In this document: one piece after another, positions 1 through 32,473 of the stretch | How positions within the stretch are numbered: position 1 is the first letter of the stretch | Layout: each line of letters starts with the position of its first letter | Source: Candidatus Nomurabacteria bacterium RIFCSPLOWO2_01_FULL_41_12 | Lineage (GTDB): Bacteria > Patescibacteriota > Minisyncoccia > Phycocordibacterales > UBA9973 | Direction: 5' to 3' | Assembly: GCA_001787035.1 (NCBI GenBank) | Contig: MFUY01000011.1 | Location: forward strand, 1-32,473 | DNA: 32,473 bases | Notes under the pieces: model-generated | Databases searched by the model: none | What the model saw: the letters and a program-made list of their open reading frames with translations, nothing else | Told to the model about the DNA's origin: nothing | Translations under genes and position numbers: made by a program

Positions 1-2
1 TC

Positions 3-536
3 ACCTTAAGTGAAGATGGCACCAGTACTAACAACTCTTTCTTTGACTCTATCATCTCCATGTTCAAGAATGCTTTTGAGATTGTGTTTGAGAAGGGGCT
101 CCTGAAGGTGGCGAATATTATTACCGAGAAGCTCTCGGCCAGTGTCGGGTCGTTTAAGAAGGTGGAGTTGCAAGATGAAGATACTGGAGATGTCTATTGT
201 GTAAAGATAAAAAGCGGTCAAATATTGAGCACCCAAGGGAATTGCGAGTCTATCCAGGCAGAATCTTCTTCGGAGTCTGCTTCAGAAGAACCTACATCTG
301 AAACTACAACAGAGCCCCAGCCTACGCCAGACTCCTCTGCACAAGGCTCCGAAAGTCCAACGGAGGCTACGGCGGGCGAAGCAGAACCAGAGGTTTTTTC
401 CACGGAAGCTACAGTGGACGAGTCGGCGAGCCAACCAGCCCCCGAACCTGCACCTGAACCGGAACCCGAGCCGGAACCGGAAGTGATTCTGGAACCAGAG
501 CCTGCGCCAGAACCTACGCTAGAGGCAACTCAATAA
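3..536 (+). CDS. 3' part of a hypothetical protein with an acidic Ser/Thr/Glu/Pro low-complexity tail; the 5' end lies outside the window
   Basis: This frame is open from base 3 (TLSEDGTS... precedes the first Met at 60) and stops at TAA 534-536. The tail is GC-richer and ends PAPEPAPEPEPEPEPEVILEPEPAPEP. No catalytic motif was recognised. Confidence 0.5.
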   Translation, partial: TLSEDGTSTNNSFFDSIISMFKNAFEIVFEKGLLKVANIITEKLSASVGSFKKVELQDEDTGDVYCVKIKSGQILSTQGNCESIQAESSSESASEEPTSETTTEPQPTPDSSAQGSESPTEATAGEAEPEVFSTEATVDESASQPAPEPAPEPEPEPEPEVILEPEPAPEPTLEATQ

Positions 537-1359
537 AAAATGTTGAGCCCTTGCCTGCGCCTTCGGATTCTGCGGAGACGCGCCCTTTGTGCGCTTCTAC
601 CACTAACTTTACCGAATAAAGACCGTAACCAGTTGAGTCCACATTAACTTTGACTGATTCTTTGCCCCGCCCGCCTTCGGTAAATAAATTCTTTTTATCC
701 TCATCGGTGATGCCGATGCCAGTATCTTTAATAGAAAGGATAATTTTGTTTTCCCCACCTGCATCAGCTATGCCTGAAGCATTGCGGGCAGGTTTTGCGC
801 GCCTTAGGTCAACAATAATTTTACCCTCCTTTGTATACTTGATTGAGTTTTCAATCAAGTTGCTTACCGCTTCCTTTATCCAGAAGATGTCGCCTAGGAC
901 ATTATAAACACCTTCTTTTAAATTGCCTTCCATTGCCAGATTTTTCTTTTTTACTTCCGCATGTTTCTCTTTTAGAAGATTTTCTACCATATCTCGGAAA
1001 TCAAAAATTTTCATGTCATATTTTACTGTACCTTTTTGTAGGTTCGCGGCATTTAAAACCAAATCAATTGTTTTTATGCCTCCGTCATTTGCTTCGAGCC
1101 CCTCTTCGGCTATTTTTTTCATCTCTTCATTTGTTTCGCCAAAGGTGCCATCCAGCATTCCAGCAAAGATGTATTTTGAATGAGTGAAAGAACCCTTTAC
1201 TTTATGGGTGATAAGATGCATCAGGCTTTCCCTTTGCTTGTTCAAAGCATCGACTTCTTTATACAATCTCGCCAGTTCGAGATTTTGCTTGTACATTGCT
1301 TCCGTGACTTTTTTGTACTCTTCCGGATCAATAGGCTTATTTTCGTCGTTGGTAACCAT
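514..1359 (-). CDS. Soluble histidine kinase core (DHp plus HATPase_c) with no TM or sensor domain
   Basis: 281 aa with a coiled-coil N-terminus and an H-box-like LITHKVKGSFTHS. N box is NLIENSIKYT, G1 is IKDTGIGI, G2 is STGYGLYSVK...GSTFFIELP. It carries the 44-bp shared insert, encoding PARNASGIADAGGE. Confidence 0.8.
   Translation of the reverse strand: MVTNDENKPIDPEEYKKVTEAMYKQNLELARLYKEVDALNKQRESLMHLITHKVKGSFTHSKYIFAGMLDGTFGETNEEMKKIAEEGLEANDGGIKTIDLVLNAANLQKGTVKYDMKIFDFRDMVENLLKEKHAEVKKKNLAMEGNLKEGVYNVLGDIFWIKEAVSNLIENSIKYTKEGKIIVDLRRAKPARNASGIADAGGENKIILSIKDTGIGITDEDKKNLFTEGGRGKESVKVNVDSTGYGLYSVKLVVEAHKGRVSAESEGAGKGSTFFIELPLA
751..794 (-). repeat. 44-bp in-frame coding repeat, copy 1 (in the histidine kinase)
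   Basis: TTCCCCACCTGCATCAGCTATGCCTGAAGCATTGCGGGCAGGTT matches 24208-24251 at 41 of 44 positions. Orientation and reading frame are the same in both genes. Confidence 0.85.
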
Positions 1360-1368
1360 GGCAGATTA

Positions 1369-1647
1369 TTATTTCAAACTCTCCGGCACTTCTTCCGGCT
1401 TCATGCCGGAGAGTATATCCCGTACCGCGTCATGACAGACCGCATGCGAAGCTTTGCCGAAGATCCTTTCATACTGGGCGACCAGACGGTTTACAACATC
1501 TTTTCCATCTTCAGAGAAAGAAGCTGAACCGTGTGATTGATCAATAGTAAGTCCAGAAACTTTTTTTGCTTCATCCCACGCCAAAGGGCCGATGACGAGC
1601 TCTTGCTCCTTTATTATTCTTATGGGGATTTGAAGAATTGCGTCCAT
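1369..1647 (-). CDS. Hypothetical 92-aa protein between the TM protein and the kinase core
   Basis: An ORF with 9-nt gaps on both sides, in the same frame as both neighbours. No motif was recognised. Confidence 0.45.
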   Translation of the reverse strand: MDAILQIPIRIIKEQELVIGPLAWDEAKKVSGLTIDQSHGSASFSEDGKDVVNRLVAQYERIFGKASHAVCHDAVRDILSGMKPEEVPESLK

Positions 1648-1656
1648 AAATACTAA

Positions 1657-2484
1657 TTAAGATTCTTTTATCTTAATAAACATGCTGCCAATATGTATTA
1701 ATGCAATAGCCATCAAAAAATAAGAAATAGAATACAAATAATCATTAAAACCTCCGGCGCTCCACGCGCCAGCGTTTGCCTGATATAAAAACATGAAGTC
1801 CGATAAATATTGGATTATTAAAGCAAAGATTAAGAATAAAATAGGTTTTCGCATTACTCCGCCAAGGATATCCTTAGACAAGACTAAAGTTGCTATTGCG
1901 ATCGAGACATAAAATGCTTGGCCAAAAGGATAGCCAAAGTCTAAAAATATCTTCAGCTTTTGCGACCAATCAAATTCATATCCTTTCAGGAAAAAAGAGT
2001 ACGATACCCAAAGGATAATAATAGGTATGAGAATTAGATAAACTTTATTTTTTATTATCTTCCAAGACGAGCGAAAGCCGGAAACTCTGGCAAGATAAAT
2101 AATACCCGCTATATAAGCGATAACACTTCCGAAATAACCAATGTCCCCTATGGAAGGATAGGGCACCTCTATTTTTTCAAAGAAAATATAATAACTGTAA
2201 GCTGATTGCCCGAATGATTGCAATAGCAAGCCTAAAGAAAAAAGGCTTAAAGCTTTACCCAGCAAACTTTTATATCCACCCCAGCTTTTTGCGATCCAAA
2301 ATCCAGTAATGGCACCGAACAGAGCTAGTATTTGGTAACAAGCCGCAAAAAGCTGCTTGTTCTCCGCAGTTACATCAGGGAAGAAAAAATTAATATAAAT
2401 CCACCAAGCCGACAACCCTATAAACAACAGTAAGTTTACTATTAACAAAGGCTGTTTTTTAAAATTTTGTATCGCTTCTTCCAT
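1657..2484 (-). CDS. Polytopic membrane protein (about 8 TM), possibly a stand-alone sensor module
   Basis: 275 aa with successive hydrophobic helices. A PYPSIGDIGYF motif resembles N-terminal membrane domains of sensor kinases; this is a by-eye impression only. Confidence 0.6.
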   Translation of the reverse strand: MEEAIQNFKKQPLLIVNLLLFIGLSAWWIYINFFFPDVTAENKQLFAACYQILALFGAITGFWIAKSWGGYKSLLGKALSLFSLGLLLQSFGQSAYSYYIFFEKIEVPYPSIGDIGYFGSVIAYIAGIIYLARVSGFRSSWKIIKNKVYLILIPIIILWVSYSFFLKGYEFDWSQKLKIFLDFGYPFGQAFYVSIAIATLVLSKDILGGVMRKPILFLIFALIIQYLSDFMFLYQANAGAWSAGGFNDYLYSISYFLMAIALIHIGSMFIKIKES

Positions 2485-2508
2485 ATTTTTATCTTTAATA
2501 AAACGCCA

Positions 2509-3423
2509 TTATAATTTCACTATAACATACTTCTTTAAGAAAGAAGCAGGACGAAAAGAATTTTTAGAAAAACGCAAGGATGAAAGCCCTAAATCTTGTT
2601 CATAATTCATGAAATGCGAAATTTTGCTGATATTTTGAGCATAATTTTTAAGCATATATTCATACACACCTCCGTATTTTATGTCACCTTTGGTAAAATG
2701 ACACAAAACATAGTCCTGATTGATTATACTACTTATAGAAAATCCCACCAATTCTTCTTCGACATATAAGCATAGGAATAAAAATTTAGAATTTTCAAAC
2801 TTATTAAATGCGAGGAAAAATCTTTTGACGGCTTGAATTTCATTTTTTATATCGAAATTCACCAGCTTTTCAACCTTATGCTTGGCCCATTTTTCATCCA
2901 GCTTTAATATATCTTCTATAGTTTTTGGTTCTATTGTTTTATTGATTAAAATGCGGGCATTCGGGTAAGAATTTTTAAATTTATTATATAAGCATCTTTT
3001 GTTTTTGAATTTATTTCCAGAGTAATTGGCCAGATACTCATTTTTATAAATATAATCAAAATGATCAGGATCTTCTTCTAAAGAGTATGTCTTTAAGTCT
3101 AAATTTTTACTAACTATATCAGGCACCAATCTTAAGAGCGGTTTTACACCTTCTTTTTTTGCAAATTCCAAAAGTTCTTCCACCGTTTCGTTTATTTTAT
3201 TATTTCCCAAAAAAGAATAAAAAGGCTTGCTGGAAAGATAATCAGTAAAACGCACCACCAGATTGCCATTTAAGATAGAAAGGCGCATTTCGTCTTTTAT
3301 ATTCCAAGACCATAGGGATATAAAATTGAAATCAGAATATGGCGGAAATTGAGAAGTGATTTTTTCAACTTCTCTTTTGTCTAATAATTCTAAATTTTTA
3401 AATTGCGGAAATATAGGAATCAT
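2509..3423 (-). CDS. DUF2156 / LPG_synthase_C-like (COG4866) protein
   Basis: 304 aa. Pattern FNFISLWSWN, DYIYKNEYL, GNKFKNKRCLYNKF, VGFSIS...CHFTKGD..YGGVYEY, NYEQDLGLSSLRFSKNSFRP fits stand-alone MprF C-terminal-domain homologues. The start overlaps the upstream stop by 4 nt. Confidence 0.7.
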   Translation of the reverse strand: MIPIFPQFKNLELLDKREVEKITSQFPPYSDFNFISLWSWNIKDEMRLSILNGNLVVRFTDYLSSKPFYSFLGNNKINETVEELLEFAKKEGVKPLLRLVPDIVSKNLDLKTYSLEEDPDHFDYIYKNEYLANYSGNKFKNKRCLYNKFKNSYPNARILINKTIEPKTIEDILKLDEKWAKHKVEKLVNFDIKNEIQAVKRFFLAFNKFENSKFLFLCLYVEEELVGFSISSIINQDYVLCHFTKGDIKYGGVYEYMLKNYAQNISKISHFMNYEQDLGLSSLRFSKNSFRPASFLKKYVIVKL

Positions 3424-4019
3424 ATTGGGCTAACCACTTTTTTTAATGCTGGCCGCCAGACAAGGAAAAGAACGATACTCATATTGATGAAGAAATATAA
3501 GGCCCAACCAGATTCGGCCACAGACCAAGTTCTAATAGTAAAAATTTCCAAAACTGCCGATCCAAAGCCGAGCGTCCATCCCAGCCGATTTTCTTGTTCG
3601 GGGTTCACCCAGACATGGCGGAAATTTGGAACTGAAGCCAGAAAGTCAGCTGCAATACTAACCAATAATGCGATAATTGGTTCTCCAGTAAGAAGCCATA
3701 GACCTATACCCGCAAAAGCGCTCATTACGCAAAATTTATTTAAAAAATCCCAATTATTATCACCTTTTTTAACGGACAAAATTGCCACTCCGAGCTGGGA
3801 AAGACAAAGCCAAAGAGGTAATATTAAAACTTGCCAGGGTGCGCCAGCCGCTTTTGAACTTACTACTGTAATCATTGCTAAGATTGACCAAGTCCACCAT
3901 GATGCCCCGGAAGGTTTGGTCTGATTTTTTAAAATAGCTCTCACATATGGCACAAAAGCCACCACGGAAAGGGCGGCAGCTGCGATGCCTATTATAAAAT
4001 ACATTTTACTTGCTCCCAT
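3420..4019 (-). CDS. Integral membrane protein (about 6 TM), function unknown
   Basis: 199 aa, hydrophobic throughout. It overlaps the DUF2156 gene in an ATGA arrangement, which suggests co-translation. Confidence 0.55.
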   Translation of the reverse strand: MGASKMYFIIGIAAAALSVVAFVPYVRAILKNQTKPSGASWWTWSILAMITVVSSKAAGAPWQVLILPLWLCLSQLGVAILSVKKGDNNWDFLNKFCVMSAFAGIGLWLLTGEPIIALLVSIAADFLASVPNFRHVWVNPEQENRLGWTLGFGSAVLEIFTIRTWSVAESGWALYFFINMSIVLFLVWRPALKKVVSPI

Positions 4020-4052
4020 TTCATAATATTATACCACATAAACTTGTCCGCG

Positions 4053-4110
4053 CACTTACTTTTAAGATATTGAGGACAATTGCGATAAAGGCGCGTCTTA
4101 GAAGTAAGTG
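4053..4110. promoter_or_regulatory. 15-bp imperfect inverted repeat in the divergent intergenic region
   Basis: CACTTACTTTTAAGA (4053-4067) pairs with TCTTAGAAGTAAGTG (4096-4110) with one T/G position and a 28-nt spacer. It sits just upstream of the DksA-like gene. Confidence 0.3.
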
Positions 4111-4151
4111 TGTGGGCTTGCTATGAACATAAGACATGCTATGATTTGTGG

Positions 4152-4508
4152 ATGTTAGACAAGCAAAAAATTAAAGATAAACTGGAAAAAGAACGCGATA
4201 TGCTTTTAGAAGAACTGCGGGATATGGGCAAGCTCAATTCCGAGACGGGCGAGTGGGAAGCGACTCCGGAGGAATTGGATTTTCCACAGTCGGACCAAAA
4301 TGACATGGCGGACAGATTTGAAGACTTTGAAGCCAAAAGCTCAATGCTGAAAACACTCGAACCGAGATTGCAAAATATCTTGAAAGCGCTCAAAAGCATC
4401 AATAAGGAATCTTTCGGCAGGTGCGAAGTTTGTAAAAAAGACATAGAGCTGGCCCGCATGGACGCCAACCCTGCCGCCCGAACCTGCAAGAAGCATTTGG
4501 AAAACTAA
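4152..4508 (+). CDS. DksA/TraR-family zinc-finger protein
   Basis: Coiled-coil N-terminus and a C-terminal CEVC-x17-CKKH finger. The ATG at 4152 is preferred over the GTG at 4110, but the start is uncertain. Confidence 0.7.
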   Translation: MLDKQKIKDKLEKERDMLLEELRDMGKLNSETGEWEATPEELDFPQSDQNDMADRFEDFEAKSSMLKTLEPRLQNILKALKSINKESFGRCEVCKKDIELARMDANPAARTCKKHLEN

Positions 4509-4518
4509 TTGGATAGAG

Positions 4519-4545
4519 CGTCGCGCCAAATCGACTTGCGCGACG
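4519..4545 (+). other. GC-rich hairpin between the DksA-like gene and comM
   Basis: CGTCGCGC (4519-4526) and GCGCGACG (4538-4545) form an 8-bp stem with an 11-nt loop. There is no U-tract. It shares the CGCGACG motif with the repeat-core hairpin. Confidence 0.3.
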
Positions 4546-4561
4546 TGATTCCGCAGAATCA

Positions 4562-6118
4562 ATGTCATTTGCCAAAGTTTATTCAGCACAAGTAAATTTA
4601 TTAAAAGGAGTCATCGTGACTATAGAGGTGGACTTATCCAAGGGGCTACACACTTTTTCCGTCGTGGGTCTGCCGGATAAAGCAGTCGACGAGTCAAAGG
4701 ACAGAGTAAGCGGAGCCATAAAAAATTCTGGTTTCAAATCTCCTAAAGCCAAGAATCAAAAAATAACCGTTTCTCTTTCACCAGCTGACTTGAAAAAAGA
4801 AGGGCCGTTTTTTGATTTAGCTATTGCGATCGCTTATCTTAAGGCTGCCGGCGAAATTAAATTTAATTCAGAGAAAAAGATTTTCTTGGGTGAGCTAGGG
4901 CTCGACGGCACTCTGCGGAGCATCCGGGGAGCATTGCCACTTGCGGAAGAGGCCAAAAGGAGGGGATATCAGGAAATATATCTGCCGAGAGAAAATGCAG
5001 CTGAAGCGGCGCTCGTAGACGGCATAAAAGTTTTTGGAGCTGGCTCTTTAGAAGAAGTCATAGAACATATTGATGCCCCGACCAAAGTCGGGGTCCCGAC
5101 AAAGGTCGGGAAGAAAATTCCAGCTCAGCCGAAGACTAAGATAATTTATAAGAGGGAGATGAAAGGCGGGGACTTTGCCGATATCCGCGGGCAAGAAGGG
5201 GCGAAAAGGGGGCTGGAGATTGCGGCAGCCGGCGGGCACAATATAGCTATGTATGGTCCGCCGGGCACCGGCAAGACGATGCTGGCCCGGGTATTCTCGG
5301 GGCTGTTGCCTGATTTAAGTACTGATGAAGTCTTGGAAATAACAGGCATTCATTCCGTGGCGGGAAATGCGAGAGGCGAGCTGGTTTGCTTTCCTCCATT
5401 CCGCTCCCCGCACCATACCTCGTCTTATGTCTCTATTGTCGGTGGGGGAACATATCCCAAGCCGGGAGAAGTGACGCTCGCACATAGGGGAGTTTTATTT
5501 CTGGATGAATTTCCGGAATTTGAAAAGAGAGTGATAGAGTCTTTGCGCCAGCCACTTGAAGATAACATTGTTTCAATTTCTCGCGCCAAAGGCTCGGCGA
5601 TTTTCCCGTCTAACTTTATTTTAGTGGCGGCGATGAATCCTTGTCCTTGTGGGAATGCCGGAAGTAAACAGAAGCAATGTATCTGCAAACCCTCCGACTT
5701 GGACAGATATAAAAGAAAATTATCCGGGCCGATAATAGACAGGATTGATTTATGGCTTTCTGTCGGCAATGTAGATTATAAAAAGTTGGGAGGAGAGGGG
5801 ACGGGAGAGAGGAGTGAGAAGATAAAAGCGCGAGTAATAACAGCGCGGGAAATTCAGAAAAATAGATTTCAAAAATTAGGCCGAGATATAAGTACCAATA
5901 GCGAAATGAATGTAAAAGATTTGTCCAATATGGTAAAACTTACAAAAGAAGTCAGGGATTTGCTGGATGATAGTGCTGAACGCCTGGGTCTCTCTGCCCG
6001 CGCCTATCACCGGGTGATTAAAATCGCCCGCACCATCGCCGACTTGGAAAATTCTCCCGATGTAGGGGCGAATCATATATTAGAAGCTATTCAATATCGT
6101 CCGAAGGTTAATACGTAA
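4562..6118 (+). CDS. comM: ComM/YifB Mg-chelatase-like AAA+ ATPase
   Basis: 518 aa. Walker A is GPPGTGKT, Walker B is VLFLDEFPEF, and NPCPCGN is present. An N-terminal Lon/ChlI-like domain and a C-terminal LSARAYHRVIKIARTIADL are present. Confidence 0.85.
   Translation: MSFAKVYSAQVNLLKGVIVTIEVDLSKGLHTFSVVGLPDKAVDESKDRVSGAIKNSGFKSPKAKNQKITVSLSPADLKKEGPFFDLAIAIAYLKAAGEIKFNSEKKIFLGELGLDGTLRSIRGALPLAEEAKRRGYQEIYLPRENAAEAALVDGIKVFGAGSLEEVIEHIDAPTKVGVPTKVGKKIPAQPKTKIIYKREMKGGDFADIRGQEGAKRGLEIAAAGGHNIAMYGPPGTGKTMLARVFSGLLPDLSTDEVLEITGIHSVAGNARGELVCFPPFRSPHHTSSYVSIVGGGTYPKPGEVTLAHRGVLFLDEFPEFEKRVIESLRQPLEDNIVSISRAKGSAIFPSNFILVAAMNPCPCGNAGSKQKQCICKPSDLDRYKRKLSGPIIDRIDLWLSVGNVDYKKLGGEGTGERSEKIKARVITAREIQKNRFQKLGRDISTNSEMNVKDLSNMVKLTKEVRDLLDDSAERLGLSARAYHRVIKIARTIADLENSPDVGANHILEAIQYRPKVNT
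5076..5113 (+). repeat. In-frame 18-bp tandem duplication; each unit forms a GC hairpin
   Basis: Units CCGACCAAAGTCGGGGTC and CCGACAAAGGTCGGGAAG encode PTKVGV and PTKVGK. The hairpins are CCCCGAC-CAAA-GTCGGGG and CCCGAC-AAAG-GTCGGG. Confidence 0.8.
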
Positions 6119-6214
6119 AATAAATACTAACTAGTATATTAGCAACGGCCGTGTCTATTATACTAGTTTGCTTAATTGAGATTGCTCTAGTTCGGAGTTA
6201 TCCACAGGGGGTAT

Positions 6215-6244
6215 TTGACAAGTGAACGCTCGTTCACTTATACT
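6215..6244 (+). promoter_or_regulatory. Sigma-70-like promoter of the small-ORF/lexA operon
   Basis: TTGACA (6215-6220), an 18-nt spacer, then TATACT (6239-6244). It lies about 70 nt upstream of the ATG at 6312. Confidence 0.5.
6221..6238. promoter_or_regulatory. SOS (Cheo-type) LexA operator
   Basis: AGTGAACGCTCGTTCACT is a perfect 7-4-7 palindrome containing GAAC-N4-GTTC. It fills the spacer between the -35 and -10 elements upstream of lexA. Confidence 0.6.
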
Positions 6245-6311
6245 GGTTGGGTAGTCGAGTATTAGAAATATAAACATCCGCCTACGCTTAATAAGCTATA
6301 GCGAGACAAGT

Positions 6312-6506
6312 ATGTCACAAAAACAATATTTGAAGTTAGTAGAGAAGGAAATACAGAGAGTCAATAAGATTATTGACCAAAAGATTATCAAAGGGGAGAA
6401 TTATTGGAAAGAGGCAAAGGATCACAAGCTGCTTCTCCGTAAAATCCGCTTTCACGAACGCCGCAGTTTTTTCCGCCGGCTTTTTCCTACTTTTCTTTCA
6501 ATCTAG
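6312..6506 (+). CDS. Small basic 64-aa protein co-transcribed with lexA
   Basis: Its TAG stop is immediately followed by the lexA ATG at 6507. It lies behind the SOS-box promoter and has a hydrophobic C-terminal tail, FFRRLFPTFLSI. Confidence 0.45.
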   Translation: MSQKQYLKLVEKEIQRVNKIIDQKIIKGENYWKEAKDHKLLLRKIRFHERRSFFRRLFPTFLSI

Positions 6507-7097
6507 ATGAACAATCCCTACCAAACAAAGCTGGAATCTTTTTACTCTCAAAATAAAAGAATGCCGACGTATTCGGAGATGACAAAACTTTTTAATTTCA
6601 AAAGCAAAAACGCAGTTTTTCGTGTTGTTGAGAAATTGATGGAGGCTGGATTGGTCGCGAAGGATCATTTAGGTAGGCTTATGCCCAGTCAAGTTTTTGG
6701 TGAAATTCCTAAATTAGGATTAGTGACGGCGGGTTTCCCGGCGACAGTAGAAGAGGAATTAGCAGATACGGTTAACTTAGATGACTTACTTGTAAAAAAT
6801 AAGGCGCTCACTTATATGCTGGAAGTAGATGGAGACTCAATGATAGACGCGCATATAGAGAAAGGGGATATGGTGTTGGTGGAGAAAACTAACGTAGCCA
6901 AAGACGGCGAGATAGTGATAGCGGAAGTGGATGGGGAGTTTACGATGAAATATTTCCGCCGTTCGACTGTGCTCACGGCAGGCAAAAAGACAGAAAAAGT
7001 CTGGCTTGAGCCGGCGAATAAAAATTACCAGCCGATATATCCGGAGACCAGCCTAAACGTGATAGCAAAATTAAAGGCGGTGATTAGGAAATACTAA
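6507..7097 (+). CDS. lexA: LexA repressor (S24 peptidase)
   Basis: N-terminal wHTH, the VTAG/FP cleavage-site region, the GDSM Ser motif and the Lys motif in EFTMKYF. Confidence 0.85.
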   Translation: MNNPYQTKLESFYSQNKRMPTYSEMTKLFNFKSKNAVFRVVEKLMEAGLVAKDHLGRLMPSQVFGEIPKLGLVTAGFPATVEEELADTVNLDDLLVKNKALTYMLEVDGDSMIDAHIEKGDMVLVEKTNVAKDGEIVIAEVDGEFTMKYFRRSTVLTAGKKTEKVWLEPANKNYQPIYPETSLNVIAKLKAVIRKY

Positions 7098-7882
7098 TTT
7101 TCTTTATCCAGTCTTTTTGCTTCTGTCCAGGCGAGTTCGTAAATTACTTTCATTGCGTCGGCTATTTCCGTGCTTTCAATAATAATGCCGAGCTGTTCGC
7201 GCCAGGAAGCAATCATAACTTTATTATTGTAAATATTTATTTCTGGCGAAAAACTGTATTTGTCCGGAGGGATTAAAGCTGTTTCGCGTTTTTCTTCAGC
7301 ATTATTTTTTATTAATTCCAGATTTCCTTCTGTTTTTGGGCCGATACCACGTAGAAAAATTCCTTTTTTCGCCCTTCTCTTGTAATAGTCCGGGAAATAT
7401 CCAGGTAATATTTCATATACGTGCTCTACTGTCGCATAAGCCCTTATCGTCTCAGTTGATGTAAGCGTATCCTCATAAACTTTTTTCAAGCCTTCTTTCC
7501 CCTCATAGAAAAATACTTTCGGTCTTTCTTTTATATTGTGTATTGATTTTAATTCCGGAATAATTTCTTCTGTTTTTCTCAACGCTTCAGTCTTTGTTTT
7601 TATCTCTTCGTAAATAAACTTATTCAGATTTTCCGGCGATTCGGCGCTGTACTCCTGTTTCGGCTCCTTGCCGGAAATACTGACCAATCCTTTGGCAGAG
7701 AGGGAATCCAATATATCATACCCAGTTGTGCGGTTGATATTTGCCCGGCGGGAAATTTGCGAGACTGTCCCATGGCCGAGCAACAGGAGCGCAATATAGA
7801 CCCCAGCTTCTTTCCGTGAAAGGCCTATCTCTATAAGCAATTGTTCCAGGTGTATATGTTCTTGTTGCTCAGAGCGAATCAT
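7094..7882 (-). CDS. TrmB-family transcriptional regulator
   Basis: N-terminal wHTH LSRKEAGVYIALLLLGHGTVSQISRRANINRTTGYDILDSLSAKGLVS. It is divergent from the liv operon. Confidence 0.65.
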   Translation of the reverse strand: MIRSEQQEHIHLEQLLIEIGLSRKEAGVYIALLLLGHGTVSQISRRANINRTTGYDILDSLSAKGLVSISGKEPKQEYSAESPENLNKFIYEEIKTKTEALRKTEEIIPELKSIHNIKERPKVFFYEGKEGLKKVYEDTLTSTETIRAYATVEHVYEILPGYFPDYYKRRAKKGIFLRGIGPKTEGNLELIKNNAEEKRETALIPPDKYSFSPEINIYNNKVMIASWREQLGIIIESTEIADAMKVIYELAWTEAKRLDKEN

Positions 7883-8072
7883 AGAAATTGAGTATATACT
7901 ATTTGATATATTTGTGTCAATACTTTTCCACGAAAAATTAAGTTTTCAAAAAGACTCTCTTCAGCCAAAGAGTTATTCACATTTTATTGACTATAAGATT
8001 TGACAACTAAATTATTTCTGCTAGACTCTACTAAATAAGGTCTATTATAAGTTTTTAATTATTTAGTAATAT

Positions 8073-9203
8073 ATGACTACAACAGGAAAAGTTATTGTGT
8101 GGGGAGTGGTCGCAGTGCTTGTGATTTGGGGGATAGTTTCCATGTCCAAAAAAGACGGCACAGAATCCGAGACTATAAAAATAGGTTTCATCGGTCCCTT
8201 GACCGGAGATACGGCTAATATTGGACAAAACGCGCAAGCAGCTGTGGCCATTGCAGTTGAAGAAGTGAACAATTCAGGAGGAGTGCTCGGCAAAAAAGTG
8301 GAAGTGGTTTATGAGGATGACGGTTGCAATGGTGCAACCGCTGCCAATGCGGTGTCTAAGTTGATAAATACGGACAAAGTTGTGGCGATTTTAGGCGGGG
8401 CATGTTCCGGGGCAACGCTCGGTTCAGCGCCGATTGCGGAAGCCGCCAAGGTTGTCCAGCTATCTTACTGCTCCACCAACCCGACTATAAGTTCTGCTGG
8501 GGACTACATCTTCCGTGATGTTCCATCCGATTTGTTCCAAGCAAACTATGCGGCTGAATATCTGGTCCGAAATGGCAAAACAAAAGTGGCTTTACTGACC
8601 GTTAAGAATGACTGGGGCGATGGTTTAAACAAAGCATTTACTGATGCTCTTGCCAAAGCCGGTGGCACAATTGTCATAGCTGACTCATTTGACCCGGACG
8701 TAAAAAATTTGAAAGCTCAATTCACGAATATAAAAGCAAAAAATCCAGATGCGGTTTATTTTGTGGCTTACACCGACGCGAGCATTGCTGGCCTCAAGCA
8801 AGCGTCTGACCTCGGCATTAAGGCTCAATTTTTCGGAGCGGACGCTTGGGATGACACGAAAATTTGGAGCGAATTAGGTTCGCTTGGCAACGGCGCGATG
8901 TTCACGGTGGTCGGAACAAATTCAACCGATGCTTTTAAAGCAAAAATGAAGGTCAAGCTTGGCAAAGATGATTTAATCTACTGTTCTAACTATGCTTATG
9001 ATGGGTTGAAAGTAATTGCCGAAGCGATAAAACTTGCCAGGAGAGCTACCGGTCCGGCCATCAAGGATGCGTTATATAAAGTAAAGTACACCGGCGGAGT
9101 TTCAGCTAAAGAGCTTATGTTTGACAAGAATGGCGACCCGACTTCCGCCGCTTATGTCATAAAAGTGGCGAAAGACGGGAAACTCTCTGAATTGGCACAA
9201 TAG
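8073..9203 (+). CDS. livK: Branched-chain amino-acid ABC transporter substrate-binding protein (LivK/Peripla_BP_6-like), anchored by an N-terminal TM helix
   Basis: 376 aa. IKIGFIGPLTGDTANIGQ and the family-typical layout are present. It is the first gene in the K-H-M-G-F order. Confidence 0.75.
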   Translation: MTTTGKVIVWGVVAVLVIWGIVSMSKKDGTESETIKIGFIGPLTGDTANIGQNAQAAVAIAVEEVNNSGGVLGKKVEVVYEDDGCNGATAANAVSKLINTDKVVAILGGACSGATLGSAPIAEAAKVVQLSYCSTNPTISSAGDYIFRDVPSDLFQANYAAEYLVRNGKTKVALLTVKNDWGDGLNKAFTDALAKAGGTIVIADSFDPDVKNLKAQFTNIKAKNPDAVYFVAYTDASIAGLKQASDLGIKAQFFGADAWDDTKIWSELGSLGNGAMFTVVGTNSTDAFKAKMKVKLGKDDLIYCSNYAYDGLKVIAEAIKLARRATGPAIKDALYKVKYTGGVSAKELMFDKNGDPTSAAYVIKVAKDGKLSELAQ

Positions 9204-9213
9204 TTATAATTAG

Positions 9214-9327
9214 AAAAATCGTCGTAATAACTTTTCGCGGGGTTTTGAGCGCGACGGCGCGAGAACTTCAGGATTTTTTAAGCTTCAAAAAATTCGTACC
9301 GAAGAAAAGTTTATTACGACAATTTTT
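9214..9327 (+). repeat. Nested palindromic intergenic element, copy A (62-nt core at 9239-9300)
   Basis: The core is GGGGTTTTGAGCGCGACGGCGCGAGAACTTCAGGATTTTTTAAGCTTCAAAAAATTCGTACC. Copy-specific arms are 9214-9236 and 9304-9327, with one bulge and one mismatch. Confidence 0.85.
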
Positions 9328-9341
9328 GTTATACTTAACGT

Positions 9342-10205
9342 ATGATATTCTGGCAACTGACTCTCTATGCAATCTCTGTTGGGATGTTTTTTTCTGTACT
9401 TGCTATGGGCTGGGGACTCATTTTACGCAGCGCAAAGTTTTTTAATTTGGCTTATGGTGGAGCATTTCTGGTGGGAGGGTATATGATGTTTTTATTTTAC
9501 CGCATGTGGAACGTGCATTTCGTCTTTTCCATCTTACTTAGTCTTTTCGGGTCAGGTTTGTATATGCTACTTTCTTATAAATTTATATTTAGCGTACTTC
9601 TCCGCCGCAAAGCGAAAAGCTTGATTCTGCTTATCGCCTCCTTCGGGCTTCTGACCGCTACATCCGCAATTCTTGGCATGATTTTCGGCAATCAATCCAC
9701 TCTTATCGCGCGTCATCTAAGCGATATTTACACAGTAAATGTATTTGGAGCGGTGCTCAATTTGGCTCAGGTCGTCGCTATTGTTTTTGTTCCTGTATTA
9801 ATATTTGTTTTTGCATATATTCGTTCTTCTACGCGTTTTGGGAGAGCGATGAGAGCAATAGAAGATGATAGTGAAGTAGCCGAGTTGGTAGGGATTCCAA
9901 AAGACAAGACTCTTTTACAAATTTTCTTTATTTCCGGGACGTTAGCGGGCTTGGGCGGAATAGCGGAAGGATTTGATCTTGGGCTTATTCCGACTTCCGG
10001 ACTTATAATTATCCTTCCGACAATTGTGGCTACTGTGGTCGGGGGGATGCAAAGTTTTTGGGGCGGAATCCTCGGCGCTTTTATTCTGGCTATAGCTCAG
10101 CAATTAACAATAGTTTTCTTTGGCGGAAGCTGGGTGCAAGCGGTGCCGTTTGTTATTCTTATCATTATGCTTCTTCTACGTCCGCAGGGAATACTTAAAA
10201 GATAA
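9342..10205 (+). CDS. livH: Branched-chain amino-acid ABC transporter permease
   Basis: 287 aa polytopic protein, LivH-like, in the canonical operon position. Confidence 0.8.
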   Translation: MIFWQLTLYAISVGMFFSVLAMGWGLILRSAKFFNLAYGGAFLVGGYMMFLFYRMWNVHFVFSILLSLFGSGLYMLLSYKFIFSVLLRRKAKSLILLIASFGLLTATSAILGMIFGNQSTLIARHLSDIYTVNVFGAVLNLAQVVAIVFVPVLIFVFAYIRSSTRFGRAMRAIEDDSEVAELVGIPKDKTLLQIFFISGTLAGLGGIAEGFDLGLIPTSGLIIILPTIVATVVGGMQSFWGGILGAFILAIAQQLTIVFFGGSWVQAVPFVILIIMLLLRPQGILKR

Positions 10206-10210
10206 CCTGT

Positions 10211-10277
10211 CCCGTACTAAATTTTTGATTACAAAAAATGACCATTATAAGTAAAAACTTAAAATTTTAGTACCGGG
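10211..10277. repeat. Long intercistronic hairpin; possible degenerate relative of the nested element
   Basis: CCCGTACTAAATTTTT (10211-10226) pairs with AAAATTTTAGTACCGGG (10261-10277). GTAC..ATTTTTGA..AAAAAAT weakly resembles the core arm. The 3' arm abuts the livM ATG. Confidence 0.35.
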
Positions 10278-11144
10278 ATGGAATATATTTTTCACATTTT
10301 AATACTTGTATCCATCTACGGCATTTTGGCTCTGGCGCAAAATTTAGTAATGGGCGGAGCGGGCTTGCTGACGATTGCCGGAGCCGCTTTTTACGGGATT
10401 GGCGCATACGCGGCGGCAATTCTGGCTACAAAATTCGGCTTTAATATTTTTACCACATTGATAATTGCGCCGCTAGTTGCGGGTCTGATTGCGCTAATGG
10501 TCGGGAGCACTTTTGCGCGCTTTCGGGACGATTATTTCATGCTGGCGACTCTCGGGTTTTTGATGATATTCAATACCGTAGTGCGGAATTGGGAGAGTTT
10601 TACTGGTGGGTCTTACGGTATAGCCGGAATTCCGAAACCGCACGTCTTTGGTTTTGTTTTTGATACGCCTCTTTCTTTTGTTTTTCTCGCAGTTGTTGTC
10701 CTTCTTATAGTTACAGCTATAACTTATTTTATTTCCCGCTCATCATTCGGCCGGGTGCTGAATGCTATTCGCGAAGACGAAGACGCACTTGCTATTTTCG
10801 GCTACAAAACGTCAACTTACAAATTAATGGCTTTTTCTATCGGAGCGGCTTTAACTGCATGGGGCGGCGTGCTTTTTGCAAGCTATCTTACTTTTATTGA
10901 CTCAAGGCTATTTACGGTAAATGAATCTATCCTTCTTTGGGCGATGATTATTTTAGGAGGAATCGCGAGAAATCGTGGAGCCTTGCTCGGAGCTTTTCTT
11001 TTAATAACAGTTCCCGAAGCATTGCGGTTTATTGGTTTTCCAGTGGACTTTGCCGCGTTGCTACGGCAATGTATATATGGGCTGCTACTTGTTTTCTTAA
11101 TGTTATATCGTCCGAAAGGAATTTTAGGGAAATATAAATTATGA
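10278..11144 (+). CDS. livM: Branched-chain amino-acid ABC transporter permease
   Basis: 288 aa polytopic protein, LivM-like, in the canonical position. Confidence 0.8.
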   Translation: MEYIFHILILVSIYGILALAQNLVMGGAGLLTIAGAAFYGIGAYAAAILATKFGFNIFTTLIIAPLVAGLIALMVGSTFARFRDDYFMLATLGFLMIFNTVVRNWESFTGGSYGIAGIPKPHVFGFVFDTPLSFVFLAVVVLLIVTAITYFISRSSFGRVLNAIREDEDALAIFGYKTSTYKLMAFSIGAALTAWGGVLFASYLTFIDSRLFTVNESILLWAMIILGGIARNRGALLGAFLLITVPEALRFIGFPVDFAALLRQCIYGLLLVFLMLYRPKGILGKYKL

Positions 11145-11150
11145 TAAATA

Positions 11151-11885
11151 ATGAAAAATATTATTAAAACAAAACAATTAGTAAAACATTTCGGCGGGGT
11201 AAGTGCCGTAGACCACCTTTCTATTACTATCCCAAAAGGGCAAATTACCGGACTAGTAGGTCCAAATGGCAGTGGCAAGACAACGCTCATTAATTTGCTA
11301 TCCGGCTTTTTTTCTCACGATAAAGGCGCGATATTATTCTCCGATACCGAGAGAAGAAAAATTCTTCCTTGGGAAAACAAAATTTATAATATTACCCGCA
11401 CTTTTCAGCAAATCAGGCTTTTTGACCAAATGACTGTGCTAGACAATATGTTGGTAGTTTTAACCGAACGCAATCCATTTTGGTCTTTATTTGAAAAGCA
11501 TAATAAGTATCACATAAAGCAGGCGGAAGATATCCTGGGGCACTTGGGTTTATATGAAAAAAGATTTCATAATGCCGGTGATTTGTCATACGGCCAGAGA
11601 AAACTTTTGGAAATTGGACGGGTACTCTCTATGGATGCGGACACAATTCTTTTTGACGAACCTTTTGCCGGGCTTTTTCCTGAAATGATTAAGCAGATTG
11701 AGGGAATTATTAAAGAATTAAAACAAAAAGGGAAGACAATAGTTCTTGTTGAGCACAACATGGCGATTATCCGGTCTTTGTGCGATTATGTCATTGTGAT
11801 GGATGCCGGCAAAATGCTTGCCGAAGGCAGTCCGGAAAAAGTATTATCAGAGAAAATTGTTTTAGAAGCGTATTTAGGAGAGTAG
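11151..11885 (+). CDS. livG: ABC transporter ATP-binding protein, LivG type
   Basis: Walker A GPNGSGKTT, signature LSYGQRKLLEIGR, Walker B ILFDEP. Confidence 0.85.
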   Translation: MKNIIKTKQLVKHFGGVSAVDHLSITIPKGQITGLVGPNGSGKTTLINLLSGFFSHDKGAILFSDTERRKILPWENKIYNITRTFQQIRLFDQMTVLDNMLVVLTERNPFWSLFEKHNKYHIKQAEDILGHLGLYEKRFHNAGDLSYGQRKLLEIGRVLSMDADTILFDEPFAGLFPEMIKQIEGIIKELKQKGKTIVLVEHNMAIIRSLCDYVIVMDAGKMLAEGSPEKVLSEKIVLEAYLGE

Positions 11886-11892
11886 AATTATG

Positions 11893-12017
11893 ATAAATTT
11901 ATGAATACAAACTTTCCTTTGGTACGGATTTTTCAATAAACGGTTAGTCTTAAAAAATTCTGAAGTTCAGAGCTCGCCAGCCTCGAAACCCCGCGGAAAG
12001 CTTTATTAAAAATTTAT
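11893..12017 (-). repeat. Nested palindromic intergenic element, copy B (diverged and inverted)
   Basis: The core at 11921-11992 retains GGTACGGATTTTT...AAAAAATTCTGAAGTT...AAACCCC with extra loop sequence. Arms are 11893-11917 and 11995-12017, with about 21 of 25 positions paired. The 3' arm covers the first two bases of the livF ATG. Confidence 0.7.
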
Positions 12018-12729
12018 GAAACCATTACTAGAATTAAAAAATATTTCAGCCGGATATGGAGAGCAGAAAATCATACACGATATTTCGCTTTTTATAAATG
12101 GGGGTGAAATCGTGGCATTAATGGGCCCGAATGGAGCAGGAAAATCCACGATTTTAAAAGCAATTTTTGGCTTAATATCCCATACTGGCGCTTTATTTTA
12201 TCAAGAAGAGAAAATTATTCCAACGCCCTCTCAAATTGTGAAAATGGGAGTGGCTTTTGTGCCTCAAGGCAGGCGAGTGTTTAATAATCTGACAGTGGAA
12301 GAAAATCTGGAAATTGGCGGGTTTTCTTTGAATGATGAAGAAGAATGCAGAAGGAGAGCCAAACATCTTATGCATCTTTTTCCTGCACTTCATGCTAAAA
12401 AAGATGCTTATGCCGGGACGCTCTCCGGTGGGCAGCAGCAGCTTCTTTCTATTGCCCGCGGACTGATGATGCAGCCGAAACTTCTCTTGCTTGATGAGCC
12501 CACGCTTGGCCTCTCGCCGAAAGTTGTGAAGGAAATTTTCCAAACCATCAAAGATATCAATAAAAATCAAAAAACAGCCATTCTCATCGTGGAGCACAAT
12601 CTTCATTCTCTTTTGCCGATTACTGATCGCGCGTATGTCCTTGCTCATGGCAAAATCGTTGTCTCCGACACCGGTCCAAATATCGCCAAGAGTGATATCC
12701 TTGAGCGGGTTTTTATGGGGAAGATATAA
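12016..12729 (+). CDS. livF: ABC transporter ATP-binding protein, LivF type
   Basis: Walker A GPNGAGKST, signature LSGGQQQLLSIAR, Walker B LLLDEP. Confidence 0.85.
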   Translation: MKPLLELKNISAGYGEQKIIHDISLFINGGEIVALMGPNGAGKSTILKAIFGLISHTGALFYQEEKIIPTPSQIVKMGVAFVPQGRRVFNNLTVEENLEIGGFSLNDEEECRRRAKHLMHLFPALHAKKDAYAGTLSGGQQQLLSIARGLMMQPKLLLLDEPTLGLSPKVVKEIFQTIKDINKNQKTAILIVEHNLHSLLPITDRAYVLAHGKIVVSDTGPNIAKSDILERVFMGKI

Positions 12730-12736
12730 AAATTAA

Positions 12737-12849
12737 AAAAATAATAAATATAAATTTTTTTAGGTACGGATTTTTTGAAGCTTAAAAAATCCTGAAGTTT
12801 TCACGCCGTCGCGTTCAAAACCCCTAAAAAACTTATATTTATTATTTTT
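12737..12849 (-). repeat. Nested palindromic intergenic element, copy C (inverted)
   Basis: The core at 12763-12824 matches the reverse complement of copy D at 58 of 62 positions. The A/T-only arms are 12737-12762 and 12825-12849. Confidence 0.85.
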
Positions 12850-12850
12850 C

Positions 12851-12890
12851 AGGAAAACAAAAATCCCCATAAAGGGATTTTTGTTTTCCT
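12851..12890. terminator. Bidirectional hairpin between the convergent livF and hup genes
   Basis: AGGAAAACAAAAATCCC and GGGATTTTTGTTTTCCT form a 17-bp perfect stem with a 6-nt loop. The arms are U-rich. Confidence 0.55.
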
Positions 12891-12931
12891 ACATTTCTCT
12901 CGAGAGAACCCGCCAAAGGACGGGCAGGAAT

Positions 12932-13204
12932 TTACGCAACTGTGTCTTTCAAACCTTTTGCCGGTCGGAATTTCGGAACTCTCTTTGCAGCCACTTTGAC
13001 TTGCGCTCCAGTCTTTGGATTGCGGGCCATTCTGGCAGCTCTTTGCTTTACGGAAAAGATTCCGAAGCCAGCGATTGATACTTCGCCGCCCTTTTTCAAG
13101 GTCTGGACGATAGCATCAAACAATCCGTCTACGACTTCTTCAGCCTGCACTTTGGTACCACCGAGTTTTCCGTGTACCCAGTCAGCCAATGCTTGTTTGT
13201 TCAT
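12932..13204 (-). CDS. hup: HU-family DNA-binding protein
   Basis: 90 aa. MNKQALADWV..., GFGIFSVKQRAARMARNPKTG and PKFRPAKGLKD are present. Confidence 0.9.
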   Translation of the reverse strand: MNKQALADWVHGKLGGTKVQAEEVVDGLFDAIVQTLKKGGEVSIAGFGIFSVKQRAARMARNPKTGAQVKVAAKRVPKFRPAKGLKDTVA

Positions 13205-13250
13205 ATTTTTAAAAGTTATTTTTATAATTCTTTCGACCTTGCCCGCCTGC

Positions 13251-13271
13251 TTACCCGCCCTAGGCGGGTAA
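13251..13271 (-). other. GC hairpin upstream of hup
   Basis: TTACCCGCC-CTA-GGCGGGTAA forms a 9-bp stem. There is no U-tract in the direction of transcription. Confidence 0.3.
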
Positions 13272-13336
13272 AGAGGGCTAATTACCTATATAAATCAATA
13301 CCTACCTATTATATATCAAGGGTTTTTTAAGGGCAA

Positions 13337-13473
13337 GCCCCCACACTTATCTTTGGTATTATCCTGCTTTTTCAATAAAATTATTACTTTTACCTATATT
13401 TCCTGTAAAAAACCAGTTTATTAAAAGATTTATTTAGCAGAATAAAAAGCTATACCAAAATAAGTGTGGGGGC
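13337..13473 (-). other. Long-range ~23-bp inverted repeat just downstream of the membrane-protein gene
   Basis: GCCCCCACACTTATCTTTGGTAT (13337-13359) pairs with ATACCAAAATAAGTGTGGGGGC (13452-13473) with one bulge. It encloses 92 AT-rich nt. Confidence 0.4.
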
Positions 13474-13480
13474 AAGTCCT

Positions 13481-14398
13481 TTACCAGACCACTTCTTTGG
13501 AAGGGAATAAAGCCCGAAGCATTGATAAAAACACCGGAAATTGAAGTGGCCATAAAAACATAGCCACAACAGGCACATTTAATATGCGAATATTGTCGTA
13601 TGGCCAGTTGGCGAAAACCCACACCTGGAAAGGTCCGTTTAAAAATTCAATTGAAACAATAGCGATAATATTCGCAATTGTTATAAAAATAATCGGCCAA
13701 AAATTACCTGACAAAATGTCGTGAGTTAAGGTCTGCTTGTTTTGTTTGAAGCATATGTATTCAAAAATGAAGAAAGTGGCAATGAAAACCAAGATGATTA
13801 TATAGAATCCAGAAAAGGGCACTTCTCCTTTTTGATTGATTATAAAAGACGAGAGAGATGGATTGGCCAAAAATCTTAGAGCATAGTTGATGCTTAAAAG
13901 ATAGCCAATAATGCCAAGGACAAGTTCGCTATTCATTATCATCTCATAAAACTGTTTCTTGACATAATGCCCCAGATTGATCTTTCTGTGATTTGTCACT
14001 AGATCTTTTGCAAACTCATATAAGATAAAAAGGAGGAGAGTATATGCGCCGAACGCAAATGGCGCTATCGCTAAATAAATTTTCAATGACCAAAATGGGT
14101 AATACCAAAGTCTAGCCACAAATACGCCAAAGCCGTCCAAAAGAACGCAGAAAAGTAAAGATACTACACTAATAATAAAGAGTTTTCTCCCTCTCCATAT
14201 TGTGTCGGGGATAACGCTATGAGAGAAATATTTTCTTTCAAAAAAATCAAACAAGCATATAAGCCCAGCCCAGCTGATGCCTAAAGGCAGAACGACAAAC
14301 CAATTATAGCTGCCTAAAAAGATAGTCATCCATAAGGCGGAGAAAAATAAGATGAAAATACCTAACGAAAATTCATGATGCGTGATAAATTTCCACAT
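13481..14398 (-). CDS. Polytopic membrane protein, function unknown
   Basis: 305 aa with about 8 hydrophobic helices. It lies 5 nt downstream of rny. Confidence 0.55.
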   Translation of the reverse strand: MWKFITHHEFSLGIFILFFSALWMTIFLGSYNWFVVLPLGISWAGLICLFDFFERKYFSHSVIPDTIWRGRKLFIISVVSLLFCVLLDGFGVFVARLWYYPFWSLKIYLAIAPFAFGAYTLLLFILYEFAKDLVTNHRKINLGHYVKKQFYEMIMNSELVLGIIGYLLSINYALRFLANPSLSSFIINQKGEVPFSGFYIIILVFIATFFIFEYICFKQNKQTLTHDILSGNFWPIIFITIANIIAIVSIEFLNGPFQVWVFANWPYDNIRILNVPVVAMFLWPLQFPVFLSMLRALFPSKEVVW

Positions 14399-14403
14399 TG
14401 TTT

Positions 14404-15939
14404 TTATCTTGCATATTCTATCACTCTCGTTTCGCGGATCAAAGTTACTTTGATTTCTCCGGGATATTTGAGTTCTTGCTCTATTTTCATCGCTATGTCG
14501 CGGGCGAGGAGCTTGGCTTCGGCGTCGGAGATTTTCTCTGGGGTGACAAAGATGCGGATTTCACGTCCGGCTTGGAGAGCATAAGATTTTTCAACGGCAG
14601 GGAAGGCGTTGACCAGCGCCTCTAGTTCTTGCAATCTCTTCAAGTAATTTTCCACCGAGTCGCGACGCGCACCGGGACGGCCGCCAGAGATTGCATCGGC
14701 GGTCTGCACAATAATAGCTTCAATGGTTTCATAGGGGTAGTCTTCATGGTGGCTTTTCATCGCGGTGATGATGCGTTCATCGGCTCCGAATTTCTGCAAT
14801 ATTCTGATGCCTATTTCAATGTGCGTGCCTTGCACTTCGTGGTCAAGCGCTTTGCCGATGTCGTGCACCAATGCTCCGGCTTTGGCGATGGCAACATCCG
14901 CGCCCAATTCTTCAGCCAGCATGCCAGCGATGTGCGCCATTTCAATGGAATGCTGAAGCACGTTTTGCCCGTAGCTGGTGCGGAAATATAATCGTCCGAT
15001 AATGGCAATGATGCGGGGGTCAAAGTTGAATATCCCGCATTCATAGACTGCCTGTTCGCCTTTCTCTTTGATTATTTTATTTATTTCTTCCTTGGCTTTT
15101 TCCACCAGCTCTTCTATCTTGGCCGGCTGAATGCGCCCGTCCAAAATCAAGTTTTCCAAGGCCAGGCGGGCGACTTGCCTTCTGATCGGATCAAATGAAG
15201 AAATGACAATTGAGCCGGGAGTATCGTCCACAATCAGCTCCACTCCCGAGGCTCTTTCAAAAGCCCTGATATTTCTGCCTTCTTTTCCTATTATTTTGCC
15301 TTTTATTTCATTATTCGGTATGGATACCACGGTCGTCATCAATTCAGAAGCCGTACTGGAAGCCAGACGCTGGATACTCGTAGCCAAGATATCTTTAGCC
15401 CTTAATTCTAATTTTTCCTGATTGCTATTTTCCAGTTTCTGGATTCTGACCAAGATATCTTCTTCATATTTCTTTTCTATGTCCCGCAAAAGCTCTTCTT
15501 TAGCCTCTCCCTCCGTCAACTTTGCCACTCTTTCCAGCTCTGTCCTCTTTTCTTCTTCTACCTTTAATACTTTTTCCTGGATCTTTTTTATTTCCTCAAC
15601 TTTCAATTTTATGTTCTCAACCTCCTTATCTATCTCAACCTGTCGAGCGTCCAAAAACTCGTCTTTTTTGACAAGCCTTAGTTCTTTATCTCTCCATTCC
15701 TGTTCTTTCTTTTTTTCTTCCTCTTTTAGTTCTGCGAGTTTGCCTTCCGACGCCTTTTTTGCCTCGTCGGTAATATTTTGCGCCTCTTCTTTGGCGTCCA
15801 TCAGCATCCGCTTGATGTCTATTTCGATGGACCTTCTTTTTCCCAACGCGACTATCACTCGCAGATAATACCCAATTAGAACGCCCAAAAGGAGTACTCC
15901 GACTCCGATTAAAATTATTATTATGCTCATAAGCTTCAT
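14404..15939 (-). CDS. rny: Ribonuclease Y
   Basis: N-terminal TM helix, K/E-rich coiled coil, KH motif GKIIGKEGRNIRAFE, HD motif ALVHDIGKA. Confidence 0.9.
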   Translation of the reverse strand: MKLMSIIIILIGVGVLLLGVLIGYYLRVIVALGKRRSIEIDIKRMLMDAKEEAQNITDEAKKASEGKLAELKEEEKKKEQEWRDKELRLVKKDEFLDARQVEIDKEVENIKLKVEEIKKIQEKVLKVEEEKRTELERVAKLTEGEAKEELLRDIEKKYEEDILVRIQKLENSNQEKLELRAKDILATSIQRLASSTASELMTTVVSIPNNEIKGKIIGKEGRNIRAFERASGVELIVDDTPGSIVISSFDPIRRQVARLALENLILDGRIQPAKIEELVEKAKEEINKIIKEKGEQAVYECGIFNFDPRIIAIIGRLYFRTSYGQNVLQHSIEMAHIAGMLAEELGADVAIAKAGALVHDIGKALDHEVQGTHIEIGIRILQKFGADERIITAMKSHHEDYPYETIEAIIVQTADAISGGRPGARRDSVENYLKRLQELEALVNAFPAVEKSYALQAGREIRIFVTPEKISDAEAKLLARDIAMKIEQELKYPGEIKVTLIRETRVIEYAR

Positions 15940-16133
15940 GTCAGCTTACAAGAACAAACCACTATATTGTTAGTTTCATTTCTGCCAGAGCAGAGACGCA
16001 TTTCAAGATTTGAAAATTATTCTTTAAACACTTCATAATATATGGAATATTCCTATGAACCGACGTAAATTAAGTAAAATCAATTTGTAAAATTCAACAT
16101 TTCCAGTATAGCAAATAGTAGAATGTTTGTCTA

Positions 16134-16739
16134 CTAGTTATTTGATTTTGAAACCGGAGCTTTGGATTTAGTGACTATTTCGTCAATGATGCCATATTTT
16201 TTGGCTTCTTCGGCGTCCATGAAAAAATCCCGCTCTACGTCTTTTTCTATTTGAGCTAAAGACTTGCCGGTGTGTTTTGCTAAAATTTTATTTAAATTAT
16301 CCCGTGTTTTTAAAATATGTTTGGCGGTGATGGCGATGTCTGTCGCTTGGCCTTCCACTCCGCCCAATGGCTGATGAATCATAACTTCCGCGTTCGGCAG
16401 GATAAATCTCTTTCCTTTTTTGCCGGCGGACAAAATAATTGCTCCACCGGAAGCCGCCAGGCCCACGCAAAAAGTGGAAATATCAGGGCGAACATGATTC
16501 ATTGTGTCAACTATTGCCATGGTGGAGGTTACCGATCCGCCAGGGGAGTTAATGTAAAGAAAAATATCTTTTTTGGCGTCTTCGCTCTCAAGAAAAAGGA
16601 GTTGGGCAATAACGATATTAGCCGTATGGTCGTCAATCGGCCCGCCTAGGAATATAATGCGCTCCCTTAAAAGCCTCGAATAAATATCATAAGCCCTTTC
16701 TCCAAATTGACTTTTTTCTATAACTGTTGGTATTAACAT
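16134..16739 (-). CDS. clpP: ATP-dependent Clp protease proteolytic subunit
   Basis: [21 protein letters not shown] (Ser), MIHQP (His) and ERDFFM (Asp) are present. Confidence 0.9.
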
Positions 16740-16796
16740 TTACATATCATAGCAGAATTGCGAACTTTTTCAAGCCATGCTAACATTCTACCTAAT

Positions 16797-17987
16797 ATGA
16801 AAAAAATCTGGGATAAGAGAGCAGGGATAAAGACGAACCAAGCTGTAGAGAATTATACCGTCGGGGTGGATTATTTATTGGACTTAGAACTCTTGCCTTA
16901 TGACATCAAGGGTACAATGACCCATGTTAAAATGCTATATAAGATAAAAATACTTAATTCGAAAGAATTAAGTATTTTGCTAAAGGGGCTTAATAGAATT
17001 TTATCTCTTTGGAAGAAAGGAAAATTTAAAATTAACAAGAAGCAAGAAGACGGACATACTGCCATTGAGGCATACCTTACGGAGCATTATGGCGAAGTCG
17101 GCAAGAAAGTTCATACTGGGCGCTCCAGAAACGACCAGGCTTTAGTAATGATTCGTCTGTTTAGTAAAGATAAACTTTCAGAAATTGAAAAAAGAGCAGT
17201 CAATCTCATAAAAACTCTGGAACAGCAAATCAAAAAACAAGGAAAAATAAAAATGCCCGGCTATACTCATATGCAAAGAGCGATGCCTTCTTCTGTCAGC
17301 ATGTGGCTCGGCTCTTATCTTGACAGCTTAAAGGATGACCTGATTCTCTTAGAAGCGGTTTCAAAAATTATAGATCAAAATCCCCTGGGATCAGCGGCAG
17401 GCTATGGAGAAAATATTTTAGGCTTGGATAGAAAATTCACCGGGAAAGTTTTGGGCTTCAAAAGAGTGCAGAACAATCCGATGTACTGCGCGCTCTCGCG
17501 AGGTAAATTTGAAAATATCGTCTTACAGGCAGTCGGGAGCGTGATGTTTGATATTGGTAAGATTTCAAACGATTTGCTTCTTTTTACCACCAAGGAATTT
17601 GATTTTTTTACTCTACCGGATTCTTTTAAGACAGGTTCTAGTATCATGCCACAGAAGAAGAATTATGATATCTTGGAACTAGTGCGGGGCAATGTTGCTG
17701 TTTTTAACGGTTATCAGCATCAAATAGAAAACGTCATAAAAAATCTACCTGCTGGATACAATAGGGATTTCCAGCTGACGAAAGAGCCTTATATCAAAGG
17801 TGTAAAACTTGCAATTGACACCATAGAAGTCATAACTTTAGTTATAAAAAATTTAGAGGCGAAGAAAAAAAATTTGGAAAATGCCTGTACACCGGAACTT
17901 TATGCGACAGATGAAGCTTTAAAATTGGTAAAAAAAGGCAAAAGTTTTCGGGAAGCTTATCAGGAAGTAAAAGAAAAGTATGTATAA
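16797..17987 (+). CDS. argH: Argininosuccinate lyase-type (fumarate-lyase superfamily) enzyme, short form
   Basis: HTGRSRNDQ and GSSIMPQKKN signatures are present. The ATG at 16797 is preferred over the TTG at 16758. Confidence 0.7.
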   Translation: MKKIWDKRAGIKTNQAVENYTVGVDYLLDLELLPYDIKGTMTHVKMLYKIKILNSKELSILLKGLNRILSLWKKGKFKINKKQEDGHTAIEAYLTEHYGEVGKKVHTGRSRNDQALVMIRLFSKDKLSEIEKRAVNLIKTLEQQIKKQGKIKMPGYTHMQRAMPSSVSMWLGSYLDSLKDDLILLEAVSKIIDQNPLGSAAGYGENILGLDRKFTGKVLGFKRVQNNPMYCALSRGKFENIVLQAVGSVMFDIGKISNDLLLFTTKEFDFFTLPDSFKTGSSIMPQKKNYDILELVRGNVAVFNGYQHQIENVIKNLPAGYNRDFQLTKEPYIKGVKLAIDTIEVITLVIKNLEAKKKNLENACTPELYATDEALKLVKKGKSFREAYQEVKEKYV

Positions 17988-18963
17988 CCCAAAAGAACCA
18001 TGGAATTTAAAAGCACAAATGCTAGAAGCTATCCGAGAAAACGGAGGATTTGTGAATTGTCACGGTCATTTTGATAAGGCTTATTACATTACCCGTGAGG
18101 GTTTGGATAAGGCCCATGTTGATATGGAAGTAAAGTGGCGTATGAGTGATGGTATAAAACGTGCATCCAGTGTTGAGGATATAAAAGAAAGAATCAGACT
18201 TGCGCTGGACGTTTTAGTAGCTCAGGGATGCAAGTTAACATGCACGTTTATTGATGCATATGACGCAGTCGGGCATAAAGCTATAGACGCAGCTCTTGCA
18301 GTAAAAGAAGAATATAAGGATAAAATAACCATGCTTTTAGCAACCCAACCCTTGGGTGGTTTAGTAGATGATGATGCTCGCGCCCTTTATGAAGAAATCA
18401 CGGCTAAAGCAGATATTGCCGGTGGACTGCCTTCAAAAGATCGTCCAAATGACGAAAAGCATTTAGATTATCTTTTTGAAATTGCTAAAAAATTAAATAA
18501 GCCTGTGCACGTGCACATTGATCAGGAAAATAATCCAAATGAACGAGATACAGAAAAGTTGCTTAATGCGGTTGAAAGACATGGTTATCAGAATAGAACA
18601 GTAGCGGTACATGTGCTTTCGGTTTCAGCACAGCCGAAAGAATATCGAAAAAAGATTTATAAAAGAATGAAAGATTTGGGGGTGGCAGCAGTAAGTTGTC
18701 CTGCGGCTGGGATTTCTATGAGACAATTAGACCAATTTATGTCTAATGTTCATAATTCTATTGCGAATGTACCTGAAATGCTTGAAGCAGGAGTGCTTGT
18801 GGGTATCGGTGTGGATGATATCTGTGATTTTTACCAGCCATTTATCGATGGCGATATGTGGACAGAATTGCGCTTGATGCAAGAAGCTTGCCGATATTAT
18901 AACCTTGATGCGTTGGTAGAAATCGCTTCCACTAACGGAGCTAAAATACTAGCATACGAATAA
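17980..18963 (+). CDS. Metal-dependent amidohydrolase, cytosine-deaminase-like
   Basis: NCHGHFD (HxH), HVHIDQ and GVDDICDFYQPFIDGDM resemble CodA-type motifs. It overlaps argH by 8 nt. Confidence 0.55.
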   Translation: MYNPKEPWNLKAQMLEAIRENGGFVNCHGHFDKAYYITREGLDKAHVDMEVKWRMSDGIKRASSVEDIKERIRLALDVLVAQGCKLTCTFIDAYDAVGHKAIDAALAVKEEYKDKITMLLATQPLGGLVDDDARALYEEITAKADIAGGLPSKDRPNDEKHLDYLFEIAKKLNKPVHVHIDQENNPNERDTEKLLNAVERHGYQNRTVAVHVLSVSAQPKEYRKKIYKRMKDLGVAAVSCPAAGISMRQLDQFMSNVHNSIANVPEMLEAGVLVGIGVDDICDFYQPFIDGDMWTELRLMQEACRYYNLDALVEIASTNGAKILAYE

Positions 18964-18966
18964 CTT

Positions 18967-20025
18967 TTATTGACTCTCCAAAAACACAAAAATTTTCTCA
19001 TTAGTAAGTACATTTTCCGCGTGCATGCGGGCGCGCTCGGAGTCGGCACCCTTGTAGTGCTCTAGTATTTGAGCTACTTCTTTTGCAACTTCTTCTTCGG
19101 GGGCAGTAATTTTTTCAATCTTGGCGATTTCATTCAATATGAGTCCGAGTTTAGCTTTCTTTTCAGCATCAGTTCTGAATTCTTTTCTCAAATCTTCAAC
19201 CTTTTTATTCAGGTGTTTCAAATAGTCTTCAAACTTCAACCCCATAGCAGTAATGTCGGACTCCATTCTGTATAAAATTTTGTCCAATTCAACTTCGGTT
19301 AAGACCTCGGGCAGTTCCAAAACGCTGTCATCAATTATTTTCTCAATTATTTTCAGCCTAATTTTTTCTTTTGCGGCGTTTTGTTTTTCCAATTTGATGT
19401 TTTCGCGCAGTTTATTTTTGAAATCCTCTATGTTTAGGAAGGGTCCTAAGCCTTTTACGAAATCATCATCAAATTCTGGCAGATTCAAGGTGTCCGACAC
19501 CGGATTCTTGGTGTCGGACACCTGAATTTCCTCTGCCATACGCACCTTCGGCGCCCGGGATTTGCGTATATCCATGATTGTATTTTCTAAGTCTTTATCT
19601 GACACGACGAAATCCTTCTCTTCCGGTTTTATGTTCCTAGTGATTTTTTGAGCGATTTTTTTATAGTTTCCTAGCTTGATATCCGGCAATATCGAGACTT
19701 TTATTTTAAATCCCAAGGGGTTTTTGCGGGCTAATTTTGTGATGGAAATTTCCGGCCGGCCAATGGCATCAATTTTCTTCTCTTCTAGTATTTTCGGATA
19801 ATGTTCCGTGAGCGCGAGCTCCGCCATCTCTTCCAAGATGCGAATTTCCGGAACTTTGGAAATAAGAACACTTTCTGGAATTTTTCCTTTTCTAAATCCG
19901 TCTAATTCGAAGTGTTGGCCGATTTTTTTTAGTGTAGCCTTAAAATAGCTCTCAAATGCTTCAGCTTCCAGCTCTCCCTCAATCTCCACCTCGCTTTTCG
20001 GTAATTTTTTAATTGTTACAAGCAT
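18967..20025 (-). CDS. tig: Trigger factor, apparently without the PPIase domain
   Basis: The N-terminal ribosome-binding FRKGKIP motif and C-terminal arm helices are present. It is only 352 aa, and the middle FKBP region is replaced by a short linker. Confidence 0.75.
   Translation of the reverse strand: MLVTIKKLPKSEVEIEGELEAEAFESYFKATLKKIGQHFELDGFRKGKIPESVLISKVPEIRILEEMAELALTEHYPKILEEKKIDAIGRPEISITKLARKNPLGFKIKVSILPDIKLGNYKKIAQKITRNIKPEEKDFVVSDKDLENTIMDIRKSRAPKVRMAEEIQVSDTKNPVSDTLNLPEFDDDFVKGLGPFLNIEDFKNKLRENIKLEKQNAAKEKIRLKIIEKIIDDSVLELPEVLTEVELDKILYRMESDITAMGLKFEDYLKHLNKKVEDLRKEFRTDAEKKAKLGLILNEIAKIEKITAPEEEVAKEVAQILEHYKGADSERARMHAENVLTNEKIFVFLESQ
19482..19523 (-). repeat. In-frame 21-bp tandem duplication; each unit holds a 13-nt palindrome
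   Basis: GATTCAAGGTGTCCGACACCG and GATTCTTGGTGTCGGACACCT match at 17 of 21 positions. The palindromes are GGTGTC(C/G)GACACC. The segment encodes VSDTKNP and VSDTLNL. Confidence 0.8.
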
Positions 20026-20030
20026 CCTTC

Positions 20031-20252
20031 CTAGTTTACAGCATCTACATCAACGCCAGTTTGAGTGTCTGTCATTTGCAGATCCGCTTCTAGCGTATCT
20101 AGCTCGCTAGAGTCCTCGGTCGTGATATTCTCTTGAATCGGCGCTTCCGGCATCTCTTGCGATTGCCAGATATACAGCCCACCGACAACGAGGATAATGA
20201 TAATTATTGCAAGTCCGACGAGCGCTCCATTTGATTTTTTTTCTGGTTCCAT
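20031..20252 (-). CDS. Small single-pass membrane protein with an acidic C-terminus
   Basis: 73 aa. The TM helix is ALVGLAIIIIILVVGGLYIW. It is tightly packed between neighbouring genes. Confidence 0.5.
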   Translation of the reverse strand: MEPEKKSNGALVGLAIIIIILVVGGLYIWQSQEMPEAPIQENITTEDSSELDTLEADLQMTDTQTGVDVDAVN

Positions 20253-20277
20253 AATTTTTTATTTCTTATCTAATAAT

Positions 20278-21168
20278 TTATTGAGTAACTTCCGTTGTCG
20301 TGGAAGCTGTACTTGCATCAGTTGACGTGGTTGTTGCCGCGCTTGTTTTTTCAACTTCTACTTTTCTTTTCAAGGCATTCTTTAATGATTTAACGGCATC
20401 ATTGAGAGTACGATGCGCTTCTTTTATGAGAGTTTGTGTTTCCTGATTTAATGTTTTCAATTTTGCTTTATTTTCCGCCGTAAGTTCGTCAATCGATGCG
20501 GATAGCAGTGCACTAGCTTCTGCCACTTTCGCTACTGCGGCGCTTAATGCTGTTTCAGCTTTTATCACTAAGTCTTTTGCGCTTGTGATATCTGCTCCTT
20601 TTGCCTCCAGTTTAATTATATGGTCATTAACCCTATCTTTTAGATTATTCATTCTTTCAACCGCCGCATCAAATCTCTCCAGCGCTTTTTCTCGCCCGAC
20701 GACTCTTAGCTCTTTTATTCTTGCCTTTGCTCCATCTTTTTCTTCTTTGATTTTAGCTTTAAGGTCTCCGATTTTCTGTTTTGTCTCTTCTTTCATAGCT
20801 TCTCTCTTTTCTTTCATTTCTTCTTTCTTTGCTTCCAGCTCTTTTTTCAATTCTTCTCTCTTCAACTTCACTTCCTCCTTCACTTCTTTCCTCTCGTCTT
20901 TTATTTCTTGGCGGTTTTCCTGTGCTTGGGTTTTGACTTCCATTCTCTTGTCTTTAACTTCCGTTCGCACCGCTTCACGCTTGACTTTCAAATCAGCTTG
21001 AGCTTTAACCCTTGTCTCTGCGTTGATGCGTTTTTGCTCCGGAGCAAGAACGTTGCTTGTTGTTGCGCCTTCTCCCGTATTAGAAGATACATCATCTTCC
21101 GCTTTTGCTACAGTACTTATGGCAAATGCCATTGTTAAAACAACCAATAAACCTAAGTATTTTTTCAT
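20278..21168 (-). CDS. Secreted K/E-rich coiled-coil protein with a Thr/Ser-rich tail
   Basis: Signal peptide MKKYLGLLVVLTMAFAISTVAKA, followed by long charged heptad-like repeats. Confidence 0.55.
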   Translation of the reverse strand: MKKYLGLLVVLTMAFAISTVAKAEDDVSSNTGEGATTSNVLAPEQKRINAETRVKAQADLKVKREAVRTEVKDKRMEVKTQAQENRQEIKDERKEVKEEVKLKREELKKELEAKKEEMKEKREAMKEETKQKIGDLKAKIKEEKDGAKARIKELRVVGREKALERFDAAVERMNNLKDRVNDHIIKLEAKGADITSAKDLVIKAETALSAAVAKVAEASALLSASIDELTAENKAKLKTLNQETQTLIKEAHRTLNDAVKSLKNALKRKVEVEKTSAATTTSTDASTASTTTEVTQ

Positions 21169-21255
21169 GGTTCTATTTTATCACCATGACCCTGAGCTTG
21201 TCGCATGGATCATAATTTTAAACGCTAAAAATCTTATAATTTTGACCTGCTCTAA

Positions 21256-23280
21256 TTATATCAAAAAAGCAACTAAAAGCAAAGCGACAATGTTTAGAAT
21301 TTTTATCATTGGGTTGATGGCAGGACCGGCGGTGTCTTTATAAGGATCGCCGACAGTATCTCCGGTAACTGCAGCTTTATGGGCATCACTTCCCTTACCG
21401 CCGTGATTGCCTTGTTCAATGTGTTTTTTTGCATTATCCCAAGCGCCTCCCCCGGAGGTCATAGAAATTGCCACAAAAAGTCCTGTGATAATAGAGCCGA
21501 CAAGAAGTCCCCCAAGCACCACCAAGCCTTTATCTTTTCCAAAAATTAAGACCACTAAAATCGGCGCAAGTACTGGTATCAAAGCTGGCACTATCATTTG
21601 TTTTATGGCTGCACCCGTGATAATTGAAACGGCCTTAGCGTAGTCGGGCCTTGCTCTTCCATCCATGATTCCTTTTATCTCTCTAAATTGCCTGCGGATT
21701 TCTTCAACCACTTTACCCGCAGTTTTTCCTACAGCTTCCATGCAAAGCGCAGCGAAATAATATGGTAGAAGTCCTCCAAGAAAGAGGCCAACGATAACAT
21801 ATGGATTACTCAAATCAAAAGAAATATTTTTTCCAGCTTTTACTATTTCTTCTGTATAAGACGCAAACAGAACAAGGGAAGCAAGTCCGGCAGAACCAAT
21901 GGCATAGCCTTTGGTGACGGCCTTGGTAGTATTTCCTACAGCGTCTAAGGCATCGGTAATTTCCCTGACTTCCGAAGGCATCCCTGACATTTCTGCGATA
22001 CCCCCAGCATTGTCTGTGATAGGACCATATGCGTCTATCGCCACAATAATTCCCGTCATTGAGAGCATGGACATTGCGGCAATAGCAATTCCATAAAGCC
22101 CGCCATAATGATAGCTGATTAAAATGCCGAGAACAATTGTGATTAAAGGCCACGCGGTAGATTTCATTGAAATAGCTAAACCCTGAATGACATTTGTGCC
22201 ATGACCAGACAAGGAGGCCTTGGCGATGGATTGCACCGGGGAATATTTGGTGGAAGTAAAATATTCTGTAATGACCACAAGAGCTCCAGTAACCAATAAC
22301 CCCACCAAAGAACAGAGAAATAAATCTATTACTGTGTATTTACCGTTACCCCTCATAAGTAATTCTGTAACAGGATAGAAAAGAGCGGCAGCAATAACAC
22401 CAGAAGCGATAAGTCCTTTATACAAAGCGCCCATTATATTTTGAGACTGATCTTTCCCTTTGCCAAGTCTGACGAACCAAGTACCTATAATTGATGCGAA
22501 GATTGCCATTCCACCAATGACCAGGGGATAAATAATTGCGTTCTCAAATTGAGTAAACAAGAGTGAACCGAGTAGCATTGTCGCAATTGAAGTAACAGCG
22601 TAAGTTTCAAAAAGATCAGCGGCCATACCGGCGCAATCGCCGACATTATCTCCAACATTGTCCGCAATAACTCCGGGATTTCTCGGATCATCTTCTGGAA
22701 TGCCTGCCTCAAGTTTACCAACAAGGTCAGCGCCAACATCAGCTGCTTTAGTAAATATACCTCCACCCAATCTTGCGAAGACTGAAATAAGAGAGGCACC
22801 AAAACCGAGTCCAACTAAAGCTGTAATATCTCGGGTGATTGCGTAAAAAACGGTAACACCAAGTAAGGCAAGTCCAACCACTAAAAGTCCGGTGACCGTT
22901 CCGCCCTTAAAGGCCAAAGAAAGTGCGTCGCTAAGTCCACCCCTTGCAGCTTCTGTTGTTCTAACGTTCGCCCTAACCGATACATTCATGCCTATATAAC
23001 CCGCCAGGGCGGAGAAAATAGCTCCAACTAAAAACCCCAGAGCCATAACCCATCCCAATTTTGGTATAAGGCCGATGACAAAGAAAAGTACCATGGCAAT
23101 AATGCCAATCGTTTTGTATTGTTTATTTAAATAAGCATTAGCGCCCTCCTCTATCGCCTTAGCAATTTCTCGCATACGCTCATTTCCAGGGCTCTTTTTT
23201 AATATTGACTTTGCTAGAAATAGACCATAAACAATGGCTATAACTGAACTAACAGTTGCAAACAATAAAAATTTATCCAT
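21256..23280 (-). CDS. hppA: Membrane-bound ion-translocating pyrophosphatase
   Basis: 674 aa polytopic protein. [27 protein letters not shown] and [14 protein letters not shown] are present. Confidence 0.9.
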
Positions 23281-23295
23281 ATTTTTAAGTATATC

Positions 23296-24510
23296 TTACT
23301 CTTCTTTTTTTTCAATCACTTCTTCAGTTTCCGTAGAGACCACTTCTTTGCCGTCGCCCTTGATGTCTATCCTCCACCCAGTCAGCTTGGCCGCTAGGCG
23401 CACGTTTTGTCCACCCTTGCCGATAGCCAGCGATAATTGATCATTGGCTACTTCTACCGTGGCTTTGTGGTCCTTTTCATCCACTTCAATTGCAACGACT
23501 TTTGCCGGAGAAATGGCATTGGCAACAAAGATTTTCGGATCCGAAGACCAGGGAATAATATCGATTTTCTCGCCACCTAGCTCTCCGGTCACGGTGTTTA
23601 CCCGCGTGCCTTTCTGCCCGACGCATGAGCCGACTGGGTCTATGTGCTCGTCGTTTGAAAATACCGCTATCTTGGAACGGGCGCCGGCTTCCCGGGCTAC
23701 AGATTTTATCTCAACGATTCCATTTTGAATTTCCGGCGCTTCCACAGCAAAAAGCTTTTCTATGAATTTCGGATGCGTGCGGGAAAGGCGTAAATTAATG
23801 CCCCTTGGCGTGTCTTCCACGGAATAGAGATATGCTCGCACGCGAGCCCCTCTCTGGAAAGATTCCCCGGGAATTTGCTCTTCGGCGGACAGGATGCCTG
23901 TGGCGCGATTGAAATCAACATAGACATTTCCTCTTTCAACTTTCTGCACTATTCCCCCGATGATTTCTCCTTCTTTTGTCCCATATTCATCAATGATAGA
24001 CGTGCGTTCAGCCTCGCGGATTTTCTGTATTATGACCTGCTTGGCGGTCTGGGCGGCGATGCGTCCGTAATCTTCTTTTGCCTCTAATGGGAAAATAACT
24101 TCATCATTTAATTCCACCCCTTTTTTTATTTTCTTTGCATCTTCCAGCATCAGGTGATGTTCCGGATTGAAGTGCACTCGTTCGTCTTCTATATCTTTTA
24201 CAGAATATTCCCCGCCTGCATCAGCTATGCCGAAAGCATTGCGGGCAGGTTGCTCATTTTCCTTACCTTTATTTTTATCCCCATCTAAGATTGCGATAGT
24301 TTCATCAACCACGATTTTTACTTGGAAAAATTCCGTTTTGCCGGTCTCCAGGTCGAATTTAGCCCGGATAATTTGCCCTTTTTTGCCGTAATCCTTTTTA
24401 TAAGCGGCCGCCATTGCTTGCTCTATAGCGTCTAATATTTTTTCTTTTGGAATTTTCCTTTCTTCTTCGAGCTGTTCCAGGGCTGACTTGAACGTCTTTA
24501 GGTCTAACAT
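23296..24510 (-). CDS. nusA: Transcription termination/antitermination factor NusA
   Basis: NTD, an S1-like GGIVQKVERGNVYVDF, and KH motifs VGQKGTRV and AIGKGGQNVRLA. It carries the 44-bp shared insert, encoding PARNAFGIADAGGE. Confidence 0.9.
   Translation of the reverse strand: MLDLKTFKSALEQLEEERKIPKEKILDAIEQAMAAAYKKDYGKKGQIIRAKFDLETGKTEFFQVKIVVDETIAILDGDKNKGKENEQPARNAFGIADAGGEYSVKDIEDERVHFNPEHHLMLEDAKKIKKGVELNDEVIFPLEAKEDYGRIAAQTAKQVIIQKIREAERTSIIDEYGTKEGEIIGGIVQKVERGNVYVDFNRATGILSAEEQIPGESFQRGARVRAYLYSVEDTPRGINLRLSRTHPKFIEKLFAVEAPEIQNGIVEIKSVAREAGARSKIAVFSNDEHIDPVGSCVGQKGTRVNTVTGELGGEKIDIIPWSSDPKIFVANAISPAKVVAIEVDEKDHKATVEVANDQLSLAIGKGGQNVRLAAKLTGWRIDIKGDGKEVVSTETEEVIEKKEE
24208..24251 (-). 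repeat. 44-bp in-frame coding repeat, copy 2 (in nusA)
   Basis: TTCCCCGCCTGCATCAGCTATGCCGAAAGCATTGCGGGCAGGTT matches 751-794 at 41 of 44 positions. Confidence 0.85.
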
Positions 24511-24591
24511 AATATATTTTCTTTAATTTTATAAACAAAAAGAGCCCCGCTAGCACAGGACTCATACGTAGTGTATAGTATCACAAGGTTT

Positions 24592-26001
24592 ATGGAAACG
24601 CAATACTTGCGAAAAATTTGGGAAACAAATACCCATTCATTCTTAGTTCTGCTCGTTGTGTCGGGGTGTATTTTTTATTATGGCTATTTTACAAATCCTA
24701 TGGTTAAAAATGGAATGATCACAGTTATTATAAATGACAAAGGATTTTCTCCAGAAAAAATTATTGTTCCTCAAGGTACAACAGTGAAGTGGGTTAATCA
24801 AGATGAGCGTCCACATTGGCCGGCTTCCAATTTCCATCCGACTCATAGTCTCTACCCGGAGCAGGGCGGCTGTATTGGAAGTCTGTTTGATGCTTGCCGG
24901 AGTCTTAAAGAGGGAGAATATTACTCTTTCAAATTTGACATTGCCGGTATTTGGCCAGTGCATGATCACCTTTCTCCGGGGATGATTATGGTGATAGAGG
25001 TTGTTGACCCCGTTAAAAGTGCTCGCGACGGAGTCGCGAGTTTAAAAGACCGCAGCGCGGCTACTTCTAACGGGGTAACTGCTGCTGAATTCCGCCAGCT
25101 TGATTATGGCAAACAAATGGAAATCATTAAATCCATGGCAACTAGTAATCCGAATAAAGCATGGGGTTATCTCAAGAATAGCTACATAGTTGACGGCCAG
25201 GTAGTCGGCAATGCCCATGAGTTTGCCCACATTGTCGGTAATCTTGCATTTGAAAAATTCAGCTTGGATGGGATAAAAGTTTGCGACGCAACATTTGCTT
25301 TTGGCTGTTTTCATGGAGTTACGGAAAAGATGCTTTTAAGTGAAGGCCTGGGGGTTATTAAGTCTATAGAAAATGGATGTTTAGAAATTTTCCCGCCGGA
25401 TAAATCGCAGGATTATACCAGCTGTATTCACGGGACGGGCCATGGGGTGTATAGTTTTGAAGGAGGGGACATGAAGGAGGCTCTTATTGATTGTGATATT
25501 ATCAGCGAACCCTACAGGCAGTATTGCTATGACGGGGTATTTATGGAACGTTCTTCCCAGCCGGATGCTAAAATATTTGACAATAAAAATCCATGGAAAT
25601 TTTGTACCGATCTTCCCGAGCGTTATCATCGCAATTGCGCCAGATATCAGAGCCAGATTTTCTTAGGCGCATTTGGCTCGCTGGGTTCCGTCAAAGCAGT
25701 CGGCAAAAATTGCGCTCTCGGATCGTCAGTATTGCTGCGAGAAACATGCTATGAAAGTCTTGGTTATTATATAGCTCAGCAATCTCTTGGAAAAATGTCA
25801 GAAATTTTAGAAAGTTGTAAACAAATGCCCAATACCGACGGACAGTCAGAGGGGGGAGAGATATGCATGATGGGTGGAGCAATTGAAAGTGTTTTTCAGA
25901 AATATCTTGATTTTCGGGACACTTCCTATAGGCTATGTAATAGCTTAACCGAGCTAAGGCGAGTATTATGTTTTAACAATATAGAAAGGATGCTTAAATG
26001 A
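24592..26001 (+). CDS. Membrane-anchored protein with a cupredoxin-like domain and one Cys/His-rich module (paralogue P1)
   Basis: TM helix, then a beta-rich segment ITVIINDKGFSPEKIIVPQGTTVKWVNQDERPHW...WPVHDHLSPGMIMVIEV. The module has HEFAH, CFHG, CIHGTGHG and CYDGVFME. The start is either ATG 24592 or GTG 24571. Confidence 0.65.
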   Translation: METQYLRKIWETNTHSFLVLLVVSGCIFYYGYFTNPMVKNGMITVIINDKGFSPEKIIVPQGTTVKWVNQDERPHWPASNFHPTHSLYPEQGGCIGSLFDACRSLKEGEYYSFKFDIAGIWPVHDHLSPGMIMVIEVVDPVKSARDGVASLKDRSAATSNGVTAAEFRQLDYGKQMEIIKSMATSNPNKAWGYLKNSYIVDGQVVGNAHEFAHIVGNLAFEKFSLDGIKVCDATFAFGCFHGVTEKMLLSEGLGVIKSIENGCLEIFPPDKSQDYTSCIHGTGHGVYSFEGGDMKEALIDCDIISEPYRQYCYDGVFMERSSQPDAKIFDNKNPWKFCTDLPERYHRNCARYQSQIFLGAFGSLGSVKAVGKNCALGSSVLLRETCYESLGYYIAQQSLGKMSEILESCKQMPNTDGQSEGGEICMMGGAIESVFQKYLDFRDTSYRLCNSLTELRRVLCFNNIERMLK

Positions 26002-28259
26002 AAAATAAAATTTTACAACTGATCAAGATTTTTGCCATTGTGTTTTTGATATTTTTATTTTCAAATCTAAATTTTTTCTTTGGTTCGCGCCCGGCGTGGA
26101 AAGATAATCCAGGATTGATTATGGCCAGAAATATTCATGATTACTGCCTAAAGAACGCAAGTCTTTCTAAAGGCAAAGACAATTGTTATGCGGAGGAATT
26201 TAAAAAGCTCGGTGAGCAAAATGGGGACGTTTTTAGTTTTAAAGTTTTAGATAGTCTGCAGAGAATTGACCCAGATGCTATTGGTTGCCATTTGATTGCC
26301 CATGGTATTGGCACAGGTTCATATAAAAGAGAACCGGAAAATTGGCGCATCTTGGTACAGAACATAAACAGCAGCTGCAGTTATGGAGCTCCTCATGGAG
26401 TTTTGGAAAGTTATGTTCTTACTTTACCAGAGAAAAGCCTGAGCAAAGATGTAATTCCTACTATCTGCGGCGAGGCTCCACGGGCTGACTGCAACCATAT
26501 CATCGGACATTTGCTTTTAGTCCAAACTGACGCTGACGTAAGTAAAGCCTTAAATTTATGCGAGGTATTTACCGACCCACGGCAGAATAATTTTTGCATA
26601 TCAGGAGTATTTATGGAGTATCAAACTGCGCTTAATTTAGTCGCGCATGATTTGGTTCCAAAGTCTTGGCTCAATTGGCCACCCAGACTAGGAGAATTAG
26701 AAAAATTATGCCGTTCTTATAGCGGCAAGTATGCCGAAGGATGCTGGGAGGAGATAGTTCATGTAGCGTTGGTAAAGTTTAACAACGATGCAAAGACGAT
26801 TTTTGATTTTTGTAGTACAGCCCAAGTTCCCAACGGAGCGAAAAGATGTAAAAGGCATTCAATCGGGATTATCGGCGCGTCGCGGAATTTTAATCTTGCC
26901 AGCTTGAAATCAATCTGCAGTCTTCCACAAAAGAATGACCCTAGTTTTGAAGAAGAGTGTTATACAGCGCTGGTTTCAAGCGCGCTTTCTACCATACCTT
27001 CCATTGTTCCCGAAGCAACTTCATTTTGCCAGAGTTTAGAAAAACAATTTCAGTCTTCTTGTCTTTCCATGGTTGACGCTATATCAGGTAAGGTTTATGT
27101 TAAAGGTTCCGGTAAAATTATAGCTCTTCAGGCTACGCAAGATAAGGATAAAATAGTGAAATTTTCTCCCGATGAATTTAAAATTTTATGGCCGAAAGCC
27201 TTATTTAAAATAGGCTCACAGAAAGACAATACTTTAAATAGCGAAATTGTGAGTATTAAAACTGTGCGAAACATAGATGAACAAGTTAAATTATATACAA
27301 AATTGATTGAAAGAGTGGGGCCAGAGCAGGCCCAAGAAGACCTTTTGCGTTCCGGATTACCTTTTGACGGGCAAACGCATCTTCTCAACCATACAGTGGG
27401 AGATTATTTATATTTAAAATACGGCGTAGCTGGGCTCTCACAATGTAAAGACTACTTTCTGTCTTCCTGTTACCATGGTTTTATCTTGCACGCGATAGCG
27501 GACGGTGGCATGAATAAAGTAGCTGAAGTTTTCGCTTCTTGTTATAAAGAAGGCTCGACCGTTTATATCCAATGCACTCACGCCATCGGCCACGGCTTTT
27601 TAGCGAATGCGGGTTATAAAAATTTAACGCAAGCCTTAAAAATTTGTGATGAAGCAATCAGTACCATACCGAACTTCCCGGCTTTTAATTGTTATGACGG
27701 AGTATTTATGGAAAATATTTGGGCAGTGCACGATGGCAAGCCTTCCCCAGACCGATGGATCAAGGAAGATGACATGGAGTACCCTTGTAATGACAAGCGG
27801 ATAGATGCTAAATATCTATTTGGCTGTTGGTCTAACCAGCCTTCTTTGGTCTTTCAGCTCTCCGGAGGTGATATCAAAAAAGTAGCAGATGTTTGTAGTA
27901 AAATAAAAAATTCTGGCTATCAAGAAACATGTTTCAATGGTCTTGCCAGACAAATCCATCCATTGACCAGCGGGGAAGTTGGAAAAACATTTGAACTGTG
28001 TGGCTTGATGCCTAGTTTGAAGTGGAATAATTATTGTGTATTTGTTAATGCCACCTCCAGTTATTCAGTGGGGGACAGAACTACCCCATTTGCAATGTGT
28101 GCCAACATCAATGGAAATGAGAAACAGGATTGTTATAATCAACTGTTTTCCATTATGCGGAGTTATGCCAAGCCCGGGGAAGACATAAAAAAATTATGCT
28201 CAAAAGTTTTCGAAATAGAGTGGCGTAAAAAATGCGAGTTGAGCCAGATATCCGGCTAA
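25998..28259 (+). CDS. Membrane-anchored protein with two Cys/His-rich modules (paralogue P2)
   Basis: 753 aa; its ATG overlaps the P1 stop (ATGA). Module 1 has HLIAHGIG, CNHIIGH and CISGVFME. Module 2 has HLLNHTVG, CYHG, CTHAIGHG and CYDGVFME. Confidence 0.7.
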   Translation: MKNKILQLIKIFAIVFLIFLFSNLNFFFGSRPAWKDNPGLIMARNIHDYCLKNASLSKGKDNCYAEEFKKLGEQNGDVFSFKVLDSLQRIDPDAIGCHLIAHGIGTGSYKREPENWRILVQNINSSCSYGAPHGVLESYVLTLPEKSLSKDVIPTICGEAPRADCNHIIGHLLLVQTDADVSKALNLCEVFTDPRQNNFCISGVFMEYQTALNLVAHDLVPKSWLNWPPRLGELEKLCRSYSGKYAEGCWEEIVHVALVKFNNDAKTIFDFCSTAQVPNGAKRCKRHSIGIIGASRNFNLASLKSICSLPQKNDPSFEEECYTALVSSALSTIPSIVPEATSFCQSLEKQFQSSCLSMVDAISGKVYVKGSGKIIALQATQDKDKIVKFSPDEFKILWPKALFKIGSQKDNTLNSEIVSIKTVRNIDEQVKLYTKLIERVGPEQAQEDLLRSGLPFDGQTHLLNHTVGDYLYLKYGVAGLSQCKDYFLSSCYHGFILHAIADGGMNKVAEVFASCYKEGSTVYIQCTHAIGHGFLANAGYKNLTQALKICDEAISTIPNFPAFNCYDGVFMENIWAVHDGKPSPDRWIKEDDMEYPCNDKRIDAKYLFGCWSNQPSLVFQLSGGDIKKVADVCSKIKNSGYQETCFNGLARQIHPLTSGEVGKTFELCGLMPSLKWNNYCVFVNATSSYSVGDRTTPFAMCANINGNEKQDCYNQLFSIMRSYAKPGEDIKKLCSKVFEIEWRKKCELSQISG

Positions 28260-28335
28260 AATTCTGGCGCCTTCGCCCTCGGAGACAAAGGACAGGGAAC
28301 CCACGACGCTGAGAATTTCACCGGATATCTGGCTC
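28241..28335. repeat. ~25-bp inverted repeat whose left arm is the last codons of P2
   Basis: GAGCCAGATATCCGGCTAAAATTCT (28241-28265) pairs with GAGAATTTCACCGGATATCTGGCTC (28311-28335). Fifteen bp are perfect and 7 more pair. It encloses a GC-rich spacer of about 45 nt. Confidence 0.6.
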
Positions 28336-28343
28336 TAAATTAT

Positions 28344-28459
28344 AAAATTCTTGAAACATAATTTTTCGCAGGGTTTTGAGCGCGACGGCGCGAGAACTTC
28401 AGGATTTTTTAAGCTTCAAAAAATCCGTACCAAAGAGAAATTGATGTTTTTAGAATTTT
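28344..28459 (+). repeat. Nested palindromic intergenic element, copy D
   Basis: The core at 28370-28431 matches copy A at 60 of 62 positions. Copy-specific imperfect arms are 28344-28367 and 28435-28459. It lies between convergent genes. Confidence 0.85.
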
Positions 28460-28460
28460 G

Positions 28461-28961
28461 TTATTCCTCGGCTACTGGCACGATCTGCCACTTACCTCCA
28501 CCCAAGCCGTTGCCATTTACGTCGCCGGGAATTTTGTCTCCTATGTAATAATACACCGGCTGTATGCCATAAGCATATTGGCGCGTTCCATCGCTCCTTT
28601 TAGCGGCGTTTAACTTTTTATCCAGAGGATTGGTCATAGTTGCAAAGTTTTGCGTAGTGTCCCACATAAATGGAGGCCAATTTTTTACACAATCCCCGGC
28701 ACAAGTACTCTTGAGCCTTTCATCATCTTTAAATGCATAGAGTGTCATCCCTTCTGAGTCTGTCAGATATACTCCAAGTTTTTCACTTTTTACATAACCG
28801 ACAACCTTACCAGCCACTAAATTAAGACCAGGCACCTCATCTTCGTCTATGGTCGCACTACCCCCATTTTGTACTCTCGGTGTTTTGTTTAAGAAAAATA
28901 TTAATCCCCCAATTAACACTAAAACTATTACAAACGCACTAATTATATTTTTATTTTCCAT
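28461..28961 (-). CDS. Secreted or membrane-anchored COG4315 / Lipoprotein_15-repeat protein
   Basis: TM helix, then LTDSEGMTLYAFKDD...CAGDCVKNWPPF and GIQPVYYYIGDKIPGDVNGNG..GKW. The ATG at 28961 is preferred over 29030, which would overlap the divergent promoter. Confidence 0.65.
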   Translation of the reverse strand: MENKNIISAFVIVLVLIGGLIFFLNKTPRVQNGGSATIDEDEVPGLNLVAGKVVGYVKSEKLGVYLTDSEGMTLYAFKDDERLKSTCAGDCVKNWPPFMWDTTQNFATMTNPLDKKLNAAKRSDGTRQYAYGIQPVYYYIGDKIPGDVNGNGLGGGKWQIVPVAEE

Positions 28962-29023
28962 ACCTATATAATAACGCTTTTTTGATTTTTTGCAGACATA
29001 ACACTGTGGATAACTCCCCTTGA

Positions 29024-29052
29024 TTGACAAATAGGTTTTTTAAGAGTATAAT
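29024..29052 (+). promoter_or_regulatory. Perfect consensus sigma-70 promoter
   Basis: TTGACA (29024-29029), a 17-nt spacer, then TATAAT (29047-29052). GGAGG at 29104-29108 lies 6 nt before the ATG at 29115. Confidence 0.55.
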
Positions 29053-29114
29053 GGCGATTGAGAAGGGGCGTTCTGTCCCTCGCTCATCGTCAATAGAAGA
29101 ATTGGAGGTGACCC

Positions 29115-30329
29115 ATGGGTCGCTACAGCTGGCTTTTCGTCGTCGTGCTGGCGACCGTGTTGGTCGCCGCTTGCAGTGAGCCTTACAAGCCCACTGCGCC
29201 GTCGTCGCCCTCTTCGTCTCTCACGTCAGGCGTTTGGTTTGCGCCTGGTACGTCGGAAATGGCGTCGGTGCACGATGTGGAACCGGAACCGGCACCCTTG
29301 CCGACCCCGGAACCGGAACCGGCACCCTTGCCGGCACCGGAGCCGACCGTCGTGCATCCTGGCACCGTCACGGACGTCGCTGGCAAGCCCATCGGGGGTG
29401 TCAAGGTGATGTTCCTTGACGGACTCAACGTTGGCAAGTTCACGTTTACGAATGCCGACGGTGACTATGTTGGCGCGTATGCGTTTACCGATGCGTTGGT
29501 CGGAAACGCGAACCTATCAGCCACGAAGGTTGGGTACGCAGAGCAGATCCTTGGCATCTACGTTGACGGCATCAACACGCTTGATTTCGTGCTGAGCGCT
29601 ATGTCGACACAGTCCCCGAGGGCTGTGGACGACAACTACACCGTCCAGCTCGGCACGGTTCTGAATGTTCCGGCCCCTGGAGTCCTGGCGAACGACTCTA
29701 TTCCGGCGGGAATGACGGTTACGGCATCATTCCCGCCACCGAGGCCACCAGGGACCTTGACCAACACTGGGGGTGGGGGGTTTACGTATAACCCCATCGT
29801 TGACCCTCAGAACCCGCCTGTCGTGCGGTTTCAATACCTGATCCAAACAGCGGCTGGAGCAATCAATGGAGCAACCGTGACGGTTAACTTCGTTGTTGAT
29901 CCTACAAAGCCAACCATCAGCATCAGGGAGGTGCTGCCGGCGAGCCCTGCGGGGCCGCTGCCACGTGGGAACTTGAGCACGGTTCGAGTTCTTCTGCATT
30001 TCGAGCAAAACAACTGGGCCGGGACGGACAGGATGACCGCTTGGCTCTGCGGGGCTGATGATCGTCCGAGTATGATCATCCGGACCAGTTGTCAGGCGAA
30101 CAGCGTGAGCAGGCAGTCGCCGGACTTGTACCTCAACCCCACGCTGGGGCTCCGGGGCCCGTCTGACTGCGGAATCGTCAAGGTCACGCGGCTCGTGGCG
30201 TTCCTCACGCCGACGAACGAGACGCCACATGTGCCCTCGCCTACGGATCCTTACAAGTCTGAGGTGGGGATCACTATGTGGGCTCGCGCTGAGCGAGCCG
30301 TCGACTGGACCTATCAGCCGTGCAATTAG
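29115..30329 (+). CDS. High-GC lipoprotein with PEPEPAPLP repeats, a CarboxypepD_reg-like segment and an adhesin-type Ig/cadherin-like motif
   Basis: Lipobox LVAAC. GTVTDVAGKPIGGVKVMF...NADGDY and VDDNYTVQLGTVLNVPAPGVLANDS are present. Third codon positions are GC-rich, unlike every neighbouring gene. Confidence 0.75.
   Translation: MGRYSWLFVVVLATVLVAACSEPYKPTAPSSPSSSLTSGVWFAPGTSEMASVHDVEPEPAPLPTPEPEPAPLPAPEPTVVHPGTVTDVAGKPIGGVKVMFLDGLNVGKFTFTNADGDYVGAYAFTDALVGNANLSATKVGYAEQILGIYVDGINTLDFVLSAMSTQSPRAVDDNYTVQLGTVLNVPAPGVLANDSIPAGMTVTASFPPPRPPGTLTNTGGGGFTYNPIVDPQNPPVVRFQYLIQTAAGAINGATVTVNFVVDPTKPTISIREVLPASPAGPLPRGNLSTVRVLLHFEQNNWAGTDRMTAWLCGADDRPSMIIRTSCQANSVSRQSPDLYLNPTLGLRGPSDCGIVKVTRLVAFLTPTNETPHVPSPTDPYKSEVGITMWARAERAVDWTYQPCN
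29280..29339 (+). repeat. 30-bp tandem duplication inside the high-GC gene
   Basis: GAACCGGAACCGGCACCCTTGCCGACCCCG and GAACCGGAACCGGCACCCTTGCCGGCACCG match at 28 of 30 positions. They encode EPEPAPLPTP and EPEPAPLPAP. Confidence 0.85.
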
Positions 30330-30359
30330 GCTGACAGGTAGTTAGACGGGAGAAAACAA

Positions 30360-30385
30360 GGGCCGGGGCGCGAGCGCCCCGGCCC
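30360..30385 (+). terminator. GC-only hairpin after the high-GC gene, with no U-tract
   Basis: GGGCCGGGGCG-CGAG-CGCCCCGGCCC forms an 11-bp stem with a tetraloop. It is followed by GAGGAGG rather than a T run. Confidence 0.4.
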
Positions 30386-30488
30386 GAGGAGGCAATGTGA
30401 ATATCAAAGATAATATCAAAACGTCGTTAAGACCCTTAGGGAGCACTGGCGGCTTTTTAATTTCAATAAAGTATTGTACTATCAATTT

Positions 30489-32473
30489 GTGAGTAATAAA
30501 CTTAAAAATATCGTTTCTAATCAAAAGGACTTATTTTTGTTTTTCGGGATAATCCTAATTTTGGGCATTTTTTTGTTTCAAGATAGTCCAAAAAATAAAT
30601 TTACTGTGCGTAACAGTTATCCTGAACTTTCATTTTTACAAGGCAAGAATTTTAATTTTGCCGAAAACTCAAAGTTTTTTGCGAAGTTGGCTCAAGACCA
30701 AGGCGGAGAGTATGCTTATAAGGCATTAGCATATGCGACAACGCGTTCCATTTTCCCTGCAAATATTGACACTCATTTATTAGGCCATGTGGTTGGGGAT
30801 GAATTATTTAAACAAAAAGGTCTTTTCGGTATGCAATTTTGCACTGATGACCTGCGCAATGCCTGCTCTCATTCTATTGTGGTTGGCGGGCTTCTGGCTG
30901 AAGGGATAGACGCGATAAATAAAATGGTGGGAGTTTGTAAGGGAGCACCCGGTGGTAAAGGAGCGTATCGTATGTGTGTGCATGGCTTGGGCCATGGTGT
31001 TTTGGCTTTTACCGACTACGATATGCGTAAAGCCGTTGATCTTTGCAAGCCTATCGCTACCACTTCGGAATATTCTAATATGGAGTTCGTGGAGTGCATC
31101 GGTGGTATTACTATGGAGATGATGGCTGGGGTGAATGATAAGCAGGCTTGGGAAAAACAAAAAGTTAACTATTTCAAATCTAATGACCCATTAGCCCCCT
31201 GCAATTTAGGTTTTATCCCGGAAAAAGCGGTCCATATCTGTTACACTTTTTTAACACCCCATTTATTTGAAAGCGCCGGGATAAATCCAGGAGCGCCCCC
31301 CCTTCCTATGCATCTTAAAAAAGCTTTTACTTTTTGTGAAAAAATTCCTGAAAATGAAGGTCGCAATCGGGAATCCTGCTTTGGTGGTTTTGGCAAGGAA
31401 TTCGTGGTGCTGGCAAATGAACGCAATGTGCAGAGCGTGGAGAATATGGATAGTGGAAAATTGGCTAAAATTGACGAGTGGTGTAATCTGGCTATAGATG
31501 AGGGTATAAAGCCGTGCCTTTATTCAGCGCTCCAGTCTTTATTTTGGGGCGGGGAAAATAAAAGGGATGTGGCTATTAGATTTTGCTCTATTATGGAGGA
31601 TAAACAAAAACAAACTTTCTGTTTTGAGAATTTAATTGGGGCAGTGTCTTATTATATTGTTGATGCTAAATATCGCGCGGAATTTTGTTCAGAAATCCCG
31701 GAAGGCTATCGCACAGAATGTAAATCAAAACTGGAGTTGAAAGAGCCGGCAAGATTAATTTCAAATAAAGTGTTTTTTGACTTTAATAAAATTAGAGTGA
31801 CTGAAAATGAGAAATATCAAAGATACGCCGATCAGATTTTAAAATTGTGTGGTGATAAAAATTACCGACCCGCTTGTTATGATGAAGAAATCCCTAAATT
31901 GATGGATTCTATCTCAATGGAAGATGCGTTTAAAGTTACCAAATTGGTGCAAAAGCAGGATTCGGAATATCTTTATTGCCATGTTTTAGCCCATAACTTA
32001 AGTGCCCAGGAAGTGGCTAAAAATCCCGATAATTGGAAAGATGTGGTGATTAGGTGTCCTTCAGGCACGTGTTCAAACGGCTGTATTCACGGTGGATTCC
32101 AAGAACGTTTTCGGGCTGAATCATTTTCAGCAGAGCAGATTGAGGTCCTAGTTCCAGATTTAAAAATATTATGCGAACCAAGAGGCTTATGGAAGCCGAC
32201 AGGGCTTGAACAAGGGTCTTGCTATCACGCTTTAGGGCATTTGACTATGTATTTAACCGCGGCCGATATTGATACATCGCTCAAGCTTTGTGATAGAGTG
32301 GCTCTACCGTTTTTACAGCTTTGTTATGATGGGGCTTTTATGCAGATTTCCCAGCCACTAGAACCTGAGGATTTTGCTTTGATTGCCGGAAAAGAAGTGA
32401 AAAAAGAAAAATTGAAAGATTTTTGTTCAAATTTCAAAGGGAAACAGAAAAGTTCCTGCTGGAGCGAGGGCTG
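30489..32473 (+). CDS. Membrane-anchored protein with two Cys/His-rich modules (paralogue P3); the 3' end lies outside the window
   Basis: It is absent from the ORF track because it has no stop in the window. The frame is open from 30414. A GTG at 30489 gives VSNKLKNIVSNQKDLFLFFGIILILGIFLF, a TM helix. Motifs are HLLGHVVG, CSHS, CVHGLGHG, ECIGGITME, then HVLAH, CIHGG, CYHALGH and CYDGAFMQ. Confidence 0.65.
   Translation, partial: MSNKLKNIVSNQKDLFLFFGIILILGIFLFQDSPKNKFTVRNSYPELSFLQGKNFNFAENSKFFAKLAQDQGGEYAYKALAYATTRSIFPANIDTHLLGHVVGDELFKQKGLFGMQFCTDDLRNACSHSIVVGGLLAEGIDAINKMVGVCKGAPGGKGAYRMCVHGLGHGVLAFTDYDMRKAVDLCKPIATTSEYSNMEFVECIGGITMEMMAGVNDKQAWEKQKVNYFKSNDPLAPCNLGFIPEKAVHICYTFLTPHLFESAGINPGAPPLPMHLKKAFTFCEKIPENEGRNRESCFGGFGKEFVVLANERNVQSVENMDSGKLAKIDEWCNLAIDEGIKPCLYSALQSLFWGGENKRDVAIRFCSIMEDKQKQTFCFENLIGAVSYYIVDAKYRAEFCSEIPEGYRTECKSKLELKEPARLISNKVFFDFNKIRVTENEKYQRYADQILKLCGDKNYRPACYDEEIPKLMDSISMEDAFKVTKLVQKQDSEYLYCHVLAHNLSAQEVAKNPDNWKDVVIRCPSGTCSNGCIHGGFQERFRAESFSAEQIEVLVPDLKILCEPRGLWKPTGLEQGSCYHALGHLTMYLTAADIDTSLKLCDRVALPFLQLCYDGAFMQISQPLEPEDFALIAGKEVKKEKLKDFCSNFKGKQKSSCWSEG

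Follow-up and report, generated by a model that had tools for sequence, protein, structure and literature searches.

A 39-nucleotide hairpin inserted in frame into unrelated genes of Patescibacteria, probably a mobile element of the REP/RPE kind

Palindromic repeats lying inside genes are already known. The short intragenic REPs, which include RPE-4 and RPE-6 of Rickettsia, are GTAG- or CGTC-tagged hairpin repeats of 20–40 bp that occur as dimers, clusters and arrays; some units lie wholly within known genes, to which they add a short peptide argued to sit in flexible loops, and RAYT tyrosine transposases have been proposed to mobilise REPs (Di Nocera et al. 2013, PMC3733652). The Rickettsia elements of the RPE-1 type are palindromic selfish DNA of approximately 100–150 bp, found in frame in unrelated housekeeping genes (Ogata et al. 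2000, via PMC10969869); RPEs occupy a reduced host genome and are predicted to be translated and to lie on protein surfaces (PMC10969869).

We analysed a stretch of 32,473 nucleotides from Candidatus Nomurabacteria bacterium RIFCSPLOWO2_01_FULL_41_12 (contig MFUY01000011.1), hereafter the window, in which an initial annotation made from the letters alone had pointed out a 44-bp segment shared by two unrelated genes. Indeed, positions 751–794 and 24208–24251 are identical at 41 of 44 positions, and a pattern covering both copies, with two matches in the window, had none in 100 dinucleotide-preserving shuffles. Comparison with the other copies described below shows that the actual repeat unit is shorter than annotated, namely 39 nt; the identical bases outside it (AA before, GAA after) belong to the host sequence and fit a weak target preference. 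The two copies and their host genes are:

754–792, minus strand: repeat copy 1, 39-nt hairpin element inside the histidine kinase gene
24211–24249, minus strand: repeat copy 2, 39-nt hairpin element inside nusA, in the NusA N-terminal domain
514–1359, minus strand: host gene 1, short histidine kinase of 281 aa with DHp and HATPase_c domains
23296–24510, minus strand: host gene 2, nusA, 404 aa, with Pfam NusA_N, S1 and KH_5

The unit, CCTGCCCGCAATGCTTNNGGCATAGCTGATGCAGGCGGG, encodes the peptide PARNAxGIADAGG. Its two copies match at 36 of 39 positions, the differences (C/T, A/C and T/C) falling at loop positions; copy 1 is subfamily V1 with one change, C36>T, that retains a G.U pair, and copy 2 is the loop variant TTTCGG. 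As had been annotated, both copies have the same orientation (minus strand, within long ORFs) and share one reading frame, in which the 44-nt segments encode PARNASGIADAGGE in the kinase and PARNAFGIADAGGE in NusA; the 39-nt units translate as PARNASGIADAGG and PARNAFGIADAGG, respectively, each followed by E. Direct reading likewise bears out that this is the single stop-free sense frame, the two unused ones being interrupted by TAG and TGA. The kinase is supported by Pfam HATPase_c (E = 2e-20), by PDB matches to HK853-type kinases and by homologues of equally short length; for NusA, 7999 homologues were found. The insert-bearing kinase is encoded on 11 contigs and the insert-bearing NusA on 13, coming from several independent assemblies, which rules out an assembly artefact, one of the refuting conditions of the initial annotation.

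The element is inserted as a discrete unit: its ends are sharp and no target-site duplication accompanies it. Among 120 NusA homologues, one that is 91% identical to the window's protein lacks exactly these 13 residues, and comparison with the DNA encoding it (protein P0004, locus L122) gave an exact 39-nt presence/absence: the sequence is ...GAC CGA|GAG TAT... in the empty allele and ...GAG CAA[39 nt]GAA TAT... in the filled one, with no duplication. Approximately 75 kinase homologues have a turn of 2–4 residues where the window's kinase has 13 residues, and the insert is unique to the latter. The peptide is not an ancestral feature of these positions. Alignment to HK853 structures places the kinase insert between the N box (NLIENSIKYT) and the G1 box (DTGIGI), in a beta-hairpin turn, and not in the ATP lid as first proposed. 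The NusA insert does lie in the N-terminal region, within a lineage-specific variable stretch of approximately 40 residues of the N-terminal domain that has no counterpart in solved NusA structures. An AlphaFold2 model of NusA was of too low quality for use (mean pLDDT 42.6), its alignment of 46 sequences, all more than 82% identical, being shallow. Judging from the open frame, each in-frame copy would be translated and add 13 residues in a variable loop; given the beta-turn and the variable loop in which the two window copies lie, the insert would be tolerated on the protein surface.

Direct repeats at 93 junction pairs were no commoner than in shuffled pairings, and flanking inverted repeats are absent from the element junctions. 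A MITE derived from a DDE transposon, to be recognised by terminal inverted repeats and a target-site duplication, was rejected on this lack of junction repeats and on the empty nusA site free of duplication. The only flank preference is a weak one: position −1 tends to be A, +1 to be G and +2 to be A, in approximately 60% of cases for each.

Two scans revealed how far the element is dispersed. The first, covering one genome per species (185,579 species genomes) with a 35-nt core in which two loop bases were free, returned 28 loci, all in Patescibacteria metagenome-assembled genomes (MAGs) and with unrelated flanks; the second, on metagenome contigs, used a pattern fixing only the first two bases of each codon, third positions being free, and returned 93 further loci. 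Altogether, approximately 150 copies were found at approximately 70 distinct sites in Patescibacteria assemblies, sites being counted after orthologous and identical flanks had been merged. The expectation of further copies in unrelated host genes was thereby borne out. Coding sequence holds 61 of the 70 sites (approx. 87%), 55 in sense and 6 in antisense orientation, and 9 sites are non-coding. The picture of an in-frame intragenic element, drawn from the two window copies, thus stands for the 55 sense sites and was incomplete, as antisense, non-coding and tandem-array copies exist too.

Among the copies from the species scan and the window, 29 of 30 begin at a codon boundary of a long ORF and have its orientation; phase 0, the sole stop-free sense frame, is the one used by all sense coding copies, and the length is a multiple of three. 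Sense hosts include SecA, enolase, FtsK, a TraG-like protein, SNase, a methyltransferase, PilM, Trp/TyrRS, trigger factor, MreC, PurE, ribosomal protein S1, PNPase, IleRS, Dus, RpoA, topoisomerase I (TopA) and a Mur ligase. Antisense coding copies, hosted by GluRS, RecG, a NifS/IscS-like gene and one other, nearly all read PPASAMP(K/E)ALRAG with the frame open. The host genomes are those of AT-rich Patescibacteria, and the repeat itself is GC-rich. Carriers are labelled in the records as Nomurabacteria/Paceibacterota, plus Saccharibacteria and Collierbacteria. MAGs labelled Saccharibacteria and Nomurabacteria have orthologous insertions in common, with approximately 70% flank identity (L008 versus L026; L012 versus L037/L112); some of these labels are therefore probably unreliable, and we make no claim of spread across phyla.

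The degenerate codon pattern had no match in viral contigs, and BLAST against phage and plasmid collections gave no real match, so that a phage or plasmid origin is unsupported and was set aside. With Rfam 15, no family reached the gathering threshold in the window, and only chance-level snoRNA matches (E > 1) were obtained around the element. Searching a set of 5.8 billion proteins with a concatenated peptide yielded 942 word-sharing candidates, 2 of them above threshold, which says little more than that the peptide is rare. No description of the 39-nt element was found in the literature searched, of which coverage was partial.

Two further arrangements of the element were observed. In the NifS/IscS-like aminotransferase gene, it forms perfect tandem arrays of 1 to 6 copies depending on the sample, that is, an in-frame copy-number polymorphism. 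The few non-coding copies lie downstream of genes, along the direction of transcription, and some are embedded in a larger conserved repeat whose flanks (GGTTGTTC-TA ... GAACAACC) lengthen the hairpin by extra complementarity:

L090 3442–3676 (also L056, L041, L031, L035, L059 and L091), antisense: tandem array, read (PPASAMPKALRAG)n
L051 679–716, 7177–7214 and 7825–7862 (also L029, L043 and L114): non-coding copies in the larger conserved repeat

As a separate observation, one copy (L109 416–454) directly adjoins a tRNA-Pro gene of the other strand, at the 3' end of that gene.

The window also holds repeats of other kinds. At 5076–5111 on the plus strand, the ORF 4562–6118, a ComM/Mg-chelatase-like gene, contains another in-frame element, GC-rich but unrelated to the first: a double hairpin of 36 nt (CCCCGACCAAAGTCGGGG + TCCCGACAAAGGTCGGGA), translated as APTKVGVPTKVG, with a relative at L048 490–525. 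An intergenic repeat of approximately 100 nt is present in three copies (9213–9314; 12735–12850, inverted; 28354–28459) that are 80–92% identical and have internal inverted repeats, without Rfam match. Low-complexity GC-rich repeats of the GGAACCGGAACC type occur in two ORFs (442–520 and 29266–29350), and the GC content of the region at approximately 28–30.4 kb (49%) is above that of the rest of the window.

The conservation of the 39-nt element lies at the level of nucleotides. In 147 of 147 matches, positions 3, 12, 24, 30 and 33 are invariant, despite the free third positions of the pattern, and positions 6, 9, 21 and 36 are conserved in at least 142; real variation is limited to positions 15, 17, 18, 27 and 39. 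The proposed fold has 14 predicted pairs: a basal stem 1–6/34–39 (CCUGCC/GGCGGG, with a U.G pair), a C-A mismatch and three more pairs, then an apical stem 11–15/19–23, its loop being of 3 nt and its bulge of 6 nt. When 33 distinct variants are placed on this fold, 98% of cells are paired; pair 15-19 is UG, CG or UA with no mismatch, pair 13-21 is GC, GU or AU, and U3.G37 is present in 33 of 33, G.U pairs existing on the sense strand only. The thermodynamic minimum is an alternative register that fits the variants less well (92%), and the folding energy is modestly better than that of dinucleotide shuffles (z = −1.6 to −1.9). Covariation statistics are weak because so little varies (few changes, with the same count of double changes in 114 of 500 shuffles). 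Thus, the structural evidence is comparative. In three slightly decayed NusA copies, changes affect the loop, the bulge or isolated positions of the stem; these alter amino acids, and the synonymous positions are fixed, the reverse of what selection on the protein would produce. The invariance of synonymous positions, together with variation that falls in predicted loops or keeps pairs, points to a constraint on the nucleotide hairpin rather than on the peptide: on the evidence of the aligned copies, the conserved entity is the nucleotide sequence and its predicted hairpin. Relatives of 27, 32, 36 and 37 nt have the same stem base and different self-complementary tips, and the element belongs to a superfamily of 27–39 nt in which a fixed basal stem (CCUGCC/GGCGGG, C-A mismatch, GC/GC) carries interchangeable apical hairpins. 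Such a common base with different tips suggests that recognition takes place at the base of the stem.

We consider it probable that the two segments of the window are copies of a REP/RPE-like mobile hairpin element, translated through in frame. The element would be, now or until recently, a non-autonomous mobile element of this kind, spreading as a strand-specific single-stranded hairpin that a trans-acting enzyme recognises at its conserved base; survival would be limited to copies lodged in tolerant loops without interrupting the host frame, and these would be transcribed and translated as part of the host protein. The most speculative step is the nature of the enzyme, which may be a RAYT-type Y1/HUH transposase. 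In the REP/RAYT and IS200/IS605 style of transposition, cutting and joining are single-stranded and guided by a hairpin, and no duplication is left. The absence of duplication, the strand-specific imperfect hairpin, the conserved stem base, the small size and the tandem or clustered copies all fit this style.

The initial annotation was correct in essence, and the checks that it had suggested all turned out in its favour. The RPE-like behaviour first attributed to the segment holds as a description, and the closest counterparts are the short intragenic REPs, including RPE-4 and RPE-6 (PMC3733652). As with REPs, we are dealing with an imperfect palindrome of the 20–40 bp class with a predicted stem-loop, and its few non-coding copies lie downstream of genes. 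Unlike REPs, it ends in CCTGCC... and ...GGCGGG, and neither end carries a GTAG or CGTC tag, whichever strand is read; REPs are mostly extragenic, downstream of genes, whereas 61 of the 70 sites found here are coding, and the element further departs from REPs by its near identity across many species-level genomes and by its strong sense bias. With RPEs it shares the in-frame insertion of a palindromic repeat in unrelated ORFs, but it is set apart by size (39 nt versus approximately 100–150 bp), by its Patescibacteria host and by a far more uniform nucleotide sequence; by analogy, it may be regarded as an unusually small and sharply conserved relative of the Rickettsia ‘selfish DNA inside genes’.

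Other systems are more distant. The small dispersed repeats of cyanobacteria, reportedly of 21–27 nt, are said by Elhai et al. in 2008 to look mobile while being far below MITE size and having no transposase of their own, and to occur in coding and non-coding DNA, nested in other hairpins; their sequence, size and host are different. With the palindromes derived from IS200/IS605 (‘peel and paste’, Y1/HUH), the element has in common a strand-specific imperfect hairpin, no duplication, a seamless presence/absence and the occurrence of Y1_Tnp genes in the genomes carrying it. It differs from them in having no conserved tetranucleotide target at one end, only A|GA at approximately 60%, and in consisting of one hairpin instead of having separate left and right ends, with no linked transposase copy found. 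The template and variable repeats of a DGR, a pair expected to differ mainly at adenines of the template and to have a reverse transcriptase nearby, were discarded, as the copies differ by C/T, A/C and T/C in loops and approximately 150 near-identical ones occupy unrelated genes.

As to the mobilising enzyme, a RAYT-type Y1/HUH protein is a candidate only. At three independent loci (L109, L027 and L015), a Y1_Tnp gene is close to the element or a relative, the distances being 88 nt, 0.56 kb and 1.2 kb, and genome JACPLQ01 contains a Y1_Tnp gene as well as an element. Patescibacteria commonly have RAYT-like genes (5491 matches), and one is syntenic in several of them, between the transketolase and ribulose-phosphate epimerase (Rpe) genes. 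However, unlike REPs and the cognate RAYT that they flank, the element does not flank these genes, its distance in the three loci being 0.1–1.2 kb. No copy was found in 52 kb around three RAYT-like homologues, which makes the RAYT link a lead only, and no transposition event was seen among the analysed loci. The RAYT-like Y1_Tnp genes are located at:

L027 2193–2873: RAYT-like Y1_Tnp gene
L128 10001–10663: RAYT-like Y1_Tnp gene
L131 2262–2921: RAYT-like Y1_Tnp gene
L109 approximately 542–1249: RAYT-like Y1_Tnp gene

The last of these sits between two tRNA genes, and its locus has two copies of a different small palindrome, CAAGGCCSGGCCTTG, one immediately upstream of the gene and one within its 3' part.

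In the loci analysed, 137 copies have no mismatch, 20 have one, 4 have two and 1 has three, none having 4–6. Sites common to diverged genomes (flank identity 59–82%) were found in PNPase (five lineages), in an unnamed gene (four) and in the methyltransferase, Mur ligase, transketolase and TrpRS genes (two each). For PNPase and these five genes, flanking codons for the same amino acid are identical in 354 of 782 cases (45%), compared with 12–13 of 13 in the element, and synonymous differences start at the codon directly next to it. In PNPase, identical elements stand at one codon in five lineages with flanks approximately 25% different. This pattern is difficult to reconcile with selfish DNA that is simply passed on vertically, and calls for repeated insertion at a single spot, transfer of alleles, gene conversion or selection in situ. 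Two readings remain for the shared sites: the element is either maintained in place or repeatedly arriving at the same spots.

At NusA, recurrence is favoured. On a tree of 120 NusA proteins, carriers are polyphyletic, scattered among empty alleles and alleles with other inserts, a distribution that would favour recurrent gain or loss at this site. The NusA loop (residues approx. 72–104, window approx. 24200–24300) is an insertion hot spot, the insert always ending just before ‘EYS’; in close relatives (P0001–P0120) it contains at least five other inserted peptide families, for example PPHPSPKEREEFKSPPSGEVGGG, SPERRGSSFPFQGKAGDEV, EAKSGKAGSPDASAEAFR, PLPNLPLNKGEEKGGG and a 36-nt relative of the element, PARPHDSSGASG. 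Some of these inserts look like one DNA read in different frames.

Alternatively, the hairpin could be kept letter-perfect in essential genes by an active process, either repeated recognition by a Y1/RAYT-like enzyme or selection on the sense-strand RNA, although we regard this as unlikely. The enzyme would then be a conserved, syntenic, single-copy Y1/RAYT-like protein, that is, a domesticated ‘intragenic REP’ system. If true, the element would be a lineage-wide nucleic-acid signal embedded in coding sequence, and the same-codon copies of PNPase in five lineages, at saturated synonymous divergence, would be its signature.

The orientation of the copies bears on several of these readings. Coding sites are 55 in sense for 6 in antisense, approximately 9:1, even though the element has one stop-free phase out of three in sense and two in antisense. 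In the window genes, A|GA sites number 336 in sense phase 0 versus 128–145 in each viable antisense phase, and the A|GA preference thus predicts a sense:antisense ratio of approximately 1.2–2.5:1. Given this enrichment, a purine-strand target preference explains part of the bias, and was rejected as its full cause, 2.5:1 at most being predicted against the 9:1 observed. A strand-specific process tied to transcription, or selection on RNA, is a possible origin of the sense bias.

The latter possibility joins a broader explanation, in which the hairpin is a nucleic-acid signal beneficial to the host and kept in place by selection on RNA or DNA, for example as an mRNA site for a nuclease or binding protein or as a DNA site for a conserved protein, the in-frame state being only the price of sitting in a gene. 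Invariant synonymous sites and sharp conservation edges at shared sites are what such a signal would produce, as are G.U pairs restricted to the sense strand (U3.G37 in 33 of 33 variants), the strong sense bias and non-coding copies placed downstream of genes, along transcription, and lengthened by flanking complementarity. However, the distribution is sporadic, with polyphyletic carriers and a 91%-identical NusA devoid of the element; the hosts are unrelated and belong to no common pathway, and the element is rare, with 28 exact cores among 185,579 species genomes. The existence of antisense copies and of tandem arrays, and the lack of any Rfam match, also speak against it, and we judge a host signal to be distinctly improbable.

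Much less probable still is a drive distinct from transposition, whereby DNA uptake or biased gene conversion would favour perfect-copy alleles through transformation between related cells. Patescibacteria depend on DNA uptake, copies occur in core genes, and perfect copies stand at the same site in diverged lineages without a co-converted flank, all of which such a drive would accommodate. Yet the density of the element, at best approximately one per 5–16 kb in the loci seen, is far below that of known uptake sequences. Indeed, DNA uptake signal sequences occur at approximately one per kb, in both orientations, and originate by point mutation; here, there are two copies in a 32-kb window, and the element is strongly biased in orientation and inserted, not built by point mutation. 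A superfamily with variable interiors also argues against one fixed receptor motif.

Removal at the RNA level, by a mini-intron or a translational bypass whose structure is kept so that the host protein is made without the insert, is a very remote prospect. A constraint on nucleotides and not on the peptide would be expected of such an insert, and the sense bias agrees with it, but the sense coding copies are all in phase 0, the sole stop-free frame, with a length multiple of three, which removal would make unnecessary, and the antisense coding copies also keep their frame open. One copy (L053 1445–1483) interrupts a tRNA-like fragment, which would be in favour of such removal; ARAGORN called no tRNA there, and this fragment, not being recognised as a tRNA, was rejected as evidence. 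Read from the sequence, the sites have neither the take-off and landing codon pairs nor the stop codon of known bypass sites.

Lastly, a functional 13-residue peptide module under protein-level selection, to which the same peptide in many proteins, always in loops, might point, is barely conceivable and effectively refuted, as selection on a protein could not produce the invariance seen at third codon positions, as antisense hosts read the same DNA as PPASAMPxALRAG, as copies occur in non-coding DNA and as substitutions in unpaired parts change amino acids.

Under the preferred reading, that of a REP/RPE-like mobile hairpin, Patescibacteria, whose genomes are reduced and AT-rich, would harbour hairpin elements of very small size that insert their own sequence into essential proteins, and one loop of NusA would have been hit repeatedly, by the 39-nt family and by several others. 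Hairpin elements may accordingly be a source of protein loop variation in these bacteria. They also represent a hazard for annotation and phylogeny, since identical 13-residue stretches in unrelated proteins are not homology. In addition, the element could offer a clean natural system for how DNA of less than 40 nt moves without target duplication, with two testable puzzles, its letter-perfect conservation at shared sites and its 9:1 bias towards the sense strand.

What the first reader, a model, noticed from the sequence alone, without database searches (positions are those of the whole stretch)
9214..12849. Conserved two-hairpin core nested inside copy-specific ~24-bp inverted repeats (the reverse of a MITE)
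A 62-nt core occurs four times in this window. The core sequence is GGGGTTTTGAGCGCGACGGCGCGAGAACTTCAGGATTTTTTAAGCTTCAAAAAATCCGTACC. It lies at 9239-9300 and 28370-28431 in one orientation (60 of 62 identical). It lies at 12763-12824 in the other orientation (58 of 62 to copy D). A diverged copy with extra loop sequence lies at 11921-11992. The core holds two hairpins, GCGC-GACG-GCGC and GGATTTTTT-AAGCTTC-AAAAAATCC. Every copy is bracketed by a 23-25 bp inverted repeat of roughly constant length. The sequence of that repeat is unrelated between copies: mixed sequence in A, pure A/T in C, and different again in B and D. Transposon-derived MITEs show the opposite pattern, with conserved termini and variable interiors. 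Copy C differs from A and D at both partners of one pair of the first hairpin (G:C becomes A:T, in the register with loop GACG), which looks compensatory. Three copies and one possible relic (10211-10277) occupy the liv intercistronic gaps K-H, H-M, G-F and the region after F. I see three explanations. The core may insert into the apex of pre-existing hairpins. The element may generate an inverted duplication of its target on insertion. Or it may be a structured RNA whose closing helix covaries, for example an RNase III processing site or a REP/BIME-like mRNA stabiliser.
Basis: seen in the sequence. Interest (0 to 1): 0.8.

Follow-up and report, generated by a model that had tools for sequence, protein, structure and literature searches.

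The report
Structured mobile hairpin repeat of Patescibacteria
The four repeats are copies of a small mobile DNA element (about 115-145 bp) that is widespread in Patescibacteria and absent from Rfam; its long inverted-repeat arms travel with it, and its centre is an unusually well conserved three-way-junction fold that a typical mobile element of this kind would not keep.

Summary
In detail: three near-identical cores, one diverged core, two hairpins, and a long inverted repeat around every copy.

The claim that the flanking repeats are unrelated between copies does not hold. With more than 100 further copies from Patescibacteria (Paceibacteria-type) MAGs, the arms prove to be diverged homologues that belong to the element.

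A clean filled/empty pair (L054 versus L210 and L211) shows a 142-nt unit, arms included, inserted with an 8-bp direct target duplication (TTGTATAC). This rules out insertion into the apex of pre-existing hairpins, and it rules out inverted duplication of the target. The element is MITE-like.

What is unusual is the centre:
- It is a three-way junction (P1 arms, P2, P3) with strong covariation.
- P2 carries a tandem G.A motif.
- G.U greatly outnumbers A.C on one strand, whatever the direction of the neighbouring genes.

Copies at one orthologous site in five species keep the core and keep the arms paired, while the arm sequence, the orientation and the surrounding spacer all change.

No match was found in Rfam 15, in viral contigs or in the searchable literature. 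No transposase partner was found.

The function is inferred, not shown. The likely host effect is a REP/ERIC-like RNA hairpin at gene ends. The core is kept by selection for an unknown strand-specific role.

The parts
9207..9334 (+). Copy A, whole element. Left arm TAATTAGAAAAATCGTCGTAATAACTTTTCGCG, core, right arm GAAGAAAAGTTTATTACGACAATTTTTGTTATAC. It lies between livK and livH.
   Evidence: The RNA fold pairs 9205-9333, z = -5.15. The inverted repeat is reported (I12). The arms are homologous to the GAATTACGAAACTC...GAGTTTCGTAATTC termini. The CM scores 92.6 bits.
9239..9300 (+). Core of copy A (three-way junction). P2 is 9244-9252 paired with 9257-9265, with loop GACG at 9253-9256 and tandem G.A at 9247-9248/9261-9262. 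P3 is 9271-9279 paired with 9287-9295, with loop AAGCTTC at 9280-9286.
   Evidence: Pattern match. Pair counts on 101 copies. RNAalifold predicts the same junction.
11893..12019 (-). Copy B, a diverged subfamily. P2 lacks the tandem G.A and P3 is longer. It lies between livG and livF, antisense to the operon, and its arm reaches the livF start codon.
   Evidence: The CM scores 60.4 bits. The same core subtype occurs in L085 and in the livK-H gap of L136. The fold is weak, z = -1.6.
12735..12851 (-). Copy C, whole element with A/T-only arms (12737-12760 and 12826-12849) and core 12763-12824. It lies between livF and the canonical terminator of the convergent livF and HU genes.
   Evidence: I9 (24 nt, 96% complementary). 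Fold z = -7.2. CM 100.6 bits. The orthologous sites in L136 and L144 are empty and show no trace of the arms.
28337..28466 (+). Copy D, whole element with arms AAATTATAAAATTCTTGAAACATAATTTTTCGC and AAAGAGAAATTGATGTTTTTAGAATTTTGTTATTC and core 28370-28431. It lies between convergent genes 25998-28259(+) and 28461-29030(-).
   Evidence: z = -5.0. CM 86.3 bits. The right terminus matches GAGTTTCGTAATTC within 3 mismatches.

Best explanation
The four copies belong to a large, old family of non-autonomous (MITE-like) mobile DNA elements of Patescibacteria, about 115-145 bp long.

Shown:
- The unit that moves is the whole hairpin: terminal inverted repeats, arms and core.
- It inserts with an 8-bp direct target-site duplication.
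- The element folds, on the GGGG...GTACC strand, into a three-way junction. P1 is formed by the arms, P2 carries a tandem G.A and a GACG-type loop, and P3 is the A/U hairpin.
- This fold is kept by compensatory change. The junction and P3 sequences are almost invariant, while the arm sequence drifts.

Inferred:
- Most copies are old and immobile. Their target duplications have decayed, yet the arms stay paired and the core stays intact. Selection therefore acts in place on the fold.
- For the host, the element most likely acts as a long RNA hairpin at gene 3' ends and between cistrons, as REP, ERIC or Correia repeats do. That would mean 3'-end protection, partial termination or a processing site.
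- In the livK-livH gap it sits where relatives carry an ordinary small terminator-like hairpin.
- The core is probably recognised as a single strand, either RNA made from the element strand or single-stranded DNA. The partner is unknown: the mobilising enzyme or a host protein.
- Orientation can flip in place, by recombination between the element's own arms.
For: Family and distribution:
106 of the matches carry the full core, almost all in MAGs labelled Patescibacteria, Paceibacterota, Nomurabacteria and the like.
- The CM found about 17 further copies in 715 kb.

The arms belong to the element:
- Identical 35-40-nt arms occur at three unrelated loci of one MAG (L020, L054 twice) and in other MAGs.

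Insertion with a target duplication:
- L054, upstream of a Fic gene, carries a 142-nt element (5816-5957) flanked by GTATACAA and ATATACAA. The same promoter region in L210 and L211 has one TTGTATAC and no element.
- 6-8 of 8 matching direct repeats at the same offsets occur in L020, L054b, L109, L111 and the L060 variant.
- Window copy C is absent, arms included, from the orthologous livF-HU gap of L136 and L144.

Structure:
- 82.5% of cells are paired against 72.1% in shuffles. 405 double-change cells are seen against 175 in shuffles. None of 500 shuffles reaches the observed values, and slid registers drop to 32-57% paired.
- Example pair: columns 23/40 read CG 45, UA 40, GC 10.
- RNAalifold gives the same junction.
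- CM-only copies show compensatory changes in P3 as well.

Strand specificity:
- G.U versus A.C is 44:5 in the core and 65:18 in P1. G.A cells number 200 against 0 U.C.
- The bias also holds in copies antisense to both neighbouring genes, 20:9.

Selection in place:
- Family-wide, the TSD signal equals background, yet 35-nt flanks form 24 pairs against 12 for mismatched partners.
- Five species carry the element at the same site upstream of HU, in both orientations. The core is invariant apart from compensatory P2 changes, and the outer arms differ but stay paired (CCTCTG/TGGAGG versus ATCTTA/TAAGAT).

Position:
- The arms begin within a few nt of stop codons. Copies are enriched between convergent genes (34) and rare between divergent genes (7).
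- Seven relatives have a small aaaaaaGGCC-loop-GGCCtttttt hairpin in the livK-H gap where the window and L136 have the element.
Against: - No autonomous element or transposase with the same termini was found in the window or in the fetched loci. The MITE label therefore rests on TIRs, the TSD and copy number.
- The TSD is demonstrated in only one subfamily. About 90% of copies have neither recognisable termini nor a TSD.
- The RNA-hairpin role is an analogy. No transcript data were available.
- In tandem gene contexts the well-folding strand is antisense to the mRNA in 40 of 54 cases. A purely cis-acting mRNA element would not be expected to do that.
- The near-invariance of J2/3 and the 5' half of P3 is partly an artefact of ascertainment, because the exact 19-mer was used for the scan.
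- G.U and covariation counts are per sequence, not per event, and related copies inflate them.
- At the livK-H site, L136 has arms like copy A but a core like copy B in the opposite orientation. That needs either a second insertion or gene conversion.
Confidence: 0.7

Rival explanations
1. The core is a small RNA gene in its own right. It would be transcribed from the element strand whatever the neighbouring genes do, closed by P1, and would act in trans, for example as a protein-binding or catalytic RNA. The MITE-like hairpin would be only its vehicle.
For: - Folding selection follows the element's own strand even when both neighbours are on the other strand.
- Junction and P3 nucleotides are nearly invariant, and P2 keeps a tandem G.A that shifts register but not identity.
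- Distant relatives keep the three-way architecture with a different P3 sequence.
- The fold is conserved at an orthologous site in both orientations.
Against: - No conserved promoter was found. The arms abut stop codons, which leaves no room outside the element. The best -10-like word in the arm (CATAAC/TATAAC) lacks the invariant last T and is missing from the GAATTAC subfamily (reading).
- Helices of 25-40 bp that are nearly perfect are typical of TIRs rather than of small RNAs.
- No Rfam family matches.
- No expression data were available.
Confidence: 0.2
2. One reading: a roughly 62-90-nt core is the mobile unit and inserts into the apex of pre-existing hairpins such as terminators, so the arms are host sequence.
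For: - In the livK-H gap, relatives have a small hairpin with A and T runs at the place where the window and L136 have the element.
- L136 combines arms like copy A with a core like copy B.
- Extra hairpin modules do occur inside the P3 loop and in J2/3 of some copies.
Against: - Empty sites in L210, L211, L136 and L144 have no hairpin or arm sequence at the insertion point.
- Identical arms occur at unrelated loci.
- The GC-rich stems of the relatives' hairpins are not retained outside the arms in the filled livK-H sites.
Confidence: 0.03
3. One reading: insertion generates an inverted duplication of the target, which creates copy-specific arms.
For: Arm length is roughly constant (median 26-27 nt) and the outer arm sequence looks copy-specific in the four window copies.
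Against: - The duplication seen at the demonstrated insertion is direct, 8 bp long, and lies outside the arms.
- The arms are homologous between copies at different loci and in different genomes.
- The target sequence of the empty site does not reappear inverted in the arms.
Confidence: 0.02
4. A REP/REPIN-like element that is handled as single-stranded DNA by a Y1 (HUH) transposase of the RAYT or IS200/IS605 type.
For: - The fold is strand-specific and independent of transcription direction.
- The copies are intergenic and lie after stop codons.
- Orientation is regionally biased, and the element strand has a weak residual GC skew.
Against: - Elements mobilised by Y1 transposases make no target duplication and have no terminal inverted repeats (established knowledge). 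Here an 8-bp TSD and TIRs are present.
- There is no GTAG-type conserved REP head.
- No Y1 transposase gene was seen in the window.
- The element strand tends to lie on the C-rich strand, antisense to most genes. That is the opposite of the lagging-strand-template preference known for IS608 (inference).
Confidence: 0.05

Closest known systems
Bacterial MITEs that form RNA hairpins, e.g. Correia/NEMIS elements of Neisseria
   Same: Small, non-coding and multi-copy, with terminal inverted repeats and a direct target-site duplication. They are intergenic and co-transcribed with neighbouring genes as a long hairpin, occur in both orientations, and have internal variants.
   Different: The TSD is 8 bp here, against TA for Correia (from memory). 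No parent insertion sequence is known. The centre is a three-way junction that is better conserved than the termini across a class-level clade, with covariation on one strand. The host group is Patescibacteria.
ERIC/IRU repeats of enterobacteria and vibrios
   Same: An imperfect palindrome of about 125 bp, conserved across genera and most strongly in the centre. It is found in transcribed intergenic regions in either orientation, and long variants arise by insertions at fixed internal sites. This parallels the extra hairpins in the P3 loop and J2/3. Compensatory evolution of the hairpin has been described for ERIC (from memory: Wilson and Sharp 2006; De Gregorio et al. 2005).
   Different: The sequence is unrelated. 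The apex here is branched (two hairpins) rather than a simple hairpin. An 8-bp TSD is demonstrated here. The phylum differs.
REP/BIME/REPIN elements with RAYT transposases
   Same: Extragenic palindromes placed just after stop codons and between cistrons of ABC-transporter operons. REPs in malE-malF and hisJ-hisQ stabilise the upstream mRNA (established knowledge). The livK-livH position of copy A is the direct analogue.
   Different: In REPINs the arms are conserved and the spacer varies, there is no TSD, and mobilisation is by a Y1 transposase. Here there is a TSD, there are TIRs, the centre is the conserved part, and no RAYT gene was found.
Intrinsic (bidirectional) transcription terminators
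   Same: A hairpin directly after stop codons, often with an A-rich 5' side and a T-rich 3' side, and enriched between convergent genes. It takes the place of a canonical small hairpin in the livK-H gap.
   Different: The A and T runs are mostly paired inside P1 rather than forming a free U tract. The stem is A/T-rich and 25-40 bp long around a 63-nt branched apex. Copy C sits beside an intact canonical terminator at 12851-12890, so it is not needed there as the terminator.

Membership tests
MITE (miniature inverted-repeat transposable element) | Small (under about 500 bp) and without coding capacity | tested here: met
   Elements are 115-145 nt. No copy lies inside a long ORF, and none of the 107 copies carries one.
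MITE (miniature inverted-repeat transposable element) | Terminal inverted repeats | tested here: met
   The termini are CTTTGAATTACGAAACTC...GAGTTT(C/T)GTAATTCA(T/C)G in L020, L054 and L078, with related forms in L109, L107, L111, L099 and window copies A and D. All 107 copies have complementary flanks.
MITE (miniature inverted-repeat transposable element) | Direct target-site duplication, shown by comparing a filled site with an empty one | tested here: met
   L054 5808-5815 reads GTATACAA and 5958-5965 reads ATATACAA around a 142-nt element. L210 and L211 have a single TTGTATAC. Matches of 6-8 of 8 occur in five more copies. The signal is not detectable family-wide.
MITE (miniature inverted-repeat transposable element) | Many dispersed copies per genome | tested here: met
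   There are 4 copies in the 32.5-kb window, several loci per MAG, and about 17 extra copies in 715 kb of flanking sequence.
MITE (miniature inverted-repeat transposable element) | A related autonomous insertion sequence with the same termini that supplies the transposase | tested here: inconclusive
   No terminus-like sequence occurs away from a core in any fetched locus. No transposase domain was found among the window proteins. Whole genomes could not be searched.
REP/REPIN-RAYT | No target duplication, a conserved REP head (GTAG-type), and an associated Y1 transposase | tested here: not met
   An 8-bp TSD is present. The conserved part is the centre, not the arm ends. No Y1 transposase is present in the window.
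Any curated RNA family (Rfam 15, including hammerhead, twister, pistol, hatchet, SRP, 6S, Y RNA) | A match to the family covariance model at its gathering score | tested here: not met
   There are no matches at gathering score in the window. With E up to 10 over 9000-13600, only chance long-hairpin (miRNA-type) hits appear, and none falls on the core. ARAGORN finds no tRNA or tmRNA.
Intrinsic terminator | A G+C-rich stem of 5-20 bp, a short loop, and an unpaired U tract immediately 3' of the stem | tested here: inconclusive
   The consensus scan finds only the canonical hairpin 12851-12890 beside copy C, not the elements. The T-rich segment at +25..+28 is mostly paired with the A-rich -22..-28 segment. 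Termination activity cannot be tested with these tools.

The most novel reading that the evidence does not exclude
The three-way-junction core may be a functional single-stranded module carried by a mobile hairpin. It could be a new class of protein-binding or catalytic RNA expressed from the element strand. Or it could be a structure that the element needs as a strand-specific single-stranded intermediate (DNA or RNA) for its own mobilisation. That would be a structure-dependent way of moving a TIR/TSD element that has not been described in bacteria. The evidence that leaves this open:
- Folding selection on one strand is independent of host transcription.
- J2/3 and P3 are almost invariant.
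- The tandem G.A is conserved.
- The fold is conserved in place while target duplications have decayed.
Probability: 0.25. Interest if true: 0.8.

Novelty: new variant of a known kind. Interest (0 to 1): 0.55.

Why it matters
- Patescibacteria (CPR) have tiny genomes that are thought to carry little mobile or repetitive DNA. Almost nothing is known about their non-coding RNA or their signals at transcript ends.
- This repeat occupies a sizeable share of their scarce intergenic space, with four copies in 32 kb here. It is conserved across many candidate orders.
- It gives a ready-made covariance model for annotating these genomes.
- Whether the core is an RNA, a transposition structure or a protein-binding site can be tested directly.
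- The element is a compact natural example of a closing helix that evolves by compensatory change while its apex is frozen.
- It also warns against inferring the mechanism of a repeat from the few copies seen in one window.

Tried and rejected
- **Rfam.** Searches at gathering score and at E up to 10 gave nothing on the elements.
- **tRNA/tmRNA scan.** Nothing found.
- **Hammerhead reading of P2, by eye.** The GA...GA flanking a short helix resembles the hammerhead core. I rejected it because there is no CUGA box, the position that would be A14 is G in about half the copies and covaries with column 23, and the strands flanking the G.A pairs pair with each other.
- **K-turn reading.** Rejected because there is no 3-nt bulge.
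- **Pseudoknot between the P2 loop and J3/1, or GGGG with CUUC.** No covariation supports either, and neither is conserved in distant relatives.
- **Family-wide TSD search.** Two methods both gave background levels. The TSD is visible only in the young GAATTAC subfamily.
- **Search for an autonomous partner through the terminus motif in all fetched loci.** Only elements were found.
- **Viral contigs.** No match to the core 23-mer.
- **Strain polymorphism.** 15 contigs carry the identical LivM protein, and the 10 places shown have the same spacing around liv.
- **Internal sigma-70 promoter in the arms.** No convincing conserved -10/-35 pair (reading).
- **Mutational strand bias as the cause of G.U exceeding A.C.** Rejected because the bias does not reverse with gene orientation, and the element strand lies mostly on the C-rich strand.
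- **A first regular expression for termini.** It found nothing because it was too strict.
- **Literature searches.** Most timed out. The three that ran found no description of such an element.

Full report
**1. The observation**

The quoted 62-mer matches 9239-9300(+), 28370-28431(+) and 12763-12824(-) with 1, 1 and 3 mismatches. No match is expected by chance. A covariance model built later also recovers the diverged copy at 11907-12006(-), and finds nothing else in the window.

The surrounding genes are livK, H, M, G and F, followed by a convergent HU gene. The rest of the window is ordinary chromosome and holds no transposase: NusA, trigger factor, H+-pyrophosphatase, RNase Y, ClpP and others.

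Each copy folds into a long stem that closes two hairpins. The z-scores are -5 to -7 for A, C and D and -1.6 for B.

The one part of the observation that fails is the claim that the flanking repeats are unrelated between copies:
- A and D share 88 nt at 92% identity, which reaches 12-14 nt into both arms.
- A or D aligns with C over 99-106 nt at 80-83% (D3, I1, I2).

**2. The family**

I scanned one genome per species for AACTTCAGRATTTTTTAAG. 106 matches carry the full core. Nearly all are in MAGs labelled Patescibacteria, Paceibacterota, Nomura-, Yanofsky- or Yonathbacteria, or (by automated pipelines) Saccharibacteria. The matches in other phyla lack the rest of the core and are chance hits.

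- All 107 copies analysed have complementary flanks. They form 24 pairs on average in 35 nt at -28.8 kcal/mol, against 12 pairs and -14.1 kcal/mol when left and right flanks of different copies are combined.
- Conservation extends beyond the 62-mer, with TTTT at -6..-3 and AAAA at +4..+7, and then falls off outward.
- The model R1 found about 17 further copies in 715 kb around the seeds.
- Rfam 15 has no match at gathering score or at E up to 10.
- Viral contigs hold no copy.
- The three literature searches that completed found no description.

**3. The structure**

I used an ungapped alignment of 101 copies (A1) and a three-way junction with three helices. P1 is formed by the arms plus GG/CC. 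P2 is columns 21-29 paired with 34-42. P3 is columns 48-56 paired with 64-72.

| Measure | Observed | Control |
|---|---|---|
| Cells that form a pair | 82.5% | 72.1% in shuffles; 32-57% in slid registers |
| Cells with a change on both sides | 405 | 175 in shuffles |
| Shuffles reaching the observed values | 0 of 500 | |

- P2 covaries heavily. Columns 23/40 read CG 45, UA 40, GC 10. Columns 27/36 read GC 39, CG 36. Columns 28/35 read GC 51, CG 42, UA 6, AU 2. Columns 29/34 read CG 55, UA 43.
- P2 contains a tandem 5'-GA/5'-GA mismatch. It sits in one of two registers (24-25/38-39 or 26-27/36-37) but is always G.A.
- RNAalifold predicts the same junction independently.
- J2/3 and the 5' half of P3 look invariant partly because the scan pattern fixed them. 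Copies found only by the model show compensatory changes in P3: U-A to C-G in L006, A-U to G-C in L014, G-C to A-U in L085.
- Those copies also carry extra hairpins inserted in the P3 loop or in J2/3.
- Distant relatives have the same architecture and the same P2 motif but a different P3 sequence.

**4. Which strand folds**

On the GGGG...GTACC strand, G.U cells outnumber A.C cells 44:5 in the core and 65:18 at P1 positions flanked by Watson-Crick pairs. There are 200 G.A cells and no U.C cells. The whole element is more stable on this strand in nearly every copy.

The bias does not follow host transcription. In the 40 copies whose two neighbours are both on the other strand it is still 20:9.

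These counts are per sequence, not per event, so they overstate the number of independent changes.

**5. The arms belong to the element, and it inserts with a direct 8-bp duplication**

- One Nomurabacteria MAG carries the same arms at three unrelated loci, L020 and L054 twice. The arms read (C)TTTGAATTACGAAACTCGTCGAAGGCATGTCTTTTTTA-core-CTAGAAAAAGACATGCCTAGAAAGAGTTTCGTAATTCA. Other MAGs carry close variants.
- Even elements with a different P3 have these termini.
- Window copies A (TAATTAGAAAAATCGTCG...ATTTTTGTTATAC) and D (AAATTATAAAATTC...GAATTTTGTTATTC) are recognisable, decayed homologues.
- Just outside the termini, at fixed offsets, lie 8-bp direct repeats. They match 8/8 in L020, 7/8 in both L054 copies and in L109, and 6/8 in L111 and the L060 variant. 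L078 and L107 show none.

The decisive test is a filled/empty pair upstream of a Fic gene. Homologues of the L054 Fic protein led to L210 and L211, whose promoter regions align with L054 on both sides. The empty sites read CTTTGTATACATTC. L054 reads CTTTGTATAT | CATGAATTAC ... 142 nt ... AATTCAAAG | TTGTATAC ATTA.

So the arms arrive with the core, the target is duplicated directly, and no hairpin pre-exists at the site.

In the window itself, copy C is absent, arms included, from the orthologous livF-HU gap of L136 and L144. The canonical terminator shared by all of them stays intact beside C at 12851-12890.

Only the autonomous partner is missing.

**6. Evidence that the fold is maintained in place**

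- Family-wide, direct repeats outside the arms are no more frequent than in controls, and only about 9 of 107 copies keep recognisable termini. Most copies are therefore old. Their arms nevertheless remain paired and their cores intact.
- At one orthologous site, between the HU promoter region and the 3' end of the next gene, five species carry the element within a few nucleotides of the same position. Two have it in one orientation and three in the other.
- Aligned in element orientation, these five share AAATATAACTTTT-core-AAAAGTTYATATTTT. Their P2 helices differ by compensatory changes (GAGCGC/GCGCGA, GCGAGC/GCGAGC, GAGCAC/GTGTGA). Their outer arms differ but stay complementary. The spacers around them cannot be aligned.
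- The simplest reading is one old insertion, purifying selection on the fold, and inversion in place through the element's own inverted arms.
- The same orientation contrast is seen at livK-H (window +, L136 -) and livF-HU (window -, L133/L134 +).
- The L136 livK-H copy combines arms like A with a core like B. That needs a second insertion or a conversion from another copy, and it remains unexplained.

**7. Context and likely host effect (inferred)**

- The arms start within a few nucleotides of stop codons. The core lies a median 25-30 nt from the stop, and the arms are a median 26-27 nt long.
- Of the copies with both neighbours called, 34 lie between convergent genes, 54 between tandem genes and 7 between divergent genes.
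- In tandem contexts, 40 of 54 copies have the well-folding strand antisense to the mRNA.
- Copies within one 8-kb locus mostly share orientation.
- The element strand tends to lie opposite to most genes and on the C-rich strand. The residual after allowing for coding balance is small, -0.013 +/- 0.005.
- In seven relatives the livK-livH gap holds a small hairpin with A and T runs. The window and L136 have the element there instead. This is the position at which REP sequences act in enterobacterial binding-protein operons (established knowledge).
- I therefore infer a REP/ERIC/Correia-like role as an RNA hairpin at 3' ends and between cistrons. It is an analogy and has not been tested.
- What recognises the frozen J2/3-P3 part and the G.A motif is unknown. 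The strand-specific selection points to an own transcript or a single-stranded intermediate.

**8. Verdict**

The element is a new, widespread, structured MITE-like repeat of Patescibacteria.
- I found no prior description. That rests on Rfam 15 and a literature tool that mostly timed out, so it is a weak negative.

Noticed in passing
window 751-794 and 24208-24251: A 44-nt segment, 93% identical between the two places, lies in frame inside two unrelated genes. One is a histidine-kinase-like ORF (514-1359, minus strand, aa 189-203). The other is NusA (23296-24510, minus strand, aa 87-101). Both encode (K/Q)PARNA(S/F)GIADAGGE. The segment has its own short inverted repeat (CCTGC...GCAGG). It resembles the in-frame palindromic insertions (RPE) of Rickettsia (D7, 54, 68).
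   Followed up: partly
Its termini are like GTCCCGTACTAAATTTT...AAAATTTTAGTACCGGGA, or TCCCGTTAGAGAT...ATCTCTAACGGGA in relatives. It abuts the ATG of the downstream gene, has variable interiors, and is absent from the same gap in most relatives.
   Followed up: partly
window 13329-13353 / 13457-13481: A 25-nt inverted repeat (84% complementary) with a 103-nt spacer lies between HU and the next gene. L136 has the same repeat with a different, shorter interior. At this very site five other species carry the three-way-junction element instead (I20, 29, 48).
   Followed up: partly
L028 3107-3228, L054 6267-6378, L066 987-1097, L133 2877-3002; L066 11-127 and 3666-3783: Some copies carry an extra G+C-rich hairpin inserted at a fixed point, either in the P3 loop (between AAG and CTTC) or in J2/3 (after AACTTC). 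The additions are modular, like the long variants of ERIC.
   Followed up: no
L054 5816-5957 and about 6241-6395, around tRNA-Ile 6084-6158; L020 next to a tRNA 3' end: Two same-orientation copies with identical arms flank a tRNA-Ile gene, and a third copy of the same subfamily lies just downstream of another tRNA. The young subfamily may prefer the neighbourhood of tRNA genes, or the two copies may form a composite.
   Followed up: no
L019, upstream of HU: A partial copy (one arm plus GGTACGGATTT) is directly followed by a complete copy. This is either a nested insertion or a partial tandem duplication at the orthologous site.
   Followed up: no
L054 4629-5780 and homologues P0001-P0120: The Fic-family gene next to the young insertion is 80-92% identical across very different lineages (Patescibacteria, Dojkabacteria, KSB1, Sphingobacteriia labels), and its neighbouring genes differ. 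It therefore appears to be horizontally mobile. Its promoter region holds several GTATAC palindromes, one of which was the insertion target.
   Followed up: no
window 12851-12890: A canonical bidirectional terminator for the convergent livF and HU genes (17-bp stem) is conserved in position in all relatives. It stays intact next to element copy C.
   Followed up: yes

What the first reader, a model, noticed from the sequence alone, without database searches (positions are those of the whole stretch)
24571..32473. Cluster of three membrane-anchored paralogues carrying five copies of a novel Cys/His-rich module
P1 (24592-26001) has one module, P2 (25998-28259) has two, and P3 (30489 to beyond 32473) has two. 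Each protein starts with a single TM helix, so the modules are predicted to be extracytoplasmic. Each module repeats the same ordered motifs. These are H-x3-H-x2-G (HEFAHIVG, HLIAHGIG, HLLNHTVG, HLLGHVVG, HVLAHNLS), then C-x-H-G, then C-x-H-x2-G-H (CIHGTGHG, CTHAIGHG, CVHGLGHG, CYHALGH, CNHIIGH), then C-Y-D-G-x-F-M-E and further spaced Cys pairs. P1 adds a cupredoxin-like domain, its module has a literal HExxH, and P1 and P2 are coupled through an ATGA overlap. A COG4315/Lipoprotein_15 gene lies inside the cluster. I do not recognise the module as a named family. The dense His and Cys ligands, the cupredoxin partner and the extracytoplasmic location suggest metal (Cu or Zn) binding or redox chemistry at the cell surface. 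That is hypothesis only.
Basis: partly seen in the sequence, partly recalled or inferred. Interest (0 to 1): 0.8.

Follow-up and report, generated by a model that had tools for sequence, protein, structure and literature searches.

The report
Unnamed disulfide-stapled His-cluster surface repeat family
Three neighbouring membrane-anchored surface proteins of a Saccharibacteria-like bacterium carry five copies of a large, unnamed helical-repeat domain; its cysteines look like structural disulfides, and an invariant histidine/methionine/glutamate patch, often fused to a copper-protein-like domain, suggests an unstudied metal-binding system in ultra-small symbiotic microbes.

Summary
P1, P2 and P3 carry one, two and two copies of a ~300-aa module (pairwise E 1e-14 to 1e-27). 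Each protein has an N-terminal anchor. P1 and P2 overlap in ATGA, and a Lipoprotein_15 gene lies between P2 and P3.

The module matches nothing in Pfam, NCBIfam or PDB sequences. It is nevertheless a large family: 6,576 clusters at 50% identity, mostly from Patescibacteria and DPANN archaea.

AlphaFold models (pLDDT 85-88) show an all-alpha repeat solenoid, and Foldseek finds only generic HEAT/ARM similarity. The cysteines behave as one disulfide per helical hairpin, because optional ones appear and vanish strictly in pairs. They are therefore unlikely to be metal ligands.

What stays invariant across 250 modules is H209, H213, H241, H280, H284, M318 and E319, which I infer lie on four adjacent helices. 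The HExxH in P1 is not conserved.

P1's N-terminal domain is a true cupredoxin fold that lacks the type-1 Cys ligand. It carries a His-rich WPAS-HPxH-HDH motif instead.

My best reading is an extracytoplasmic metal site, probably copper, working with the cupredoxin-like domain. This is inferred, not shown.

The parts
24592..26001 (+). P1 gene (469 aa): N-terminal anchor, cupredoxin-like domain, one type-A module
   Evidence: ORF. ATG at 24592 has AAGG 7 nt upstream. AlphaFold pLDDT 85.5, pTM 0.80.
24640..24693 (+). P1 membrane anchor (aa 17-34)
   Evidence: Best 18-residue hydropathy window scores 1.84, with 2 K/R before it. Modelled as a helix.
24709..25005 (+). P1 cupredoxin-like domain (aa 40-138). 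It has H75, WPAS, H82-P-T-H85, a C94/C102 pair, D100 and H124-D125-H126, and no type-1 Cys ligand.
   Evidence: Foldseek hits 5fc9 purple cupredoxin at E 4.6e-5 with target TM 0.78, plus plastocyanin and amicyanin. The family profile hits amicyanin at 1e-7 and NirK at 3e-8, with the amicyanin Cys ligand aligned to D125. Conservation measured over 61 domains.
25081..25998 (+). P1 module, type A (aa 164-469): H209, H213, H241, H280, H284, M318, E319 and seven Cys pairs
   Evidence: HMM domain E 1e-123. All-alpha in the AlphaFold model. Motif positions.
25998..28259 (+). P2 gene (753 aa): anchor plus type-C module plus type-B module. Its start overlaps the P1 stop in ATGA.
   Evidence: AlphaFold pLDDT 87.8 with two folded modules.
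26112..27101 (+). P2 first module, type C (aa 39-368): H98, H102, H133, H167, H171, M206, E207. It has the alternative disulfide C97-C127.
   Evidence: HMM E 2.6e-104. The Cys at the positions of C97 and C127 are present together in 46 modules and never singly.
27093..27230 (+). Disordered linker between the two modules of P2 (aa 366-411)
   Evidence: pLDDT below 50 across 366-411.
27252..28256 (+). P2 second module, type B (aa 419-753): H461, H465, H493, H528, H532, M571, E572 and eight Cys pairs
   Evidence: HMM E 2.6e-128. Type B is 50-58% identical to DPANN archaeal copies.
28461..29030 (-). Lipoprotein_15 / COG4315 gene, convergent with P2. The likely true start is the ATG at 28961, which gives an N-terminal anchor.
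   Evidence: Pfam PF03640 E 1.9e-22. A homologue sits directly after the type-B gene in 8 loci.
30489..32473 (+). P3 gene (661 aa or more, cut by the window end): anchor plus divergent B-like module plus C-like module
   Evidence: The start codon is uncertain: GTG at 30489 or TTG at 30474.
30639..31658 (+). P3 first module (aa 51-390): H96, H100, H128, H165, H169, M209, E210
   Evidence: HMM E 1.1e-124. No relative at 45% identity or more among the fetched modules.
31803..32473 (+). P3 second module (aa 439-661), truncated at profile position 192 of 305: H498, H502, H534, H580, H584, M618, and Q619 in place of Glu
   Evidence: HMM E 6e-69. Motifs.

Best explanation
The three genes encode membrane-anchored, extracytoplasmic proteins. 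They are built from an unnamed ~300-aa domain, which is a solenoid of seven to eight helix-loop-helix repeats. In each repeat a disulfide joins the end of the first helix to the start of the second.

On the first four 'second' helices of each module sits a fixed patch of two HxxxH pairs, a fifth His, a Met and a Glu. In P1 numbering these are H209/H213, H241, H280/H284, M318 and E319. I propose that this patch binds one or two metal ions, most likely copper. I also propose that it works together with the His-rich, non-blue cupredoxin-like domain that is fused to type-A modules, either relaying the metal or passing electrons at the cell surface.

The three module types A, C and B appear to act as one unit. 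They are usually three adjacent genes, and different lineages have fused different pairs of them.

Shown: the family, its repeat fold, the paired-Cys behaviour, the invariance of the His/Met/Glu set, the cupredoxin fold, and the synteny.
Inferred: the disulfides, the spatial clustering of the invariant residues, and metal binding.
Speculative: copper as the metal, and a redox role.
For: Family and fold:
- 6,576 clusters at 50% identity match the module profile at E<=1e-3, and 1,444 match at <=1e-30. Proteins carry 1-10 modules.
- AlphaFold models are all-alpha with pLDDT 85.5 and 87.8.
- hhalign of sub-blocks of the module against each other gives 96-97% probability, E 1e-9 to 3e-11, so the module is an internal repeat.
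- Foldseek finds only HEAT/ARM solenoids.

Disulfides:
- Six Cys pairs are present in 250 of 250 modules.
- Optional pairs co-occur: 215 both against 1 single; 46 against 0; 141 against 14. Lost pairs are replaced by hydrophobic pairs.
- DsbA-like genes are neighbours in three loci.

The invariant patch:
- H209 and H213 are present in 250/250 modules, H241 in 243/250, H280 in 249/250, H284 in 250/250, M318 in 248/250 and E319 in 241/250.
- The equivalent positions in later repeats are variable, so this is a local site and not a feature of the repeat.
- Type-C modules carry a disulfide between the residue just before the first His and the segment just before the third His (46 both, 0 single).
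- The top coupling in direct-coupling analysis is A212-G238, score 2.85 against 1.34 for the next pair. Together these place the HxxxH helix against the H241 helix.

Link to copper:
- The cupredoxin-like domain occurs in 58 of 188 family proteins.
- P0079 independently has two C-terminal cupredoxin domains that pass Pfam cut-offs.
- 28 of 56 cupredoxin-bearing relatives have [A/G/S]-His directly after the signal-peptide core, which predicts a mature N-terminal His. Only 7 of 117 relatives without that domain do.
- An invariant Met beside the His set fits known copper-ligand preferences (established knowledge).

A, C and B as one unit:
- The tandem A, C, B gene triad is seen in many loci. C+B is fused in this window, A+B in DPANN, and A+C in P0005.
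Against: - No metal, redox or binding measurement exists for any member.
Their clustering rests on repeat register, one facultative disulfide and one strong coupling.
- The DSSP string for P1 shows residues 209-230 as one long helix. If that helix is straight, H209 and H213 would lie far from H241.
- The cupredoxin-like domain lacks the type-1 Cys, so copper is not implied by homology.
- Patescibacteria and DPANN mostly lack electron-transport chains (PMC7507113), so an electron-transfer role has no obvious partner.
- M318 lies in a hydrophobic stretch (GVFME) and could simply be a core residue.
- No copper-homeostasis genes were seen near any locus.
- Arrays of up to nine paralogues look more like a surface-interaction family than a metal-handling one.
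Confidence: 0.45

Rival explanations
1. The modules are surface-interaction or structural proteins of the episymbiont, such as adhesins or scaffolds that contact the host envelope. The disulfide-stapled solenoid gives a rigid binding surface. The invariant His/Met/Glu patch is a ligand-binding or fold-stabilising feature, not a functional metal centre.
For: - The alpha-solenoid fold is typical of binding scaffolds.
- Paralogues form large tandem arrays, nine genes each in L041 and L042.
- Neighbours include type IV pilus genes: PilB and PilC in 5 loci and PilM in 4.
- Neighbours also include large surface proteins with CWB2, PKD, Big or DUF5667 domains.
- The family is concentrated in host-dependent CPR and DPANN lineages.
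Against: - Binding surfaces of paralogue arrays normally diversify. Here seven residues are fixed in about 97-100% of 250 modules, while the rest of the same helix face varies.
- Repeated fusion to a cupredoxin-like domain is not explained.
Confidence: 0.25
2. The module is a metal-dependent enzyme, a hydrolase or an oxidase/monooxygenase, that acts on host or environmental substrates. The His/Glu/Met patch is its catalytic centre and the cupredoxin-like domain supplies electrons. One version of this reading is two copper sites, one with three His and one with two His plus Met.
For: - Near-absolute invariance of seven residues is typical of a catalytic site.
- Type-B modules are 50-58% identical between bacteria and archaea, which suggests strong constraint.
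- The ligand count (H209/H213/H241, and H280/H284/M318) matches the His3 plus His2Met pattern of non-coupled binuclear copper monooxygenases. This is my own knowledge and was not tested.
- Cupredoxin fusions recur.
Against: - No similarity to any enzyme family by sequence or fold.
- The HExxH Glu is not conserved.
- Solenoids are rarely enzymes.
- No reductant or substrate pathway appears in the neighbourhoods.
- The geometry of the patch is unknown.
Confidence: 0.15
3. The system scavenges or stores a metal other than copper, such as iron, zinc or nickel. It would be analogous to EfeO, which pairs a cupredoxin-like domain with an alpha-helical metal-binding domain. The COG4315 lipoprotein would be a partner.
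For: - The architecture is extracytoplasmic cupredoxin-like domain plus helical domain.
- Both domains are rich in His, Asp and Glu.
- The type-1 Cys is absent.
- Synteny with the COG4315 gene is conserved in 8 loci.
- The comparison with EfeO is from my own knowledge.
Against: - No Pfam Peptidase_M75 or EfeO match at E<=1.
- No transporter genes are conserved beside the cluster.
- The invariant Met and the predicted N-terminal His of relatives point to copper rather than iron or zinc.
Confidence: 0.15

Closest known systems
Helicobacter cysteine-rich proteins (Hcp; Sel1-like repeat proteins)
   Same: Secreted alpha/alpha-hairpin repeat solenoids in which each repeat is stapled by one disulfide between its two helices. 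This comparison is from my own knowledge.
   Different: - No Sel1 or any other Pfam repeat match at E<=1.
- The Cys-Cys spacing is 6-29 residues, mostly 10-14, rather than a short fixed spacing.
- The module has a fixed length of about 300 aa with an invariant His/Met/Glu patch on its first four repeats.
- Fusions to a cupredoxin-like domain recur.
HEAT/ARM-repeat solenoids (karyopherin beta2, PP2A A subunit, CAND1)
   Same: These are the best structural matches of the P2 model, at Foldseek E 2e-4 to 1e-2. They share the fold class of stacked helical hairpins.
   Different: TM-scores are only 0.1-0.2 with rmsd near 30 Å and about 10% identity, so the resemblance is generic. Those proteins are cytosolic, have no disulfides and have no conserved His cluster.
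Type-1 blue copper proteins (amicyanin, plastocyanin, purple cupredoxin 5fc9)
   Same: The P1 N-terminal domain has the same beta-sandwich fold (target TM 0.72-0.80). It is detectably homologous by profile (E 1e-7). H75 aligns with the N-terminal His ligand.
   Different: The Cys ligand is replaced by the invariant D125. The downstream His and Met ligand positions are not conserved. A different invariant set, H82, H85, D100, H124 and H126, is present instead.
EfeO (cupredoxin-like domain plus helical M75 metal-binding domain)
   Same: An extracytoplasmic protein that pairs a non-classical cupredoxin-like domain with an all-alpha metal-binding domain. This is from my own knowledge.
   Different: There is no Peptidase_M75 match. 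The helical part here is a disulfide-stapled repeat. No EfeU/EfeB-like partner genes were seen.
Histidine-brace copper proteins (CopC, LPMO and similar)
   Same: Half of the cupredoxin-bearing relatives are predicted to mature with an N-terminal His. An N-terminal His is the hallmark of a histidine brace (my own knowledge).
   Different: The window's P1 has an uncleaved anchor and no N-terminal His. No sequence or fold similarity to those families was found.

Membership tests
Cupredoxin fold (Pfam PF13473 / PF00127) | Greek-key beta-sandwich detectably related to plastocyanin or amicyanin | tested here: met
   Foldseek E 4.6e-5 to 1e-3 with target TM up to 0.80. The family profile hits amicyanin at 1e-7 and NirK at 3e-8. 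P1 alone is below the Pfam cut-off (23.1 against 27 bits).
Type-1 (blue) copper centre | The ligand set His, Cys, His and Met at the northern loops | tested here: not met
   In the alignment to amicyanin, the Cys ligand falls on the invariant D125 and the His and Met ligand positions are variable. None of 120 stand-alone relatives has C-x2-H-x(2-5)-M.
Zincin metalloproteases | HExxH with a conserved catalytic Glu | tested here: not met
   The residue after the first His is Glu in only 48 of 250 modules. Leu is the commonest residue there. No peptidase family hit.
Sel1-like repeat / Hcp cysteine-rich proteins | Match to the Sel1 repeat profile with a short, regular Cys spacing | tested here: not met
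   No Pfam hit of any kind to P2 or P3 at E<=1. Cys spacing within pairs is 6-29 residues.
HEAT/ARM repeat proteins | Specific structural or sequence relationship to a HEAT or ARM family | tested here: inconclusive
   Only generic fold-class matches, with TM 0.1-0.2. No Pfam HEAT or ARM hits.
EfeO / Peptidase_M75 (imelysin-like) | Match to the M75 helical domain | tested here: not met
   No Pfam match at E<=1 and no PDB sequence match to the module profile at E<=10.
Type-3 copper (tyrosinase/hemocyanin) or PHM-like binuclear copper | Six His in a four-helix bundle, or His3 plus His2Met sites about 11 Å apart | not testable with these tools
   There are no sequence or fold matches.
Lipoprotein_15 / COG4315 (the neighbouring gene) | Two PF03640 repeats above the Pfam cut-off | tested here: met
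   E 1.9e-22, 78.9 bits against a cut-off of 24.4, over two stretches. The NCBIfam SCO0930-family hit is partial and below its cut-off.

The most novel reading that the evidence does not exclude
The module is a previously unrecognised class of extracytoplasmic copper protein. It would hold a binuclear site, or two sites (three His, and two His plus Met/Glu), displayed on a disulfide-stapled alpha-solenoid. Together with a Cys-less, His-rich cupredoxin domain it would form a surface copper redox or relay system. That system would be specific to, and shared across domains by, CPR bacteria and DPANN archaea, organisms that largely lack respiratory chains.
Probability: 0.2. Interest if true: 0.85.

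Novelty: new variant of a known kind. Interest (0 to 1): 0.65.

Why it matters
CPR bacteria and DPANN archaea make up a large share of microbial diversity, and most of their surface proteins have no assigned function. This family has thousands of sequence clusters and no name in Pfam or NCBIfam. Its conserved residues make a clear, testable prediction: a fixed His/Met/Glu site on a disulfide-stapled scaffold, repeatedly joined to an unusual cupredoxin.

If the site binds copper, it would add a new structural class of copper protein. It would also raise the question of what surface copper chemistry does in organisms without respiratory chains. Possible answers include metal theft from hosts, defence against oxidants, and attack on the host envelope.

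Even if the function is only structural, defining the domain would annotate thousands of 'hypothetical proteins'. It would also correct 'plastocyanin' labels given to Cys-less cupredoxins.

Tried and rejected
- Named-family assignment. Pfam and NCBIfam scans of P1, P2 and P3 gave nothing for the module. A PDB sequence-profile search gave no hit at E<=10.
- Specific structural relatives. Foldseek with P1 found only cupredoxins for the beta domain. With P2 it found only generic HEAT/ARM solenoids. I had considered an alpha/alpha toroid such as LanC because of the 'CHG'-like motifs. Nothing supports it.
- Zincin reading of HEFAH. Rejected, because the Glu is not conserved.
- A 26-locus 'conserved neighbour' cluster. 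It was mostly an artefact of low-complexity YPTPS-type repeats. After masking, the real DUF5667-type N-terminal domain is found upstream only in three distinct archaeal genomes (L001, L003, L018), with a weak match in L024.
- A 16-locus ORF cluster. It was made of antisense ORFs inside the module genes.
- Non-CPR members. The Methylocystis rosea copy and soil contigs have uninformative neighbourhoods, and all are annotated 'hypothetical'.
- The search for related loci with the five-module alignment failed because no stretch was conserved enough. A type-B alignment was used instead, so the taxon list is not a census.
- Literature. There were no hits for DUF5667, COG4315 or Saccharibacteria+cupredoxin. 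The PF03640 hits were irrelevant. Several searches timed out.
- Distances between the invariant residues could not be measured, because model coordinates are not returned. Direct-coupling analysis was used as a partial substitute.


Full report
**What is in the window**

The region 24.5-32.5 kb holds five genes.
- P1 runs from 24592 to 26001 (+, 469 aa).
- P2 runs from 25998 to 28259 (+, 753 aa).
- A small gene lies at 28461-29030 on the minus strand.
- A GC-rich gene lies at 29115-30329 (+).
- P3 starts at 30489 and runs off the window end (+, 661 aa or more).

The P1 stop and the P2 start share ATGA at 25998-26001. Upstream are housekeeping genes: NusA, an H+-pyrophosphatase, trigger factor, ClpP and RNase Y. 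The closest related locus, L005, is a Saccharibacteria genome bin. It has the same gene order and a type-B module 75% identical to the one here. The window therefore comes from a Saccharibacteria-like member of the Patescibacteria.

**Checking the observation**

Blastp between the three proteins gives 23-27% identity over 220-366 residues, with E 1e-14 to 1e-27. A profile of the five putative modules finds exactly one in P1, two in P2 and two in P3, the last cut by the window end. Two details differ. The 'C-x-H-G' motif is irregular, and the last module has Q where the others have the Glu of G-x-F-M-E.

Each protein begins with a hydrophobic stretch of about 18 residues with K/R on its N-terminal side. 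AlphaFold models those stretches as helices in P1 and P2. This orientation puts the rest of each protein outside the cell. The minus-strand gene is a Lipoprotein_15 / COG4315 protein (E 1.9e-22).

**The module is a large, unnamed family**

Pfam and NCBIfam give no hit to the module at E<=1. A PDB sequence-profile search gives none at E<=10. Yet a profile search of 1.84 billion representative proteins finds 6,576 clusters at E<=1e-3 and 1,444 at E<=1e-30. Proteins carry one to ten modules. Nearly all start with a signal peptide or a single anchor. Every source name seen is 'hypothetical protein'.

A scan of species-representative genomes, using type-B patterns only, returned 42 loci:
- Many Patescibacteria lineages: Saccharibacteria, Paceibacterota, Doudna-, Davies-, Kaiser-, Zambryski- and Nomurabacteria.
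- Several DPANN archaea, including a closed Aenigmatarchaeota chromosome.
- A few bins labelled as other phyla.
- One cultured organism, Methylocystis rosea SV97.

**Fold**

AlphaFold models are confident. P1 has pLDDT 85.5 and pTM 0.80. P2 has pLDDT 87.8. P1 consists of an anchor helix, a beta domain at aa 42-138 and an all-alpha module. P2 consists of two all-alpha modules joined by a disordered linker at aa 366-411.

Foldseek against the PDB matches the P1 beta domain to cupredoxins and finds nothing significant for the helical part. With P2 it finds only generic HEAT/ARM solenoids, with TM-scores of 0.1-0.2.

Comparing sub-blocks of a 250-module alignment with hhalign gives 96-97% probability (E 1e-9 to 3e-11) between successive two-hairpin blocks. 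The module is therefore a tandem repeat of helical hairpins.

**The cysteines**

In 250 modules from about 190 proteins, six Cys pairs are present in every sequence. Each pair joins the end of one helix to the start of the next.

Three further pairs are optional, and their cysteines come and go together:
- 231/239: both present in 215 modules, one alone in 1, neither in 34.
- 208/235: both present in 46, one alone in 0.
- A C-terminal pair: both present in 141, one alone in 14.

Where the 231/239 pair is absent, it is replaced by hydrophobic pairs such as I/A, L/A and V/A. DsbA-like thioredoxin genes lie in three related loci, directly upstream of the module genes in two of them. Given the extracytoplasmic location, the simplest reading is one structural disulfide per hairpin.

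**The invariant patch**

The residues that are truly fixed are:

| Residue (P1 numbering) | Modules with it, of 250 |
|---|---|
| H209 | 250 |
| H213 | 250 |
| H241 | 243 |
| H280 | 249 |
| H284 | 250 |
| M318 | 248 |
| E319 | 241 |

G283 and G315 are also fixed.

Take the second Cys of each pair as the register. Then H241, H280 and D314 sit at position +2, and E245, H284 and M318 sit at position +6, on successive 'second' helices. The same positions in later repeats are variable. The conservation therefore marks a local site and is not a property of the repeat.

Two independent signals place the first HxxxH helix against the H241 helix:
- Type-C modules, which include P2a and P3b in this window, carry a disulfide from the residue just before the first His to the segment just before the third His.
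- The strongest direct coupling in the alignment is A212-G238, at 2.85 against 1.34 for the next pair. The substitutions are size-compensating: A/G, G/A, N/S and S/G.

I infer that the seven residues form one contiguous patch on four adjacent, parallel helices. I could not measure this, because model coordinates are not returned. There is also a caveat. The DSSP string for P1 shows residues 209-230 as a single helix, whereas the type-C model breaks the equivalent segment in two.

The literal HExxH of P1 is not meaningful, because Glu occupies that position in only 48 of 250 modules.

**The cupredoxin-like domain**

This domain occurs in 58 of 188 family proteins. A profile of it hits amicyanin (1e-7), a NirK cupredoxin domain (3e-8) and plastocyanins. 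In that alignment, the type-1 Cys ligand corresponds to the invariant D125, which is flanked by the invariant H124 and H126. The downstream His and Met ligand positions are not conserved. H82, H85 and D100 are about 98% conserved, and H75, which matches the N-terminal His ligand, is 77% conserved.

The same WPAS-HPxH-HDH domain exists as at least 1,240 stand-alone small anchored proteins in DPANN and Patescibacteria. They are often auto-annotated 'plastocyanin', and none of the 120 inspected has a C-x2-H-x(2-5)-M ligand motif.

One relative, P0079, has two such domains at its C-terminus that pass Pfam cut-offs. This is an independent fusion.

Among cupredoxin-bearing relatives, 28 of 56 have [A/G/S]-His right after the signal-peptide core. 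Among relatives without that domain, only 7 of 117 do. This predicts a mature N-terminal His, the hallmark of histidine-brace copper sites (my own knowledge). The window's P1 lacks this feature.

**Gene neighbourhood**

Across 46 related loci, module genes are usually clustered. The commonest arrangement is three tandem genes: cupredoxin plus type A, then type C, then type B.
- This window fuses C and B into P2.
- DPANN archaea fuse cupredoxin plus A with B.
- P0005 fuses A with C.

Such alternative fusions suggest that the three types act together. The COG4315 gene sits immediately after the type-B gene in eight loci, convergent with it in seven, including this window. Type IV pilus genes are nearby in nine loci. 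Large surface proteins flank the archaeal copies. No transporter or copper-homeostasis genes are conserved nearby.

**Interpretation**

The best-supported statement is structural. This is an extracytoplasmic, disulfide-stapled alpha-solenoid domain with a fixed His5/Met/Glu patch, functionally tied to a Cys-less, His-rich cupredoxin domain.

I think metal binding at the patch is the most likely function. Copper is the most likely metal, for three reasons: the cupredoxin partner, the invariant Met, and the predicted N-terminal His of relatives. This is inference only.

Several rival readings are not excluded:
- a surface-interaction scaffold;
- a metal-dependent enzyme;
- scavenging of a different metal, in an arrangement like EfeO.

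Patescibacteria and DPANN mostly lack respiratory chains (PMC7507113). Classical electron transfer to a respiratory chain is therefore an unlikely role for the cupredoxin domain.

**Novelty**

The fold class (helical repeat) and the principle of one disulfide per hairpin (as in Helicobacter Hcp proteins) are both known. The family itself, its invariant patch and its coupling to an unusual cupredoxin have no described counterpart that I could find. I rate it a new variant of a known kind. There is a minority chance (about 0.2) that it is a new class of copper protein.

Noticed in passing
window 29024-30385: The gene at 29115-30329 (404 aa) has a lipoprotein-like N-terminus, a Pro-rich linker, and CarboxypepD_reg and Big_9 domains. 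Its GC content is 0.606 in a window averaging 0.418. A perfect TTGACA-17-TATAAT promoter match lies upstream at 29024-29052. An 11-bp all-GC hairpin follows at 30360-30385. This may be a gene acquired from a high-GC organism.
   Followed up: partly
L005 8296-9855: The syntenic Saccharibacteria locus has a different 520-aa surface-type gene (TIG plus CarboxypepD_reg) at the same position after the COG4315 gene. Its GC is also about 0.60, against 0.44 for the locus. It is only 44% identical to the window gene over 89 aa. The same spot therefore holds a high-GC single-gene island in two genomes.
   Followed up: partly
relatives P0009-P0028, P0057-P0086 and others (N-termini): Half of the cupredoxin-bearing family members (28 of 56) have [A/G/S]-His directly after the signal-peptide core, often as AHGEGG or AHGDGG. 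Only 7 of 117 members without that domain do. This suggests a conserved mature N-terminal His.
   Followed up: partly
proteins P0301-P0420: At least 1,240 stand-alone small anchored proteins in DPANN and Patescibacteria carry the WPAS-HPxH-HDH cupredoxin-like domain. Many are labelled 'plastocyanin' or 'copper-binding', yet none of the 120 inspected has a C-x2-H-x(2-5)-M ligand motif. These labels are probably wrong.
   Followed up: partly
L041 1-9258; L042 710-12132: A Kaiserbacteria locus and a UBA2163 locus each carry nine consecutive single-module paralogues on one strand.
   Followed up: no
L013, L014, L016, L018, L021, L022 (archaeal) compared with window 27252-28256: Type-B modules of DPANN archaea are 51-58% identical to the alignment of bacterial type-B modules headed by the window's P2b. 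This points to transfer between CPR bacteria and DPANN archaea, or to very strong constraint.
   Followed up: no
L040 5995-7266 (Methylocystis rosea SV97): This is the only cultured-organism copy found. It has no signal peptide at the annotated start. It has a His-rich insertion (HGHDHGH) after the GVFME motif and a C-terminal TPYPTPYE repeat tail. Its neighbours are uninformative.
   Followed up: partly
L001 5092-7968; L003 4609-7962; L018 2-4441: In archaeal loci the family gene directly follows a protein of 958-1,480 aa with a DUF5667 N-terminal region and long YPTPSY-type low-complexity repeats.
   Followed up: partly
L011 3021-3731; L012 2040-2774; L008 8366-8686: DsbA-like thioredoxin genes lie beside the module gene clusters in three loci. 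This is consistent with a need for disulfide formation.
   Followed up: no
L005, L027, L030, L034, L035 (PilB/PilC); L025, L026, L028, L029 (PilM): Type IV pilus assembly genes lie within a few kb of the module genes in nine loci. Whether this reflects function or only conserved CPR gene order is unknown.
   Followed up: no
window 32322-32345 (P3 aa 612-619): The last module of P3 reads CYDGAFMQ. It has Gln in place of the otherwise 96%-conserved Glu.
   Followed up: no

Follow-up and report, generated by a model that had tools for sequence, protein, structure and literature searches.

The window analysed here, a 32,473-nt stretch of contig MFUY01000011.1 from Candidatus Nomurabacteria bacterium RIFCSPLOWO2_01_FULL_41_12, contains a short, sharply bounded block of GC-rich DNA within a cluster of low-GC paralogues. 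We asked whether this block truly belongs to the genome, what it encodes and how a gene of such composition came to occupy this position.

A genuine, compositionally foreign gene

An earlier note on this DNA had described an abrupt ~1.3-kb high-GC island, and its hand counts of G+C (39 of 60 nucleotides inside the island, 13 of 60 and 16 of 60 in the lines on either side) were exact. Positions 29053–30392 contain 814 G+C among 1,340 nucleotides (0.607), compared with 0.410 on the left and 0.396 on the right; the rest of the window lies at ~41% GC against 60.7% for the island, and cumulative GC turns at 29052 and 30393. The GC-rich third codon positions reported in the note were also borne out, as GC3 of the island gene is 0.709 versus 0.398 ± 0.055 for the 26 other genes of the window (z = 5.7), with GC4 at 0.67 and GC2 at 0.52. 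Comparison of tetranucleotide profiles, which the note had proposed, yielded an L1 distance of 0.74 for the island against a background maximum of 0.36. Across 539 kb of related CPR DNA, islands of a similar kind occurred solely at this locus.

Assembly and composition data confirmed that the island gene is real and compositionally foreign, and we read it as acquired by horizontal transfer. Both junctions are crossed by ten independently assembled contigs at 99.8–100% identity, drawn from MEGAHIT, ANAN16, JGI, Logan and NCBI assemblies of several samples. The same 404-aa protein recurs unchanged on at least 12 contigs, and the corresponding locus of a sibling species (GCA_001785295.1) was recovered on at least seven. 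In a CPR genome assembled from a metagenome, an abrupt GC island is not necessarily the result of binning or assembly contamination.

The island gene and its expression framework

The flanking genes agree with the note's description of an island internal to a low-GC paralogue cluster. Upstream lie p476 and p753 (24571–28259, + strand; Pfam and protein comparison), and downstream p802 (30489–32473, + strand), which continues past the window end and heads a p802–p158–p325–p712 block; p476, p753, p802 and p712 are true paralogues with 23–27% identity. The left neighbour of the island gene, in the sibling as well as here, is a divergent Lipoprotein_15 (PF03640) gene (28461–28961, − strand).

The island consists of one ORF (29115–30329, + strand; GC 0.606) predicted to encode an exported, modular Ig-like surface protein of 404 aa, matching the single lipoprotein gene of the earlier note. 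Its N terminus (MGRYSWLFVVVLATVLVAAC) comprises a signal peptide (29115–29174) that resembles the sibling's and in which an n-region and h-region precede a match to the lipobox pattern [LVI][ASTVI][GAS]C, here V-A-A-C with Cys20. The 30-bp tandem repeat seen in the note was found at 29279–29345 (2.2 copies, 91% match) and encodes a proline-rich EPEPAPLP(T/A)P linker. Next comes a CarboxypepD_reg-like (PF13620) beta-sandwich segment (residues 83–160; 29361–29594), which covers profile positions 4–81 of 82 with E = 8.4e-7; at 29.7 bits, this match to the note's carboxypeptidase-regulatory-like segment is under the 32.3 cut-off. The motif that the note had called adhesin-type falls within a bacterial Ig-like domain (residues 166–258; 29610–29888) scoring above the Pfam curated cut-offs for both Big_9 (PF17963; 29.5 bits, cut-off 23.6) and Cadherin_4 (PF17803; 25.9 bits, cut-off 25.1). 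The remainder (residues ~260–404; 29892–30326) forms an all-beta C-terminal domain with a conserved terminal WxYxPCN motif, so rare that a search of 1.84 billion representative proteins yielded just three others with it.

Structural and family searches added little resolution. NCBIfam gave partial matches only, all below threshold, and a sequence search of solved structures with the island protein returned nothing of relevance. An AlphaFold2 model built on a six-sequence alignment had low confidence (pLDDT 51.5), with beta strands in the C-terminal domain at pLDDT 65–79, and the Foldseek matches of this pLDDT 51 model to intimin, SraP and protocadherin (TM 0.14–0.19) correspond to generic Ig/cadherin arrays. 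The product looks like a surface Ig-like protein of the adhesin type; it is predicted to be exported, is probably membrane-anchored and may act as a surface adhesin. In a regex scan of 38.8 kb of host DNA the island gene was the sole lipobox ORF. The native exported proteins encoded there have transmembrane anchors and lack lipoboxes, so lipid modification of the island protein in this host is doubtful; a search of the literature on lipoprotein processing in CPR bacteria found nothing pertinent.

The gene is enclosed by elements of host type. The promoter that the note had placed ahead of it is a perfect sigma-70 consensus, TTGACA-17-TATAAT (29024–29052, + strand; 12/12 match), which is kept in the sibling (L091) and is the sole site in the 32-kb window with one mismatch or fewer; GC-rich DNA starts one base 3′ of it. 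Transcription would start ~7 nt past the −10 box. The 5′ UTR (29053–29114), with a Shine–Dalgarno GGAGG at 29104–29108, has weak homology to that of the sibling (L091), and its final ~25 nt are AT-rich and conserved. At the mRNA 3′ end lies an all-GC hairpin (30360–30385, + strand; fold −28 to −32 kcal/mol, z = −3.3 to −5.8). Its stem of 11–12 bp, with no T-tract on the + strand, fits the 11-bp hairpin lacking a U-tract in the note. Compared with an intrinsic terminator, the GC-rich stem-loop is present but the transcribed strand lacks the U-tract that should adjoin the stem on its 3′ side: a T-tract exists on the − strand only, and GAGGAGGCAAUG is what follows the stem on the + strand. The structure is retained in the sibling through compensatory inner pairs and G·U pairs; the latter are workable on the + strand only, which indicates that the element functions as RNA of the + strand. 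It may stabilize the 3′ end or terminate only partially, and the same promoter may therefore also feed p802. The leader that follows (30394–30545, + strand) is 93–98% identical between the two species over a background of ~80% and holds a 31-codon GTG ORF (30397–30492) that overlaps, at its stop codon, the GTG start of p802. RNA folding of 30386–30500 gave nothing significant (z = +0.75 and +1.5), and Rfam gave no match at gathering thresholds across the whole window.

The absence of an integrase, tRNA and direct repeats, as claimed in the note, held for the window ORFs and junction zones. Pfam searches of the window ORFs and of the called genes of host contig L001 (38.8 kb) revealed no integrase, transposase or recombinase; there is no tRNA within the window, and no direct repeats flank the island, the two junction zones having no 8-mer or longer word in common. 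The attC pattern RYYYAAC...GTTRRRY is absent from both strands in host and sibling. No match was found by tblastn to 50,697 phage and 72,556 plasmid records, and a scan of IMG/VR found no relative. Of the classical marks of an integrative island, the locus displays deviant composition and lacks a mobility gene, a tRNA site and direct repeats.

The same site in a sibling species and the probable source of its contents

The note had proposed a recent acquisition, which would be private to this genome. As stated, this proposal is not supported: the sibling, whose flanks are ~80% identical to those of the host at the nucleotide level up to 29060 and again from 30355 on, has a GC island of its own at the same site (GC3 0.725). 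Common to both loci are the promoter, the ribosome-binding region, the signal peptide with lipobox, the Big_9 core (28.4 bits in the sibling), the hairpin and the leader. The domain order of the two cassettes differs, and their 4-fold distance is 1.1–1.4, with 0.37–0.76 in the flanks. The sibling cassette has a close counterpart in P0084 (68% protein identity, 71.7% nucleotide identity over 869 nt, same architecture), encoded on a contig of uniformly high GC (L102, ERZ27254861 k141_2529816; 0.59–0.745) that carries a DUF433/PIN toxin–antitoxin pair and stems from the sample that also yielded host contig L001. Host, sibling and P0084 proteins cluster together in a single clade of Big_9 domains, within which the sibling pairs with P0084 (bootstrap 1.0; Big_9 core identity 72% for sibling–P0084, 56% for host–sibling and 55% for host–P0084). 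At the DNA level, the Big_9 module is the only part of the host gene that can be aligned with the sibling cassette and L102 (~71%).

With a per-lineage decay factor of 0.53 for GC class, residence since the species split would demand an initial GC4 of 0.87 in the host or 0.94 in the sibling, compared with 0.54–0.76 in sampled family members; this estimate presumes a neutral, stationary process and a donor whose GC4 resembles that of the sampled relatives, and a donor at or above 0.9 would permit residence since the split. As the domain order differs, the sibling is nearer to P0084 and the amelioration expected since the split is lacking, the two cassettes do not appear to be simple orthologues. 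The note's proposed check of sibling genomes thus had a divided outcome: an equally GC-rich gene does occupy the locus, but the different domain order and missing amelioration speak against an ancient compositional quirk.

Close relatives with available DNA all lie in uniformly high-GC DNA (L102, L096 and L099); cluster members of proteins from the high-GC contigs gave no taxonomic names. P0081 and P0082, relatives of the C-terminal domain, are found in DNA of 0.60–0.68 GC, and P0080, 72% identical to the host C-terminal domain, sits on a toxin–antitoxin-rich contig (ERZ1305449) that, judged by its genes, does not look like CPR DNA. Wider Big_9 matches are named Anaerolineae, Acidobacteria, Acidimicrobiales and Microbacteriaceae. 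No near-identical donor emerged from 5.8 billion clustered and 1.84 billion representative proteins, the best match being 72% for the C-terminal domain and 31–51% for the Big_9 domain. Hence, of the note's recent acquisition from a high-GC donor, the donor type is upheld by the relatives in high-GC DNA, and 'recent' is not claimable from the databases searched. No donor closer than ~70% identity emerged.

When the conserved right-flank pattern was used to scan metagenome DNA, the sibling species alone was retrieved. Loci of distant p802 homologues (L095, L103–L106) are paralogue clusters with no Lipoprotein_15 gene, Big_9 cassette or empty slot. Among species representatives, relatives with 75–86% identical NusA keep the TF–PPase–NusA order and have neither p476...p712 nor the cassette, which makes this anchor uninformative on the slot.

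We consider it probable, though well short of assured, that the locus is a conserved expression slot refilled with foreign surface-protein genes, and that its present contents post-date the species split. On the left, such a slot would comprise the sigma-70 consensus promoter with a ribosome-binding region of host type, and on the right the GC hairpin with the highly conserved leader, which leads on to a set of lineage-specific, Cys/His-rich paralogues arranged as an operon. The slot would be older than the split of the two Nomurabacteria species and its contents younger, each species having received a different, module-shuffled member of a gene pool held by high-GC bacteria of the same aquifer. 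Because modules are shuffled and each of the two CPR cassettes seems less close to the other than to a high-GC bacterial gene, replacement or renewed acquisition of the ORF body would have followed the split. The simplest route would be recombination of the resident cassette with incoming homologous DNA. As L102 has neither hairpin nor UTR, this leaves the 3′-end joining of the incoming DNA unexplained, and the replacement dynamic is drawn from two CPR species with the slot (n = 2).

A single ancestral transfer from a very GC-rich donor, of either one large gene or two tandem paralogues that were then differentially retained, is a possible but distinctly less likely history. The shared site, the homologous promoter, UTR/RBS, signal peptide with lipobox, Big_9 core and hairpin, and the single Big_9 clade of the three proteins are all as this history would predict. 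GC content could have been kept by extreme donor GC, or by selection or biased repair that slowed decay; some Actinobacteria-like genomes do attain the required initial GC4 of 0.87–0.94. However, the sampled members in high-GC genomes stay far enough below this range (0.54–0.76) to count against it, the GC3 of the sibling cassette equals that of P0084 and so reveals no visible decay, no remnant of a further gene or pseudogene is seen in either slot, and differential loss is required on top of the transfer.

A recent one-off insertion into this genome only, which by chance landed behind a host promoter, is very unlikely. It would suit the unameliorated foreign composition and the lack of a homologue in NusA-anchored relatives, although these also lack p476...p712, but it is contradicted by the GC-rich homologue at the identical sibling site with its conserved framework elements and by a search of billions of proteins that yielded no donor above 72%. 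We give still less credence to a site-specific cassette system, integron-like or otherwise recombinase-driven, with the hairpin as its recombination site: the succession of promoter, single ORF and imperfect palindrome recalls a Pc–cassette–attC layout, and the ends are conserved while the content is species-specific, yet the 38.8 kb of host DNA encodes no integrase or recombinase, neither species has an attC site on either strand or direct repeats, and the G·U pairs point to a hairpin that acts as + strand RNA. That the gene is native, with a GC richness that stems from Pro/Ala/Gly-rich composition or mRNA selection, is hardly credible; its protein is indeed rich in P, V, T, A and G (GC2 0.52), but GC3 and GC4 (0.71 and 0.67) are independent of amino-acid content, the nearest relatives are in high-GC genomes and no other CPR gene in 539 kb has this pattern. 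The chimeric assembly that the note had entertained, in which a high-GC organism's fragment was joined into a CPR contig, has practically no likelihood, since despite the abrupt boundaries and a Logan contig (L010) that stops exactly at the hairpin, the contigs spanning both junctions come from different samples and assemblers, the sibling repeats the architecture independently and such an insertion needs two identical false joins each time.

Implications and comparison with known systems

To our knowledge, hosts and attachment mechanisms are not known for most CPR/Patescibacteria, and the island protein is a concrete candidate for a cell–cell interaction protein in Nomurabacteria. The family of P0084, P0080, P0082 and P0081 offers a sequence handle on a partner or donor organism in Rifle-type aquifers, and the locus itself a small natural example of how, in a streamlined genome, a gene behind a resident promoter can be replaced with no integrase involved. 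More speculatively, and in our view doubtfully, the slot might be a determinant of host range or attachment, through which this Nomurabacteria lineage, as an episymbiont, repeatedly copies surface Ig-like lipoprotein genes of its high-GC host and expresses them from a fixed strong promoter. If so, homophilic or mimicry-based attachment could follow, the organisms behind L102, P0080 and L099, from the same samples, would point to the organism on which this CPR lineage lives, and host switches would be mirrored in the turnover of cassettes.

The protein resembles Big_9/Cadherin_4 adhesins ('VCBS repeat-containing') in its (V/L)DDxY...PAPG(V/L)LANDxD-type motif and tandem beta-sandwich modules. 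Typical Big_9 matches are 400–700 aa long with many repeats, whereas here a single Big_9 copy is combined with a lipobox and a very rare C-terminal domain. As in integron cassettes, a promoterless foreign ORF stands behind a resident promoter and ends in a 3′ palindrome; unlike them, the locus has no IntI, attC core sites or cassette array, and its hairpin behaves as an RNA element. Hairpin terminators without a U-tract ('I-shaped') occur in high-GC Actinobacteria, and the strong all-GC stem right after the stop codon, with no 3′ U-tract, is similar. In contrast to these terminators, the hairpin here belongs to a conserved CPR framework and is followed at once by a Shine–Dalgarno sequence and leader, which suggests read-through or 3′-end stabilization rather than full termination.

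Inter-phylum transfer into groundwater Patescibacteria has been described with gene-pair divergences of 4–35%, in a survey whose transfers are mostly intra-Patescibacteria and concern metabolic or regulatory genes (PMC12455944). With the cases consulted there our locus has in common a streamlined aquifer CPR recipient, an inferred sympatric non-CPR donor and a divergence of ~28–32%; it differs from them in that one promoter-equipped slot appears to have been filled repeatedly with a surface Ig-like protein.

The locus resembles replacement-type flexible islets, such as O-antigen, capsule and surface-protein loci of related strains, in combining conserved flanks (~80% identity here) with variable content of deviant composition that encodes an exposed surface protein, in lacking an integrase, tRNA or direct repeat, and in a replacement that presumably proceeds by homologous recombination. 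The two genomes compared here display both conserved flanks and non-orthologous content at the same site. They depart from the replacement-type islets in that a single-gene cassette, seen in two genomes, comes from another phylum-level pool across a 20-point GC gap, and in that it lies in a CPR genome, with a consensus promoter directly on one side and a conserved hairpin and leader on the other.

A GC-rich gene within a lineage-restricted block

The GC-rich island described in the earlier note is real and occupies the same position: GC content is 60.7% at 29053–30392 versus 41.0% to the left and 39.6% to the right, and the hand counts of 39/60, 13/60 and 16/60 were exact. GC passes from 0.34 to 0.52–0.675 and then to 0.28 across the island in 200-nt windows, with cumulative GC turning at 29052 and 30393, and the island lies at a tetranucleotide distance of 0.74 from the remaining window sequence (background maximum 0.36). 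The sole island ORF (29115–30329, 404 aa) has a GC content at third codon positions (GC3) of 0.709 versus 0.398 ± 0.055 in the 26 other genes (z = 5.7), bearing out the GC-rich third positions, and a host-type Shine–Dalgarno sequence (29104–29108) would drive its translation. We also recovered the 30-bp repeat, the VAAC lipobox and the adhesin-type domain, which matches Big_9/Cadherin_4 over Pfam thresholds; the CarboxypepD_reg-like segment is present but scores slightly under its threshold. No integrase, tRNA or direct repeat flanks the island, as the note had said, and the window as a whole contains no tRNA, integrase or transposase gene. A scan of 539 kb of related Candidate Phyla Radiation (CPR) DNA revealed comparable islands at this site only. 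One other stretch in these loci passed the filter (L027 14130–14730), marginally, at GC 0.546 versus a locus mean of 0.395.

At least 12 public contigs encode the identical island protein, in a look-up that covers exact-protein encoders only and leaves variant alleles outside its view. Ten were retrieved, which differ in sample of origin and in assembler (MEGAHIT k141 contigs, an ANAN16 scaffold, JGI 3300025317, a Logan contig and NCBI GCA_001785285.1). Neighbouring genes were the same on all ten, and each crosses both junctions at 99.8–100% identity, ruling out the chimeric assembly that the note had entertained.

The window belongs to Patescibacteria on the evidence of its NusA, H+-PPase, trigger factor, ClpP and RNase Y. 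The nearest species representatives, labelled Candidatus Nomurabacteria or Paceibacterota, share 75–86% NusA identity and keep the trigger factor–PPase–NusA order. Synteny with related Nomurabacteria/Paceibacteria ends exactly at NusA (23296–24571), leaving at least 14 kb to the right without a counterpart; because nothing like the island or the p476–p712 genes was found beyond NusA in these relatives (L011–L024), the right-hand block is specific to a narrow lineage. The flanking paralogues p476, p753, p802 and p712 (window 24571–28259 and 30489–32473; 11423–17351 on the host contig L001) are genuine, at 23–27% identity, and are internally duplicated, Cys/His-rich proteins with N-terminal transmembrane anchors. 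A search of 5.8 billion clustered proteins turned up only 19 members of the p802 family. None of the four exceeded the threshold for any Pfam or NCBIfam family; p476 has a weak Cupredoxin_1 match, distant homologue clusters (L103) include cupredoxin-like members, and the paralogues could form an extracellular metal or redox system.

Elsewhere, 4562–13271 encodes a ComM-like Mg-chelatase ATPase, a LexA-like S24 peptidase and a TrmB regulator, in a streamlined CPR fragment, together with a complete LivKHMGF-type branched-chain amino-acid ABC transporter whose binding protein has a transmembrane anchor and no lipobox. An intergenic element of ~75–83 bp (GGGGTTTTGAGCGCGACGGCGCGAGAACTTCAGGATTTTTTAAGCTTCAAAAAATCCGTACC...) has two copies in the window that are ~94% identical, one after the LivK-like gene (9227–9308) and one where the p753 and Lipoprotein_15 genes converge (28358–28440), and has no Rfam match. 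It is also present on L008 (581–664), where the sequence to its left is wholly unlike that of the window; the L008 instance could represent a third copy or result from a rearrangement or a join made in assembly.

A shared site with different contents

A perfect TTGACA-17-TATAAT promoter, the only match in the window with one mismatch or fewer, lies at 29024–29052. It would fire ~7 nt past the −10 box, so that the start of the transcript would all but coincide with that of the GC-rich DNA. At the other end, the all-GC hairpin (30360–30385) indeed lacks a plus-strand U-tract and is followed immediately by GGAGG, a 31-codon GTG ORF (30397–30492) and the p802 start; the TGA stop of the ORF overlaps the GTG start of p802. 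No other plus-strand promoter was predicted between the hairpin and p802. This arrangement suggests that the cassette may sit between an operon promoter and the operon's original first gene, with the hairpin perhaps acting as a 3′-end stabilizer or partial terminator. One Logan contig (L010, SRR3989342) terminates at window 30386, within one base of the hairpin's last paired base (30385), which suggests that in some datasets coverage fails or assembly stops because of the hairpin.

The sole true p802 orthologue, P0062 (54% identity overall, 80% over the N-terminal 436 aa), belongs to a sibling species, Candidatus Nomurabacteria RIFCSPHIGHO2_01_FULL_40_x (GCA_001785295.1). Its locus (L091–L094) comprises p756, Lipoprotein_15 (minus strand), a 319-aa Big_9 protein (plus strand), p720 and genes of 159, 324 and 713 aa. 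The 319-aa gene is also a GC island (0.57–0.655 in 200-nt windows; GC3 0.725 versus 0.34–0.43 in its neighbours), so an acquisition private to the window's genome is not supported. Flanking identity between the two species is ~80% up to host 29060 and resumes from 30355; in between, only a 178-nt Big_9 core can be aligned (71%). Both sites have a consensus promoter and an AT-rich ribosome-binding region, and their cassettes have similar signal peptides and lipoboxes. The hairpin is kept, with a stem of 11 bp in the host and 14 bp in the sibling and different inner pairs; two G·U pairs in the sibling make its stem perfect only as plus-strand RNA (−30.0 versus −20.9 kcal/mol). The leader (30394–30545) is 93–98% identical, against ~80% for the flanks, and showed no significant RNA fold; three of the five nucleotide differences in the 31-codon ORF change an amino acid. 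The host protein runs from signal peptide through Pro-rich linker, CarboxypepD_reg and Big_9 to a rare C-terminal domain, and the sibling protein from signal peptide through a Big_2-like module and Big_9 to a CarboxypepD_reg-like module. A ~135-nt segment of the sibling's intergenic region between Lipoprotein_15 and the cassette (L091 3011–3144) is 76% identical, inverted, to intergenic window 13338–13472, and is another dispersed intergenic repeat.

Source and history of the cassettes

A search of 1.84 billion representative proteins yielded only three relatives of the rare C-terminal domain. P0080 (72% identical to it) is encoded on a 7-kb contig with PhdYeFM, PemK, DUF433 and FG-GAP genes; P0081 (Big_2 plus the rare domain) and P0082 both lie within DNA of 0.60–0.68 GC, and the sample series behind P0082 also yielded the host contigs. 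P0084, a homologue of the sibling cassette with the same architecture (68% identical; 71.7% at the nucleotide level over 869 nt), is encoded on L102, a contig from the same sample as L001 that has uniformly high GC (0.59–0.745) and carries a DUF433/PIN toxin–antitoxin pair. Wider Big_9 matches reach at most 51% identity, the named ones being from Anaerolineae, Acidobacteria, Acidimicrobiales, Thermoanaerobaculia and Microbacteriaceae, and phage, plasmid and IMG/VR searches returned no cassette relatives. High-GC bacteria that are sympatric with CPR organisms are therefore the family's home, and from composition we infer transfer from the former to the latter. Horizontal transfer into groundwater Patescibacteria is documented; most of it takes place within the phylum, and other phyla are occasional donors (PMC12455944).

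The P0081 gene itself (L096 975–1676; GC 0.54, GC3 0.57) is less GC-rich than its flanks (GC 0.63–0.68; neighbouring gene GC3 0.81) and adjoins addiction-module-like genes, suggesting that the family may also be mobile among high-GC bacteria. The lipobox signal peptide of P0084 (MTTVRKLIVALALVAGAC; L102 584–780) is out of frame with the mature part, the shift lying within a GGGGGCGGGGG run, and its C terminus has an apparent frameshift relative to the sibling protein; either the gene is a pseudogene or the breaks are errors of sequencing or assembly.

We favour an old site whose ORF body was replaced after speciation, given the cassette phylogeny, divergence, amelioration test and homologous framework elements. 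Host, sibling and P0084 Big_9 cores form their own clade (next nearest matches 40–45% identical), within which the sibling groups with P0084 (72%) to the exclusion of the host cassette (55–56%; bootstrap 1.0). Synonymous divergence between the two cassettes (Jukes–Cantor 1.1–1.4) exceeds that of six flanking orthologue pairs (0.37–0.76). The main alternative, which we consider less likely, is one transfer into the common ancestor from a donor of very high GC, after which the two species retained different paralogues or modules. In an amelioration test based on 743 flanking fourfold sites (equilibrium GC4 0.452; per-lineage GC-class decay factor 0.53, CI 0.46–0.59), residence since the species split needs an initial GC4 of 0.87 (host) and 0.94 (sibling), and family members in high-GC genomes have 0.54–0.76. 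With a P0084-like donor, the cassettes would have been resident for ~0.55 (host) and ~0.29 (sibling) of the interval since the species diverged. The GC hairpin may be left over from the earliest acquisition at the site. Of the horizontal acquisition originally proposed, a real and foreign gene stands, but its recent arrival is not demonstrable.

The encoded protein and known replaceable loci

The product would be exported and anchored by a lipid at Cys20 or by an N-terminal helix. Lipoprotein processing in the host organism is unproven, because no ORF but that of the island has a lipobox in 38.8 kb of host DNA and the native substrate-binding protein and Lipoprotein_15 homologue have transmembrane anchors instead. 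The Pro-rich linker would hold three beta-sandwich modules out from the cell surface. An AF2 model was poor (pLDDT 51.5 overall; 65–79 in the all-beta C-terminal domain) and gave only generic Ig/cadherin adhesin arrays in Foldseek (TM 0.14–0.19), so it is from its domains that we infer a putative adhesin. If the cassette relatives mark the host of the CPR organism itself, the finding would gain considerably.

Surface-protein loci whose content varies between conserved flanks form a known class, the replacement flexible islands, and we class the island with them as a replaceable surface-protein islet derived by horizontal transfer. The analogy with integron cassettes fails on attC and integrase. 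Among replaceable islets, this one is unusual in its recipient lineage, in its 20-point GC contrast, and in that foreign DNA fits a promoter-to-hairpin frame exactly, with candidate donors in the same samples.
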